From Narcine bancroftii (lineage: Eukaryota), in the NCBI RefSeq assembly GCF_036971445.1, contig NC_091482.1, forward strand, positions 1,922,001-1,986,000: 64,000 bases of DNA, given 5' to 3'. The position numbers and the translations under genes are program-made. Each line of letters starts with the position of its first letter. The stretch's first letter is position 1. The notes beneath the pieces were generated by a model. The model searched no databases and was not told the DNA's origin. It saw nothing but the letters and a program-made list of their open reading frames with translations. Positions 1-64,000 of this stretch are shown here, piece by piece.

Positions 1-64
1 TGTCAGGACTGAACTCCTTCCCTAACTGCACTATGGGGTCATCCAGACTTCAAGGATTGCAGAG

Positions 65-677
65 GTTCAGATTTATTGTCAGAGTACATACACGACACAT
101 ACAACTCTGAGATTCATTTCCCTGCGGATGAGGCAGAATTACCAATATTTCAAAACAAATAAAGAACTGTAAACAAACTGACTGTGTCATACAGAGACAA
201 AAAGATCAATAGAGTGCATGAGTCCTTAAATGGTCCCTGATTGAGTTTGTTGTTGGGGAGTCTGATGGTGAAGGGGGAGCAGCTGTTCCTGAACCTGGTG
301 GGTATGAGCCTTGTGGCACCGATACTTCTTTCCTGATGGCAGCATCGAGAACAGAGTGTGTGCTGGGTTGTGTGGATCCTTGACGATGGCTGCTGCTTTC
401 TGACGTCAGCGTTCCTTGTAGATGTTCTCGATGGTGGGGAGGGTTTTGCCTGTGATGCCCTGAGCTGTGTCCACTGCCTTTTGCAGGGCTTTATGCTCAG
501 GGGTATTGGTGTCCCCATACCAGACCATGATGCAGCCGGTCAGCACACTTTCCACCACACCTATGTAGAAATTTGCCAGGGTTTCTAGTGTCGTACCAAA
601 CCTCTGCAAACTTCTGAGGAAGTAGAGGTGCTGACGAGCTTTCTTCACGATGCCATTAGTGTGTTGGGTCCAGGAAA
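65..677 (-). mobile_element. Rex1/Babar-clade LINE, 3' fragment
   Basis: ORF 406..648(-) KKARQHLYFLRSLQRFG...LANFYIGVVESVLTGCIMVWYG is the typical post-RT C-terminal region of Rex1/Babar. 3' tail ...GACAATAAATCTGAAC. Boundaries approximate. Confidence 0.75.
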
Positions 678-1189
678 GCAGGAAGGTTCAAGGAGGCATC
701 TGACCATCACAACCTCAAAGGCAATCAGGGATGGGTGAGGGAGGGCTCAGGTCTGAAACAGTGATTGGCTTTTACTACCTACAGATGCTGCATGGCCTGC
801 ACAGAGTTTCTCCAGCACTTTCATGTCCTGCACTCAACTTTCTTGTTTAACCACCCTTCTTTCTTCTTTACAGAATCAGAATTTACTGCCATGACAAGTC
901 ATGAAATTCATTGTTTCGTGGTAGCATCATGGTGCAAATGTTTTTATTACCCACCTTACAAAAATAAAAAGAGTGCATGAAGAGTCAAAGTGGTTCATTG
1001 ATCATTCGGGAATCTAATGGCAGTGGGAAAGAAGCTGTCCTAGTGTCGAGTTCTCATGTTTAGGCTCCTGGACCTTTTCCCCAATGGCAGCAGAGTGTAA
1101 ATGGGCTTGTGGCCAAAAGGACCAGTTAACGTGCTGTATGTCTATATTCCTAAGGATTTTAAATTTTAAATGGAAATGGAGTATAAAGC

Positions 1190-1800
1190 ACCATCAGGAG
1201 AATCAGCGACGACCACCCTCCACTATACATCAACAACCCCTGTAGTGGAGAGAGTGGAGACACCAAGTTCCTTGGAGTTCTCTTAACTAGTGACCTATTG
1301 TGGACACACATCTTCTCACTTGTCAAGAAGGCGCAACAGTGTCTGCACTTCCTGAGAAAACTGAAGTGGGCAAGGCTACCGGCCACCATCATGTCAACCT
1401 TCTACAGGAGCTCTATCCAGAGCATCCTGGCCGGCTGCATCACAGTATGGGACAGTTGCTGCAGAGAAATAGATCGGAAGTCAATCTACAGGACCATAAG
1501 AGTGGCAGAGAGGATCACTGGAGTCTCCCTTCCCCTTTCCCTCCACCCCCCCCCCCCATCGATGGGATCTACCGGGATCATTCTCGGAAGAATCAGTGAG
1601 GACCCTTCCACCCTGTACACAGCTGCTCCTGTTGGGGAAGAGATACAGGAGGATCAGAGCTGAGGAACAGTTTCTTCCCACCAGTAAGCTGAACAACCAA
1701 AGGAACTGCTTACACTCACCATCTGACACACTCATATTCATGAAACAATATTGATCTATTTGTGTAGATGAAGATTTGTCCTGCATACGTATTGTCTGTT
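1190..1800 (+). mobile_element. Rex1/Babar-clade LINE, 3' fragment
   Basis: ORF 1298..1663 WTHIFSLVKKAQQCLHFLRKLKWARLPATIMSTFYRSSIQSILAGCITVW; decayed. Confidence 0.75.
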
Positions 1801-2029
1801 TGGACACAGGAACAGTAGGATCTTTAAAGAGACAATTAGATACGTACATGGAACTGAGAAAAATGGAGGGATATGCAGTGGGGAAATTCTTGGCAATTGT
1901 CCAAGTTGGTTATTAGGGCTGAACTGAACAAGCGTGGGTTCACTTTCCATTAATGTCTGCAAGATCTGATCAGGAAAGGAGAGAGGGAGCTCCAGAGAGT
2001 TAGAGGCTGTCAGTGGCCCTGTCCTTGTA

Positions 2030-2077
2030 AGTGTGTGTGAGAGAGGGACTGTGTGTGAGCCTGTGCATGTTGGTGTA

Positions 2078-2112
<35 letters not shown>

Positions 2113-2317
2113 CTGTGTGTGTGAAAGAAGCTGTGTGTGTGAGAGACTGTGTGTGTGTGGGACAGTGTGTGGGTGTGTGAGAGGGAGACTGTGTGAGAAA
2201 AGAGACTGTGTGTGAGAGAGGAGACTGTGTGTGTGTGTGAAAGAAGCTGTGCGTGTGAGAGGGAGACTGTGTGTGTGTGTGTCTGTGGGAGACTGTGTGT
2301 GTGAGGGAGACTGTGTG
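2030..2317. repeat. (GT)n/(GA)n compound microsatellite-like array
   Basis: Repeating gagagactgtgtgtgt units running into the assembly gap. Confidence 0.9.
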
Positions 2318-2482
2318 NNNNNNNNNNNNNNNNNNNNNNNNNNNNNNNNNNNNNNNNNNNNNNNNNNNNNNNNNNNNNNNNNNNNNNNNNNNNNNNNNNN
2401 NNNNNNNNNNNNNNNNNNNNNNNNNNNNNNNNNNNNNNNNNNNNNNNNNNNNNNNNNNNNNNNNNNNNNNNNNNNNNNNNNN
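2318..2482. other. Assembly gap (165 N)
   Basis: Run of N about 560 bp upstream of the SMTNL2 ATG. Confidence 0.99.
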
Positions 2483-3041
2483 TCTCTCTCCTTCCCAGCT
2501 CCACCGCCTGTCTCCACACTACTGATAAGCATTGCTTGAATTGGCTGTGAGTGCAGTGACCGTGTCTGGTTACAAGGAGACACTCCCCACCTCCTCCTCC
2601 TCCTCCTCTATCACAGTCACCCCTCCCCCCGGACCAGCTGCTCTGGGCACCCACCCCCCTCACCTAAAGCACCTCATCCCAATCAGCCCTGCCACAGCTT
2701 GGCTCCTTCTCCCTTGGCGCCTGTGATTCCAACACACTCCAGCTGAGATGAGACAGAAGATGTGGATAGAGTAGGAGGGAGGGAGAGGGAAAGAGAAAGG
2801 AGAGGCACAGAAAGTCTGTGTGAGAGAGGGAGATAAAAAGAGAACAGAGGGGGAGGGGGTGGGAGGGAGACAGAGAGGAACAGGCGGCCCGTCATCGACA
2901 CCGTGAAGGGTCGAGGGGCAGATAAGGATCGGGGAAGAGAGCGCAGCGGGGAGCGAGTGGAAAGATCTGACGGAGAGTTGAATACGGGAAGGAGGGAGGG
3001 GTCGGAACACGGTGGGGTCCGAGGGCCAAGGAAGCAGCCGC

Positions 3042-3350
3042 ATGGAGCCGGGGGCATCGGCAGACACGCAGTGGCTGGAGCGGGCCGTGGGGCATCTGGA
3101 GGGCACCTTGCGGGACGCGGTGAGGGGGGTGCACCGGGACATCGGGGCGCTGAGGAGCGACGTGGAGCAGAGACTGGAGGAGCTGCTCCACTTGCTGAAG
3201 CCCCTGGGCCAGAGCGTGGCCAGGCTGCAACAGGAGAACAGCGAGCTCCGGGGACAGATGCAGCGCCTGGCCGGCCGGCTGGACCCTCTGACCGCGGCCG
3301 CAGGCACCCAGCCCGGGGCAGCCGGCAGCGCAGCGGCGCTGGAGAGCAGA
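3042..3350 (+). CDS. SMTNL2: Smoothelin-like protein 2, coding exon 1 (N-terminal coiled coil)
   Basis: MEPGASADTQWLERAVGHLEGTLRDAVRGVHRDIGALRSDVEQRLEE...VARLQQENSELRGQMQRL resembles the SMTNL2 N-terminus ([35 protein letters not shown]...). CpG-rich; cgcATGG start; donor AGA|GTGAGT, phase 0. Confidence 0.9.
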
Positions 3351-3410
3351 GTGAGTACCTCTCAGTGGGGGCGGGGGGGGGGGGGGGGAACGGGACAGGG
3401 ACAGGGACAT

Positions 3411-4055
3411 GCCCCTCACGGGTCCCACACACACTGACCCTCACTGGGGGGACAGGTCCCTCACACTGACCCCTCACTGGGGGGACAGGTCCCACACACT
3501 GACCCTCCCTGGGGACGGCTCCCACACACACTGTTCCTCACTGAGGGATGGGTCCCTCATACTGACCCTCACTGGGGGGATGGGTCCCACACACTCTGAC
3601 CCTCACTGGGGGACGGGTCCCTCATACTGACCCTCACTGGGGGGATGGGTCCCACACACTCTGACCCTCACTGGGGGATGGATCCCACACACACTGACCC
3701 TCACTGGGGGGGGGAACGGGTCCCATACACACTGATCCTCACTGGGGGAAGGGTCCCTCATACTGACCCTCACTTGTGGGATGGGTCCCACATACACTGA
3801 CCCTCATAGGGTCCCCCCTCACAGGGGGACAGTCCCACACACACTGACCCTCACAGGGGAATGGGTCCCACACACATTGACCCTCACTGGGGGACAGGTC
3901 CCACACACTGACCCTCACTGGGGGACTGGTCCCACATACACACTGACCCTCACTGGGGGACAGGTCCCACATACACACTGACCCTCACTGGGGGACAGGT
4001 CTCACACACACACTGACCCTCACTGGGGGATGATTCCCATACACACTGACCCTCA
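3411..4055. repeat. Minisatellite, ~32-35 bp unit (CACTGACCCTCACTGGGGGACAGGTCCCACACA)
   Basis: About 19 degenerate tandem copies just after SMTNL2 exon 1. Confidence 0.95.
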
Positions 4056-4300
4056 CTGTACCCTGGTGTTACACAGTTATAGTCCCGTCCCCACCAGTAC
4101 TGTACCCCGGAGTTACACAGTTACAGTCCTGTCCCCACCAGTATTGTACCCTGGTGTTACACAGTTACAGTCCTGACCCCACCAGTACTGTACCCTGGAA
4201 TGACACAGTGACAGACCCATCCCCACCAGTTCTGTACTCCAGTGTTACACTGGGACAGACCCATCCCCACCAGTACTATACCCCAGTGATACACAGTTAC
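4056..4300. repeat. Minisatellite, ~37-43 bp unit (CTGTACCCTGGTGTTACACAG...CCCCACCAGTA)
   Basis: About 6 tandem copies. Confidence 0.85.
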
Positions 4301-4454
4301 AGTCCTTCCCCACTGTCCACATCAGCTGAACATCTCCAACCTTCCCAGCTCTTCTCACTCTGTTACTCAGTACCAACCCTTCCACAGCGTGCAAATCTCC
4401 CTGACTGGCTCTCCCACAGTATGGAACCCCTTCACTGCTCCTTCTATAGCCAGG

Positions 4455-4670
4455 ACTTCCCTCACTGTCCCTCCCACAGAACAGAGCTCCCTCACCACCC
4501 CCTCCCAATGCATGGAGCTCCTTCAATGCCCCTCCCACAGAGTGGGGCTCCCTCACCACCCGTCTTACAGTATTCCCTCACCATCCGTCCCATAGTGCAG
4601 AGCTTCCCCACAGCCCCTCCCACAGAGCGGAGCTCCCTCATTGTCCCTCCCACAGAGCGGAGCTCCCTCA
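4455..4670. repeat. 30-bp minisatellite family (CCCTCACTGYCCCTCCCACAGAGCGGAGCT)
   Basis: Degenerate copies; same unit recurs at ~18940-19080, ~44718-44780 and ~53750-53940. Confidence 0.75.
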
Positions 4671-4954
4671 GCCCTGGTGATCTTTCGTCTCACCTGAGAT
4701 GGTGGCTCTGATCTGATTGGTTGGTTGAACAGATTCATGGATGCTTGCACAGTCGCCATTCCTGGTCTCGCCTCTTCCCTCTGAAGCGATTCCAAAGGAT
4801 TAACAGATTCGTTCTGTGAAGGGGAAATTCAGAGACTAGCCTTGTTCTCGAGGGAAGGCACAAAATTTTTAAATGTGGGGGCAGCAGCTTGCTGCATGTG
4901 TTCACAGGATCAGCTCTGGAGAGGGTTAGAATGTCAACAATTCAGCTGGATGTC

Positions 4955-5520
4955 CATGGAGAGAGAGAGTGTGAGGTCAGGCAGGGAGGGGGGACAGAGT
5001 GAGTGAGTGAGTGAGAGAGGGAGAGAGAAAGAGGGAGAGGGGGCGAGAAAGAGGATGAGAAATGGGGAAGTCAGAGTGCGAGAGAAAGGAGAGATAGGGC
5101 AAAGAGGGGTATAAAGTAGAGAGGGAAGAGAGAGGAGGGAGAGAGAGAGAGAGAAAGAGATTGGAGAGAGGGGCACAGTGGAAAGGGGGAGAGATAGGTA
5201 GTAGGGGAGAATGACAGATGGGGGTTTGAGAAAGGGCAGAGAGGAGGACAGTGGGAGAGAGTGAAAGGAGATAGATTGGGACGCGAGGCAGAAGAGATGA
5301 AGAGGATGAGAGAGTGGGGTAGTGGGAGAGAGAGATGAGGAGAGAGTGGAGAAAGGGGGAAGAGAGAGAGAGTGAAAAGAGGGTCAGAGAATCGGATTGG
5401 AGAGAGAGTGTGAGAGGTGGCCCAGGAAGTGTCTCAGAAGATGATCACGAGAAACAGCCTGGAGGGGTGGTGGAGAAAGGGAGAGATGAGGAGAAGGAAA
5501 TGAGGGAGAGAGGGGCTGTG
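4955..5520. repeat. Purine-rich (GA) low-complexity tract
   Basis: Almost entirely G/A on the + strand. Confidence 0.85.
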
Positions 5521-6204
5521 TTGATGGAGGTGATGGGCTGGCTGTGTTGGACGCCAAGCTGTTTGACTTCCAGCTGCCACTAATCTGCCTCTCAGCCAGT
5601 GCAGTCTGTCTGTGCTCCTCCCCCGCAGGCCACCAGAACATTCTGAGGAGCTGATGTCATCTGTTCCTCAACCTGACCGTGGCCCTTGGCCAACACACCA
5701 TCCCTGTCCATCTCCTCTCCCCTCCTATCCCTCCTTTCCTCTACCCTCCCCCATATCCCGCTTCCAGCATTACAAACAGCCCTGCACCCAAAGTCTCGTT
5801 GGCCGACTGACATCCTTTATCCCAGGAGTACATTGGGAGGACAGAGGCTTTGCTGCTCCACATTCAGACAGTGAAGGGGGCCACTTTCTTTGGGGAATGG
5901 GAGTCTGCTCTAAGATTCCATACTGACCGTTGCACCCATGGTGACTCTGGGAAATCAGTCGTACTCCCTGCAGCCCTGCGTGCTTGGGTTTATCTTGCCC
6001 TCTTCCGAAGCTCCTATTGGATCTGCTCCTGTAATACACTCCCAGTCCAGTGCTTCACCGGGGAACACGTGCTCCGGACTCTCCCTCGTGTTTCTTTACC
6101 TCCCTTCCCTCACCACGGCCTCTCGTCAGTGGGAGTAAGCAACTCTTCTTCACACACGACTCAGAACATTAAGTCCTTGTGTCTCAATTAAGGGTGCCAG
6201 TCTG

Positions 6205-6890
6205 AAACACAAATTCCACAGATTCACAGCCACCTAAGGTTAAAGAAATTCCTCCTCGACTCTGTTCCAAAGGGACGTGTTTGTTCTCTGGGGCTGTGGC
6301 CTCTGGCCCTAGACTCCCCCACCTCAGAAACATCCTCTCCTCGTCCACTCTATCCACACCTTTCCATGTAGAATCCCAGAGCCTTCAAACACTCCTCATA
6401 TGCAAACCCTTTCCCACTGGGGATCCTCTTTGTCAACCTCCTCTGGACCATCTCTAATGCCAACACATCCTTGTCTTTGGAGTGCAGAAGTGCTCACAAT
6501 ATTCCGAGTGTGGTGACCAGTGCCTTGTAAAGCTTCAATGTCAACATCCTGCTTTTATATTCTATCCCTCTTGAAATGAATGCCAGCATTACATTTGCCT
6601 TCCTTATCACTGACTCTGCCTGCAAGGTAACCTACAGGGAGTCTTGCATGAGGACTCCCAAGTCCCTCTGCCCCTCTGATTTCTCAACTCATTGTCTCTT
6701 TAGATAATAGTCTGCCTGACACAGTATTCCATCCGCCATTTCCTTGCCCCATCTCCTAACCTGTCTAAGACCCTCTGCAGACCCAATGCTTCGCTTCCTC
6801 AACAACATCTGTTCCTCCTCTGAACTTTGTATCACCTGCAAACTTGGCCACAAAGCCATCTGATCCATCGCCCAGATCACTGACGTTCAA
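6205..6890 (-). mobile_element. CR1-clade LINE fragments
   Basis: Reverse strand shows the RT motif (VAKFAGDTK) and the CR1-type 3' region; decayed. Confidence 0.7.
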
Positions 6891-7215
6891 CGAGAAGAAG
6901 GATGTGGAAGTTTTAGAGAGGGTGCAGAGGAAATTTACCAGGATGATGCCTGGATTGGAGAATGTGAAACATGGTTGACAGAGCTGGGGCTTTTCTCTTT
7001 GAAGCAATGAAGGACGAGAAGTGACTTTATAGAAGATTATAAGGGACTTAGATAGGGTGGACAGCGTGGGGTGGCAATGGCCAATAACAGAGGACATCTT
7101 TTTAAAGTGAAGGGAGGAAAGTTTAGGGGAGTCGTCAGGGGTACATTTTGTTCACTCACAGAGTGGCAGGTGCCTGTAAAGCATTGCCAGGGATGTTGGT
7201 GGAGCTGGTGCAGTT
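6890..7215 (+). mobile_element. CR1-clade LINE 3' fragment
   Basis: AGAAGGATGTGGAAGTTTTAGAGAGGGTGCAGAGGAAATTTACCAGGATG (KDVEVLERVQRKFTRM) motif. Confidence 0.75.
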
Positions 7216-7370
7216 GGAACATTCAAATCCATGCTGTCTGTAAGGAGTTTGCACGTTCTCCCTGTGTCTGCGTGTTTCCTCCCACCCTTCAAAACGTACA
7301 GGGTTGTCGGTCAATTGGGTGGTATGAGCCTGCGGGCAAGAAAGGCCTGTTATCATACTGTATGCTGACC
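7215..7370 (+). mobile_element. tRNA-derived V-SINE (HE1-like) fragment
   Basis: GGAGTTTGCACGTTCTCCCTGTGTCTGCGTG...TTTCCTCCCAC core typical of the V-domain. Confidence 0.65.
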
Positions 7371-9104
7371 AAATGGAGATGACAGATTGATTATCTGCCA
7401 CGTTTCTTCAATTGCTGTTCTATGGTATTTGTAACAGAGACATTCGATTCCAAGGAGGGGAAGGATTCTGTACAAACACAAGTGGACCCTACATCAGAGC
7501 GGGACAGGACAAGGTGCAGGTGTGACAAAGGATGTTAGGGGAGCTTGTGGAAGACAACACTTGTTGGGGACGTGCTCAACACCAGTCAGGGGGAAGATTC
7601 TGGGACTGCTTTGGGATGTGGAATAGCGAGAGGTGGGTAGCAGCTAGGGGTGCTCAGAGAAGATGTGCCTCCGCTAGGGACATGGAAACACGCGCTATGA
7701 CAGCACTGGGTTGGATGAGAATGTGGAGGGGGACAGATTTTGTGAGCCAGTCCCTGGCACGGTGGTCCTGAGTGAATAGAAAAAGAGTCACAGTGACTAG
7801 TCAACTGTAATGGAAGAAGGGCAATGTGTGAGGAAATGTGATAGGTTGGCTGGAGCCACAGTGACAGTACTCCTTGACAGCTTGACCCCATACTGGGTTC
7901 ACTTGCTACTGATCTGGGCCTTGTTTCATTAGATGACAGCTGAGAGAAGGTCCGAGGCAGGAGAACTCGGTGGGGATTAGGTTACCGTGGATCTGGCTGT
8001 GTTCAGGGGCTCGCGCATTAGCCTCACTGGGGAAAAACAATGTCTTTTGCTCGTGTGGCACCAGCACGTGGTCAGGCAGGAGCTGATATTACGCTGTATG
8101 ACCAGGGACTGACTGGTGACCCCATACCCAGACATGGGGGGGAAGGTTTGAAAGGCATCGTGGAAGTGGAGAGAGGTAGAGGGGCCGCTGCAGGCAGAGT
8201 TGAGGGATGAAGGAGATGGTGGAGCCAGAGATCTCATGGAATGCAGGCTGGAGGAGGGTGAGATGATGGAGGTGATGGGTACCTGAGAACATTGTGTTGC
8301 ACTGGAAGGTGGTGGTGAAGGAGGTGGACCTCACCATGTCACACACCCCTTGCAGGTCCTCTTGGTCTGAACAAGAAGCGCTCCCAACAAGACAACCCAA
8401 ATCAGAATATAAAACCCTCCCGACCAGTAGCCCACTGCTCACTCCATACATTGTCTAAGAGCAAGAGTTTGCAAGAAGAGCCTTTGATTCTACAATATAA
8501 TCATGGCTGACCTGACCTTGACCTGAGTCTCACCTTCCTGGGTCTCTCCGTATAGATGATCTTCAGTGCCCCAGACTCCATGGTTCCCGCACACACTCAT
8601 TTGGTCATTACATCCCCAGGCCGGAGATTCCATGATGATAGGTTAGGCATGCCCAGATTGTTCAGTCAGGTCACCTCTCGTCCTTCTAAACTCTCTGAGC
8701 ACATCACCCCAGAGTTGGCCTCATGACCCTTCTGTGCACTGCCTTCCTTACCTCAAGGAGCAAGGCAGGAGCATGATGCAAAGACACAGCCATTACAGAA
8801 GAGTGAGCTCCACACTTGGGTAGGAAGAAGATGAGAACTGTGTTTAAGCAGTGAGTTTTCAGACTCCTGCACGGAGGGGCAGGAGACCCTTGTTCCTCAA
8901 AATGAGGAGTTTCCATTCAGATAGAAGTAAGCAGGTTGGTCTCTATTGCAGAGGAATGGTAGGGAGCGCCCCTGCTCTGTCTTCTGCCATCCAATAATCC
9001 TGCCTGATCCCACGCCTCCATTCCCGTTCCACTTATTCCCTGTGCCAAATGTTGCTGACTTCAGTTTCATGCCAATTTTGGCTGCTCCATTACCTGACAA
9101 GACG

Positions 9105-9530
9105 ACAGAACCACAGAACATTACAGCACCGAAACAGGTCCCTTTGGCCCTTCCAGTCTGCCAAACTATTTTTCTCCCATCCCACTGACCTGTGCCCAGT
9201 CCCTAACTCTCTCATCCACGTATCTGTCCAAATTCTTCTTCAATGTTAAAATTGAGCCCACATTCACCACTTCAGCTGGCAGCTCGTTCCACGCTCCCAC
9301 CACTCTCTGTGTGAAGAAGTTTCCCCTAAATCTTTCCCCTTTCACTCTTAACCCATGTCCTCTGGTTTGTATCTTACCTACCCTTGTGGAAAAAGCCGAC
9401 CTACATTTACTCTGTCTAACCCCCTCATAATTTTAAATACCTTGATCAAATCTCCCCTCATTCTTCTATGCTCCCGGGAATAAAGTCCGAACCTGTTTAA
9501 CTTGTCCCTGGAACTGGAAGTCTGGGTCAT
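9105..9530 (-). mobile_element. CR1-clade LINE 3' fragment
   Basis: Highly similar to copies at 17025-17605, 21380-22415, 43500-44030 and 49630-50212. Confidence 0.8.
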
Positions 9531-11241
9531 TTTTAGGTCTTCAAGGAGACAAAGAGAATGAGTGCAGGAAGTAGTGCTGAAGAAAAAGACAAGTTGGATA
9601 GATCTTCACATAGTAGGGGATTAAGGGATCTGGGGAAAAGCCAGATCAGGGGAGATGAGCCCATCATCAGATCAGCCATGATCACATTGAATGGGGCAGC
9701 AGGCTCGATGGGCCGAATGGCCACCTCCTGCTCATTTCCAATAACACCTGTTGGCTCTTGTTTGGCTCAGTACCTCTCCCAGTGACGGGGTTACTCAACA
9801 ACCTTGAAAAGTCAAGGGGGAGATTTTTGTCGCCCTCCCCCTTGCTGGCCTGTCTTCCAGAAACCACCACTTACAGGGAAGGATTATACTAACATTTTCC
9901 TCCCATTCATCTTCAGAGCTGGTAATCAGTCAGATTGGGTGAGGGGTGATGTTGCTGTGTTCCCAGCCCCTGTCACTCCTTCTCTGATGGCGATGAAGAT
10001 GGGTCCTCGATATCTTGGGGAGAGAGGGTGTCTCAACTCTCACCCTCTTGAAGCAGCCTCTCACCCCCGCCTCCTGGGCCTCTGGCTTCTGTTCTATTTA
10101 AAGATCATTGTTTATGCTCCATCTGTCCTACATCAACAATGAACGAGCTCATCCCCCCCCCTCCTCACCCCACACCAGACACTCAATCTTCAGAACTGTC
10201 TGAATCCAAGCCAGGGCTACAAGAACTGTGTAGAAAGTGTCGGAAAGTTGACTCAGCCAGGGAGAGGCTCCACACTCCGATCCTCGTCACTATCCTAACG
10301 ACAGCGGGTCAATGGAATCAAAGGTGAGCTGCTCAGATCGGAACTTCGGAGTTGATTCCTGTCCCTCCTCAATGTGGGGAAGGTCCTGGGGAGCCTACCC
10401 TTCCCTCTCTGCCAACAGTGTCACTTCTGACTGGGTTGTGATGTCTAACCTACAAAGCCAGGGGTTGCATTTGTACAGGACTTTTCACAACCTCTGGAGT
10501 TTTTGCAGGATTGTAATGAAAAAAACACATCAGTTGTGCATGAAACTGTGTTGAAGTCATGTTATTTGGAGAATGACGACTTGTCCATGGACACTGGTGA
10601 ATGCCCCCACCCTCCTTTGAAGTTGGTGTGATCTCTCGCCTTCACTTTGGAGTGCAGACAGAGCTGTGGATAAGCCCTGACAAGTGGGAGGTGATGTACC
10701 TTGGGAAGTCACGCACATAAGCACACACGCACTCACATGTCGGGCGCTGAGGAACATTGGTGAACGGATGGACTTGGGGATCAGGTCTACAATTCTTTGA
10801 AAGAGGCATCGCAGGCAGAGTGGCCTGTTTCAGGGAAAGCAGCCCAACTGATCCATGCAGGCAAAATGGGATTAGCATGGAAAAGCTCCTTGGTCAGCAG
10901 GGAGCAGTTGGGCTGAAGGGCCTGTTTCTATGCTGTAGAACTCAAGGACTCTGACCATTGTAGAACTGCTCCTTGATGAAGGGCCCAGGCTCAAAATGCT
11001 GGTTTCCTTGAGGATACTGCATGACCTGCTGCATTTCTCTAGCTCTGCTGGATTTTGCACTGGACTCAAGCATCTTTCCTGTTTAATATCATAGACCTGG
11101 GACCATTTGTTGGCAGAAAGGACTTCCAGACCCCCTCCCCATCAGCCTCCGCAGGTCGATCCCTGACTCCAGAACCGGACACTCAGCTCAGATATCTTCC
11201 TGAAATGTAACACTTTTCCTTTCTCTTTCTTGTCTCTCTAG

Positions 11242-11323
11242 CCTGGAGGAGAGCTGGCAGAGCAGAATGGGATGGAAGGAGGCAGACAGATGGCACAAGT
11301 GATTTCCCTCCACTCTGAAAGAG
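11242..11323 (+). CDS. SMTNL2: SMTNL2 coding exon 2 (putative; GC 5' splice site)
   Basis: Long polypyrimidine acceptor ...TTGTCTCTCTAG| at 11241. Reads PGGELAEQNGMEGGRQMAQVISLHSER in phase 0 and ends in phase 1 at AGAG|GCAAGG, the phase exon 3 needs. Confidence 0.6.
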
Positions 11324-11389
11324 GCAAGGCTGGAGACGATCATTCCCCTTGACACCTTCTCCACCTCTGTATGTTTTCATCCAGTCCAC

Positions 11390-12103
11390 TCTTCTTTATC
11401 CTACAGCACCTGAGTGATGCGCTCTGCCCCACGTTCCACCAGACCTTGTCCTTCTTGAAGGGATTGTCTGCCTGGGGTCAGCAGGTGGTGGGTTCAAGTT
11501 CCCGCTGGAGAAACCAGGATGTTACGGCACTGATAGATGCGGCAGTGCCAGGGATGACCTGTTACCTCTGCTGCCAGGAGGAGACGGTGTACCGCGTGTG
11601 CGTGAAGTGCGAGAAGCTGCAGCCCCTCTTTGGCCACCTGAAGGGGCTGCTCCTCGAGTTCTGGCTGCACTTCAGCCCTGTGCTCCTGATCTACGGCCGC
11701 CCAGTGTGGACAGGGGCTGTGGCATTCAGTCGATCTTGTGGGATGGTTGCTGGGCCTGTCCAAAGTGGGCATTCACAGGTCAAGGGGGCAGGCATTGAGG
11801 GTCTGGGGCGGGCTGACTTCCTGCTCCTCTTTCGGGGCTACATCCAGGCCCAAGCATGGTGTCCGAGGGGATGGTGGCCGAGTTCCAGGAACGGTGGGTC
11901 CCCCAGGAGACCGCGTACATTGTAGAGTGTAACAACAGGATTTTAATTTGAAATGTAAATTGTATGTATTGGGGGCAATATTGATTTCCTGCCTGTTGCT
12001 GTGTTTTCTCTCTCTGAATGTGAGTGATTTATTAGCTGTAGTTGTGTGTACAGTTTGTGTTTTGTCATGTTGTTTGTTGAAATAAATGTTATGTTATAAA
12101 AAA
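11390..12103 (+). mobile_element. Tx1-type (L1 superfamily) LINE 3' end
   Basis: CYLCCQEETVYRVCVKCEKLQPLFGHLKGLLLEFWLHFSPVLLIYGRPV resembles the Tx1 ORF2 C-terminal zinc-knuckle region; ends AATAAA...TATAAAAAA. Confidence 0.7.
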
Positions 12104-13369
12104 GTGTCAGGGGTGATACTCTTCACATCAGTCTATGCCATCAGGCCCATGGAAACCATCCCACTGCATTGTTTGAACCAGAGAAGGGGAGATCCACTTC
12201 AGATTCAGATTCATTGTCACTTGTACCAAGGTGAAGTGAGAAAGTTTGTTTTGCGATCAGTCCTGCTAGTTATCCCAGACGGTAAAAATCACAGTACGGA
12301 GTGCAGTTATTGCAAGAACATAGTCAGAGCAAAGCAGACTCAACTGGTTGGAGAATCTTCCAGGGGTCCCCCTGGTGAACTGAGGGTCAAGGTTTATTTC
12401 ATTATTAGGAATAGGAGGCCATTCAGTCTCTCGTGCTAGCTCAATCCTTCAATCAGATCGTGTCTGTTCTTTTACTTCAGCACCATCCTGAGATCCATCT
12501 GTCGATCTCGGAATTGGACACATTTGTGACAGCCACAGCCTCCTCTGGCAGAGAATTCCAAAGATTCATCCTCCCCTCTCATTTCTGGCCACTTCTTTTG
12601 GGAAGGGGGCAGTTTGAAGGAGATGTGCGTGGCAAGTTTTTTTTAAACACAGAGGGTGGTTTGTGCCTGGAATGGGCAGCCAGGGGTAGTGGTGAAAGTG
12701 GATACAATGGTAGTATTCTAGAAGAATCGTGTGCAGGCAGAAGAGATGTAGTTTAAATGGGACATCATATTCAGAGTGGTCATTGTGGGCTGAATGGCCT
12801 GTTCCTGTGCTGTACCATTCTATGTTCTTAAGGCTGGAGAACCTAGCACAGCTGATCGGACCTTGCCCTTAGCTCCACCTTCCTCCCCTCCAAAACTCCT
12901 GACTTTCCCGCTGACCCAAGGGCTGTGCAGGGGTGAATATATTTAGCCTCCACAGCTGCAGGATTCCATCATCCATCATCCTCACCCACTCTGCCAGGGA
13001 CAAGACCTAACGGCTATTTATCAGGTCCTTCCTAGAGAAGAACTCCCTCTACCTCTCTCTCTTGTAAACGTGACCACTTCTTCCAAAACTGTGCTTCGAG
13101 ATATCCCCACAAGTGAAATGTCCTCTCAGCATCCACCATGTCAATCCCTTCAGTACCTTTGGAGTTTCAATAAGGTCACTCCTAACTCTTCTACCTTCAG
13201 TGAACCATTGCCTCATGCACCAACCACTCCTCAGAACTGCCCAGGTGCTAACATGGAGCTCCAGTCCTTGTCGACACTCATTACACAAGGAAGCTGTCCC
13301 ACGAGTGAGGAACACAGGCCAAATCTCTCCCTTCTGCCCCTCAGCTCAAACGTATCCCTCTTTCCACAG

Positions 13370-13564
13370 GGAAGGAAGTGCCTGCCCCCATCCCAGCTCT
13401 ACAGGAGCATCAGCCTGCAGCGGTGGGCCTGGCTCACTTGCCCATCTCCGCAGTAACCAAGTCCGGGGAGAAGTTTTCTGCAGAAGTCTCGAGTGGTGGA
13501 GTATCCCGGCCAGAATCTCTCAGCCATCTGACTTTGAGTAAAGGCCAGACTGCAGAGCAGGCAG
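13370..13564 (+). CDS. SMTNL2: SMTNL2 coding exon 3
   Basis: Acceptor TTTCCACAG|. (G)KEVPAPIPALQEHQPAAVGLAHLPISAVTKSGEKFSAEVSS resembles SMTNL2 [21 protein letters not shown]. Donor CAG|GTGAGT; phase 1-1. Confidence 0.85.
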
Positions 13565-14119
13565 GTGAGTGGATCCAAGGCACAGGTCCTGAGATGCCCT
13601 TGGTGTGGCTGGGTCCTTCCTCCCACTAATCTGGCTCACAACACCACAGTCCTCACGATAGGGCGGTCTAAAATCAGAGGGCAAAGATTTACCGTGAGAG
13701 GGGAAAGATTTCAATGGGACCTGAGGGGCACCACAGATCCGGCCTCAATCTATTCCGTAGGGTGGGCCAGTCTAGAACTGACTCATGGGAACCAGGGATC
13801 GGACGGGATTCAAGAGGATGCTGAGGGCAAGAAGGGCCTCGGGTGCTGATGAAGGCTTCCTGATCAGTTGGAGGTTTAGATCTGGAGCCCGAGTTGCCGA
13901 GGGATCGAACGGGAGTGTGTGTGGCTGCAGGGGCTGTGGGAGGGCTGGGAGCAAATCCACGGACACTCAGTGACCGTGAAGGGACTCTCTTTTGCTTATC
14001 TTTCCCTTATTGATAGGGGCGCTGGGCAATGCTCACGGAGACTCTGCTTGCCTTACGGCGGACAGGTTTATCATATACGTTACATTTTTAATGTATTATT
14101 ACGTGAAAATTAAAAGAAC

Positions 14120-14900
14120 TTTTGAACTAGAGGGCATAGAGTAACGGTGAGAGGGGAAAGATTTAAAGGGGACTTCAGGGGCACCTTCTGTACACAGAGG
14201 GCAGTGGGTGTGTGGACGAGCTGCCTGAGGAAGTGAGAGCCGGCGACAACTGCAATGTTCAAAAGACATTTCGACAGGTCCTCAGATTGGGAAGGTTGGG
14301 ACGGATAGGATCCAAATGCAGGCAAATGAGACCAGTTTAGACAAAGTTGTCATGGACTGGCTGTGCTGAACAATCTGTTTCTGTGCTCATTGTTAGAGGG
14401 ATGGAATTCAGGAGCAGGGAGGTTCTGCTGTTACTGTACCAGGTCCTAGTGAGGCCAGTTGATTCCAGGGATGCAGGGGTTGGCCTATGAGGAGAGATTG
14501 AGTCGTTTGGGACTGTACTCCCTGCAATTAGAAGAATGAGAGGAATAGATAAGATAGAGTTCGATAAGTTGTTTCCATTGGTGGGGGAGACGAGAACGAG
14601 GGGACATGGCCTCAAGCTCCAGGGGAGTAGATTTAGGATGGAGATGAAGAGGAATGGCTTTTCCCAGAGGGTGGGGAATCTGTAGGATTTGCTGCCTGAT
14701 GAAGCAGTGGAGGCGACCTCAGTAAATATATTTAAGATCAGGTTGGATAGAATTTTCACATAGTTGGGGAATTAAGGGATATGGGGAAAAGGCAGGTCGG
14801 TGGAGATGAGCCCATCATCGGATCAGCCACGATCTTATTGAATGGGGGGGGGAGGGCCGGCTTGATGGGCCGGATGGCCGACTCCTGCTCATGTTTTTGA
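14120..14900 (+). mobile_element. Tandem CR1-clade LINE 3' fragments
   Basis: Two CR1-like 3' ends (GGGCATAG...AAGATTTAAAGGGGAC; TTCCCAGAGGGTGGGGAATCTG...GATGGCCGACTCCTGCTC). Confidence 0.7.
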
Positions 14901-16044
14901 TGTCAGTATGTACGACTATGACGAACTCTGACCTTGGGTGCCGTCTGTGTGGGAATGAATGGGTTCTCCCTCACTTCCCTGACTGCTTGGAGATCTGACA
15001 TGATGCTTCTTGACAGGTCCATCAGTACAATGTACAGAGGTACTGAAATTCTTCCCTGCTGCAGCCTCACAGGTCAGCAAGCTGTACCAACTGCCACAGT
15101 ATGAACAATATTCATGAACGGAGAGATAGATAAATATTCCAAGTTACAGCAAGTTAAAAATAAAAGTGGTGCCTCGATAGAGCAGATGAACCTTTTGGTG
15201 GAGAACAGAAAGAATGCAGATGCTCAACCTTGAGCACACAGAGAGCTGCAGCGGTACTGGGCCCAGCGGGACGGGCAGCATCCATGGGGACAGATGGTCA
15301 GACAACGCTACAGGTTGAGATTCTTTATCGAGACAAGTGAAAAGGGAGTGAAGCAACAATACGAAAGGGGCAAGGACCTGGGGGAGGGCCAAGAGGTGAT
15401 GGGGTATTGGACAGGTGTGAGAGGTGATCCTGAAACATTCCAAAGTTCCTTTTATTGCCACAAAATAATACATTAAAAATGGAACATTCATTCAATATTT
15501 AAACCTGCCAGCCGTCAGGCAAAGAGTTGCCATTAGTGTTGCCCGGCGCCCCTTACAATACAAGAAAAGCAAAAGAGAGTCCCTGCAGAGACGCTGAGTG
15601 TCCGTGGATTCGCTTCCAGCCTGCCCTTCCCCACCCGCAGCCACACTGACCTCTGTTTAATCCATCAACAACCCAAGCTCCAGATCCAAACCTCCGACAT
15701 GATCAGGGAATCTTCAGTTGAGGTTCAGGGTGCGGTTCGAGGGTCTGGTGGCTCTAGTGCATGTCCAGGCAAGTCATCACCCACTTTATACCTTTGCGGT
15801 CCATCCAGTTTTAGGGCCAGGCTCTCGTCACTCCTTGCTGAAAACATCAACGTCACCCAGCATGTTGGAAGATTCTGCCCCTAGAACGTGCCATCTGCCT
15901 GATCTACAGCAACGTCTCTGTGACAGCACTGCACGGTCCCACACGCTGACTGGGTCCACAATGCAGGGCAGTGAGGGAGGAGAGTCAATGCCAGCATTGC
16001 CAGTGACGTCACCATCCCCTGAACACAGGGGCCAACAGTGAGTG

Positions 16045-16625
16045 GGTTAAGGACTTCAAATTCCTGAGTGTCAACATCTCTGAAGATCTACCAATCACGA
16101 AGAAGGCTTGCCAGCGGCTATACCGTGAGGAGTCGGAGGAGATTCGGTACGTCACCACAGAATCTTGTAAACTTCTCCAGGTGTACAGAGGAGAGCTTTC
16201 TGTCCAGTTACATCACTGATACGGAGGCGCCAATGCTCAGGACAGGAAAAGGCTACAGAGAGTTGTGAACTCAGCCCGCGACATCACAGGCACCAGACTT
16301 CACTCCATCAAGGACGTCGACAAGAGACAGTGTTTCAAGAAAGCAGCTTCTATCCTCAAGGATTCCCACCATCCAGGCCATGTCTGCTACTCTGCTACCA
16401 TTGGGAATGGGATGCAGGAGCCTGAAGATGAGCACTCAGCGGCATAAGGACAGATTCTTCCCCTCCACAGATTCCTGAATGAACCACAGACATGACTTCA
16501 CCTTCTCTTCTTTTGCACTAATTTAATTATTTGTAAAATGTTATTTGTATCAATATTTACACTGTAATCTTGCCACAAAACAACATTTTTCGTGACATGT
16601 TCAAGGCAATAAATTCTGATTCTGA
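16045..16625 (+). mobile_element. Rex1/Babar-clade LINE 3' fragment
   Basis: FKFL.V.IS motif, then RRFGTSPQNLVNFSRCTEESFL and KKAASILKDSHHPGH; tail AATAAATTCTGATTCTGA. Confidence 0.7.
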
Positions 16626-16794
16626 CCAGCATCTCATGAAACGGTCAGAGCAGATCTGAGTGTGTGCAGAGAGCTGGGTGGTCTGCATTACAACATCAAA
16701 CAGATTCTGGGATAATGTGGTGCATGTGGACAAATGGGATCTGGGTTGGGGTGGACATTTCTATACTGTGATCCTATCTTTGTTCTTCTTGCAG

Positions 16795-16870
16795 ACAAGA
16801 ACACCAACGTTAGTAAGACAGTCTCTTCAGTCAGTCACTCGATGTCTAGTGACGTCCATTCTCCCTCCAG
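16795..16870 (+). CDS. SMTNL2: SMTNL2 coding exon 4
   Basis: Acceptor TTCTTCTTGCAG|. (D)KNTNVSKTVSSVSHSMSSDVHSPS (cf. EKNSSFTWSVPSS). Donor CAG|GTGAAG; phase 1-2 fits both neighbours. Confidence 0.8.
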
Positions 16871-17024
16871 GTGAAGACCCTCTGAAGCTTTGCATCAGCT
16901 CCGTAACTAATACATCCTTATTAATTATGAAGCTGCGGTCTATTTGGCCCATTGGGTCTGTGCTAGCTCCAACAAGAGCAATGCCATTGGTCTCATCACC
17001 CTGTCCTAACCCAGCAGCCAGTTA

Positions 17025-17605
17025 GAACCATAGAATGTTACAGCACAGAAACAGGCCCCTTCGGCCCTTCTAGTCTGTGCCTAGTCCCACTGACCTGAAC
17101 CCAGTCCTTACAGCTCCATAGCCCTCTCATCCATGGATCTGTCCAAATTCTTCTTAAATGTTAAAATTGAGCCCGCATTCACCACTTCAGCTGGCAGCTC
17201 GTCCACACTCCCACCACTCTCTGTGTGAAGAAGTTCCCCCTCATGTTTCCCCTTAAACTTTTCCCCTTTTATCCTTAACCCATGTCTTCTGGTTTGTATC
17301 TCATCCACCCACAGTGGGAAAAGCTGACCTACATTTACTATGTTTGTCCCCCTCATAAATTTAAATACCTTGATCAAATCTCCCCTCATTCTTCTACACT
17401 CCAGGGAATAAAGTCCTAACCTGTTTAACCTTTCCCTGTAACTCAGTTCACGCTGCCTTGTTGATATCTTTCCTGTAGTTCAGTGACCAAAACTGCACAT
17501 AATACTCCAATGTCTTATACAACTTTACCACAACATCCCAACTCCTGTACTTGATACTTTGATTTAAGAAGGTCAATGTGGCAAAAGCTCTCTTTACAAC
17601 CCTCT
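17025..17605 (-). mobile_element. CR1-clade LINE 3' fragment
   Basis: ORFs 17108..17389 and 17448..17639 (MRGDLIKVFKFMRG; YRSWDVVVKLYKTLEYYVQFWS). Confidence 0.85.
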
Positions 17606-18044
17606 CATTACCTTCATCAATTAATCTTTCGGCTACCAAACACCCCCTGAGGTTCCCTCAGCCAGTGGTTAGCTGGCCCTCACATTTTTGGGATGTGAAA
17701 GGAAACCGGACCCCCTTCACCCCCACCTCCATGTGGTGAAATGCACGCCATCTCGGGCAGAAGTGGCAACCCCACAGACGGGAATGGAGGTCAGAGTCAC
17801 TCCCAGGTACCAGGAGCCGTGAGGGAACAGCATTACCCGCTGTGCCACTACACGCTCCTGTTGGCATCAAGGCGATGGGGTTGCCCAAGCTGGTTTACGG
17901 CCAGGAAGCTGCCAACTGCTATGAGACCATAGATCAGAGCAGAGTCCACCTTGTCTGGTAGCACTCAGGAGTTAGTTTTGAAGCAATCCTCAGTCCCTCA
18001 TTTCCAATCTCAGTAACACTTTAACCTCATATATCCCTGACTCC

Positions 18045-18610
18045 CCGAATAACCTCCACCATCACTATCATTCAGGGCCCCAAACAGTCCTTCCAGGTGA
18101 AGCAACACTTCACTTGTGAAGCTGTGGGACTGATCTACTGCATCTGGCTCCTGTTGTGGCCATCTCTACATTGGAGAGTCTGGACACAGACTGGGAGATC
18201 ACTTCACTGACCACCTTCACTGTCCGCATCAGTGACAGGGATCTCCTAGTGTCCGACCACTTCAATTCCACGCCCCACTCCCACACTCACATGTCCGTCC
18301 ACGGACTCGTGTACTGTCACACCAAAACCACCCTTAAAATGAAGGAACAACATCTAATTTTCCATCTGGGCTCTGTCCAACCGAACCGACTTCTCCAGTA
18401 CCTGCTGGCCCACTCCCCGTTCTCCCTCCCTTCCCTGTCCCTCTGTCCCCTTCCCTCCAGCTCTCCACCCCCCTCTCCATTCACAGAGCCATTCCCCCCA
18501 CCCCATTTGCTGCTGTGCCCTCCCTCCCTTAGCCACCTATGACCTCCTGCCTGTTGGGCCGTCTCCTCCCCCTCCCCCTAACCCCCTATGATTTTGTTTG
18601 GGCACCTTAT
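18045..18610 (+). mobile_element. Penelope-like element, GIY-YIG endonuclease remnant and 3' region
   Basis: Across frameshifts reads IQGPKQSFQVKQHFTCEAVGLIYCI...CGHLYIGESGHRLGDHFTDH...VSDHFNSTPHSH...LKMKEQHLIFHLGSVQP. Confidence 0.8.
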
Positions 18611-18744
18611 TTCCATCATTGGGTTATGCCTCGCTATCTTTATTCTCTAAAGTTCCCTGTGTGACCAGCTTGGTGTTTGAACTCTGTTCTCCAGAGTCAG
18701 CATTGGTTTTCTAACATCTTTACCTCAATGGTTTCTTTCTACAG

Positions 18745-18915
18745 TGTCCTTGACCTTTACTCGGGTGTGACTTCCAAATCCCGGTCACCGCCCCCAACCC
18801 TGCCGCGACAGGGGGGGAAAAGACCCCTGCTGATGCGGTCACAGACTCTGCCCCGGATATCGGGACCCCAATCCAGGAAGGCGCTCTTTGAGAAGTTCGA
18901 ACAGGAAAGCAGCAG
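18745..18915 (+). CDS. SMTNL2: SMTNL2 coding exon 5
   Basis: RQGGKRPLLMRSQTLPRISGPQSRKALFEKFEQE (cf. [34 protein letters not shown]). TTTCTACAG| ... CAG|GTTAGA; phase 2-2. Confidence 0.92.
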
Positions 18916-19652
18916 GTTAGAACCCAGCCTGAAAAACAGTATGGGGGAGGGTAGGAGGGGCGGCGAAGGAGCTCTGTACTATGGGAGGGGCAGTGAGGGA
19001 GCTCTGCCCTGTGGGAGGGGGGGGTGATGAGGCAACTTTGCACCACGAGAGGGGTGGTGAGGGACCTCTGCATCATGGGAAGGATAGTTAAGGAAACCTT
19101 TCACTGTGTAAAGCTGTCTTTGAGAACCCCACATGCATGAAGGGGACGTTATTTGGACAAAATCACTCTCTGGTTCATGTCGATGGAGGTGTTCCTACCA
19201 ACCTCATTTTGAATAAGGGCAAAATATCCCTGACATTAACACAAAAAAATACACCTGGTCCCTGTCATCTGTGGGATCATGCTGTGCTAAGCTGCCATCT
19301 GGGCAACAGTATGGCACAACGGTTATTGCTGTTGCTTCACTGCTCCCCTGACCCAGGTTGGTTGCCATGTGAGAACAGGAGCCAACACCATTATGAAGTG
19401 GCAGGTGGGCTGAATTCCAGTATAAAGATATACAGCATGGTAACAGACCCTTCCGGCCAATGACCCTGTGTCCAATTAACCTACAAACCCTGTACGTCTT
19501 GGAATGTGGCGTGAACCCAGAGGAAACACACAGACACAGAGAGAACGCACAAACTCCGCAGATTGGAACCTGGGTCACTGGACCTGTAGAAGTATTGTGC
19601 TAATGTCCACGCTAACAGTCTGTAAACTGACTCCTGGCAGTGGGTACCGTGA

Positions 19653-20087
<435 letters not shown>

Positions 20088-20464
20088 TGAAGAAGGGCTC
20101 AGTCCTGAAACGTTGGTTATACATCTGTACCTCCGATGGACACAAGATCCTCCAGCGTTTGTGTTTCATAACGTGTGGGAAGAGACAGGCTACAAGATAT
20201 CTCCAGCCAGGGGCTACCTCCGCTCAATGCGCTGGTCTGTGGCCTGCACCAATGGTCAGAGCCCATCATCAACCCCGAGGTTCACCGCCCAGAAATGGGC
20301 GGACCAGCCGACAGCAGTCATCAGAAACTGGGTAATTTCTGGCCAACGTTTCCCCTCCTGATGCCCTGAACTTTTACCAGCCTAAATACACAGGTATTTC
20401 ACTCTCCTGCATCTTGAAGTCTATCTGGATGCCACAGGGTCCTACCTTTCTATTTGGATGTCCC

Positions 20465-20770
20465 AGGGTCAGACATTGAGTGAAGCTCCCTCCACACCGT
20501 CCCAGCACACACTCCTGGGGTCAGACACAGAGTGAAGATCCCTCTGCATTATCCTATCACACACTCCTGGGGTCAGACCCAGAGTGAAGCTCCCTCCACA
20601 CTGTCCTATCACACACTCCAGGGGTCAGACACAGAGTGAAGATCCCTCTGCATTATCCCATCACACACTCCTGGGGTCAGACCCAGAGTGAAGCTCCCTC
20701 CACACTGTCCCATCACACACTCCTAGGTTCAGACACTGAGCGAAGACCCTTTGCACTGAGCCATCACACA
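20465..20770. repeat. ~54-bp minisatellite (ACACTCCTGGGGTCAGACACAGAGTGAAGCTCCCTCCACACTGTCCCATCAC)
   Basis: About 5-6 tandem copies with alternating variants. Confidence 0.9.
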
Positions 20771-20940
20771 CTCAACAGTAGAGACAGCATAGATTACAAA
20801 TGTATCTTTAAATGTTAATGTTGGATACAGAGCAGACAGAACTTTGCCTGTCCAGCCCACGCTGTCCCTGACTTTGCAGCATTTGATGAGTGCATCTAAC
20901 CCTTGCCTGCAGAGCCTCTGTAATCAGAGAGGGATTGTAA

Positions 20941-21114
<174 letters not shown>

Positions 21115-21379
21115 TGAGTACACCCCCCCACCACCCAGGTCAGACATGGCCCACATGCCTAGGTTCACAGCAGAGATCCAGGGGAGGGTATCAGACCCAT
21201 TGGATGGATCAGGGACCAGAACTAGTGTGTGTTGGGGTGAGAGCATACAGCGTTATGGAACAATCTGGTTAAATATCCCTCCAACCGTTGTCTGGGGAGA
21301 AAGCCCCAGAGGATTTTAGATTCATTTAAAGGTACCCTACTTTAAAATGAGCAGTCTAATCACTGGCTGTGTGAATGTT

Positions 21380-22415
21380 ATAACCATAGAATGTTACAGC
21401 ATAGAAACAGGCCCCTTCAGCCCTTCCAGTCTTTGCCAAACCATTATTTTGCCTAGTCCCACTGACCTGCACCCAGTCCATAGTCCTCCATACCCCTCCC
21501 ATCCATGGACCTGTCCAAATTCTTCTTAAATGTTAAAATTGAGCCCACATTCACCTCGTAAGCTGGCAGCTCATTCCACATCCCCACCACTCTCTGTATG
21601 AAAAAGTTCCCCCTCATGTTCCCCTAAACTTTTCCCCTTTCACTCTTAACCCATGTCCTCTGGTTTGTATCTCACCCACCCTCAGTGGAAAAAGCCAACC
21701 TACATTAACTCTATCTATCCCCCTCATAATTTTAAATTCCGCTATCAAATCTCCCCTCATTCTTCTATGCTTCAGGGAATAAAATCCTAACCTGTTTAAC
21801 CTTTCCCTGTAACTCAGTTCCTGAAGTCTGGGCAACATCCTAGTAAATCTTCTCTGCCCTCTTTCTATCTTATTGATATCTTTCCTGTCGTTAGTTGACC
21901 AAAACTGCACACAATTCTCCAAATTTGGCCTCACCAATGTCTTATACAACTTTACCATAACATCCCAACTCCTGTACTCAATACTTTGATTTATGAAGGC
22001 CAATATGCCAAAAGCTCTCTTTACAACCCTGTCCACCTGTGATGCCACTTTCAGGGAATTATGTATCTATATTCCCAGGTCCTTCTGTTCTTCCGCACTC
22101 CTCAGTGCCCGACCATTCACCATGTACGTCCTTTCTTGGTTTGTTCTTCCAGAATGCAACACCTCACACTTGTCTGCATTAAATTCCATCTGCCATTTTT
22201 CAGCTGGTCCGGATCCCTCTGCAAGCTTTGAAAACTTTCCTCACTGACAATGCCTCCAATCTTAGAGTCAACTGCAAACTTGCTGATCCAATTTCCCACA
22301 TTATCATCCAGATCACTGATGTAAGTGACTGACAAACAACAATGGCCTCAGCACCGATCCCTGAGGGACATCATGGGTCACAGGCCTCCAGTCTGAGAAG
22401 TATCATCCACCACTA
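21380..22415 (-). mobile_element. CR1-clade LINE 3' ~1 kb
   Basis: ORFs 22117..22335 (YISDLDDNVGNWISKFAVDSKIGG) and 21614..22048 (VRPNLENCVQFWS...IERGQRRFTRMLP). Confidence 0.9.
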
Positions 22416-22844
22416 CTCTTGTTGTTGGGCTACAATGTGATTAACATCAAATCCAAACCATCAGAGAGCCAGATAAAAGCTTCATCCCACCCTGGCCAAA
22501 CTCCCTTCACCCACCCCCCCCCCCACCCCCACCCCTAGGGAAGAAGGTTCATGAGTGTGCGATCACACACCACCAGATTCAAGGAGAGTTAGCAGACTCC
22601 TGTATTAACCTGGAGAGCCCTGACAGATCTCTCTCTGAAACTCTGCATTCTGTGGCTTAATATGTACAGGTTAACTAGCTGCAAAATGGACTTTCTCACT
22701 ACCTTGGAACATGTGACACTGAACTTGACTCAGGGGGATCATGGACCTGTCTAAAACCCCCAGTGCCAGTAACCACAGTCTGGATGATGTCCATGCATCC
22801 CCTCTCCTCTCCCCAGAAGAAATAACCACTGTAATTACAGGTGA

Positions 22845-23570
22845 ACCTGCTGCAAATACCCTTCATTGAACAGAGGGGCCTTGGGTCCCAAATCCATGCA
22901 TGTCTCAAGGTCACCACGCAGGTTGAGAGGATAGTTAAGAAGGCCTATGGGATGCTGGGCTTCACCAGTTGGGGGGATTGAGTTCAGGAGTTGAGAGGTC
23001 ATGTTGCACCTCTACAAATCTCTAATGAGTCCACACTTAGAGCATTGTGTTCAGTTCTGGTCACCTCATTACAGGAAGGATGTGGAAGCTGTGGAGGGGG
23101 CAGAGGAGATTTACCAGGATGTTGCCTGGATTGGGAAACATCTTATGAAGCAAGGTTACCAGAGCTGGGACTTTTCTCTTTGGAGTGTAGAAGGATGAGA
23201 GGAGACAATAGAGGTTTACAAGATTCTGAGAGGCATAGATAGGGTGGGCAGCCAGCTCCTGTGTCCCCAGGGCAGGATCAGCAAACACCAGAGGACGTGT
23301 GTACAAAGTTAAGGGAGGGAAGTTTAGGGGAGACGTCAGGGGTAAGTTTTTTTTACACAGAGAGTTTGAGTGCCTGGAATGCCTTACAGGGGATGGTGGT
23401 GGAGGCTGGAACATTAGGGGCATTTAAGAGACTCTTAGACTGGCCCATGGATGGATGGGAAATAGAGGTTTACTGGGTAGGGAGGGGTTAGTACTTTTTA
23501 TTAGGAAGGAATATATGGGTCGGCACAACATCGAGGGTCGAAGGGCCTGTACTGTGCTGTAGTGTTCTAT
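22845..23570 (+). mobile_element. CR1-clade LINE 3' fragment
   Basis: MLHLYKSLMSPHLEHCVQFWSPHYRKDVEAVE; 3' end GGCCTGTACTGTGCTGTAGTGTTCTATG. Confidence 0.85.
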
Positions 23571-23615
23571 GAAAGGAGGGCAGGGAGAGGTGCTGAGCAA
23601 GTGAGAACCTTGTGA

Positions 23616-23753
<138 letters not shown>

Positions 23754-23956
23754 ACCCACATGGCTTCCGGACATGATGGGGTGGGCGCAGAGCCCAGGGG
23801 ATCCCTGACGTGGTGCAGACAAACCTCAGCGGTGTGCCAGGGGACAAACAATTCCAACCAGCAACTCCCGTTAATGCAACAGCAGAACCAATTGCAAGGC
23901 ATATCACGGTTGGCAGACAGGAGACATTCGCACGTACCGTCTCACTGAAAGATTAC

Positions 23957-23962
23957 AATAAA
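23957..23962 (+). terminator. Putative SMTNL2 polyadenylation signal AATAAA
   Basis: About 200 nt after the stop, followed by T/GT-rich sequence. Confidence 0.55.
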
Positions 23963-25294
23963 GAAAAGATTCACTTGTATTGTCAGGATGGCTTCCTACA
24001 AACCCTGCACTAAACCAAAGTTTAGAAGATTGTTCATGAGAATTGGTCTCACCCCAGAGATCATGGGTGGCTCTCTCCTTCTCAGCCCTCAGCTCATGAC
24101 TCTGTTACCCCCAAGTCCCATAATGGAGTAAAACAAGAAATTTTCCGTCTATGCTCTTTCCATCTGGGTGGCATCAACATCGACTTCTCCGGTTCCTGCT
24201 GGCCCATTCCCCATTCTCCCTTTCTTCCCCGTCCCTCTGTCTGCTTCCCTGCAGCTCTCCACTCCCCTTCCCTCTCCATTCACAGAGCCACATTGGTTCT
24301 GTGTCTTTATCTTGACTCTATAAAGGACACTGTCTGACCTGCTGACAGGAGCACTGTGTTATAACAGAGGAGGCGTAACACTAAGACCCACCTGATCTCG
24401 ATGGTAATGTAAAGGATCCTTAGAACATTCCAGCACAGTACAGGCTCTTCAGCCCATAATGATATGCTGAGCTATGTAAACCTGCTCCACAACAATGTAA
24501 CCCTACCTCCCCCACACCCATAACCCTCTCACATCCATGTGTCTGTCTAAGAGTCTCTTAAATGCCCCTATTCTTCCAGCCTCCACCACCACCTCGGCAA
24601 GGCATTTCAGTCCCCCACTTACCTCTGATGTCTCCCCTGCTGTTTGCTATCGTCACCCCAGGTAAAAGGGACGTATTTTAAAAAGGAAGGAGGAGGGGTT
24701 TCTTGATCAGTATTTATTCCTTGAAAAATATCATGAAAATTCTACTGGTTGGTGGGATCTTGCTGTGCGCCAGTAGGCTGCCTGTTTTCTACACTTTCTG
24801 GGTCGTGTACGCTGAGACCAGGGAAGATGTGGCTTCTGCACATTTACGGAGTGATATGGGTAACCACCAACAGGTTTTAACGAGACACAGCTCCTGACTT
24901 GACTGTCGAGTTCCAATAGCAAGGCTGTCAGGGTGGGCAAGTCCAAGAGAGGGGACAGCTCTCACCTTACATCAGAACTAGAGGTGGGTCCTGACCTTTT
25001 CCCTCTCTTCACAGATGATGCCTTGCCAGCTGACAGTTTCCCCCTGAGAAGTTACTCTTGTCCCCAAATTTAAAATTTTTGCCATAACTGCAGGACGAGT
25101 TGTTGGAAAATGCTTCGTGTCCTGGACCTGCGAGGTCTCGTCTCTTTAGATAGACACTGAAAAGTGCAAATGCTGGAACCTAGAGTACATGGCAAATGGC
25201 TGGAGGGTCGCAGGAGGTCAGGGAGCGTCCGTGGGGAGAGGTGGTCAGTCAAGGGTTGGGTGTCTCAATAATGGGTCCCCACCCAAAATGTTTG

Positions 25295-25326
<32 letters not shown>

Positions 25327-25582
25327 TTTTTAAATTTTTTTTATTTTTCACACCATAAATCACATTAGCCATGATATACACTATTTCTTTTCACACATAT
25401 ACAGTGACTTTTTCTCCCCCCCCCCCCTTTCCTCCCAAACCACCCCCCCACCCCCCCCTCTCATCCATTTTAGGTATACAATCTAGGTTGCATTAAGCCA
25501 GTCAGACAATGTTGTCATTCAACCAAATTACACCAGAAATTCTACTGAGTCCATTCTTTTCTTTCCTTCTCCTTCCATCAAC

Positions 25583-25790
25583 TTAGGTAATGTTTGTCCC
25601 CGGTAGGTTTTCGCTATTGTATTTAATGTAAGGCTCCTATACTTGTTCGAATATTTCAATGTTATTTCTTAACCAATATGTTATTTTTTCTAATGGAATA
25701 CATTTATTCATTTAAATTTGGTAGTTTCTTCCTTTTAATTTGGTTATGTATTCCATTAATATTTAAAGACATATAGTTCAGCGTAGCCCT
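25583..25790 (-). pseudogene. Collapsed L1 ORF2 remnant (EN N-terminus fused to ORF2 C-terminus)
   Basis: AGG (in place of ATG)-ATLNYMSLNINGIHNQIKRKKLPNL joined near 25713 to MNKCIPLEKITYWLRNNIEIFEQV*EPYIKY...*. The latter is homologous to the ORF2 tail at ~63290-63385 (EMQSFIPLEKTT...RQPYL). Confidence 0.8.
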
Positions 25791-26389
25791 TTTATATTTT
25801 GTTTATCTTCTCTTTCCGTTTTTCCATCATTACCTTTCCTCCTTTTCCATTTCTGTTTTCTTATTTTCAACTCTTTATAAGACAACATTCCTACAACATC
25901 TAACATTTTCCTTATTCTCCTATTTCTATCTTATTTATCCCCAATCTCCCCTTCACCTCCTGAGTTGTCCTTTATCCCTTGTCGGACAACCACATCTCCC
26001 CTCTCCATTTGGATTTGCGAATCCACTCGCAAGCGTCAACTGATTTTGCAGTGACCGCTATTTCCCCCCACCCCGCCTCCCCCAGAAAAGATTTCACTTT
26101 TCATATGTCACAAAGGTCCCTCTTTTAATTCCCTCCTTATTCTCTCTATTCCATTACCTTCCCTTATTAATTCTTGTCTATACTATCCATATTTTCCTCT
26201 AAGTACAGATACATTCATGTATGCTCATTGTCTCTATTCACTCTTATACCTCTTTACCTGCATACATATCAATCGTGATCATTTTTACTCTCATTACCCG
26301 TCTTCATCCCTCAGTCTATTTTTGTCTTTACCCACATACATATCAGTCGTGATCATTTTAACTCTCATTACCCGTCTTCCTCCCTCAGT

Positions 26390-27613
26390 CTATTTTTGTA
26401 ATTGTTCTGCAAATTTTCGTGCTTCTTCTGGATCCGCGAATAGTCTGTTTTGTTGTCCTGGAATAAATATTTTCAATACCGCTGGATGCTTTAGTATAAA
26501 TTTATACCCTTTCTTCCATAAAATCGCCTTTGCTGTATTGAACTCTTTTCTCTTCTTTAGGAGTTCAAAACTTATATCTGGATAAATGAAGATTTTTTGT
26601 CCTTTATACTCCAGTGGTTTGTTGCCCTCTCTTACTTTTTCCATTGTCTTCTCCAGTACCTTTTCTCTTGTAGTATATCTTACGAATTTTACTACAATAG
26701 ATCTTGGTTTTTGTTGTGGTTGTGGTTTAGAGGCCAATACTCTATGTGCCCTTTCTATTTCCATTTCATGCTGTAGTTCTGGACATCCTAGGGTCTTAGG
26801 GATCCACTCTTTTATAAACTCCCTCATATTCTTGCCTTCTTCATCTTCCTTAAGGCCCACTATCTTTATGTTATTTCTTCTGTTATGGTTTTCCATTGTA
26901 TCTATTTTTTGAGCTAGTAGTTCTTGTGTCTCTTTAGTTTTTTTATTAGATTCCTCCAATTTCTTTTTTAAGTCTTCTACCTCCATTTCTGCTGCTACTG
27001 CCCGCTCTTCCATCTTGTCCATTTTCTTTCCCATTTCTGTTAAGGTCATCTCCATTTTATTTATTTTCTCTTCTGTGTTGTTTATTCTTTTTCTTAAATC
27101 CTTAAATTCCTGTGTTTGCCATTCTCTAAATGATTCCATGTATCCTCTAATAAGAGCAAGTATATCCTTTACCTTGCCTCTCTTTTCTTCTTCTATTTCA
27201 CCATACTCTTCCTCTTCTTCTTCCTCTGGGTTGGCCATCTGTTGTTTCTTTGCTGCCCTTTCCTCCTCTTCTATCTTGTTTCTATTGTCTTCTGTGGTCT
27301 CTTCTTGCTGCAGGTGTTCTGCAGCTGTCGTTGCCGGCTGTGGAGATCGACTCCCCAGCTGGTCCCCCCTCCCGTCGGTGTGTTTTTTTTCATTCGCATC
27401 GCGCATGCGCGAAACTTCGCGCATGCGCGGTTGCGCACTTTTGTTCGGCTCTGCGAGCCATTTTTGTAGTCCATTATTTACCGACCTGAGGGAGCGGGTT
27501 TCTCTCTCCGCAGCGGGCCTCTTCGGACAGGTAAGGCCTTCACCTTTTTCCTCCTTTGTCTTCTCTTCCTCTCTTCTTACCGTTGCTTTCGACTTTTCTT
27601 TTTTTGTCGCCAT
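26390..27613 (-). CDS. L1 ORF1p (coiled coil + RRM + CTD nucleic-acid chaperone), 407 aa, intact
   Basis: Heptad-rich coiled coil, then IDTMENHNRRNNIKIVGLKE, EIERAHR, PRSIVVKF, IFIYPDIS, KRKEFN, HPAVLKI: the hallmark ORF1p motifs in order. Confidence 0.93.
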   Translation of the reverse strand: MATKKEKSKATVRREEEKTKEEKGEGLTCPKRPAAERETRSLRSVNNGLQKWLAEPNKSAQPRMREVSRMRDANEKKHTDGRGDQLGSRSPQPATTAAEHLQQEETTEDNRNKIEEEERAAKKQQMANPEEEEEEEYGEIEEEKRGKVKDILALIRGYMESFREWQTQEFKDLRKRINNTEEKINKMEMTLTEMGKKMDKMEERAVAAEMEVEDLKKKLEESNKKTKETQELLAQKIDTMENHNRRNNIKIVGLKEDEEGKNMREFIKEWIPKTLGCPELQHEMEIERAHRVLASKPQPQQKPRSIVVKFVRYTTREKVLEKTMEKVREGNKPLEYKGQKIFIYPDISFELLKKRKEFNTAKAILWKKGYKFILKHPAVLKIFIPGQQNRLFADPEEARKFAEQLQK

Positions 27614-29079
27614 CTTCTTTCCACCTTTATACTCACTTTTCTGTAACTTTTATTTCTGTGCCTTTGTGTTTTCTCTTGTTTTTCCCGACTTTTCTGGAGA
27701 GGGCTGGAGTTCACCGTCCGGCCACTACTCCATCACGTGACTCCTCTCCCCACCCAAAATGTTGACTGGCCTTTCTACCCATGGACATGACCTGTCCTGA
27801 TGAGTCCCTGCAACAGCTCACTACAGAGACTTCCTGGGCCAGTCAGGCAATGTGTGAGTAGACCCTAATGTAAAGACGATCTGCACATTGGGCATGATCT
27901 GTTGGCACTACAGTATACCCCCGGTCTCAGGGGAGGCTGACCAGACCCTGTAACCCAGACACCTACAAGGGGCGGCTGTTTCTGGGGGATAGTCTTGTGG
28001 AGGTGGTCAGTGTGTGGAGTATCATCGCACACAGAAAATCTGTAAAGTCACACAAAGGCAATAGAGTCCAACACCAGCCTCAGGTCAAGAAAGAGAAGCA
28101 GAGAGTCCCTACAGAGACAATGAGTGTCCATAGATCCCACCACCACCTCCTGCACCCACCCACTCCCCACTCCCCGTCACCATCATGACCGCAAAGCCTC
28201 CTGTCTGGACCAGTGGTGAATTCTGAGCTCTGGGCAGCCGCGGAAACCCTGGTTCCTAATTCCCAACCACCACCCGTTGTCACCATCTGAGACCCTGTAC
28301 ACCATCAGTACCCTCACATATCCCGGTCCCAATGCCCGGTTTCCTTGAGCCGGTGTCCAGCAGCCTGCGGCCTGGCATGAGGATGGGCAACCGGCATTGT
28401 CCACAGTTCTCTAACGAACATCCGTGTTTAATGATTAAAGAGCCAAACTCTTACTGTGGCTAATGACGAACCATGTACATGGAAGTACGAAATTACCAAG
28501 ATATTAATAGGCCTGTGGGCAACAGTTGGAGTAAATCATCTCTACCAGCACAGATCAGTGTCTGTGTACTCCCTTGGTTACTGAATGGCAGCAGATATTT
28601 ACTCTGTAAACAGCCAGGATTAAATTCCATAGACCTGTATTATGTTAGAGGCTTCAGCCACCAAACTAATTTCATGTGGTTAAACCCAGTAACCACAGCA
28701 ACGAGTGTGGCCAGGAATTGACTTCCTTTGGATGACCAGTGAAATGGTGACCCTGTGTCAATCTGACTCTACTGGGTGTCCCTCACCACTGACATTGGCC
28801 TGTCATCAGCCGAAATGTCACATCTACTTGGCAGTCAGTGTTTCAGCGATCCACGGTCTGAGGATTCCAACTGCCAGCTGCTTCTTATCGGACACAGTAA
28901 GAAGCAGAGCCAGGAACCAATGGGATGAGGCAGCCCCCAGCGGGGCACAGTGCCTTGCTTCAGAGGCGGCTTGCATTTCATCGCCTCATCCCATTGGGGG
29001 GAAGGGGGGGTGAAATCAGCTGGGCTGCTTCCAGGTGGGTTTCAACGGTCTCCAGGCAAGAGTGAGGAGGATGTCCAGC

Positions 29080-29282
29080 CACGGCCCTCGGCCCCGCTGC
29101 TGCCCAATTACACCCCATTAACCTACACCACCGGTACGTTTTGAACAGCAGGAGAAAACCGGAACCCCTGGGAAAACCCACGCAGACACGGGGAGAACGT
29201 ACCAACTCCTTCCAGACAGCATGGGATTTGAACCCCGGTCTCGATCACTCGTCCTGTAATGGCGTTGCACTAACTGCCATCG
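29080..29282 (-). mobile_element. V-SINE (HE1-like)
   Basis: Reverse strand: tRNA-like head (GACCGGGGTTCAAATCCC), then GGAGTTGGTACGTTCTCCCCGTGTCTGCGTGGGTTTTCC. Confidence 0.75.
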
Positions 29283-29284
29283 CA

Positions 29285-29700
29285 CTTCCATCGCCTTCCC
29301 AAGATCGTGTTATATAGCGAGCTCTCCACTGGCCACTGAGACAGAGGTGCACCAAAGAAGAGGTACAAAGACTACTTAAAGAAATCTCTTGGTGCCTGCC
29401 ACATTGACCACCGCCAGTGGGCTGATATTGCCTCCAACCATGGATCTTGGCGCCTCACAGTTTGGTGGGCAGCAACCTCCTTTGAAGAAGATCGCAGAGC
29501 CCACCTCACTGACAAAAGACAAAGGAGGAAAAACCAACACCCAACCCCAAACAACCAATTTTCCCTTGCAACCGCTGCAACCGTGTCTGCCTGTCCCGCA
29601 TCGGACTTGTCAGTCACCAACGAGCCTGCAGCAGACGTGGACATTACCCCTCCATAAATCTTCGTCCGCGAAGCCAAGCCAAAGAAAGAAGAAAGAAACT
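29285..29700 (+). mobile_element. RTE-clade LINE 3' end
   Basis: HRLPKIVLYSELSTGH*DRGAPKKRYKDYLKKSL...FPCNRCNRVCLSRIGLVSHQRAC; tail GAAGCCAAGCCAAAGAAAGAAGAAAGAA. Confidence 0.85.
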
Positions 29701-30044
29701 GCTACATTAACTATGTCCTGTGCCAGCCAGTCAACACATGTCCCTAAATCAATTCTTTCAGTAAAATTAACAATGAATTCAACTGAATATCCAGCAGGGA
29801 AACAGGAGAGGCCCGTTGGTCGCACTACATGATTCTCCTTGTTTTTTTTTGACAAGTCTTTGTCACTTCTTACACCCCTGTTCCTCTAACAGCTGGCATC
29901 TGATGTTTTTGGCTCTGGTTTGAGACTCCTCCCCAGCCCAGGTTGGTGAAAGTCAGCTGTTGTTCCTCTGCACGTTACAACTTTCAAAGAAATTCCCTGC
30001 TTGCAGAGCCCTTCAGGACCAGAAGGAAGGCAGATAGAGCGAAA

Positions 30045-30262
30045 CACCAAAGTCTGCATACACTGTGATTGTAGTAAAAACTCAGCCGGTCTCGCAGCGC
30101 TCAAAGGAGGTAAGGATGTGTTATTGATGTTTCGGGGCTGAGCCCTTCCACAAGGTACAAAGAAAACCTTGAAGAGCTCAAGCCCAAAACATCGGTAATG
30201 TATCTTTATCCTCCTAAGGATGCTGCAAGACTGGCTGCTTTCCTCCAGGATTTCTGTGTCTC
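30045..30262. mobile_element. Fold-back Penelope-type terminal-repeat element
   Basis: Two arms in inverted orientation (GATGTTTCGGGGCTGAGCCCTT / TTGAAGAGCTCAAGCCCAAAACATC). Confidence 0.65.
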
Positions 30263-30820
30263 TGTAGCCCCACTGAGTAGCCAGCAGCCAGTGACTGTCT
30301 GGCTCCTTGTCTAGTCTCCATTATCAGGACAGAGCGCAGGCTATGGAGCTGAACAAATTGGATCTGGTGCAAGGAACACCTAGAAAGTAACAGAGGATTT
30401 TAAAAAGTGTGTGTTTCCTTTCAATCTTCCTAAAACAAAGTTTAATTGTTATTAGAGTATTAGAGATGGGAGGAAGGGGAAGGATTCTGGGAGCAGGGTG
30501 GGGAAAACACTTCTCTGAGCTCTTGTGATGGATTGCTTCAGGTATCAGCCAAACTAGAATTGACAGGCCCCTGGCGAAGTGTTCACCACACAAAATGTTT
30601 AAATTGTTCAGTAATCGGTAACTGAAATAAAGGGATGACTGTTACCCACAGTCAAACACAAAGCAGATTGAAATATTGACGAGATGTAACTGGATCGGCG
30701 TCTGCATGAACTTAAACACAGTGAAAAGACCATTGTATCTAAAGCACCAGTCTCCCTTGCAACAGTGCAGCCCCACCTAGTCCAACATTTGGACAGAATG
30801 CAGAGCTGCCCTTTCAACTT

Positions 30821-31140
30821 CAGTAAAAGCCCTCAAATCCAGACCGCTCGGGGATTTGGTCGGTCTGGATTTTCTGATTTTATGAATTCTCAGATTCAAG
30901 GAGAATAAACAGGTTAATTTTGAAAGTTTTAACGAAACATTTTTCATATAAAATACAAAGTACAAAAAAACAAAATAAATATTTTCACTTACATTTCTGC
31001 GACTTCCTCGTGGTCTCTTGTTGCCGCTGTGCATCTGTGGCGCTTGTGCTCGCACGGAAAAGTCCAGTAAATTTTAAAAGTTTGAGCGTTTTCAAGAAGT
31101 CCAGATTCTCTAGGGGTCTGGATTTCTGAACTTTTACTTC
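30821..31140. mobile_element. MITE with ~25-bp TIRs (Tc1/mariner pogo/Tigger-like)
   Basis: Left CAGTAAAAGCCCTCAAATCCAGACC; right GGTCTGGATTTCTGAACTTTTACT (reverse complement AGTAAAAGTTCAGAAATCCAGACC). Confidence 0.65.
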
Positions 31141-34100
31141 CAGCCCATTCTGCAACACAAATCCGACTGAGAAGGCTCTGTCTTTGATGTCACGTTGGCC
31201 TCCATTTTCCTCCTTCATTGTTCGGCTGGTGATCTGGTGTGGATCCTCTCTCTATCAGCTGACTTTCATCAGTGCAGACCCTTTGGGACCCACAAGGAGG
31301 GTGGTCTGAAACAAGAGATGGAATTGAGAACGAGCAGGAAACTGCAGGTTGGGTAGTTCTGTGGAAAGAGGAAACACATCGTTTCAGGTCAAAGAGCTGG
31401 ACTGTTGTGGGATCTCAGACCTCAAATGTTAACTGTTCCTCCCTCCACAGGCACTGCCTGACCTGCTGAGCATTTCCTACACTTTCTGATTTGACTTTGT
31501 GTTTGCAGGCTCAGGCCCGAAACGTCGGTTAGATCTCTACCTCCTATGGACGCTGAGAGACCTGCTAAGTTCCTCCAGCATTCCTGTGCTTTTACCTCAA
31601 TCACTGAGTCCGCGGACTTTCGGTGTTTCACCTCCTGACCCCGAATGTCTTTGGAATGAGAGGAAATGGGAGAGCCCAGGGAAACCCATGCAGACACGGG
31701 GAAAATGAACAAACTCCCTCAGACTGCGCCAGATACAAACCCGTGTCACTGGCGCAGTGACAGTGTCGCGCTAACCATTCCACTTTATCTCCTACCACAT
31801 TAAAAGTTGTGCACTTGTCGCCCTACATCAGACGTGATCCAGGCTGAACCTCCCAGCAGGGCTGCGGTGTCACCTCCGAGACAAGATGTTTATCTCTGAC
31901 TCATTTGTCCTTTCCAATAAACACAGAGTCTCCTGGGCCACCAATCCCACACTGTGTCCTGGGCCAACACTTATCCCTCAACCCATACCACAAAAAAAAC
32001 AGATCACTTGGTTGGCATTCCACACTTTTACAATCACAGATTACTCACACTTGAAGGTCCAGAATCTTTTGTCCAACCTAAAAATCAGAAATAGAATCAC
32101 AAACAGGTTTGTCATGAACATGTGCCACTAAATTTGTTGTTTGACGGCTCTTGGCCTGAACTTGCTGGAATTTAAGAGAATGAGGGGAGGAATCTCATTG
32201 AAAGATTTTGAATGTTGAAAGGCGTGGACAGAGTCGATGTAGAACGGTTGTTTCCCACAGTGGGAGAGTCGCGGACAAGAGGACACAATTTCAGGATTGA
32301 AGCGTGTCCACTTAGAACAGAGATGCAGAGGAATTTCTTCAGCCAGAGGGTGGTGAATCTATGGAATTTATTGCCATGTTTGTACATTCTCCCTGTGTCT
32401 GCATGGGTTTCCCTGTGGTCTCCCATTTCCTCTTGTTCCAAAGACACACTGAAAGTCTGTAAAAGCACAGGAATGCTGGAGGAACTCAGCAGGTCTCTCA
32501 GCATCCATAGGAGGTAGAGATCTAACCAATGTTTCGGGCCTGAGCCTGCAAACACAAAGAGGTCAGGTCACTGAGTATTTAACACAGGGATTGATAGGTT
32601 CTTGATTAGCCAGGGAGAAGGCTGGGCAGTGGGGCTGAGTGGGGAGAATGGATCAGCTCATGATTGAATGATGAGGCAGACTTAATGGGCTAAATGGCCT
32701 ATGTCTTATGGATTTGTGGCAGCAGTGTTGTGCATTACAGGGGTAAAATTGTTATAAATTACAGTTCCATAAATACAAGATATAAAAATGTAATTAATGC
32801 AAAAAGAGAGAAGGTGAGGCCATGTCTGGGGTTCATTGTCCATTCAGGAATCTGATGGCAGAGGGGAAGAAGCTGTTTTTGTCCCACTGAGTGCTTGTCT
32901 TCAGGCTCCTGCACCCCCTTCCTGATGGTAGTGGAGTGAAGAGGTCATGAGGGTCCTTGAGGATAGAAGCTGCTTTCTTGAGGCACCACCTCTTAGAGAT
33001 GCCCTTAATGGAGTGATGCCCATGATGGTGTTGGGCGAGCTTTCAATCCTCTCTTGCCTTTTCCTGTCTTGGGCATTGGCACCTCCATACCAGTCCAAGA
33101 GCAGTATTCCAGTTTTAAATCACTGCCCTTCACATGTTCCCTTCATCAGTCCCAATGAGGTGAATCTGTGGTTGGTGTGTCATACACAGGGAGCTCAACT
33201 AGTCATGTTGCTGCTATTTTCCTATTAGACTTGGCACCTGGAAAGCTGTTTGTTCTCTGAACAGCCAACACTGTCTGAGAGAGTGTTGCAGCGACTCATT
33301 CAAATTACAGAGTGAATCATGAGAATCACCGGACGCTGTGATTGCGGAAAAACACAAACGCTGGAGGAACTCGGCCAGTCTCGCAGTGTCCATAGGAGGT
33401 AAAGATATAGAACTGACATTTCGGGCCTGAGCCTTTAAATCATAGAACATTATAGCACACAACAGGCCTTTCAGCCCACAATGTTATGCCAACTTACCAA
33501 TAAAACACACTAACCTTCCTCACCCTGTAACTCTCTATTTTCCTTCCATCCATGTGACTACGGGTCTGTTAAATGTCCCCTAATGTTCCAGCCTCCATAC
33601 TACCCCCAGCAAGGCATTCCATGCACCCACCACTCTGTGCAAAAATACTTACCCCTGACATCTCCCCTAAACCCCTCCCTTCACTCTGTACAGATGTCCT
33701 CTGGTGTTTGCTGATCCTGCCCTGGGAAACAGGCGCTGGCCATCCACCATATCTATGCCTCTTAGAATCTTGTCGATCCCTACCATGTCTCCTCTTATCC
33801 TTCTATGCTCCAAAGAGAAAAGTCCCAGTTCTACTAACTTTGCCTGATTTTTTTCAATCCAGGCAACATTCTGGTAAATCTCCTCTGCACCCTCTCTATG
33901 TCTTTCCTGTGACCAGAACTGAACATTAAGTGTAGTCTCACCTGAGATTTACCTTCTTCAAGGTGTGAATAAAATGCAGGCAGGTGCCTGAACTATAGGG
34001 CTGGGAAGAAGGGAAGACAGGGCAGGGAGACGAGCTTGTGGGCAGCAGGCAGTGCAGAGGGAGAGCAGTGAGAAAAACATGCAGAGCTCCCATGGAAGAG

Positions 34101-35019
34101 ACAAGAACGTCCTCAGGGTAGGCATCCTTGAAGACTGTCTTGTGCAGCCTGAGATGATACCAATTTGGGTTTATACTCATCTTCATGAGTAAGTAAGGCA
34201 CTCAACCTCTCCCCAGAGGTATCAGACAACAAACAGCCTCATAGGAAGGATTATACCAGGTGCTGGAAGTTTTGGGAAAATCCAAAGTTCAAATCTAAAG
34301 ATAAAATTAAACTGAGTGTAATAATAGTTTTAAAAATAGTGTCCTGACAGTCTGTGGAAGCTGAACTAAACAAACGAGAATGAACTGCAGTTTAAAAAGA
34401 CAGCAGTATGTTGCAGCCCACAGCTGGCTTTATCCTCTTGGCACAGCGCAGAAGGAGCACTGTCACTGTGACGGCCTCAGCCTGAAGCTCTGCAAAGTAG
34501 CTGATGGGGCAAAGAGCAACCCTGCCCAGGCCCCCCACCCCCGGTCCCCCAACCCAGAGGGGATAAATGCCAGCACCTGCCCTCTGCAATCCAGCAGGAT
34601 GTCCATGCCCACGATACCCCTCAGCTCTCACACCTTGAGGCAGCCAAGCACACTAACAGCTCATCTGAGCTCTCCTGGTCACCACCTTCGGGTTGAAATA
34701 CGGCTGAGCTGCTGTCACAGCATGAGATGATGGAGGGACGGAGATAGGGAGGGAAAGGGAGAGCAAGGGGAGGGAGAAAGGAGAGAGAGAGAGAAAGAGG
34801 AGACAGAGAGAAAGAGGAGACAGAGAGAAAATGAGTGAGAGGGAGGTGAGAACGAGGGAGAGAGATGGAGAATGGGAGAAAGACAGAGTGAGAGTTGAAG
34901 AGAGAGAATGAGAGAGGGACTGATAGATTGAGACAGAGATAGGGGGGTTGAGTAGGGAGAAGTATGAGAGACCTCCTGCATCTCTTCATCTCCACCTTTG
35001 AGCCCTTTCTTTTCAACCC

Positions 35020-35600
35020 TCTAATTTCTCCACCCCCTGTCCTCCACCTTCCCCCCTCTGATCTACCCTACCCTCCACCTCCCACCTAAGCTCCCCAAAC
35101 TTCCACCTTTCCACTCTGACCTACATCCTCCTCCTACCACCTCCACACTCTGACTTCTTCTTTCCCCCTCCAATAACCTCTACCACCGACTACCTCTCTA
35201 ACCCTGCCTGGTCTTAACCATCCCCTCTGACCTTGCCCTCTCTGAGACAGAGCACTCAGTTCTCAGTAGAGGCCTCACTTTCATACCCCTCCACCCACAC
35301 CTCAACAGGTTCCACACACGCTGTGATGCCAAACTCTTCTTCCACCACCTCCATCTCCGGGTCCACTTCCACGACCGTGACTCTCCATCCTCCCACCTCT
35401 TCTCCTACTTTAAGCCGCTTCCTCCTCCTGGACACTTTGTCCTGGCCCAGCTGCCCGCTCTGGACCTTTTTATTTCCACCTGCCACCGAGACAACTTCAC
35501 TTACACCCCCCCCTCGTTATCCAACCTCACCTCCTCCGAACTCTTCCCTCCACTCTCTCCGCAACAATCCCAACCCCCCCCATCAAACCCGCTGACAAGG
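35020..35600 (+). mobile_element. Penelope-like element 5' ORF remnant
   Basis: TIPSDLALSETEHSVLSRGLTFIPLHPHLNRFHTRCDAKLFFHHLHLRVHFHD ... IKPADKG, typical PLE pre-RT motifs. Confidence 0.75.
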
Positions 35601-36049
35601 GTAGTGTGGAGCTGAGGCCCGACGACAGCTCTCAGTCTGCTCTGCACAAACTGGCTGTCACGCATTTCCCTACAAAGAGACTCCAATCCAGTGAAGGTGT
35701 GGCTGGATGGACCATCAGGAAAATGCGCTGCCCTTGCTCTGTTTCAACAGAGCCCTTTCCCTGTAGCACAGTTTTATTTTAATTTTAATAAAACTAATTT
35801 TAATAAAATTAAAATTAATTTTAATTTATTTTATTTTAATAAAACAGTTTTATTTTTCACTACCTGTTGCACTCAAAGCTAGGTTGACTTGACTGGATAG
35901 ATCGCAAAACACCTTGTTCCCTAAATCTTGATTCAGGGGAGACAATTTAATTCAAGTCAAAGATTGCCCTGCTTCCTTGAACAGCTCCACCTCGCCACCT
36001 GGTGACATATGGCAGTAATACAACTATTGAACATTGTGAAATAATATTC

Positions 36050-36635
36050 AAGTGGTAATATTCAGCTGGTGAGACCTTAGCTGGAGAATTGTGAGCAGTT
36101 TTTGGCTCCACATTTAAGAAAGGATGTGCTGATGTTGGAGAGGGCTCAGAGGAGGTTCAGAGGATGATTCTGGGAAAGAAAGGGCTATCATACGAGCAGT
36201 GTTTGATGGCTCTTGGCCTGAACTCATTGGAATTTAGGAGAATGGGGGGGGGGGGGGGGTTCATTGAAACATTTTGAATGTTGAAAGGTGTGGACAGAGT
36301 CGATGTAGAAAGGTTGTTTCCCAAGGTGGGAGAGTCTAGGACAAGAGGGCACAACTTCAGGATTGAAGGGTGTCCGCTTAGAACAGAGACGTGGAGGAAT
36401 TTCTTCAGCCAGAAGGAGGTGAATCTGTGGAATTTGTTGCCACAGGCGGTTGTGGAGGCCAGGTCATTGGGTGTATTTAAGGCAGAGATTGATGTTCTTG
36501 ATTAGCCCGGGCATCAAAGGTTATGGGGAGAAGGCCGGGCAGTGGGGCTGAGAGGGGAAATGGATCAGCTCATCGTTAAATGGCAGGACAGACTCGATGG
36601 GCGGAATAGCCTATTTTTCTTCTACTATGCCTTAT
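36050..36635 (+). mobile_element. CR1-clade LINE 3' fragment
   Basis: MLKGVDRVDVERLFPKVGESRTRGHNFRIEGCPLRTE..RNFFSQ..VNLWNLLP; similar copy at ~32145-32710. Confidence 0.85.
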
Positions 36636-36751
36636 TCTGATGTCACAAGTTTCCTCAGATAACTCAGTTTGCTTGTTTTAAGGAATCATAAAGTCTGTCA
36701 TTTTTTTTTAAAGGAAAACTGCTAAAACCCGGTGTAAATTCTTTCCAGGTA

Positions 36752-36901
36752 TTTTTGGGTAAAATGGAGGGCTGTGATTGGGTAACACAGAGGGCTTTGA
36801 TTGGGTAAAACAGAAGGCCATGATTGGGTAAAATAAAGGGCCGTGATTGGGTAAAACGGAGGGTCGTGATTGGGTGAAACAGAAGGCCATGATTGGGCAA
36901 A
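36752..36901. repeat. ~23-bp tandem repeat carrying TGATTGGG (CCAAT on the - strand) x6
   Basis: Unit ~CAGAAGGCCATGATTGGGTAAAA. Confidence 0.9.
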
Positions 36902-36995
36902 TGTTTTTTTTTAGAAAGGCAGGAACTGAGGGCTCAATTCCTAAAGGAGAGCCAGTAACTCAGGGTGTGTGTAATTACAACTGCTGCTCCCATCA

Positions 36996-37041
<46 letters not shown>

Positions 37042-37604
37042 CTAAACTACACTAAGGAGCTCCACTTGACACATTTCTGAATGCAATGCTGGTGTTGATT
37101 GTACCACTCAGAGCCCTAAAACAGTAAATCCATGCAGCTTTTAGAAGAACACTACAGGGGTGAATCAGGTTTGTGTACTAGCCCGTTTTGTTCAGTCTGT
37201 TCTTCATCTGCATGCTGCCATATGTACATTTTTCTTTGCACTGCTAATTAGTGATAACTCTGCCTGGCCCGCAGGAAAAAGAATCTCAGGGTTGTATGTG
37301 TTACGCAGGTACTCTCACAATAAATCTGAACTTGAGTCAACACACTCTATGGTGGCTCACACAGCGATGAGCCCTAGGCACTCTGCAACAGAGCTATATT
37401 GTGAATAACGGGATGGAATAACTAAAAATTGCCTGTTGCACAGTTCACTAAGTGATTGTACTGTAACCAACATGTACCCCGCATAACTTCGCATCTTCGG
37501 TCACCTTCCTTGAGATCGGATTTTATTCATTTTGATTCCTTGGGTCACGGAGAGGCTGGTTCATCCATAAATGGGGCAGTGGTGCCTTTGAGGAGGCTTC
37601 AAAC

Positions 37605-38056
37605 CAGCCATTCTCAAGAAGGGGGCTCTACAGACCCCCCCCCCCAACCCGGGGCCACAGCTCATTTAAATGCAAGCCTTGTTTTCTTTTCACCTCATTA
37701 ACATGAGTGGTACAGTTGGCATAGCAGTTAGCTCAAAGCTGTTCCAGCACCAGCGATCGGGACTGGGGTGCCAGTTTTCCCTTGGGATTTTCCCCAGGGG
37801 CTCCATTTTCCTCCAACTGTTCAAAACGTACCGAGGGTTGTGGGTCAACTGGGTGTAATTGGGCGGCATGGGCTCATGGGCGAAAAAAGGGCCTGTTACT
37901 GTGCTGTTTGATTAAATTTAAAAAAAGCTTTTTTATGTAGTCAGAAGAATCCAACTAAATTTGACTGCTTCAAAGGGAATAGGGCCCATAAACTCTCAGC
38001 AGAGCCGGGGGGTGGGTGTGGGGGGGGGGGATAGCCAAAAAGTTTGAAAATGGCTG
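37605..38056. mobile_element. hAT (Charlie-like) MITE with a nested V-SINE (~37705-37925)
   Basis: TIRs CAGCCATTCTCAA / TTGAAAATGGCTG; perfect 8-bp TSD CTTCAAAC at 37597-37604 and 38057-38064. Confidence 0.85.
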
Positions 38057-38978
38057 CTTCAAACATTGAATAGTTGCTATCCTCTCCTGTGAGTAATGGA
38101 GTGTGTCTTGGGAGTCTGGTCTTGGGCCCGTGAATGAAATGGGCTTGACCATTTACCAACTAAATGCATTAAAGCTGCAGATTCTGGTATCTGGATCAGA
38201 CCAGGCAGTGACTGGAAACATGGACTGGAGCAAAAGATTCTACAGATGCTGTGATCGTAGGAAAATCATAGGAATGGAGGAACTCACAGCACTCCCCTGC
38301 CCTTTCTGTTCTTCTTCCTTTTCATTCAGGTGCCTGCCTGCTTTTAACATATCTAGAAGGTGGCTCATATAATCTGGAGATTCTTTCCCTCCTACGAACG
38401 ATACTGGATCTGCTGAGATTCTGCGGCATTTCTGTGTTATTCTGAAGGGTGGTCTGACAACTATTTAACACACAGTTCTTTCAGTCAGCTCACTGCTTGT
38501 CTACGTTCAGGAGGTGTTGGTCTGGGAGACATCTGTTTTATCCATCTTTGGAAGGGTTTTGCTGATTAGGCTTTGGTCCAGTTTTTGCTTGAGGGCTTTG
38601 AGGAGCTTGCTGTCGGTCCCACTGCTCTGGGAAGTCCAGGGTAAAATACCCAATCCATTCCCTAGCACAGAGGATGGCAGGGCATTGAAAGATGATTCTG
38701 CAGGAAGTCAGTAGAATTCACTGTGGGACAACACGACGAACCGGGCATCGACATAATGAACCAGGCATTGACACAATGAGCCGGGCATCGACACAACTAA
38801 CTGGACATTGACACGACAAAATGGGCAAAACAAAAAACTAGGCATTGACAACTAACCCAGCCGGTACAGGCCACCACTAATGAACACACTGGGCAACACC
38901 GGGCGCCAGAACCCTCTGTTTTCCAGAACACTCGACCTCCTACCTGCCAGCAGCTCTCACTGCGCAGCCGCAGCGCCG

Positions 38979-38991
38979 GTTGCCGGGCGAC
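38979..38991. promoter_or_regulatory. RFX X-box in the putative TEKT1 promoter/first exon
   Basis: GTTGCCGGGCGAC; its reverse complement GTCGCCCGGCAAC fits GTNRCC-N-RGYAAC. Lies in a CpG-rich patch ~1.45 kb upstream of the TEKT1 ATG. Confidence 0.7.
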
Positions 38992-39059
38992 GCGTTTGTT
39001 GATGGGGTGGGTCTTGGCGCCGGCGCGAGGAAGGAAGCGGGAAGATCGGCGGGGGTAGG

Positions 39060-39740
39060 GGGGAAAAACGGGGAATGGTGGGTGGGGGGGGGGAACGGGG
39101 AATGGTGGATGGGTGGGGGGGGGAACGGGGAATGGTGGATGGGTGGGGGGGGGAACGGGGAATGGTGGATGGGTGGGGGGGGGGAACGGGGAATGGTGGA
39201 TGGGGGGGGGGAACGGGGAATGGTGGATGGGTGGGGGGGGGAACGGGGAATGGTGGATGGGTGGGGGGGGGAAACGGGGAATGGTGGATGGGTGGGGGGG
39301 GGAACGGGGAATGGTGGATGGGTGGGGGGGGGGAACGGGGAATGGTGGATGGGGGGGGGGGAACGGGGAATGGTGGATGGGTGGGGGGGGGAACGGGGAA
39401 TGGTGGATGGGTGGGGGGGGAAACGGGGAATGGTGGATGGGTGGGGGGGGGAAAACGGGGAATGGTGGATGGGTGGGGGGGGGAAAACGGGGAATGGTGG
39501 ATGGGTGGGGGGGGAAAACGGGGAATGGTGGATGGGTGGGGGGGGGGAAAACGGGGAATGGTGGATGGGTGGGGGGGGGGCCGGGGAATGGTGGATGGGT
39601 GGGGGGGGGGGCCGGGGAATGGTGGATGGGTGGGGGGGGCTGGGGAATGGTGGATGGGTAGGAGGGGGGACGGGGAATGGTGGATGGGTAGGGGGGGCGG
39701 GGAATGGTGGATGGGTAGGGTGACGGGTGGGTGGATGGGA
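39060..39740. repeat. G-rich ~29-31 bp minisatellite (GGGGAATGGTGGATGGGTGGGGGGGGGAAC)
   Basis: About 22 copies with variable G-run length. Confidence 0.97.
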
Positions 39741-40434
39741 GTTGTGGGGGGAAGTCATCCCCCCCCCCACTCTGGCTCGGTCCCCTTCCCCTGGCAGATC
39801 CCTGAGGGCAGGCCCGCCCCACCTCTAGCCCTCTCCCCCCCAAGGCTCCCCACCCCCATTCTTGGGCTCTCCCCCAACCCCACTACATCTCTGCCTCCCC
39901 CCCCCCCCCCCCCCCAATCCAGCCCATGTACCACCTCCACCCTGGAACTACCCTGAGGATTCCATGACCTGCCACACCTTCCAGGCCACAGTTCTCCTCT
40001 GCAGCTGCTCTCTGACTAGAAACCTCTGAACCCTCACACAATCTGGCCATTCAGCCCAATATATCTGTGCTGGTGTTTATGCACCCCTCTCCCTCCAATC
40101 AATCCTCTCTTAATGTGCAGCAGAACCACTCCAGAACCACTCCAGAACCATCCCTGGCTCCCCACGAAGGATAACAGCCCCACTCCTATCCCTCATCTTC
40201 ATCTCTCCTCTCTGCTGATCCCGAGCTCCTATTCCCTGGAACTCTTCCTCCCCCACTGCACATCCATGGGGCGCAGCTATTGCCACCAGCTCCAATAAAC
40301 AGGTTTTTTGTGGTCCTGTGCAGAAGCTGGGTTGACAAAGTGCTGAGTAAATTCCCACCTCAGGTGGGAAGTCACAGTTACCAGGAGAGGCTGCTAATGG
40401 GGGGGTGGTGAAACTCTTGTTGCAGCAGCTGTGA

Positions 40435-40653
<219 letters not shown>

Positions 40654-40904
40654 TGACCCCAGGCCCCTTGAAGTAGCGCGTGGGCCCTCCACCATAACAT
40701 GTCGCCAACTTGAACAGCACAGAAACAGGCTCCTTGAGATGCTTATATGCTGGTCCTATTTATTCTCATTAGGCTCGTTTTCCCAGTGCACCTTTCATGT
40801 CCATATAACTGTCCAAACACATTTTAAACATTGCAGTTATATGCCCATGAATTATATATCATGTTGGCCACACCAAGACTAGTGTGTGCAAGAAGTAAAA
40901 CACG

Positions 40905-41470
40905 GACGTCTGCAGACACCGTGGTTGGAGTAAAAACATGATGCTGGAGGAACTCAGCAGGTCAAACTATGTCCTTTATGTGGCAAAAGCAAAGATACAG
41001 AACCAACATTTCAGACTTGAGCCCTTTGTCAAAGTACGGGCAAAATGTTGATAGCCTTCTGAACAAAATGGTGGGGGGGGGGGGGGAGGAGGAGCACAGT
41101 CCCACAGGGAGGAGGTAATAGGTGGATAAGGGAGGGAGGACAGCAACAAGCTGGGAGGACTCTGAATGGAGAGGGAAAGGGGTAGAGAGCTGGAGGAAGA
41201 GAGAGAGAAGGATGGGAAGGGAGGGAGAACGGGGAGTGGGCCAGCAGGAACGGGAGAAGTCAATGTTAAATCCCGTCTGCTTGAAGAGTGTGCAGACGGA
41301 AAATCAAGTGTTGCTCCTCCAATTTATGGGTGGTCTTGGTGGAATAGCACACGGCATTCGAGTATGGGAGTGGGGCGCAGAATTGAACTGATGCAGGCAA
41401 AGAGAAGGTGCTCAGTGAAACAATCTCCCAGTCTGCGCCGGTCTCTCTGATGGAGAGAAGGCCATGAAGG
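40905..41470 (-). mobile_element. Penelope-like element 3' fragment with terminal repeat
   Basis: Reverse strand: KLEEQHLIFRLHTLQADGI, a pyrimidine-rich tract, then TTGACAAAGGGCTCAAGTCTGAAATGTTGG...GACCTGCTGAGTTCCTCCAGCA. Confidence 0.7.
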
Positions 41471-42119
41471 TGTAAACAGAGAAGCTGGAGTGACTCAGCA
41501 GATCAGGCAGCATCCATAGAGAGGAATGGCCATTTAAGAGACTGTTAGACAAGCACATGGATGGGTGGAAGGAAAATGGAAGGTTATGGGGTAGTCTTTT
41601 TAATGGTGGGAATATTCTGTCATTCAGCACAACATTGAGGGCCACTGTTCTATGTAATTCTCTGAAGGGGGAGGAGCAGAGGCTAACAGGTAAAAGGTTC
41701 TTCCACGTTCCTGACAAAAGGGCCGGGCCTGAAACGGCGACTGCCTTTTACTTCCTCTGGATGCTGCTTGACCTGCACTTTTGGGTACTGCACATAAACT
41801 TGGACTTGAGCCGTACTTTCAGTTCCCAAGGCCCAAAGCTCTGGGATGCCTTTCCCAAATTCCTTCACCTCTCTCCGTTTTAAAGACTCCCTAAAGCTTA
41901 TCTCTTTTACCTGATGTAGTTTCCCAATGTTGCTCGGGTGTCACTCCTGTGAAACATCTCAGGATGTTACGTGAGGCCAGAACAATGGGACGTAGCCTCA
42001 AGATCCAGGGGAGTAGACTTAGGACGGAGATGAGGAGGAACGGCTTTTCCCAGAGGGTGGGGAATCTGTGGAATTCGCTGCCCATAGAAGCAGTGGAGGC
42101 GACCTCAGTAAATACATTT

Positions 42120-42880
42120 CAAGATTTGTTATTGTCATGTAATAAAAACAGTACAATATTACACGGAATTTGCTTTAGTCTGCCGTAAACCAGATAGATT
42201 CACCATCGGCAGAAATTACAGTCAGAGAAAGAGAAGCAAAAGATCCCTCCTCCCAGAGTCATCGAGTGTCCGTGGATTCGGCTCTAGCGCTCCCGCAGCC
42301 ACATAAAGTTCAGTCCAAACCATCGGCAGACCGAACTCCAGATCTGAACTTCTGACACGATCGGGAAGTTCTCGGCACCCTCTCACTTATCCAGCTCCGA
42401 TACCTGGTAGCCCCTTCCACCAGCCTTGAGCCAGTCTCCAGCGGTCTGCCGCCTGTTGTGAACCCCTCGACTGCAGTCGCCAAGAGCACGCCACCCGTGC
42501 GTTTCTTCAGTCACAGAGTTCCTCATTGGCCCGCCACCATGGCCACCATCCCATGGATCATCTCCTCTGCTTCTCCTCAAACGGAGGGTGGGGGGGTGGT
42601 GGTATCTCTGTTTTCTGGTGCCCTGTGCCACTCCTCTGCTTCCCCGGTATCTGTAACTCCTCGTGGCTGCTGCCAAAGGCATCGCCATCTTGGGTGCAGA
42701 TCCCGTGGTCGCAGTATTTTTTTAATGAAACCGTCGGCTCCAATAACAGGCTGTTTAAAGCCTGTACAGAACCGATGCCAGACAGACTGGGCAAGAGGAC
42801 CATATCTCCATTCCTTGCTCTCCCAGAGTCCAACACCAGTGACAGCACTGCTGTTACAGTCGCTCTGCTAGTGCCGACGT
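42120..42880 (-). mobile_element. Non-autonomous retroposon with a Rex1-like 3' tail, inserted in a CR1 copy
   Basis: Splits a CR1 fragment (41965-42120 resumes at ~42880). Related copies at ~15440-15715 and ~61745-62210. Tail ATTACATGACAATAACAAATCTTGAA. Confidence 0.6.
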
Positions 42881-43086
42881 ATTTAAAACAAGGTTGGATA
42901 GATTTTTACATAGTTGGGGAATTAAGGGATATGGGGAAAAGGCAGGTGGGTGGAGGTGAGCCCATCATCAGATCAGCCGTGATCACATTGAATGGGGGAG
43001 CAGGGCTCGACGGGCCGGATGGCTGCCTCCTGCTCCTATTTCTTATGATGATGAAGGCACTTTATAACTGCAGGCTGTTGTTGTAG

Positions 43087-43252
43087 ACCAGAGGATTGAG
43101 GAAGTCACCTTCTGGGAGAGGGAGCTCAACACCAAGTTGGACGAGCTGTCTGATGAGACAGAGCTGCTGCTGGGCCAGAAGAAACGCTCGGAGAAAGCTC
43201 TGGACAGCTGCTCCGCCCCTCTCTGCATCATCCAGCAGTGCCTCCTGAATCG
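43087..43252 (+). CDS. TEKT1: Tektin-1 coding exon 2
   Basis: (D)QRIEEVTFWERELNTKLDELSDETELLLGQKKRSEKALDSCSAPLCIIQQCLLNR. TTGTAG| ... CG|GTACGG; 166 nt. Confidence 0.95.
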
Positions 43253-43499
43253 GTACGGGCCAGTCGGCAGTTGGTCTACCACTCCCAGGGTTTGTACACC
43301 CCGAACGGGACGGAGAGTGAGCCGGTTCCCGCAATGCTGAGCTGGTCCATAGGTTGCCAGCCACTACAAGCTAGGATGGGTTTAGAGGGATGTGGGCCAA
43401 ATGCAGCCAGCTGGGGTCAAAAGCCCGGTACCTACATTTCATCTCGGAACCTGTTCATAGACACTCAGGCAGAGGGACTTTGTGCAAAATCCTGCGTCA

Positions 43500-44030
43500 A
43501 AGTTGGATGTGATGGTAAAGTTGTACAAGATGTTGGTGAGGCCAAATTTGGAGTTTAATGTGCAGCTCTGGTCACCAAACTACAGGAATGATCATTAAAA
43601 TAGAAAGAGGGCAGGGAAGATTAACTAGGATGTTGCCCAGACTTCAGGAACTGAGTTACAGGGAAGGGTTAAACAGGTTAGGACTTTATTCCCTGGAGCT
43701 TAGAAGAATGAGGGGAGATTTGATCAAGGTATTTAAAATTATGAGGGGGACAGACAGAGTAAATGTAGGATGGCTTTTTCCACTGAGGGGAGGTGAGATA
43801 CAAACAGAGGACATGGGTTAAGAGTGAAAGTGGAAAAATTTAAGGGGAACTTCTTCACACAGAGAGTGGTGGGGGTGTGGAACGAGCTGCCAGCTGAAGT
43901 GGTGAATGCGGGCCCAAATTTAATTTTTGAGGAATTTAGAGAGGTACATGGTTGGGAGGGGTATGGAGGTCAGTGAAACTCGGCAGAAAAATGGTTTGGC
44001 ACAGACTAGACGGACCTGTTTTTGTGATTA
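43500..44030 (+). mobile_element. CR1-clade LINE 3' fragment
   Basis: IERGQGRLTRMLPRLQELSYREGLNRLGLYSLELRRMRGDLIKVFKIMRG. Confidence 0.85.
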
Positions 44031-44496
44031 AATGTTTTCTAAACTGGGAACTTGCTATAAAAGGCTACACTGGGTGGGAGAGGCATTTTTACTGGTCTCT
44101 GAGGTGGCACATAGCAACAGTGGCCCAGCCCTGTGAGCCTTCTTCCAGTGACCACCTCCTGGGGATGGCTGCAGCAAGGCATCGTTATAGGAGACCAGGC
44201 CCTTGACAGGGTAATCACGAGCAAAGTCTGTTTGGACAGACCTGGATGCTGGCTGGCCTTCATCCCACTGCTTCAGTGCTAACTATATGTCCATCTCCCA
44301 TGGATGGTGATAGCTCAGGGCAAGGGTGGGTGGGGCGATATCCTGGGTCAGGGCAGTCGAGATGGTTTCCTGGAGCAGGGGTGAGGGGCTTGGGTGGGTG
44401 GGTGATATCCCAGGTTGGACCGGGTGCAGTCGGGGGGGGGGGGGGGTTCCATCCCTCTTTCCCAGTGAGCTGTGCGCCTTGCTGGCTGTGTTGCAG

Positions 44497-44625
44497 AGAA
44501 AAGCGAGTGGCCATCGATCTGGTCCACGATGAGGTAGAGCAGGAGCTGCTGAAGGAGCAGGAGGTGTTGGAGGGCGTCATCGTGCTGCTGAAACGCACCC
44601 TGGAACAGACTGATGAGCAGATCAG
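44497..44625 (+). CDS. TEKT1: Tektin-1 coding exon 3
   Basis: EKRVAIDLVHDEVEQELLKEQEVLEGVIVLLKRTLEQTDEQIR. TTGCAG| ... AG|GTGGGT. Confidence 0.96.
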
Positions 44626-45204
44626 GTGGGTAAGGGGCACACCTTCCTCCAGGGAGCCGAGCAAACACCTCCCTTCATAACATCCACAGGTCCCACACTC
44701 TCCTTTCACTTCCAGTGCTGAGGGGGGCCCTGTGCCATGGGAGGGGCAGTGAGGGAGCCCCGCACCATGGGTGGGGCAGTAAGATATGGGAGCAGAAGTA
44801 GGCCTTTCGGCCCACCGAGTCCATCCCACCATTTCATAATGAGGTGATCCATTCTCCCATTGAGCCCCACTCCTCTGCCTTTCCCCATAACCTTTGATAC
44901 CCTGATGTTTCCGATATCTGGCTGTCCCAATGGACTGTTTTATTGTCCACCCCTGCTGGTGAACAGTGCATGCTCCAGTGGAAAGCAGTGGATGGGAGGA
45001 GGGGCATTTTGGGCTGACGTTTAACCCTTAAACAACAGCAGCTAAACAGATCAGCTAGTTGTTATCAACTTGCTGATTTTAAGACAGATATAAAGTGGTT
45101 CCATGGTCAGTGAGGTGCTTTGGGGTGTCCTGACATTGTGGCGGGAACAGTGAGACACAAGTGTCTTAATACTGAACCTCACCTTTTGTCTGCTTCCACT
45201 CCAG

Positions 45205-45348
45205 GTTAAATCGTACAGCTAAATTTTATTTGGAGAAGGATTTGCAGGACAAGTCCGCAGCTCTGAAAGTGGACAAATTCACTGCAAATCTCACCAACAA
45301 CTCTCCAAACATTGACTACAGCCCCAACGTCGTCAGGATGGAGGGGCA
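45205..45348 (+). CDS. TEKT1: Tektin-1 coding exon 4
   Basis: LNRTAKFYLEKDLQDKSAALKVDKFTANLTNNSPNIDYSPNVVRMEG. CTCCAG| ... CA|GTAAGT. Confidence 0.95.
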
Positions 45349-45599
45349 GTAAGTTTGAATGTAGGAGCTGTGAACATGCCTGTGTCATACTGGATGAAGG
45401 TTGGAGATGCATGCAGTAGCATTATAGAAATGAAACAGTTTTGTCCTGCGTCCTGGAGCCAGTGTGTTTGGGGAAGTGGGAGTTAGATGGAATGGGATGG
45501 AAAGTATTTCTGTAAAATGCAGCAGCTGGGGGTGGGGGGTGGGATTCGGCAGTGGTTGCACTGCTTGTTGAAGATGACTGAGAAACTGGCTGCATGTAA

Positions 45600-46760
45600 G
45601 ACACACTAAGTGAATCACAAAAGTCTGCAGAAACTGTGATTGTGGTAAACACACAGAAATGCTGGAGGACCTCGGCCACTTCTCGCAGCGTCCACAGGAG
45701 ACCAAGATAAAATGCCAACATTTCGGGCCTGAGTCCTTCAAGGAATAAGAATAAGAAAAAGCAGGAGTTTTCAGAATAGAGAGTGCTGGCTGGGAGGAAT
45801 CCAGACCAACAACAGGTGTCAATTGGATATGATAAGGGCAGAGGTGAGAATTGATTATGTTTGTGTTAAAGGAGACAGGGAAAATGGAGAGAAACTAGGG
45901 AAAGAAGTGAGGGGGGGGGGGGAAGGGTGGGTTTAATGAAACCCAGATAAGCTGATGTGAATGCCATCAGATTGAAGAATGCCTCGTTGGAAGATGAGGA
46001 GTTGTTTCTCCAATTTCCGGGTGGTCTCAGTCTAGCAGTGCATGAGACCATGGACAGACATGTCAGCAAGGGAATGGGATGGAGATTGAAATGGGAGGCC
46101 ACTAGGAGATCCACACTATTGTGGCAGACAGAACCTAGGATGTCCCAGTCTGCATCCAATCTCTCCGATGCAGAGACCACATGGTGAGCAGCAGATGGAG
46201 TGGACGACCACTGCAGATTCACATGTGAAGTTTTTCATTCAATGGGAAGGACTGTTTGGGGCCCCGAATGGTGCTGAAGGAGGAGGTGTGGGCTCAAGTG
46301 GAGGATCTCCTGTTGTTACAGGGGCCGGTCCCAAGGGGATTACTTGTGGGGAGAGAAATGGACAAGGGAGTTGATGACAGAGTGATCCCTGCAGAAGGCA
46401 GAGAGGGGAATATGTATCTAGTAATGGGATCACATAATAGGTGGCAGAAATGGCAAAGGAAAATGTGTTAGACACGGAGGCTGGAGGGGCAGTAGGCGAA
46501 GACAAGGGGAATTCTTTTCCTGTTGTGCGTAGGGATGGAGAGGGCCAGGGCAGATGTGTGGGTAATGACATGCAAGACCTCATCCTGGGTGCAGATGCGA
46601 TGGAGATGGGAGAATTTGAGAGGATGGAATGGAATCTTTACAGGGGACAGGGTGGGGGGAAAGAGGTGTAGTTGGGGTAGCTGTGGGAGTTGGTGGGTTT
46701 GTAGAAGATGCCTGTCGAGTGTTTGTCTCCCGAGATGGAAAGAGAGGATCAAGGAAAGGG
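45600..46760 (-). mobile_element. Penelope-like element (RT C-terminus, GIY-YIG region, terminal repeat), decayed
   Basis: Reverse strand: DIFYKPTNSHSY...CKDSIP, GAPNSPS (QGPKQSF-like), SHFN.H, then GAAGGACTCAGGCCCGAAATGTTGG. Confidence 0.8.
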
Positions 46761-47564
46761 AGAGTTGCTGGAAATGGAAGACAGACTGTTCCATTGCCTG
46801 AGGAGTTGTGAATGGAATTGAATAGTGTGCAGACACCAGTGAATGCTCCACTGCTGACCTTCTGAAGTAGATGAAGATGGTTGGTCCCAGGACACCACCA
46901 TGCGAAACCCCTGGAGCACTGACCAGGACCTCCAACCTTCCCTTGCATAAAGTCTGACCCCACCCAACCACTGGAGGGTCTCTTCCCCCCACCCCCGATG
47001 CCCAATGTCCAGAGCTCTCTGACACTGCACTTGGTCAAACACTGCCATCTTTGGGGTTTGGACCCAGATTGTGATGAGCTCTGGAATTGCGAGGACCCGC
47101 TGAAACCCATACTGGGGACCAGTGAGCAGGTTCTCTTTGATAATTGGCCAGATCACCCTCCACCCTTCTGTTCAACCTCTCCCTGCAAGGTTGGTGGTTG
47201 AGAGTGGACTTTCACTGGATTCCTGCTTGTGGTGAACAGGACCTTTCTGGGCAATGTGTCAGTGTTGAGTAGACATTAGTGTGGTAACTGGCCAGCAACA
47301 GCTGGCGAGAGATGTCATCAGGTCCAGAGGACAGGTCTTCTGTACTATAGCTGGGACGTTGTCCAGCTCCAGCCAGAGCTACATTCAGCACTCTCAACCA
47401 TTCCATCTCCAAGGTAACAGCCTCAAAGACTGAATGGCCTTCCTAGATTCAAGGGGCTATAACAGACTAGAGGGGCTGAATGGCCTCATGTTGTTCTTTT
47501 GTAACAGACTGGAATGGCTGAACAGCCTCAGCAATAATCTGGTGCTGTACTTCATGTTTTCAAG

Positions 47565-47787
47565 CTCTGTCGCCCCAAAGGAGTGGCAAGATTTCACCAA
47601 CACCAACATCGTGAATGCAGGCAAGCAGAAAAACAACTCCATGGCGATGCGCTCGCTGATCGATGGCATCTTGTCGCAAACCACGGACGATATGCTGAAG
47701 CAAGTTCAGCGTGTGAACCAATCATTCCAGTTTCACATCAAGGAAACAAAAGATGCAAAATCCAGGCTGGAACAGCAGCTTAGCAAG
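47565..47787 (+). CDS. TEKT1: Tektin-1 coding exon 5
   Basis: SVAPKEWQDFTNTNIVNAGKQKNNSMAMRSLIDGILSQTTDDMLKQVQRVNQSFQFHIKETKDAKSRLEQQLSK. TTTTCAAG| ... AAG|GTCGGG; 223 nt. Confidence 0.95.
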
Positions 47788-48622
47788 GTCGGGACACCTG
47801 ATGGCGTGTTCGCTGGCCGCCCCTTCCCTATGACTACCACCTCAGCGTCTGAACCCATTCTCGCCTCAATCTCTCAGGATCTGAGACCCATGGGTGGATT
47901 TTGCCTTGTTAAGCCCATACAACCTGTACAGGGTGGTGTCAGCTTGGATGAGGGTGGCCTTTGGTCTGTGGACATCCCCTAATGGTGCCTGCAAAACCAT
48001 TGGATGGAAAAATTCCAGTGATGCATTAATGTCCAAGAAGACTCAGGAGGTTGTGGTGGGGACTGGAGTGGTTGAACCACTAGAAGAGACAAGGGGTTTC
48101 TCTGAGAGTGACCGTACAGAGATTTATAAGAGCATAGATTAGGTGATTCCCCAGGTTAGGGAAATCTAAAACTAGAGGGTACAGGTTTAAGGTGAGCATG
48201 TAAGATTTAAAGGGAAGTAAAACACAAAAATCTTCAGACACCATGATTGAAGTTAAAAACACGATGCTGAAGAAACTCAGCAGGTCAAACGGTGTTCTTT
48301 ATGCACCAAAGATAAAGATACATAACCAACATTTCGCCTTTCATCAAGGGACGAGCAAAATGTAGGCAGGCGCCCAAACAACATGGTGGGGGGGGGGGAG
48401 GAGACAGTCCCACAAGGAGGAGGTAATAGGTGGATAAGGGAGGGAGGGCAGAGCAGCAATCGAGGAGGAGTATGGAGAGCTGGAGGAAAGGAGACAGCTA
48501 GAGAGTGCCCCGCAGAGGGTGGTGGGTGTGTGAATAAGCTGCCATAGGAAGGGGGAGAGGCGGAGATAATTACAATGTTTAAAAAGGCATTTGGACAGGT
48601 CCATGGATAGGAAGGTTTAGAG

Positions 48623-48925
48623 CAGCCATTCTCAACAGGGGCCCTATGGCCCCTCCAGGGACCATAGCATATTTAAGTAAAAGCCTAATTTTCACCTTAA
48701 TTTCAACTCACATAACATAAATATTTTATATAGTCGGTAGGAAAGAGGAAGAAACCAAAACTTGATCGCTTCACAGGGAAGGGGGCCCATAAACTTTAGA
48801 AATTCTGCCTGGCCTGCAGGGAAAAAATCTCAGGGTTGTATATGATGTAATATATGTACTCTGATAATAAATCAGAACTTTGAACTTTAGGGGGACCATA
48901 GCCAAAAACAGGTTGAAAATGGTTG
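48623..48925. mobile_element. hAT (Charlie-like) MITE, same family as 37605-38056
   Basis: TIRs CAGCCATTCTCAAC / GTTGAAAATGGTTG; 8-bp TSD GTTTAGAG / ATTTAGAG; inserted in a CR1 3' end. Confidence 0.8.
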
Positions 48926-49188
48926 ATTTAGAGGGATGTGGGTTCAAGGCAGGTAAATGGGAGGTCAATAGAGATGTTGGTCAGCATGGATGTGGGGCCA
49001 AAAGGCCTGTTTCATGCTCAATTCCAGAGAAAAGTAAGCCACTGTTGACCTTCATGAGATTCCAGAGCCACCATTATGAGGAATGGGTGAACTTCACCCC
49101 CAGGGTAGGGCAGCCCAGGATGGATAGTCACATAGCCTAGCCACACCTCATCTAATTAACGGGCAGGAAACGTGGCCATCACTGCTAG

Positions 49189-49428
<240 letters not shown>

Positions 49429-49629
49429 TGAGTTACCAAGCCGGAGTGGGATTGGTTAAATGGATATCCCCCATTACCCTCACAAACCCCTGAGCACACT
49501 GCAGAAGCATCAGTGATGTGTGAAGGCCACAGCCTGAAGATCATCAGAAATATTTAAGGGGTGATATCTGAGAGATTGAGGAACATTTGGAAGTGGTCCT
49601 ATTGAACAGCCAAATGGCCTCCTCCAATG

Positions 49630-50212
49630 AACCATAGAACATTACAGCACAGAAATAGGCCCCTTCTGCCCTTCTAGTCTGTGCTGAGCCATTTTTCTGC
49701 CGTCCAATTGATCTGCACCCAGTCCATAGCCCTCCGTACCCCTCCCATCCAAGTACCTGTCCAAATTCTTCTTAAATTTAAAACTGAACCTGCATTCACC
49801 ACTTCTGCTGGCAGCTCAGTCAACACTCCCACCACTCTCTGTGTGAAGGAGTTCCCCATCATGTCCCCCTTAAATTTTTCCCCTTTCACTCTTAACCCAT
49901 GTCCTACCCTCAGTGGGAAAAGCTGACCTACATTTACTCATCTCCCCTCGTTCTTCAGGGAGTAAAGTCCTAACCTGTTTATAACCTTTCCCTATAACTC
50001 AGTTCCTGAAGTCCGGGCAACATCCCAGTAAATCATCTCTGCCCTCTTTCTAACTTATTGATATCTTTCTTGTAGTTTGGTGACCAAAACTGCACACAAT
50101 ACTCCAAGCTTGACCTCACCAATGTCTTATACAACTTTACCATAGCATCCCAGCTCCTATACTCAGTACTTTGATTTATGGAGGCCAATATGCCAAAAGC
50201 TCTCTTTACAAC
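49630..50212 (-). mobile_element. CR1-clade LINE 3' fragment
   Basis: Same family as 21380-22415. Confidence 0.85.
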
Positions 50213-50640
50213 TGACAGTTCTTATCATATCCAGGGAGGCGGCCATCAGCCCCTTGTACACAAGCCAACTATTTGAAAGGGCTATCCACAAATCCAACAG
50301 CCCGATCACATTCTTCTGGCTTGCTGGGATAGTGTGGAGGGAGGTTTAGAGTCTCACAGGCCCTCCAGAGAACCATACCAACTGTCGAGCACCCACCTGC
50401 CCGTCCCATTTACTAGCTCGTGGTCCCTGGCCTTGGCAATTCATTCCTGTGCTTGTAATGTCCTTGGAAGTATGCTGAATCTTTCTGTTCCTTGTGGCCC
50501 GGGTCTGCACCAACCATACCTAATATCCTGCCTGTCAGTGTTCCTTGTTCTCATTTCCAGACATCTCACTAATTGCAGCTTCCCATTCTCAATAATTAAT
50601 GTCACCAGAGCTCCTACATCCATTTCCAGATTGTGGATAG

Positions 50641-51012
<372 letters not shown>

Positions 51013-51151
51013 GTGAGAGCTGAGTGACTGGTGGGTATGGGACCAAGAAAGCCTCACAGTGGTGACTGGGTCACCTGATTTATCCCAGATTCCTAATCCC
51101 ATATGACTGAACCTCTATGTGGCTCTCAACATTATCCACAACTTATTAACC

Positions 51152-51157
51152 AATAAA
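51152..51157 (+). terminator. Putative TEKT1 polyadenylation signal AATAAA
   Basis: 140 nt after the stop, with T/GT-rich sequence downstream. Confidence 0.65.
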
Positions 51158-51339
51158 ATACTGTATAATTATTTTGGATATGTCTGGCTTGTCACCAACT
51201 GATGCTGGCGCTGGGTTCAACCACTGGGATTAGGCTTTTATTTTGGATTGAGAGTGTGAATGTACGGAGAGCTTTATCCATCACTCACCCAATTAAAGTT
51301 TTCTCCTCGAGTCCCAGTACCAGGATGACGTTCAGACTG

Positions 51340-51730
51340 AGGGAGGGGATGCAGGCTGATCCTTGGACCAGGGGATCAGAGATGGGAAGATTCAAACAGA
51401 CCCTCTAATGGGGGAGAGGGGATGCAGGCCAACCCTCAGACCGTTGATTGGGGAGGATTCAAACGGACCCTTTAACCAAGGAAGGGGGGGGGGGGGTGGT
51501 TCAGATAGACCCTCTGACCGGGGTGGGGGAAATGCAGGCCAACTCTTGGACCGGGGAGGGGTAGATTTAGACAGACCCTCTGACTGGGGGAGGGGAGATG
51601 CAGGCTGACCCTTGGACCAGAGGATGGGGTGGGGGGTAGATTCAGACAGACCCTCTGACCAGGGGAGGGGAGATGCAGCCTGACTCTTGGACCGGGGGAG
51701 GGGTGGGGAGAGCCAGGATGCAGACTGACA
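51340..51730. repeat. Degenerate G-rich tandem repeat
   Basis: Alternating GGGGATGCAGGCTGACCCTTGGACC and GATTCAGACAGACCCTCTGACC subunits. Confidence 0.75.
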
Positions 51731-53356
51731 GCAAGGATGGTAATTTGAAGAAACAGTATCCTGAATGGTTTTCATCTTTTACTTAATGTTAATATCTGCT
51801 CATGTAAAAATATCTCTAAATCATCAAGCAAACATCACTGGAGGAAAACGTAAAAAGGCTATACCCGACTGTCACATACAGTGGGCGCTGGTAACTCCAG
51901 CTGTGAGTGGGATCACTCCAAGACTGGGATTATTCCAGGGCCATGCCAGATCGGGGATTAGCCCAGATGCATGGTCACTCCATGTTCTCAAAACATTGAC
52001 ATTGCTGGCATCAACCTTGCTGCTGGGAATACTGTAAAAACCCGGGGGGAGCCAGGATTATGCTGGAATCAGCCTAGCCTTGAGCTGTAATTGGAAATGG
52101 TGTTGAAAAGCACATTGAGCTTCTCTCTGCTGTCTCCCAAAGGATGATGGAACAGGTCAGAGAGGGACTGAATGGCCTGCTTTTGTCCCCACGAGAGGGC
52201 AAATTGAAGAATCTAGCTGGAACTGCTATTCCTCCACCACTGCACGTCCCACAGACACTGTGCCACTGTGGGAATGAGAGAGCAGAACTTGATTGATACT
52301 CTCAGGATTCGGGGAAACTCAGGATGAGCGAGCACTGCAGTGAGGAGGTAACGGTGCTGGAAGTCTGTCTGTCCAAGAGCTGACACTGCCATCCCTGGGT
52401 TTTATACAAATGCAAGCCGTCATCTCACATTGGGACAGGCAGCATTGGTGGAATTTTACTGGGAGAGGGGATCATAGAGTGATGTCAGCCAGACAGAACA
52501 GATAGATGGGGCGTCTCTCCCCTCACTCCACCTGGTCACCACTCTTACCAGAGGCCAACATCAGGGTATCCAGAGGGTCAGGGGTTGGAGCTACCTGGGC
52601 ACAGGGCACCTGGCTCAGGACACAATGGGGAGAGGGGGCAGTGCTTCCATTGGGGGTGGGAGTGAAAGGGAGGCGGGGGGAGCCCTGCAGTGGCAGACAG
52701 TGGGTGTGGAGGGTGAGTAAATGGATGGTTGTGTGCTGAAGGTGGGATGGTTGATGGGTATGAGGTGGGTAGGTGTGCAGGGTGGGGTGGTGGGGAGAGT
52801 TGGGCGGTGGGTGGCAGGTGGTATGGGAGGTTGTGGCTATGGCTGGGTGCATGAGGAGGTTGGGGTGATGGGTGCGGAGGTTGGGACAATAGGTGTGTGA
52901 GCAGGGTAGGGAGGTGTGGGTGAGTGAGGGGTAAGTGAGGAGGGTGGGTGAGGAAATGGGTTAGCAGATGGGGTGGTGGGTGGGATGGGCAATGGGTGTG
53001 CAGGTGGGGTGAGGAGGTAGGTGCAGTGGGTGAGGAAGGTTGGGCGATGGGTAGGGTGGGGTGATGAGTAGGAAGGTGGGGAGGGAGGTGTGGGGAACAC
53101 TACACTCCTGGGGCAGGATGGAGGAACATGCTAGATAATGATGCCATGTGTTCTCAGATGGTAGACAGCACCACTCCCCACATCTGGATTGACCGGCCTC
53201 AGGATGGGGCTTAATCCCTGGTCAATCCCAACCTGGCAGGGGATGGGGGTGTAATCCAAAGGGAAATGTTAGGTAGACCCTTGCTAAAGAGATCCCAGCA
53301 GAGTGGAGCCAGTATCAACGGTGGGTACGCGCAAATACTGAACACATTACCAGTGC

Positions 53357-53449
53357 TCAGCACGTGTCTGAATCCCCACAAGCTGGTGCACAACGCATCT
53401 CGGTCCTCGTGTCCATCTCCAAGGGGTTTTCGGCACATTCCGGCACGAT
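53357..53449 (-). CDS. INPP5K: INPP5K putative terminal coding exon
   Basis: Strong acceptor CCTTCTATTGCATTTTTCAG|, then phase-0 IVPECAENPLEMDTRTEMRCAPACGDSDTC* (cf. human IPPGSLREDPL...). Confidence 0.6.
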   Translation of the reverse strand: MVPECAENPLEMDTRTEMRCAPACGDSDTC

Positions 53450-53749
53450 CTGAAAAATGCAATAGAAGGGTCCGTGAGCTCAGGAGGAAGGTCTGCATCT
53501 CCATGTACTGGGCGGGTTGTGGAAGAATGCAAACTACGCACAGCACAATCCCACAGAGGCACCTGATCACAACTAGATGTGTTTGCAGCGGTTGGCTGGG
53601 GGGCAAAGTGGGCAACCCCCCACCCTCCACCTTCTCACCCCTTCCTCGACCCAGATTTGGGATCTTCCCATTCCACCATGAGCAGATGCAGCCCAAGTTA
53701 CAGTCTCAACAATAGAACCACTGGTCCTCCCACGGCTGGGTCTCCCTCA

Positions 53750-53942
53750 CCAGCCCCCCACGGTGCCGACCCCCCTCACTGCCCCTCCCACGGAGCCGAG
53801 CTCACTCACTGCCCCGCCCACAGAGCCGAGCTCACTCACTGCCCCGCCCACAGAGCCGAGCTCGCTCACCGCCCCTCCCACAGAGCCGAGCTCCCTCACC
53901 ACCCCTCCCACGGATCCAAGCTCCCTCACCACCTCTCCCACA
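53750..53942. repeat. 30-bp minisatellite (CCCTCACTGCCCCTCCCACAGAGCCGAGCT) x6
   Basis: Clear tandem copies directly after the INPP5K donor at 53975. Confidence 0.92.
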
Positions 53943-53975
53943 CACAGTAGGACAAAGTGGGGGGGGTTTGTGTAC

Positions 53976-54080
53976 CTGGAATAGACTGCTCACTCCAACG
54001 ATAGAGTCAATGTTGCTGCTATAGTAACAGAGAACAAACTCGCCTCCAGCCTGTGGGATATCCTCGCCGCTCAGGTAGAC
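53976..54080 (-). CDS. INPP5K: INPP5K exon (SKICH domain)
   Basis: VYLSGEDIPQAGGEFVLCYYSSNIDSIVGVSSLFQ. CACCAG| ... CAG|GTACAC; 105 nt. Confidence 0.93.
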
Positions 54081-54642
54081 CTGGTGACCAGAGGCAGGGT
54101 GACAGCAAGTGGGAATGTGAGTGGTCCCAGCAATATGCAAAAATGTGTTTCAGAAGGAGCATGGAATAATGCCTACACAAACGCCCAACACCTTGTTCAT
54201 CAGACCCGTCTCTCTGGCTTAAGCCACACTCACCATCTATCTTTCCAAGCCTGAGCCTTGAAGGGTTTCCCCTAGGGTGGGGGTGATTGGGATCTAAAAC
54301 ACAGTGCCTGAGGAGATGCTGGGGGTCTGACCAGGAAGAGGTTGAGCAGGCTGGGGCTTTATTCCTTGGAGCGCAGGAGGATGAGGGGACATTGGCAAGG
54401 TGAGGGGGAGCTATATTGGGAGGAGGGTGGTGGGTGAAAGGAACAGGCTGCTCGTGGAGTGGTTGGGGCAGGGGGCAGTCCAGGTGGGGAGTTGGGACTG
54501 AAGTAGAGGGTCGGTCAGCTGGGCGAACGGAGCCGATAAGGAGGAACCGGGCATTGTGGAACTCTCTGGAACAGTGGAGCGTGGGGCCTCCTGGGGTCTG
54601 GAGATGGAGGAGAGGGGAGCTGAGTGAGGGCAGGGCACTCAC

Positions 54643-54726
54643 CTCATATACATCCTCGTGGACTGCCAGCTGATCGTCCTTCACCCACAGATACGTCACA
54701 TAGTCCTGGGGGGTCCGAAACCCGAA
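54643..54726 (-). CDS. INPP5K: INPP5K exon (SKICH domain)
   Basis: FGFRTPQDYVTYLWVKDDQLAVHEDVYE. TCCCAG| ... GAG|GTGAGT; 84 nt. Confidence 0.93.
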
Positions 54727-55795
54727 CTGGGACAGGAAATGTGGTCAGTGAGCTCCATATGACCAAGACACCCTCACCCACTCTGACCCAGACCCCTCCA
54801 CCCTGACCAAGACACCCCCACTTCTGACCCAGTTTTCCATCCCCCCTCTGACCCAGAACCTCCAATTGTACCTAAATATCACCCAGAGCACCCCCCCCCA
54901 GCTCTGACCAAGAACCACCTTCCTGGCTCATCTCCAACCCAGAAATCCCTGCTCTGACCCAGTTCCCTCACCCCCCACCTTTGTCCCAGACACTCCCCAA
55001 CCTGGACTTGACACACAAGCCCAGCTCTGACCTAGACCCCCAACCCTGACCCCCATCCCCTAACCCAGAAACTTCTCCCCTGGCTTCAACTAAGACTTCC
55101 ACACCCCAGCTCTGACCCAGATCTCTGCTATGACCCAGTCCACACCCTTTTTCGACCAGGACCACCCTTGCTCCAACTTAGACGCCCCCCCCCCCCCACC
55201 CGGACCTAGACACACATCCCACTCCGACCCAGGCCACACCCCCCCAGCCGAGCTCCAACCCAAAAACCCCCGCTCCCACCTAGCCAACATCCCCTCCCCC
55301 TCTGCTCTGACCCAGACGCCCCCCCATCTCCAACCCAGATGCCATCCCACACTCTGACCCAGAAACCCTTTCATTCCAAAACAGACAGTGTGGTGTAGGG
55401 AGCATAGGGAAGTTATGGTGGGGAGAGGGGGGTGGTGGCAGAATGGAGAGAGGTGGAGGGGCGAGTGGGGCAGCAGAGGGGGGGGGGAGTAGCTGATAGT
55501 TCTCAAAGGGGTTAGGGCTCTTATGTTGAATATTTATTGGTTTTGGAAGGGGGTGGGAAGGGGGGGAGGGAGGGTAGGGGGAGAAAAAAAAGTGAGAAAA
55601 TGCCACTGTGTATATTTAATGAGAAATATTTGTATATATTTTAGTTGATATGGTTCACAGTGTGAAAAAACAAAAATTTTTTAAAAAGGATAGGGCTCCA
55701 GTTGAGGAACTGCGATGGAGGATGGGGTGTTGTATGTACCCAGAGAGGGATGGTAGAGGCAGGAGCCCACCCCACCTCAGCATCCCCAGGGTTAC

Positions 55796-55933
55796 CTTGT
55801 AGAGCCCAATCCAGTCCCATAAGCTGCTGGGGTAGTCGTCTGCTACGCAGTAGGAGATGACTCCATCAAGCCCCGGCACCCACTTTCCCTGGGGCTGCAG
55901 CTCCACCAGAGGCTGAATGACCCTCTTCTCCAG
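55796..55933 (-). CDS. INPP5K: INPP5K exon (SKICH domain start)
   Basis: LEKRVIQPLVELQPQGKWVPGLDGVISYCVADDYPSSLWDWIGLYK; 138 nt, phase 0-0. Confidence 0.94.
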
Positions 55934-57222
55934 CTGGGGACAGACAAAGGGTCAAGGGCAGGACAGTACTTCCCAGAGCTTTCCCATCGTCCACCTGTCA
56001 ACCCCTCCCCTCCTGCCCTGTGATTGGATGGGTAGATCCTGGCTGGCCTGTGTCACAGTCACACAGGCCCTTTGGCCCACGTGTATAGGCTGACCATTGT
56101 ATCTAAGCTCAGCCCACAGAGCCTGCCATACCTTGCCCAGAGCTGGCCAGGAGACCATGGCAACATGTCTACAGACCCCCTCTTCTCCTCTCCCTTCTGA
56201 CCTTCACCCTCTGCTTCTGGACATCTATTGCACGGAAAAAATTCTCACCACCTTCCCTTCCTGCAGCCCTTTAGATTTTTCTACCCCAATCATCCCTCTA
56301 GCCTCTCTTGTGAGTGCTCCTGCTGCAGACCAACCGATATCTCATCATAGTTGACCGTCACTCCCTTGCTCTTGTATTCTCAGCCCCATGAGCTTCCTTC
56401 ACCAATTTATCGACCTGAGCCCCATCCAGGGGACTTCACACCAATGTTATTTTTTGATTTTAAAATAAATGTTACCTTTCACAATGCCAAAGCTCTCAGT
56501 TCCTCAATATCCACCATCATCATTCCAACTCTGGATCCCGAGGACTCTAAACTTTTGGACCAGAATCCTGGATGGGACCTTGTCAGAGTCCATTGACCAT
56601 TGAACTGTGCAGCATGAGAACAGATCCTTCGGCCTAACTGTGTATGCTAGACAGGAGCCCTTATTGAAGTCCACACAGACCACTTCCATCTCAGTATACC
56701 TTGTTACTTGTTCAAAACTGTGGGCAGTTTGCACTGTGCTGTTACGAGTCAGCAATCAGGTACAGGGTTCGAATCAGTGCTGTAAGGGTATCCGGAGGGT
56801 CAGGGGTGAGTGTAAGGATGTACGTTTGTATGTTCTCCCAATGTCTGCATGGGTGTTCTCCAGGGGCTCCAGTTTCCTCCCGCTATTCAAAACGTACCAG
56901 GGGTGGCATGGGCTCGTGGGCCAAAATTTCCTGTATTTAGACATTTAATCTAAATACATTTAAATTAAAAAGCTTAAGCAAATTTATCTGAGAGTATCTC
57001 CCACGAACAGATCTGTGTTGACTCTCCCATTTTTCTAAGTGCAGATCAATCCTCTTCCATGGCATTTTCCCCTTGAACCTCCCTGCCATTCACACGGGAG
57101 TCACTGGCCTATGGACGGGATGGTCATGTGATTAGATGGGATGGGCAGTCATGTGACCCTACCCACCACCAGCATCAGGATTGCTCGTTTCCATCAAGGA
57201 ATCTGCTCCCCCGTTTCCTTAC

Positions 57223-57415
57223 CTCCAGGCAAAAGGTTCCCACCACGGGCTTATGGTCACTGACTCCGTACTCCATTTGGCTGTCGTAGATATTTAAAGT
57301 GACTGTGATGGGCTTCTTGGCATCGGACCCCTGGCTCTCACTCTCACCATCTTGGCAACGCTCCTTCATTCTCCAGAGGATGCGGTCGGTCCAGGCTGGC
57401 TTCCGTCTCTTCTCA
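57223..57415 (-). CDS. INPP5K: INPP5K exon (5-phosphatase catalytic motifs)
   Basis: EKRRKPAWTDRILWRMKER...YDSQMEYGVSDHKPVVGTFCLE. CCACAG| ... GAG|GTAAGG. Confidence 0.96.
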
Positions 57416-58411
57416 CTGTGGGGAGGAAGCGAGAGGCTGGCACTGGGTTGAGAGAGGGGAAGGTAGGGAGAAGTGGAACTGGGCTAACAGAAGGGCCGAG
57501 GGACAGTGAAGAGAGACTGGCACTGGGCTGACAGAGGGGAGGGTAATACATCCTCCAAAGGGCAATAACACTCCTACTCCCCAGCAGGACAGGAGACCCT
57601 TTAATCTGGGCCTGAGCCCCCAACATTTGCAGGGAAGATCCAAGGACACCACAGCAGGAGGATGAAACCCCTCTCACCTGTCAACAGGATGTTGAGGGTG
57701 AACAGGTGGGGCAATCCAACTGGGGACCTCAGGTCTGCAGCCATGCTCTGGGTAACTGAAGTGCCAGTTGATGAAGTAGACAAAGATGATGTAGTCAAAC
57801 AATAACCATGGCTTTTATTAGGAGAAATTCATAGAACAATAATGAAAGACAATAGATGCATATACAGTTATATCCAAGGGGAGTGTCCTTAACAGTAGAG
57901 ATAATGCACAGCCAATGTTAGTACAGCAAGGCTCGCCAGAGGGGAGACAGGCAGCTTGGCAGACATTCACCACAGTAACCTCAGGAAGGGGTCTGAAACC
58001 CCCACAGCTCAGAGGCCAAGCAGCAGGATGCGGCCACGTGGCCCCTCGGTGACCTATTCTGCAATGATGTGGCCTCTTTGACCGGAGGGTGTGGGCAGAG
58101 AATTCCAGAGATTCACCGAGGGGTGGGGCACTGGAACCTACCATCCCCCCCCATTCCCCAACACCCCAGAGCTCAGAAAGGGCAAGTGGAACTTTCAACA
58201 TTCCCAATGGAATTGTTCTGGGTGAAATTCTCAGTGGGGCACAGATTCACCATTGTTAGTATGGTTGCAGGATGGTCTCAAGGGCTGTGTGTCTGTCCCG
58301 ATGTTACTCATGAGTTGGGACAGACTCGCTCTGACCCCATGCGATGACCTCGAGGAGGTACATATTCTTCTTATATTCTCTGCTAAGAGAGTGCAGAGAG
58401 TTAGGGTTCAC

Positions 58412-58521
58412 CTGGTGTCGTAGTCTGTGGAGTCCAGGTTGAACTTGTAGGTGGGTTTGAAGAGCAGTGGTCCCTCGAGGAACCCCCTCAGCACTGGTTC
58501 CACCGTTCTAGCCTTATTCAG
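58412..58521 (-). CDS. INPP5K: INPP5K exon
   Basis: LNKARTVEPVLRGFLEGPLLFKPTYKFNLDSTDYDT(S); 110 nt. Confidence 0.96.
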
Positions 58522-59127
58522 CTGTGGGGAGAGGGAGAGCAGGAGTGAGGGGGACTTGGTGACACGTTTCACAACCTCTGATCCTTTTCTCTCCCCTGAC
58601 CTCGCCCATTCCTATTGCCCCTGAACAGTACCATCTCAGGCTGATGCAGAGAGGCGAGGCAGGTGAACTGGGAGAGGCACCAGGATCTGTGTTTCCACAG
58701 CACTGATCATGGAAAATTAGCGGAGAGAGGCGGAAAGATTTGGAGAGAGAATTTCAGAGGATGGGATTTCATCCCTGGAATTCACAGCAGGGAGCAATGG
58801 AGTGGTTCCAAGGAGTAGGAAACAAGGAATGCGAAAATACTGGAGCAATGACGGAACTGGAGGGGGTGACGGAGATTGGGAGGTGTGCAAGGACCGGGGA
58901 GGGGGGTCATGGAGACAGGGAGGAATATAGGGGACTGCGGAGTCATGGAGACAGGAAGAAGTGTTGGGGACCAGAGGGGATCACGGAGACATGGATGAGT
59001 GTAAGGACTGGGTGGAGTTACAGAGACAGGGAAGGATGCAGGGGGTCAGAGGGGGTTGCAGAGATAGGACTGGAGGGGAGGGGGTTACAGAGACAGACAG
59101 GGAGGGTAGGGGATCAGAGGGGTTGAG

Positions 59128-59410
59128 AGAGGGCTTCACGGGACTGGAGGGGTTGCAGTGATGTACATCAGTAGTAAAAGGGTGGTGTTAGTGGGAACTA
59201 GTATCCTGGTCAGTGGGTTTGAACCCTGCCTCCCTGGAGGCTCTCCTGTCCATGGGAGCGGCAGATAAAAGAGGGCTTCATGGGACTGGAGGGGTTGCAG
59301 TGATGTCCATCAATAGTAAAAGGGTGAAAGTGATTATGGGAACTAGTATCCTGGTCAGTGGGTTTGAACCCTGCCTCCCTGGAGGCTCTCCTGTCCATGG
59401 GCGTGGCAGT
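59128..59410. repeat. ~140-bp tandem duplication in an INPP5K intron
   Basis: GGGCTTCA.GGGACTGGAGGGGTTGCAGTGATGT...GGAACTAGTATCCTGGTCAGTGGGTTTGAACCCTGCCTCCCTGGAGGCTCTCCTGTCCATGGG occurs twice. Confidence 0.9.
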
Positions 59411-59477
59411 AATGTCTGCTAGTGGTTAGGCCCTATGAGCTGCTAGCCCTGCTGCGAACCTGGAGGATTGGCCTGAC

Positions 59478-59589
59478 CTGGTCCTTGTCCCACAGAAGAT
59501 GGAAGCGGTTCTTGATGATCGACTCGCGGATGAAGTGTAGTCCGTGATCTGCGATGCGAAAGTTGAGATCTCCAAACCAGAAGAGCAGG
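59478..59589 (-). CDS. INPP5K: INPP5K exon (WFGDLNFR motif)
   Basis: LLFWFGDLNFRIADHGLHFIRESIIKNRFHLLWDKDQ; 112 nt. Confidence 0.97.
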
Positions 59590-59873
59590 CTGCGAGAGAC
59601 AAGAATCGTGGTGGAGGAGATCCTGGATCAGTGGGGTCTTGCGGCAGCGCGTGGTCAGGGCGCACAGCACACAGTTGGACAGGTGACACATAGAAGCATG
59701 TGTTCGTTCTGCGGCACACGGCCGCATGCGTCTGGACATGTGAAACATGCTGGTGCGCAGTTGAACATGCGGTACACGGAAGTGTGAATTTGGACACATT
59801 GCACACAGCGGCATGCATTTGGTTCACGGCACACGGCTGCGCGAGTTCCAACACACAGGAAGTGCAGACTCAC

Positions 59874-60049
59874 TCGTGGTCGAGCATGGATGTGGCGGTG
59901 TCACTGGAGAACTGCAGTGCATCTAGGATGCGCTGGAAGCTGCCAAGGCGCTGGCTGCTGTTGTGTAGGTGGGCAGGCAGGTGGCAGTTCAGGAAGCAGA
60001 GCAGGTGCCCGTAAACAGACAGGCGGGATGCCACACCACCCTTGTTACC
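59874..60049 (-). CDS. INPP5K: INPP5K exon
   Basis: GNKGGVASRLSVYGHLLCFLNCHLPAHLHNSSQRLGSFQRILDALQFSSDTATSMLDH; 176 nt. Confidence 0.96.
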
Positions 60050-61032
60050 CTGTCCGGGAGCAAGAGGGCAAAGGTTAAATGGTCCTCACCCACAGCTGAG
60101 CTCCAGCAACAGGGGAGGGGCGGATGGACGATGAGGCCAGGAGAAAGGGCAATCTGGGTGGGGGGGTGGAGGGAGTGATGGCTGTTGGTGGGGAGGGGGG
60201 GGAAGGAAGGGATCCATGGGTGAGGGGGGGGGAAGGGATCCGTGGGGGGGAGGGAAAGGGAGAGTGAGCTGTGAGGAAGGGTGGGATGGTGGGAGGGCAG
60301 TGAGGAAGGGTGGGTGGTGGGAGGTGCTGAGAGATTGTGCGGGGGTCAGTCACAGCACAGAAACAGGCCCTTCAGCCTAACAAGCCCATGCCGATCAAAA
60401 CATCCAACCTACACATCCCACCTCCCCACGCAGTCATAAGAAGAACGTGAAAACTCCATACAGACAGCAATGGAGTTAAGGATAAAGTCTCTCTCTGGAG
60501 TAGGACAAAGGCTGCTGGGTGTCGAGTTGCCCTCTGAGGGGTGAATAAAGAGAGTGGACTGCTTGAGTGAGGAGGGGTGACGGCTGTGCTCTGCAGAGAA
60601 ATGAGAGGCCACCTGTTTGAAACGGGAGGGGGGTGGATGGAGGAATGATGGTCTCCCATCAACTCCCAGTCCCACAGGCTCAGCATTCAGGAACAGGGCA
60701 AGAAATAGCTTCTTGGGTGGGGAGAGGGGTGGGAAATATTTAGAATTTTCTCCCCAAGTGTGTTGATATTGATATGTCCAGGAGTGGGGAACTGAAGGAA
60801 AATGTCCATTGAATAGCAGGGCCCCGGAGCTGGACAGGAGACTGGGGGTACGGGGAGGGGGACTAGAGGGAATGAATAGCCTCCTCCTGCCACAGTATTA
60901 CCCAGTGAGACCGATCCCAAACCCCAACACGGACACGTTCAGGGGAGACCTATGGGTTGAGACTGCTCTGTAAGGGGCCCTGGGACTGCAAGGATTACCG
61001 GGCAAGTGGAGGGAGCCTGGGGAAGGCCGTAC

Positions 61033-61149
61033 CCAGTATCCGAAGAGGCCAGTGCGGGTGTAGCTGCTCCGCAGGTCCCGGATGAATGGCAGGTGCATGA
61101 ATTTGATGTAGACGAGCAGCAAGAGCCCCTGCAAACGGATGGAGGATAT
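61033..61149 (-). CDS. INPP5K: INPP5K exon
   Basis: ISSIRLQGLLLLVYIKFMHLPFIRDLRSSYTRTGLFGYW; 117 nt. Confidence 0.96.
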
Positions 61150-62589
61150 CTGTGCGGCAAGAGAGGTCAGAGGTAAGAGAGCATCCCCTCCCTAGCTCAA
61201 TACACCACCTCCATGGCCTCAGTCTGCCCCTCCCAGGGGTTTGTCTGCACCCCACTCTCTCCTCCCACCCTACCCTAGCTCAGTGTTCCAGAGAGGGCAA
61301 GTTTGCTGATGGGACAATGAATCATCTCTGGTCGATGAACAGTTATTCCTGCCCTAAGCCCATGGTGATGAGGGGGGAGCAGGGTCAGAGTGGTGAGGAG
61401 GAAAGATGAGGGCTGAAAGGCCTATTTCAGGGCTGTACCACTGGACAGAGCAGCTCCCAGCACCCACCAGCTGGATCCCACTACTCTGCAGACCATTCGT
61501 CTCACTCTGCCCTGTGCCCAAGCTATCCGAGTGCTCCCTGCATCTCTACAGTTCAGGGTTCATTGGAGGTGACAAGTACTATGGAAATGCAAGTCTCTCC
61601 TGCTCTTTGGAGGGCTTAACAATATGGGTCCATTTTTCCCAGGCAAAAAATACTGAGCAGGTATCCATGCCGAGAGCACATGACTCCCTGCAGGATAGGC
61701 CACTCAGCCCATTGAATCTACTGCCAGCTCTTCAGCCCCATTTTAAGATTCAATTTATTGTCATGTAATAAAAAGTGTCATATTACACAAATTTGCTTTT
61801 GCCCGCTGTAAGGCGGACAGATTCGCTATCGGCAGATATTGCCTGAAGTGCCTCTTACAGTCAGAAAAAGAGAATCAAAAGAGAGCACCCCCCCCCTCCC
61901 CCAGAGTTACCGAGTGTCTGTGGATTTGCCTCCAGTGCTTCCATAGCCACACAGAGACCAGTCCAAACCATCAGCAACCCAAGCTCCAGATTTGAACCAC
62001 TGATGTGATTAGGAACCCTTCAGCAGCCTCTCACATCCTGGTTCTGATACCTGGTACCCCTTCAGCCAATCTTGAGCCAGTGTTCAGCAGTCCACAGCCC
62101 CTTGACTGCCTGCGTGGGTTCCTCGCTGCAAGTCACCAAACAGCCCACTGCCTGTGTGGGTCCTTTAGCTGGAGAATCTCTCACTGGTCTGCCATACATG
62201 AGGGTACAGGATGTGTGGGAGAATAAGGGGCAGTGATTACATCCCTTTCAACCTCCCTGTTCATTTCAGGCCAATCCTGGCAGGGATGCAGGAGTCCACT
62301 GTGTGACCAGCACAGCACCCTCTGGCTTGAGGGTTAGGACAGCCCAGTCCAGCCAATACAGAGAAGGGGCAGCCCAATCCCCCCAACACAACACCCATTG
62401 TAGAGAAGGGGCAAGCATTACAGTGGGGGTTCTGTAAGAGTGCTCAACTCATCTCCAAGAGTGTACAGAGAACTCCAGAGATTGGATCATCTTGAACCTG
62501 AACTCTACCAGATTCTCCTCCCTTGTACTGCCTAATACTGACCCCACTCACTGCTCTTACACTGGCATGGAGGTTGGGCTGGGACTCAC

Positions 62590-62698
62590 CTTGACGTAGC
62601 CAAGGGGGGCTAGGATTTTGGTGAAGCAGAGGGTCCAGGGATCATCGAACACCATGTCAACCAGGAACGAGGACACCTTGGAGTTTAGCTCCTGCAAA
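62590..62698 (-). CDS. INPP5K: INPP5K exon (most 5' exon visible; earlier exons lie beyond the window)
   Basis: LQELNSKVSSFLVDMVFDDPWTLCFTKILAPLGYVK. TTATCAG| ... AAG|GTGAGT; 109 nt, starts in phase 2. Confidence 0.94.
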
Positions 62699-62924
62699 CT
62701 GATAACATCCAGTATGAGTGAGGTGGGTTGGTGCAGACTGGATTGGGGCGGGGTGGGAGAGGCAGTGCACTGCTAGACTGGGGTGGAGGAGTAGGGCACT
62801 GGGGGACTGGGGTCAGGGGTGGGAGTGGGGAGCTGCTGTGGGGAGAGATGCAATGGATGGTGATTGGCTAAAGTGGGGGGTGGGGAGATGAGAGAAATGA
62901 AGATGGGTGAGAGGTAGCTGTTAT

Positions 62925-63720
62925 TAATTAAAGCCAGGTACAGGTTGGTGCAATACAATTCCTGCATCAACTGTACCTCACCCCACAAAAACTACATAAA
63001 TCTAAACCAGAAATTTCAGAAATGTGCTTTAGGTTTGGTGTGGAGATTGGAACCTTTATCCATTCAGTCTGGCTGTATACAAAGGTGAGAACCTGGGGGA
63101 CATGTTGAAAAAAATTACAAAGGCGGATTTTCCACAGAATCCAGAATTGTACCTTCTGGGAGACATTATGGACTGTTTTAGGCTGTCCAGATACCAAGTT
63201 TGGTTTGTGAAGGTCACCTTGTCGGTTGCCAGGAAATGTACAGCGGTCACATAGAAGTCCAGCTCCCACCTAAATATTACACGGTGGAATATGGAAATGC
63301 AGAGTTTTATCCCCTGGAGAAAACCACATCCGATTTAAAGAGGAAACATGACACATTCGTTAGAATGCGGCAGCCCTACCTGTAACATATTGGTACGCAG
63401 ATATGACTGACCCCCTTCAGAACAAGGGCACTGAAACAATCTGTCCCAGCAGGGAAACAATCAGGATCAAAGAAGTGGGACGTAGCGCAGACGACGGGCT
63501 CTTGGGATTTTGTCCTTGACCCCTTTTTATTTAAGTACCGGGGGTTGATCAGTTTTTCGCAAGGGTCGTTGACTCAATGGATTTGTGTTTTGTGTATTTG
63601 TAGAATTTCTATAACTTTATTCTCAGTTGTATTGGGGCATGGGGGAGGGGAGGGGAAAACGGACTCTGTATGTTATACATAAGTATTGTAGGAAAGTGTA
63701 TTGTTGCCTGAATCTATACG
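62925..63720 (+). mobile_element. L1 ORF2 C-terminus and 3' UTR, decayed
   Basis: RYRLVQYNFLHQLYLTPQKLHKSKPEISEMCFR...GTFIHSVW...PELYLLG...ARKC...WNMEMQSFIPLEK...RQPYL. Confidence 0.85.
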
Positions 63721-64000
63721 AGATTCGCCACTACCCCCTGCCACACCTTGTTACCCCCTCAGCCCAGTCTCCCCATGTCTCCCACCCCCCCAGTCTCCCC
63801 CGCACGTCCGTCTCCTCCCCTTTCACCCACCACCCCCTTCACATATCCCCCCCCATGTCAGCCCAATCACTCCCCTATCACACCCCCATTACCCAGTCCC
63901 TCAGCAATCCCCCCCCACCAGCATCCCCAGTCCCCCCAATTCTCCCTTTTGGTGGGGGAGGGGGAAATCCCCTAAGCCTTCCCCTTCAACCCCCAAAACT

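Follow-up and report, generated by a model that had tools for sequence, protein, structure and literature searches.

An ORF1-only L1 insertion in the electric ray Narcine bancroftii that may represent a HAL1-type family

Results

Architecture and insertion hallmarks

The window, i.e., the whole 64,000-nucleotide stretch of Narcine bancroftii DNA that was analysed, contains an L1 insertion on the minus strand, with 2454 bp lying between identical 17-bp TSDs (17/17). This agrees with the first-pass annotation of the locus, and the two 17-mers are indeed found at 25276-25292 and 27747-27763. The features, listed from the 5' end of the element, are as follows.

27747..27763, minus strand: TSD on the 5' side of the element, 17 bp, with the same letters as 25276-25292
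27614..27746, minus strand: 133-bp 5'UTR with a putative internal Pol II promoter
26390..27613, minus strand: ORF1, 407 aa, 407 codons without a stop
27236..27613, minus strand: CpG-rich start of ORF1, 25 CpG, observed/expected 1.01 against 0.30 for the window
26252..26399, minus strand: 74-bp tandem duplication spanning the end of ORF1, units differing at 5/74 positions
25791..26389, minus strand: inter-ORF spacer, 599 bp (zebrafish L1 mean 536 +/- 132; PMC5381506)
25713..25790, minus strand: ORF2 5' remnant, 26 codons, similar by a weak lead and a motif to the beginning of an APE-type endonuclease
25711..25713, minus strand: deletion junction, ~3.6 kb of ORF2 missing, pieces out of frame
25583..25711, minus strand: ORF2 3' remnant, last 42 codons and stop, with an in-frame TAG at 25637-25639
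25346..25582, minus strand: 3'UTR, ~237 bp
25293..25345, minus strand: AATAAA signal, templated A-rich stretch and pure A27
25276..25292, minus strand: TSD on the 3' side of the element, with the same letters as 27747-27763

The TSD 17-mer occurs twice in the 64-kb window, and the chance of such a match in two 100-bp flanks is ~6e-7. At the tail, the AATAAA at 25345 is followed by A8, A8-TT and a pure A27 (25295-25321), which accounts for the long poly(A) described previously and is the only A/T run of at least 12 in the window. The first-strand nick at the 3'-side TSD would read 5'-TGTT/GA-3', which loosely follows the consensus for the L1 endonuclease, quoted as TTTT/A (PMC5860796). The hallmarks of TPRT are complete, and the locus holds an L1-derived, ORF1-only unit bounded by a poly(A) tail and TSDs, as in HAL1-type elements.

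Multi-copy elements are prone to misassembly, so that the structure might reflect a collapse or the joining of two L1 copies, and the window does have one assembly gap, although elsewhere (2318-2482). However, the matching 17-bp TSDs place both ends at one locus, the junction shows neither a gap nor a long repeat, and an artefact would leave the lesions in ORF2 unexplained. We regard this explanation as highly improbable.

ORF1 and the 5' end

ORF1 is open across 407 codons from 27613 to 26390, as had been reported, and its product is an L1 ORF1p. The protein consists of a disordered N-terminal region of ~140 aa, a coiled coil (140-244), an RRM and a CTD. It matched human L1ORF1p by sequence (2YKP, E 3e-13) and by predicted fold in Foldseek (E 7.6e-11), and all 11 of the 11 Foldseek matches with E<=0.001 were L1ORF1p chains; the Pfam Transposase_22 score was 15.9 bits, below the cut-off of 22.4. 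The nearest ORF1 proteins come from N. bancroftii (68-90% identity), the source of P0002-P0004, and ORF1p clusters with Narcine proteins in the tree, while its identity to human L1ORF1p is ~25%. Its exact sequence was absent from the protein collection searched. The difference between two Narcine copies is 9% (156/171), similar to the ~10% ORF1 divergence of the element. The ORF1p branch was longer (0.052 vs 0.022), which is compatible with faster HAL1 evolution, but too few changes are involved for us to take it as a sign of this.

The open frame bears out part of the earlier description of ORF1 as intact and pristine. However, the C-terminal tail of P0002, the nearest relative, is encoded in the window DNA in a different frame, and a one-base shift at the last codon clips ORF1 by ~7 residues. 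Because this short tail has been removed, ORF1 is not pristine. An excess of conservative changes in ORF1 was not significant (P 0.06-0.08, with protein-only proxies that used 15/33 differences), and such signs of selection could date from an autonomous ancestor.

The 133-bp length of the 5'UTR falls inside the range of zebrafish L1 (113-267; PMC5381506), the first bases of the element are similar to the published mammalian L1 5' consensus, and the ORF1 start is common to P0003, P0004 and P0007. The 5' end is likely untruncated, as proposed earlier, given this agreement in length and in the first bases with published L1 5' ends, although we infer the boundary itself. The 5'UTR, a putative promoter, carries an E-box, GTCACGTG, at 27741-27734, and no other such E-box lies within the window. 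The CpG-rich start of ORF1 includes a palindrome (27400-27429) with two GCGCATGCGC motifs. A later ORF1 start at Met127, with a 500-bp 5'UTR, was rejected because the same N-terminal frame is kept in P0003, P0004 and P0007. At the other end of the element, the 3'UTR is G-rich, with a G tract at ~25416-25458, and matches an older L1 3' end in the window (55549-55687) at 68%.

Remnants of ORF2

What is left of ORF2 is 208 bp (25790-25583), close to the ~210 bp first estimated, and holds only the two ORF2 ends. A frame shift near 25712 separates the 26-codon 5' piece from the 42-codon 3' piece. Most of EN, all of RT and the cysteine-rich motif are lost, a loss of ~3.6 kb when reckoned against the mean zebrafish ORF2 of 3773 bp (PMC5381506). 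The element thus lacks the ORF2 with EN, RT and cysteine-rich motif that marks an autonomous L1, and this copy is unable to make EN or RT.

The 5' remnant begins with AGG at 25790, the expected start position, and its frame closes at a stop at 25704-25706. AGG is therefore present where the first-pass annotation placed it, and we infer that it replaced a start codon. This piece, presumably the start of an endonuclease given a motif that it carries, yielded one weak endonuclease lead (a PF03372 cluster, score 0.90, 13% of members); the identification rests mostly on the motif and on position. The 3' remnant is identical at 21/37 positions to the library protein P0014, in a match that ends upstream of 25711, and P0014 has W opposite the TAG, as the annotation had anticipated. 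P0014 is weakly similar to chordate RT/zf-RVT clusters (score 0.80-0.81) and was the sole plausible homologue among 3 hits in a HMMER search for ORF2p against 1.84 billion representatives, P0013 and P0015 being discarded as repetitive chance matches. Neither ORF2 remnant, nor P0014, had a match in Pfam or the PDB.

No partner ORF2p emerged when the C-terminal remnant was compared with longer proteins (0/2 candidates), and no ORF1-ORF2 fused gene model was found among longer proteins matching ORF1 residues 150-407 (0/1177). The 64-kb window contains no sibling copy or second junction, only two older, distant L1 3' ends. When prokaryote genome contigs were scanned for stray host DNA, 1 of 231 candidate stretches gave a match, a bacterial one of 32 residues that we attribute to chance.

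Age of the copy and order of events

The copy looks young because its A27 is pure and no CpG decay is specific to it, while 37 are retained. Among the protein-visible CpG-decay directions in ORF1, 37/40 keep the residue common to a Narcine relative, and the 3 candidate decays are common to P0002, leaving none in this copy alone (95% bound 8% per direction); P0004 and P0003 have 3 and 2 lone decays, respectively. This argument may be weaker if the CpG-rich stretch was unmethylated. Of the hallmarks previously taken as evidence of a fresh insertion, the poly(A) tail holds, whereas the perfect TSD dates the event poorly, since it limits divergence to 16% at most and is no proof of youth.

The young copy nevertheless appears to carry an older history, because its tandem units are 5/74 apart. 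If these differences had accrued in place, at 3.4% per unit, the probability of an open ORF1 would be only 0.007-0.125. CpG decay in the tandem units compared with ORF1 was borderline (2/12 vs 0/37, P 0.056). The older history, comprising the duplication, the clipped ORF1 tail and the ~10% ORF1 divergence, could be that of an autonomous subfamily or of another species.

The lesions are unevenly placed: the 208 bp of ORF2 contain a stop and lack a start, whereas the 407 codons of ORF1 have no lesion except the last-codon shift. In a rough model, both ORF2 lesions have a probability of 0.003-0.011 after insertion vs 0.011-0.17 if unconstrained in ancestors, and the stop alone has 0.07-0.14 vs 0.19-0.65. 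By these rough likelihoods, decay before insertion is favoured ~5-20 fold at 5% lineage divergence, with a ratio of 1-4 at 2%; by chance, a single stop would hit the remnant and not ORF1 in 15% of cases. Because the copy looks young, carries an older history and has lesions that are improbable after insertion, we consider it likely that the ORF2 deletion predates the insertion and that ORF2p was borrowed in trans. The lesions, too, would be older than the insertion, and from the sequence we favour the reading that the RNA which retrotransposed already had the deleted form.

Two other orders of events were weighed. Had the deletion occurred at insertion, through splicing of an autonomous L1 RNA or a jump of the RT from the end of ORF2 to its beginning, the copy would be a dead end whose lesions came later. 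This would make a trans-acting ORF2p unnecessary, and spliced L1 integrants with TSDs and poly(A) are known as dead ends (PMC5860796). A 22-nt quasi-repeat across the junction (17/22) could mark a template switch, but it is not significant (P 0.06), and we do not accept it as the deletion mechanism. SpIREs are likewise internally shortened L1s with a TSD and poly(A) (PMC5860796); those described are dead ends that lose the 5'UTR or ORF1 at GT/AG sites, whereas the loss here lies in ORF2. Since a deletion at insertion also requires the stop and start loss to arise afterwards within 208 bp beside an open ORF1 (0.003-0.011; stop alone 0.07-0.14), we think it unlikely.

It is still less probable, though somewhat more so than misassembly, that a full-length L1 inserted and lost 3.6 kb by a later chromosomal deletion. 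Faster L1 loss and selection against long copies have been proposed for non-mammals (PMC5381506), which would suit this order of events. However, it meets the same improbability of post-insertion lesions, and it must excise nearly exactly ORF2 alone in the brief time that a young copy has existed.

Discussion

Our preferred explanation, which we hold to be somewhat better than even, is that the element is one copy of an established non-autonomous, ORF1-only, HAL1-type family derived from an electric-ray L1. Because almost all of ORF2 is gone and ORF1 is kept, it probably spreads using the enzyme of intact relatives. An ancestral L1 of ~6 kb would have dropped ~3.6 kb within ORF2 while the promoter, ORF1, the spacer, the 3' end and the two tips of ORF2 stayed in place. 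Pol II would then transcribe a source copy from its 5' end, the transcript would be polyadenylated, ORF1p would coat its own RNA in cis, and ORF2p of an intact L1 would bind the poly(A) in trans and nick the target at TGTT/GA. Reverse transcription of the whole 2.45-kb RNA would leave the 17-bp TSD, with the ORF2 tips free to decay and ORF1 remaining open. The roles of ORF1p in cis and ORF2p in trans are taken from other systems, so they may apply here by analogy; an ORF1-only RNA can be moved by ORF2p in trans and requires functional ORF1p (PMC11260458).

One rival explanation shares this order of events. A single decaying source locus, in which the deletion and the lesions arose, may have had its RNA moved in trans on one or a few occasions, with no established family and no selection on ORF1 after the loss of ORF2. 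It accounts equally well for a young insertion whose ORF2 lesions predate it, and ORF1 shows weak signs of selection that are undatable relative to the deletion. However, a decaying source with two ORF2 lesions would usually have a broken ORF1 as well (open with a probability of 0.05-0.3 at 2% divergence), and a random window would be likelier to sample a member of a large family than an incipient source. We give such an accidental origin a low probability, similar to that of a deletion at insertion.

Elements of this kind are already known. Mammalian HAL1, with examples in human (HAL1 and HAL1B), rat (RNHAL1), guinea pig and bat families, arose several times independently (PMC5322556, PMC5753468, PMC2241872, PMC3627910), and rat HAL1 originated by ORF2 deletion and reached ~7500 copies (PMC2241872). 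Like the ray element, mammalian HAL1 is L1-derived, has ORF1 only and ends in poly(A) between TSDs; it relies on EN and RT of L1, a dependence that we would read, by analogy, for the ray element. The latter differs in its cartilaginous fish host, its short fish-type 5'UTR, its long spacer and the readability of both ORF2 tips. It is not a mammalian HAL1 by descent, because its ORF1p shares 68-90% identity with ray L1 ORF1p, compared with ~25% for the human protein; this comparison covered Narcine ORF1p (90%) and human L1ORF1p (~25%). ORF1p affinity thus upholds the suggestion that an ORF1-only L1 derivative of a local lineage exists in a cartilaginous fish. ORF1-only derivatives have arisen repeatedly, and outside mammals too.

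In Dictyostelium, TRE5-A.2 has a large ORF2 deletion and an intact ORF1, is moved in trans by the ORF2p of TRE5-A.1 and shows cis preference of ORF1p (PMC3159450). It resembles the ray element in being non-autonomous, with ORF2 largely deleted and ORF1 kept. However, this amoeba element has tRNA genes as its targets and requires a specific C-module at its 3' end, whereas the ray element sits in a loose L1 endonuclease site with a poly(A) end. HeT-A (Jockey clade) and Ag-Sponge (CR1 clade) are bipartite non-autonomous LINEs with ORF1 present (PMC5786205), but belong to other LINE clades and to insect hosts. The 5'UTR, spacer and 3'UTR lengths fit zebrafish L1, and the element plus a mean ORF2 would measure ~6.0 kb, compared with 5.8 +/- 0.4 kb for zebrafish L1. 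In contrast to an autonomous fish-type L1, the element lacks EN, RT and the cysteine-rich motif, and its 3'UTR has a G tract, a feature called mammal-specific among the species studied (PMC5381506). We found no report of an ORF1-only L1 in cartilaginous fish in the literature, although supplements, Repbase or Dfam may list one.

If many copies share the junction, HAL1-type parasitism among vertebrates would extend beyond mammals, with an independent origin in a lineage that split from mammals at the base of the jawed vertebrates; if the junction is unique, the element would be an ordinary rearranged L1 copy. Shark and ray repeat annotations may score such elements as full-length or truncated L1. 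The kept ORF2 tips would make selection on a cis-acting ORF1p measurable inside one element by setting ORF1 beside the remnant, a comparison relevant to why a cis-preferring ORF2p accepts ORF1-only RNAs well. More tentatively, the element could belong to a young, still-amplifying HAL1-type family of ORF1-only L1 parasites in electric rays, whose ORF2 tips serve as a neutral clock beside a selected ORF1. If so, members of this family may be more numerous than the 6-kb L1 that hosts them, since the selection that has been proposed to act against long insertions in non-mammals would spare short copies, and the rule of ORF1p in cis and ORF2p in trans would be valid across jawed vertebrates.

Anatomy and setting of the ORF1-only insertion

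The element spans 2454 bp (25293-27746) between identical 17-mers that occur at no other place in the window, bearing out the insertion and 17-bp TSDs described in the first-pass annotation. The collapsed ORF2 of ~210 bp was likewise recovered, as 208 bp of remains on the minus strand, and EN/RT are absent. Its parts are:

5'UTR, minus strand, 133 bp
ORF1, 27613-26390, minus strand, 407 aa
Inter-ORF spacer, minus strand, 599 bp
ORF2 remains, minus strand, 208 bp
3'UTR, minus strand, ~237 bp, G-rich
AATAAA and compound tail, minus strand, finishing as pure A27

We infer that the 5' end is exactly complete and that the ORF2 start codon was lost. The putative nick site, TGTT/GA, loosely resembles the L1 endonuclease consensus (PMC5860796). 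The insertion is antisense to a smoothelin-like gene, ~1.5 kb beyond an exon that we take, from its translation, to be the last coding one; a Pfam search for another exon of this gene gave zero matches, and Tektin exons (Pfam) lie downstream of the insertion site. The part lengths agree with those of zebrafish L1s (PMC5381506) and, with the mean ORF2 added, total ~6.0 kb.

The first bases (27734-27746, minus strand) resemble the mammalian L1 start given in PMC5381506. An E-box, GTCACGTG, at the element start is the sole one in the window and occupies the position of the mammalian YY1 site; a AAGATGGC motif overlaps the ORF1 start at 27616. Within ORF1 and a CpG island, a 30-bp palindrome (27400-27429) holds two GCGCATGCGC motifs, the sole ones in the window and presumably NRF1-like. 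The palindrome is missing at the aligned position in the Narcine bancroftii ORF1 protein P0003, and possibly represents promoter elements within the coding region.

The 3'UTR carries a long G tract (25416-25458, minus strand) in which at least three G run together four times. The 3' ends of two older L1s in the window (~55550-55590 and 63640-63655, both plus strand) are likewise G-rich. Such a tract was called mammal-specific among the species studied (PMC5381506); because this element and both older ends are G-rich, it may be older than mammals. The window also contains:

~63000-63700 (+), old fragment from another L1 family, truncated at its 5' end; it retains the 3'UTR and an ORF2 C-terminal region interrupted by stops and a frameshift
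55549-55687 (+), 3' end of an older, related L1 that shares 94/139 positions with the element 3'UTR
18800-23750, 40400-51012 (+), 57178-57483 (-), host genes: a smoothelin-like gene, Tektin (by Pfam), and one exon resembling inositol 5-phosphatase (Pfam Exo_endo_phos2), the first and last names being our presumption
9163-9521, 17078-17449, 21450-22027, 43505-43931, 49696-50212, dispersed repeat family, 60-92% alike, which we take to be probably CR1-type LINE 3' ends
39053-39720, G-rich 30-bp minisatellite, 21 copies
31495-32559, inverted arms of 101 nt, 96% complementary, spaced 863 nt

Identity of the ORF1 protein

The ORF1 product matched human L1ORF1p by sequence (E 3e-13). Its AlphaFold model, built on a 10-sequence alignment, comprises a coiled coil, RRM and CTD (mean pLDDT 71, residues 1-142 mostly unresolved), and Foldseek gave 11 matches at E<=0.001, every one of them L1ORF1p. 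Among the 11 homologues at E<=1e-20, the top four by identity come from Narcine bancroftii (90, 88, 68 and 58%) and the fifth from a stingray; the exact sequence was absent from the protein collection searched. In a 9-protein tree, which omitted P0011 (anchor motif absent), the window protein clustered with the two Narcine proteins included. These affinities place the host among electric rays or their near relatives. Two ray proteins that carry the database names of FAM122B and tRNA adenosine deaminase isoforms (P0003 and P0005) are wholly or mostly L1 ORF1p; they are annotation artefacts or else L1 copies that became exons.

The 407-aa frame is open as first described, but it is not pristine: the C-terminal tail of P0002, a Narcine relative, is encoded in each unit of a 74-bp tandem duplication, but shifted by one base from the ORF1 frame. 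The shift is probably tolerated, since tail lengths differ among relatives. The duplication (26252-26399, minus strand) copies the ORF1 stop region, and one adjacent TG/CA difference between its units looks like one ancestral CpG that decayed on a different strand in each unit.

The ORF2 remnant and its junction

The 3' ORF2 piece aligned with the library protein P0014 at 21/37 identical residues, with W facing TAG and the alignment stopping at the junction. On weak atlas leads, P0014 resembles the C-terminus of a chordate LINE ORF2. It also matches the ORF2 end that an older L1 left at 63.1-63.4 kb, where the upstream residues absent from the element are still present. The 5' piece is presumably the endonuclease start, judged chiefly from its motif and position, with a single weak lead from database tools. 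A 22-nt quasi-repeat spans the junction (25703-25744; 17/22); at P 0.06 it is not significant, though it could mark a template switch. We consider a one-off splice or template jump during insertion unlikely. The quasi-repeat includes a Pro codon, which we assume to be unexpected for an endonuclease helix. That the junction reflects misassembly is very improbable.

Age of the insertion and timing of the ORF2 deletion

The pure A27 tail is a sign of youth. The perfect TSD, also offered as a youth mark, loses that value, as it allows <=16% divergence. Of 40 ORF1 CpG-decay directions visible in protein, 37 keep the relative-shared residue and the three apparently decayed positions are all common to P0002, leaving zero specific to this copy against three in P0004 and two in P0003, a count that begins from CpGs existing in the window, in a region that may be unmethylated. 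The tandem units speak for an older history: they differ at 5/74 sites, and if these differences arose at this locus, the probability of an open ORF1 is 0.007-0.125.

Under rates that we assumed, and conditional on ORF1 being open with a flat age prior, the probability that the remnant gained a stop and lost its start after insertion was 0.003-0.011, versus 0.011, 0.057 and 0.17 with the remnant unconstrained for 2, 5 and 10% divergence; for the stop alone it was 0.07-0.14 post-insertion versus 0.19-0.65 with the remnant unconstrained beforehand. Counting against the pre-insertion reading, chance alone would put a single stop in the remnant in 15% of cases, and the CpG contrast between tandem units and ORF1 gave P 0.056. 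We consider it likely that the ORF2 deletion predates the insertion; a genomic deletion after insertion is quite improbable.

ORF1 changes on the element's lineage were only slightly more conservative than neutral (P 0.06-0.08; 33 differences, 15 assigned to this lineage, 6 to P0002 and 12 ambiguous ones dropped), although its entire history could be earlier than the ORF2 loss. An established family with ORF1 under selection is somewhat favoured, and an accident limited to a few copies of a decaying source locus appears doubtful.

Probable mobilization and relation to HAL1

Most likely, a source copy would have been transcribed from its 5' end, its ORF1p would have coated its own RNA in cis, and ORF2p borrowed in trans from an intact L1 would have carried out target-primed reverse transcription of that RNA. 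Protein searches found no ORF2p partner, and the 64-kb window holds no sibling copy. The split between cis and trans roles is taken from other systems: functional ORF1p plus ORF2p in trans are required by an ORF1-only reporter (PMC11260458) and likewise by TRE5-A.2, a Dictyostelium non-autonomous element (PMC3159450).

ORF1-only elements are already well known as a kind. Mammalian HAL1 (half-L1) arose several times (PMC5753468, PMC13756887, PMC5322556), rat HAL1 was born by ORF2 deletion and reached ~7500 copies (PMC2241872), and ORF1-only derivatives occur in Dictyostelium (PMC3159450) and insects (PMC5786205). Across titles and abstract openings, we found no HAL1-type element described from sharks, rays or any further vertebrate outside the mammals. 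The present element works as HAL1 does and agrees with it structurally, but it does not descend from mammalian HAL1; of the independently evolved HAL1-type L1 proposed at first pass, the structural part stands. Taken together, the insertion is real: a well-preserved L1 copy with ORF1 only, in a ray genome, which probably belongs to an independently evolved HAL1-type family.
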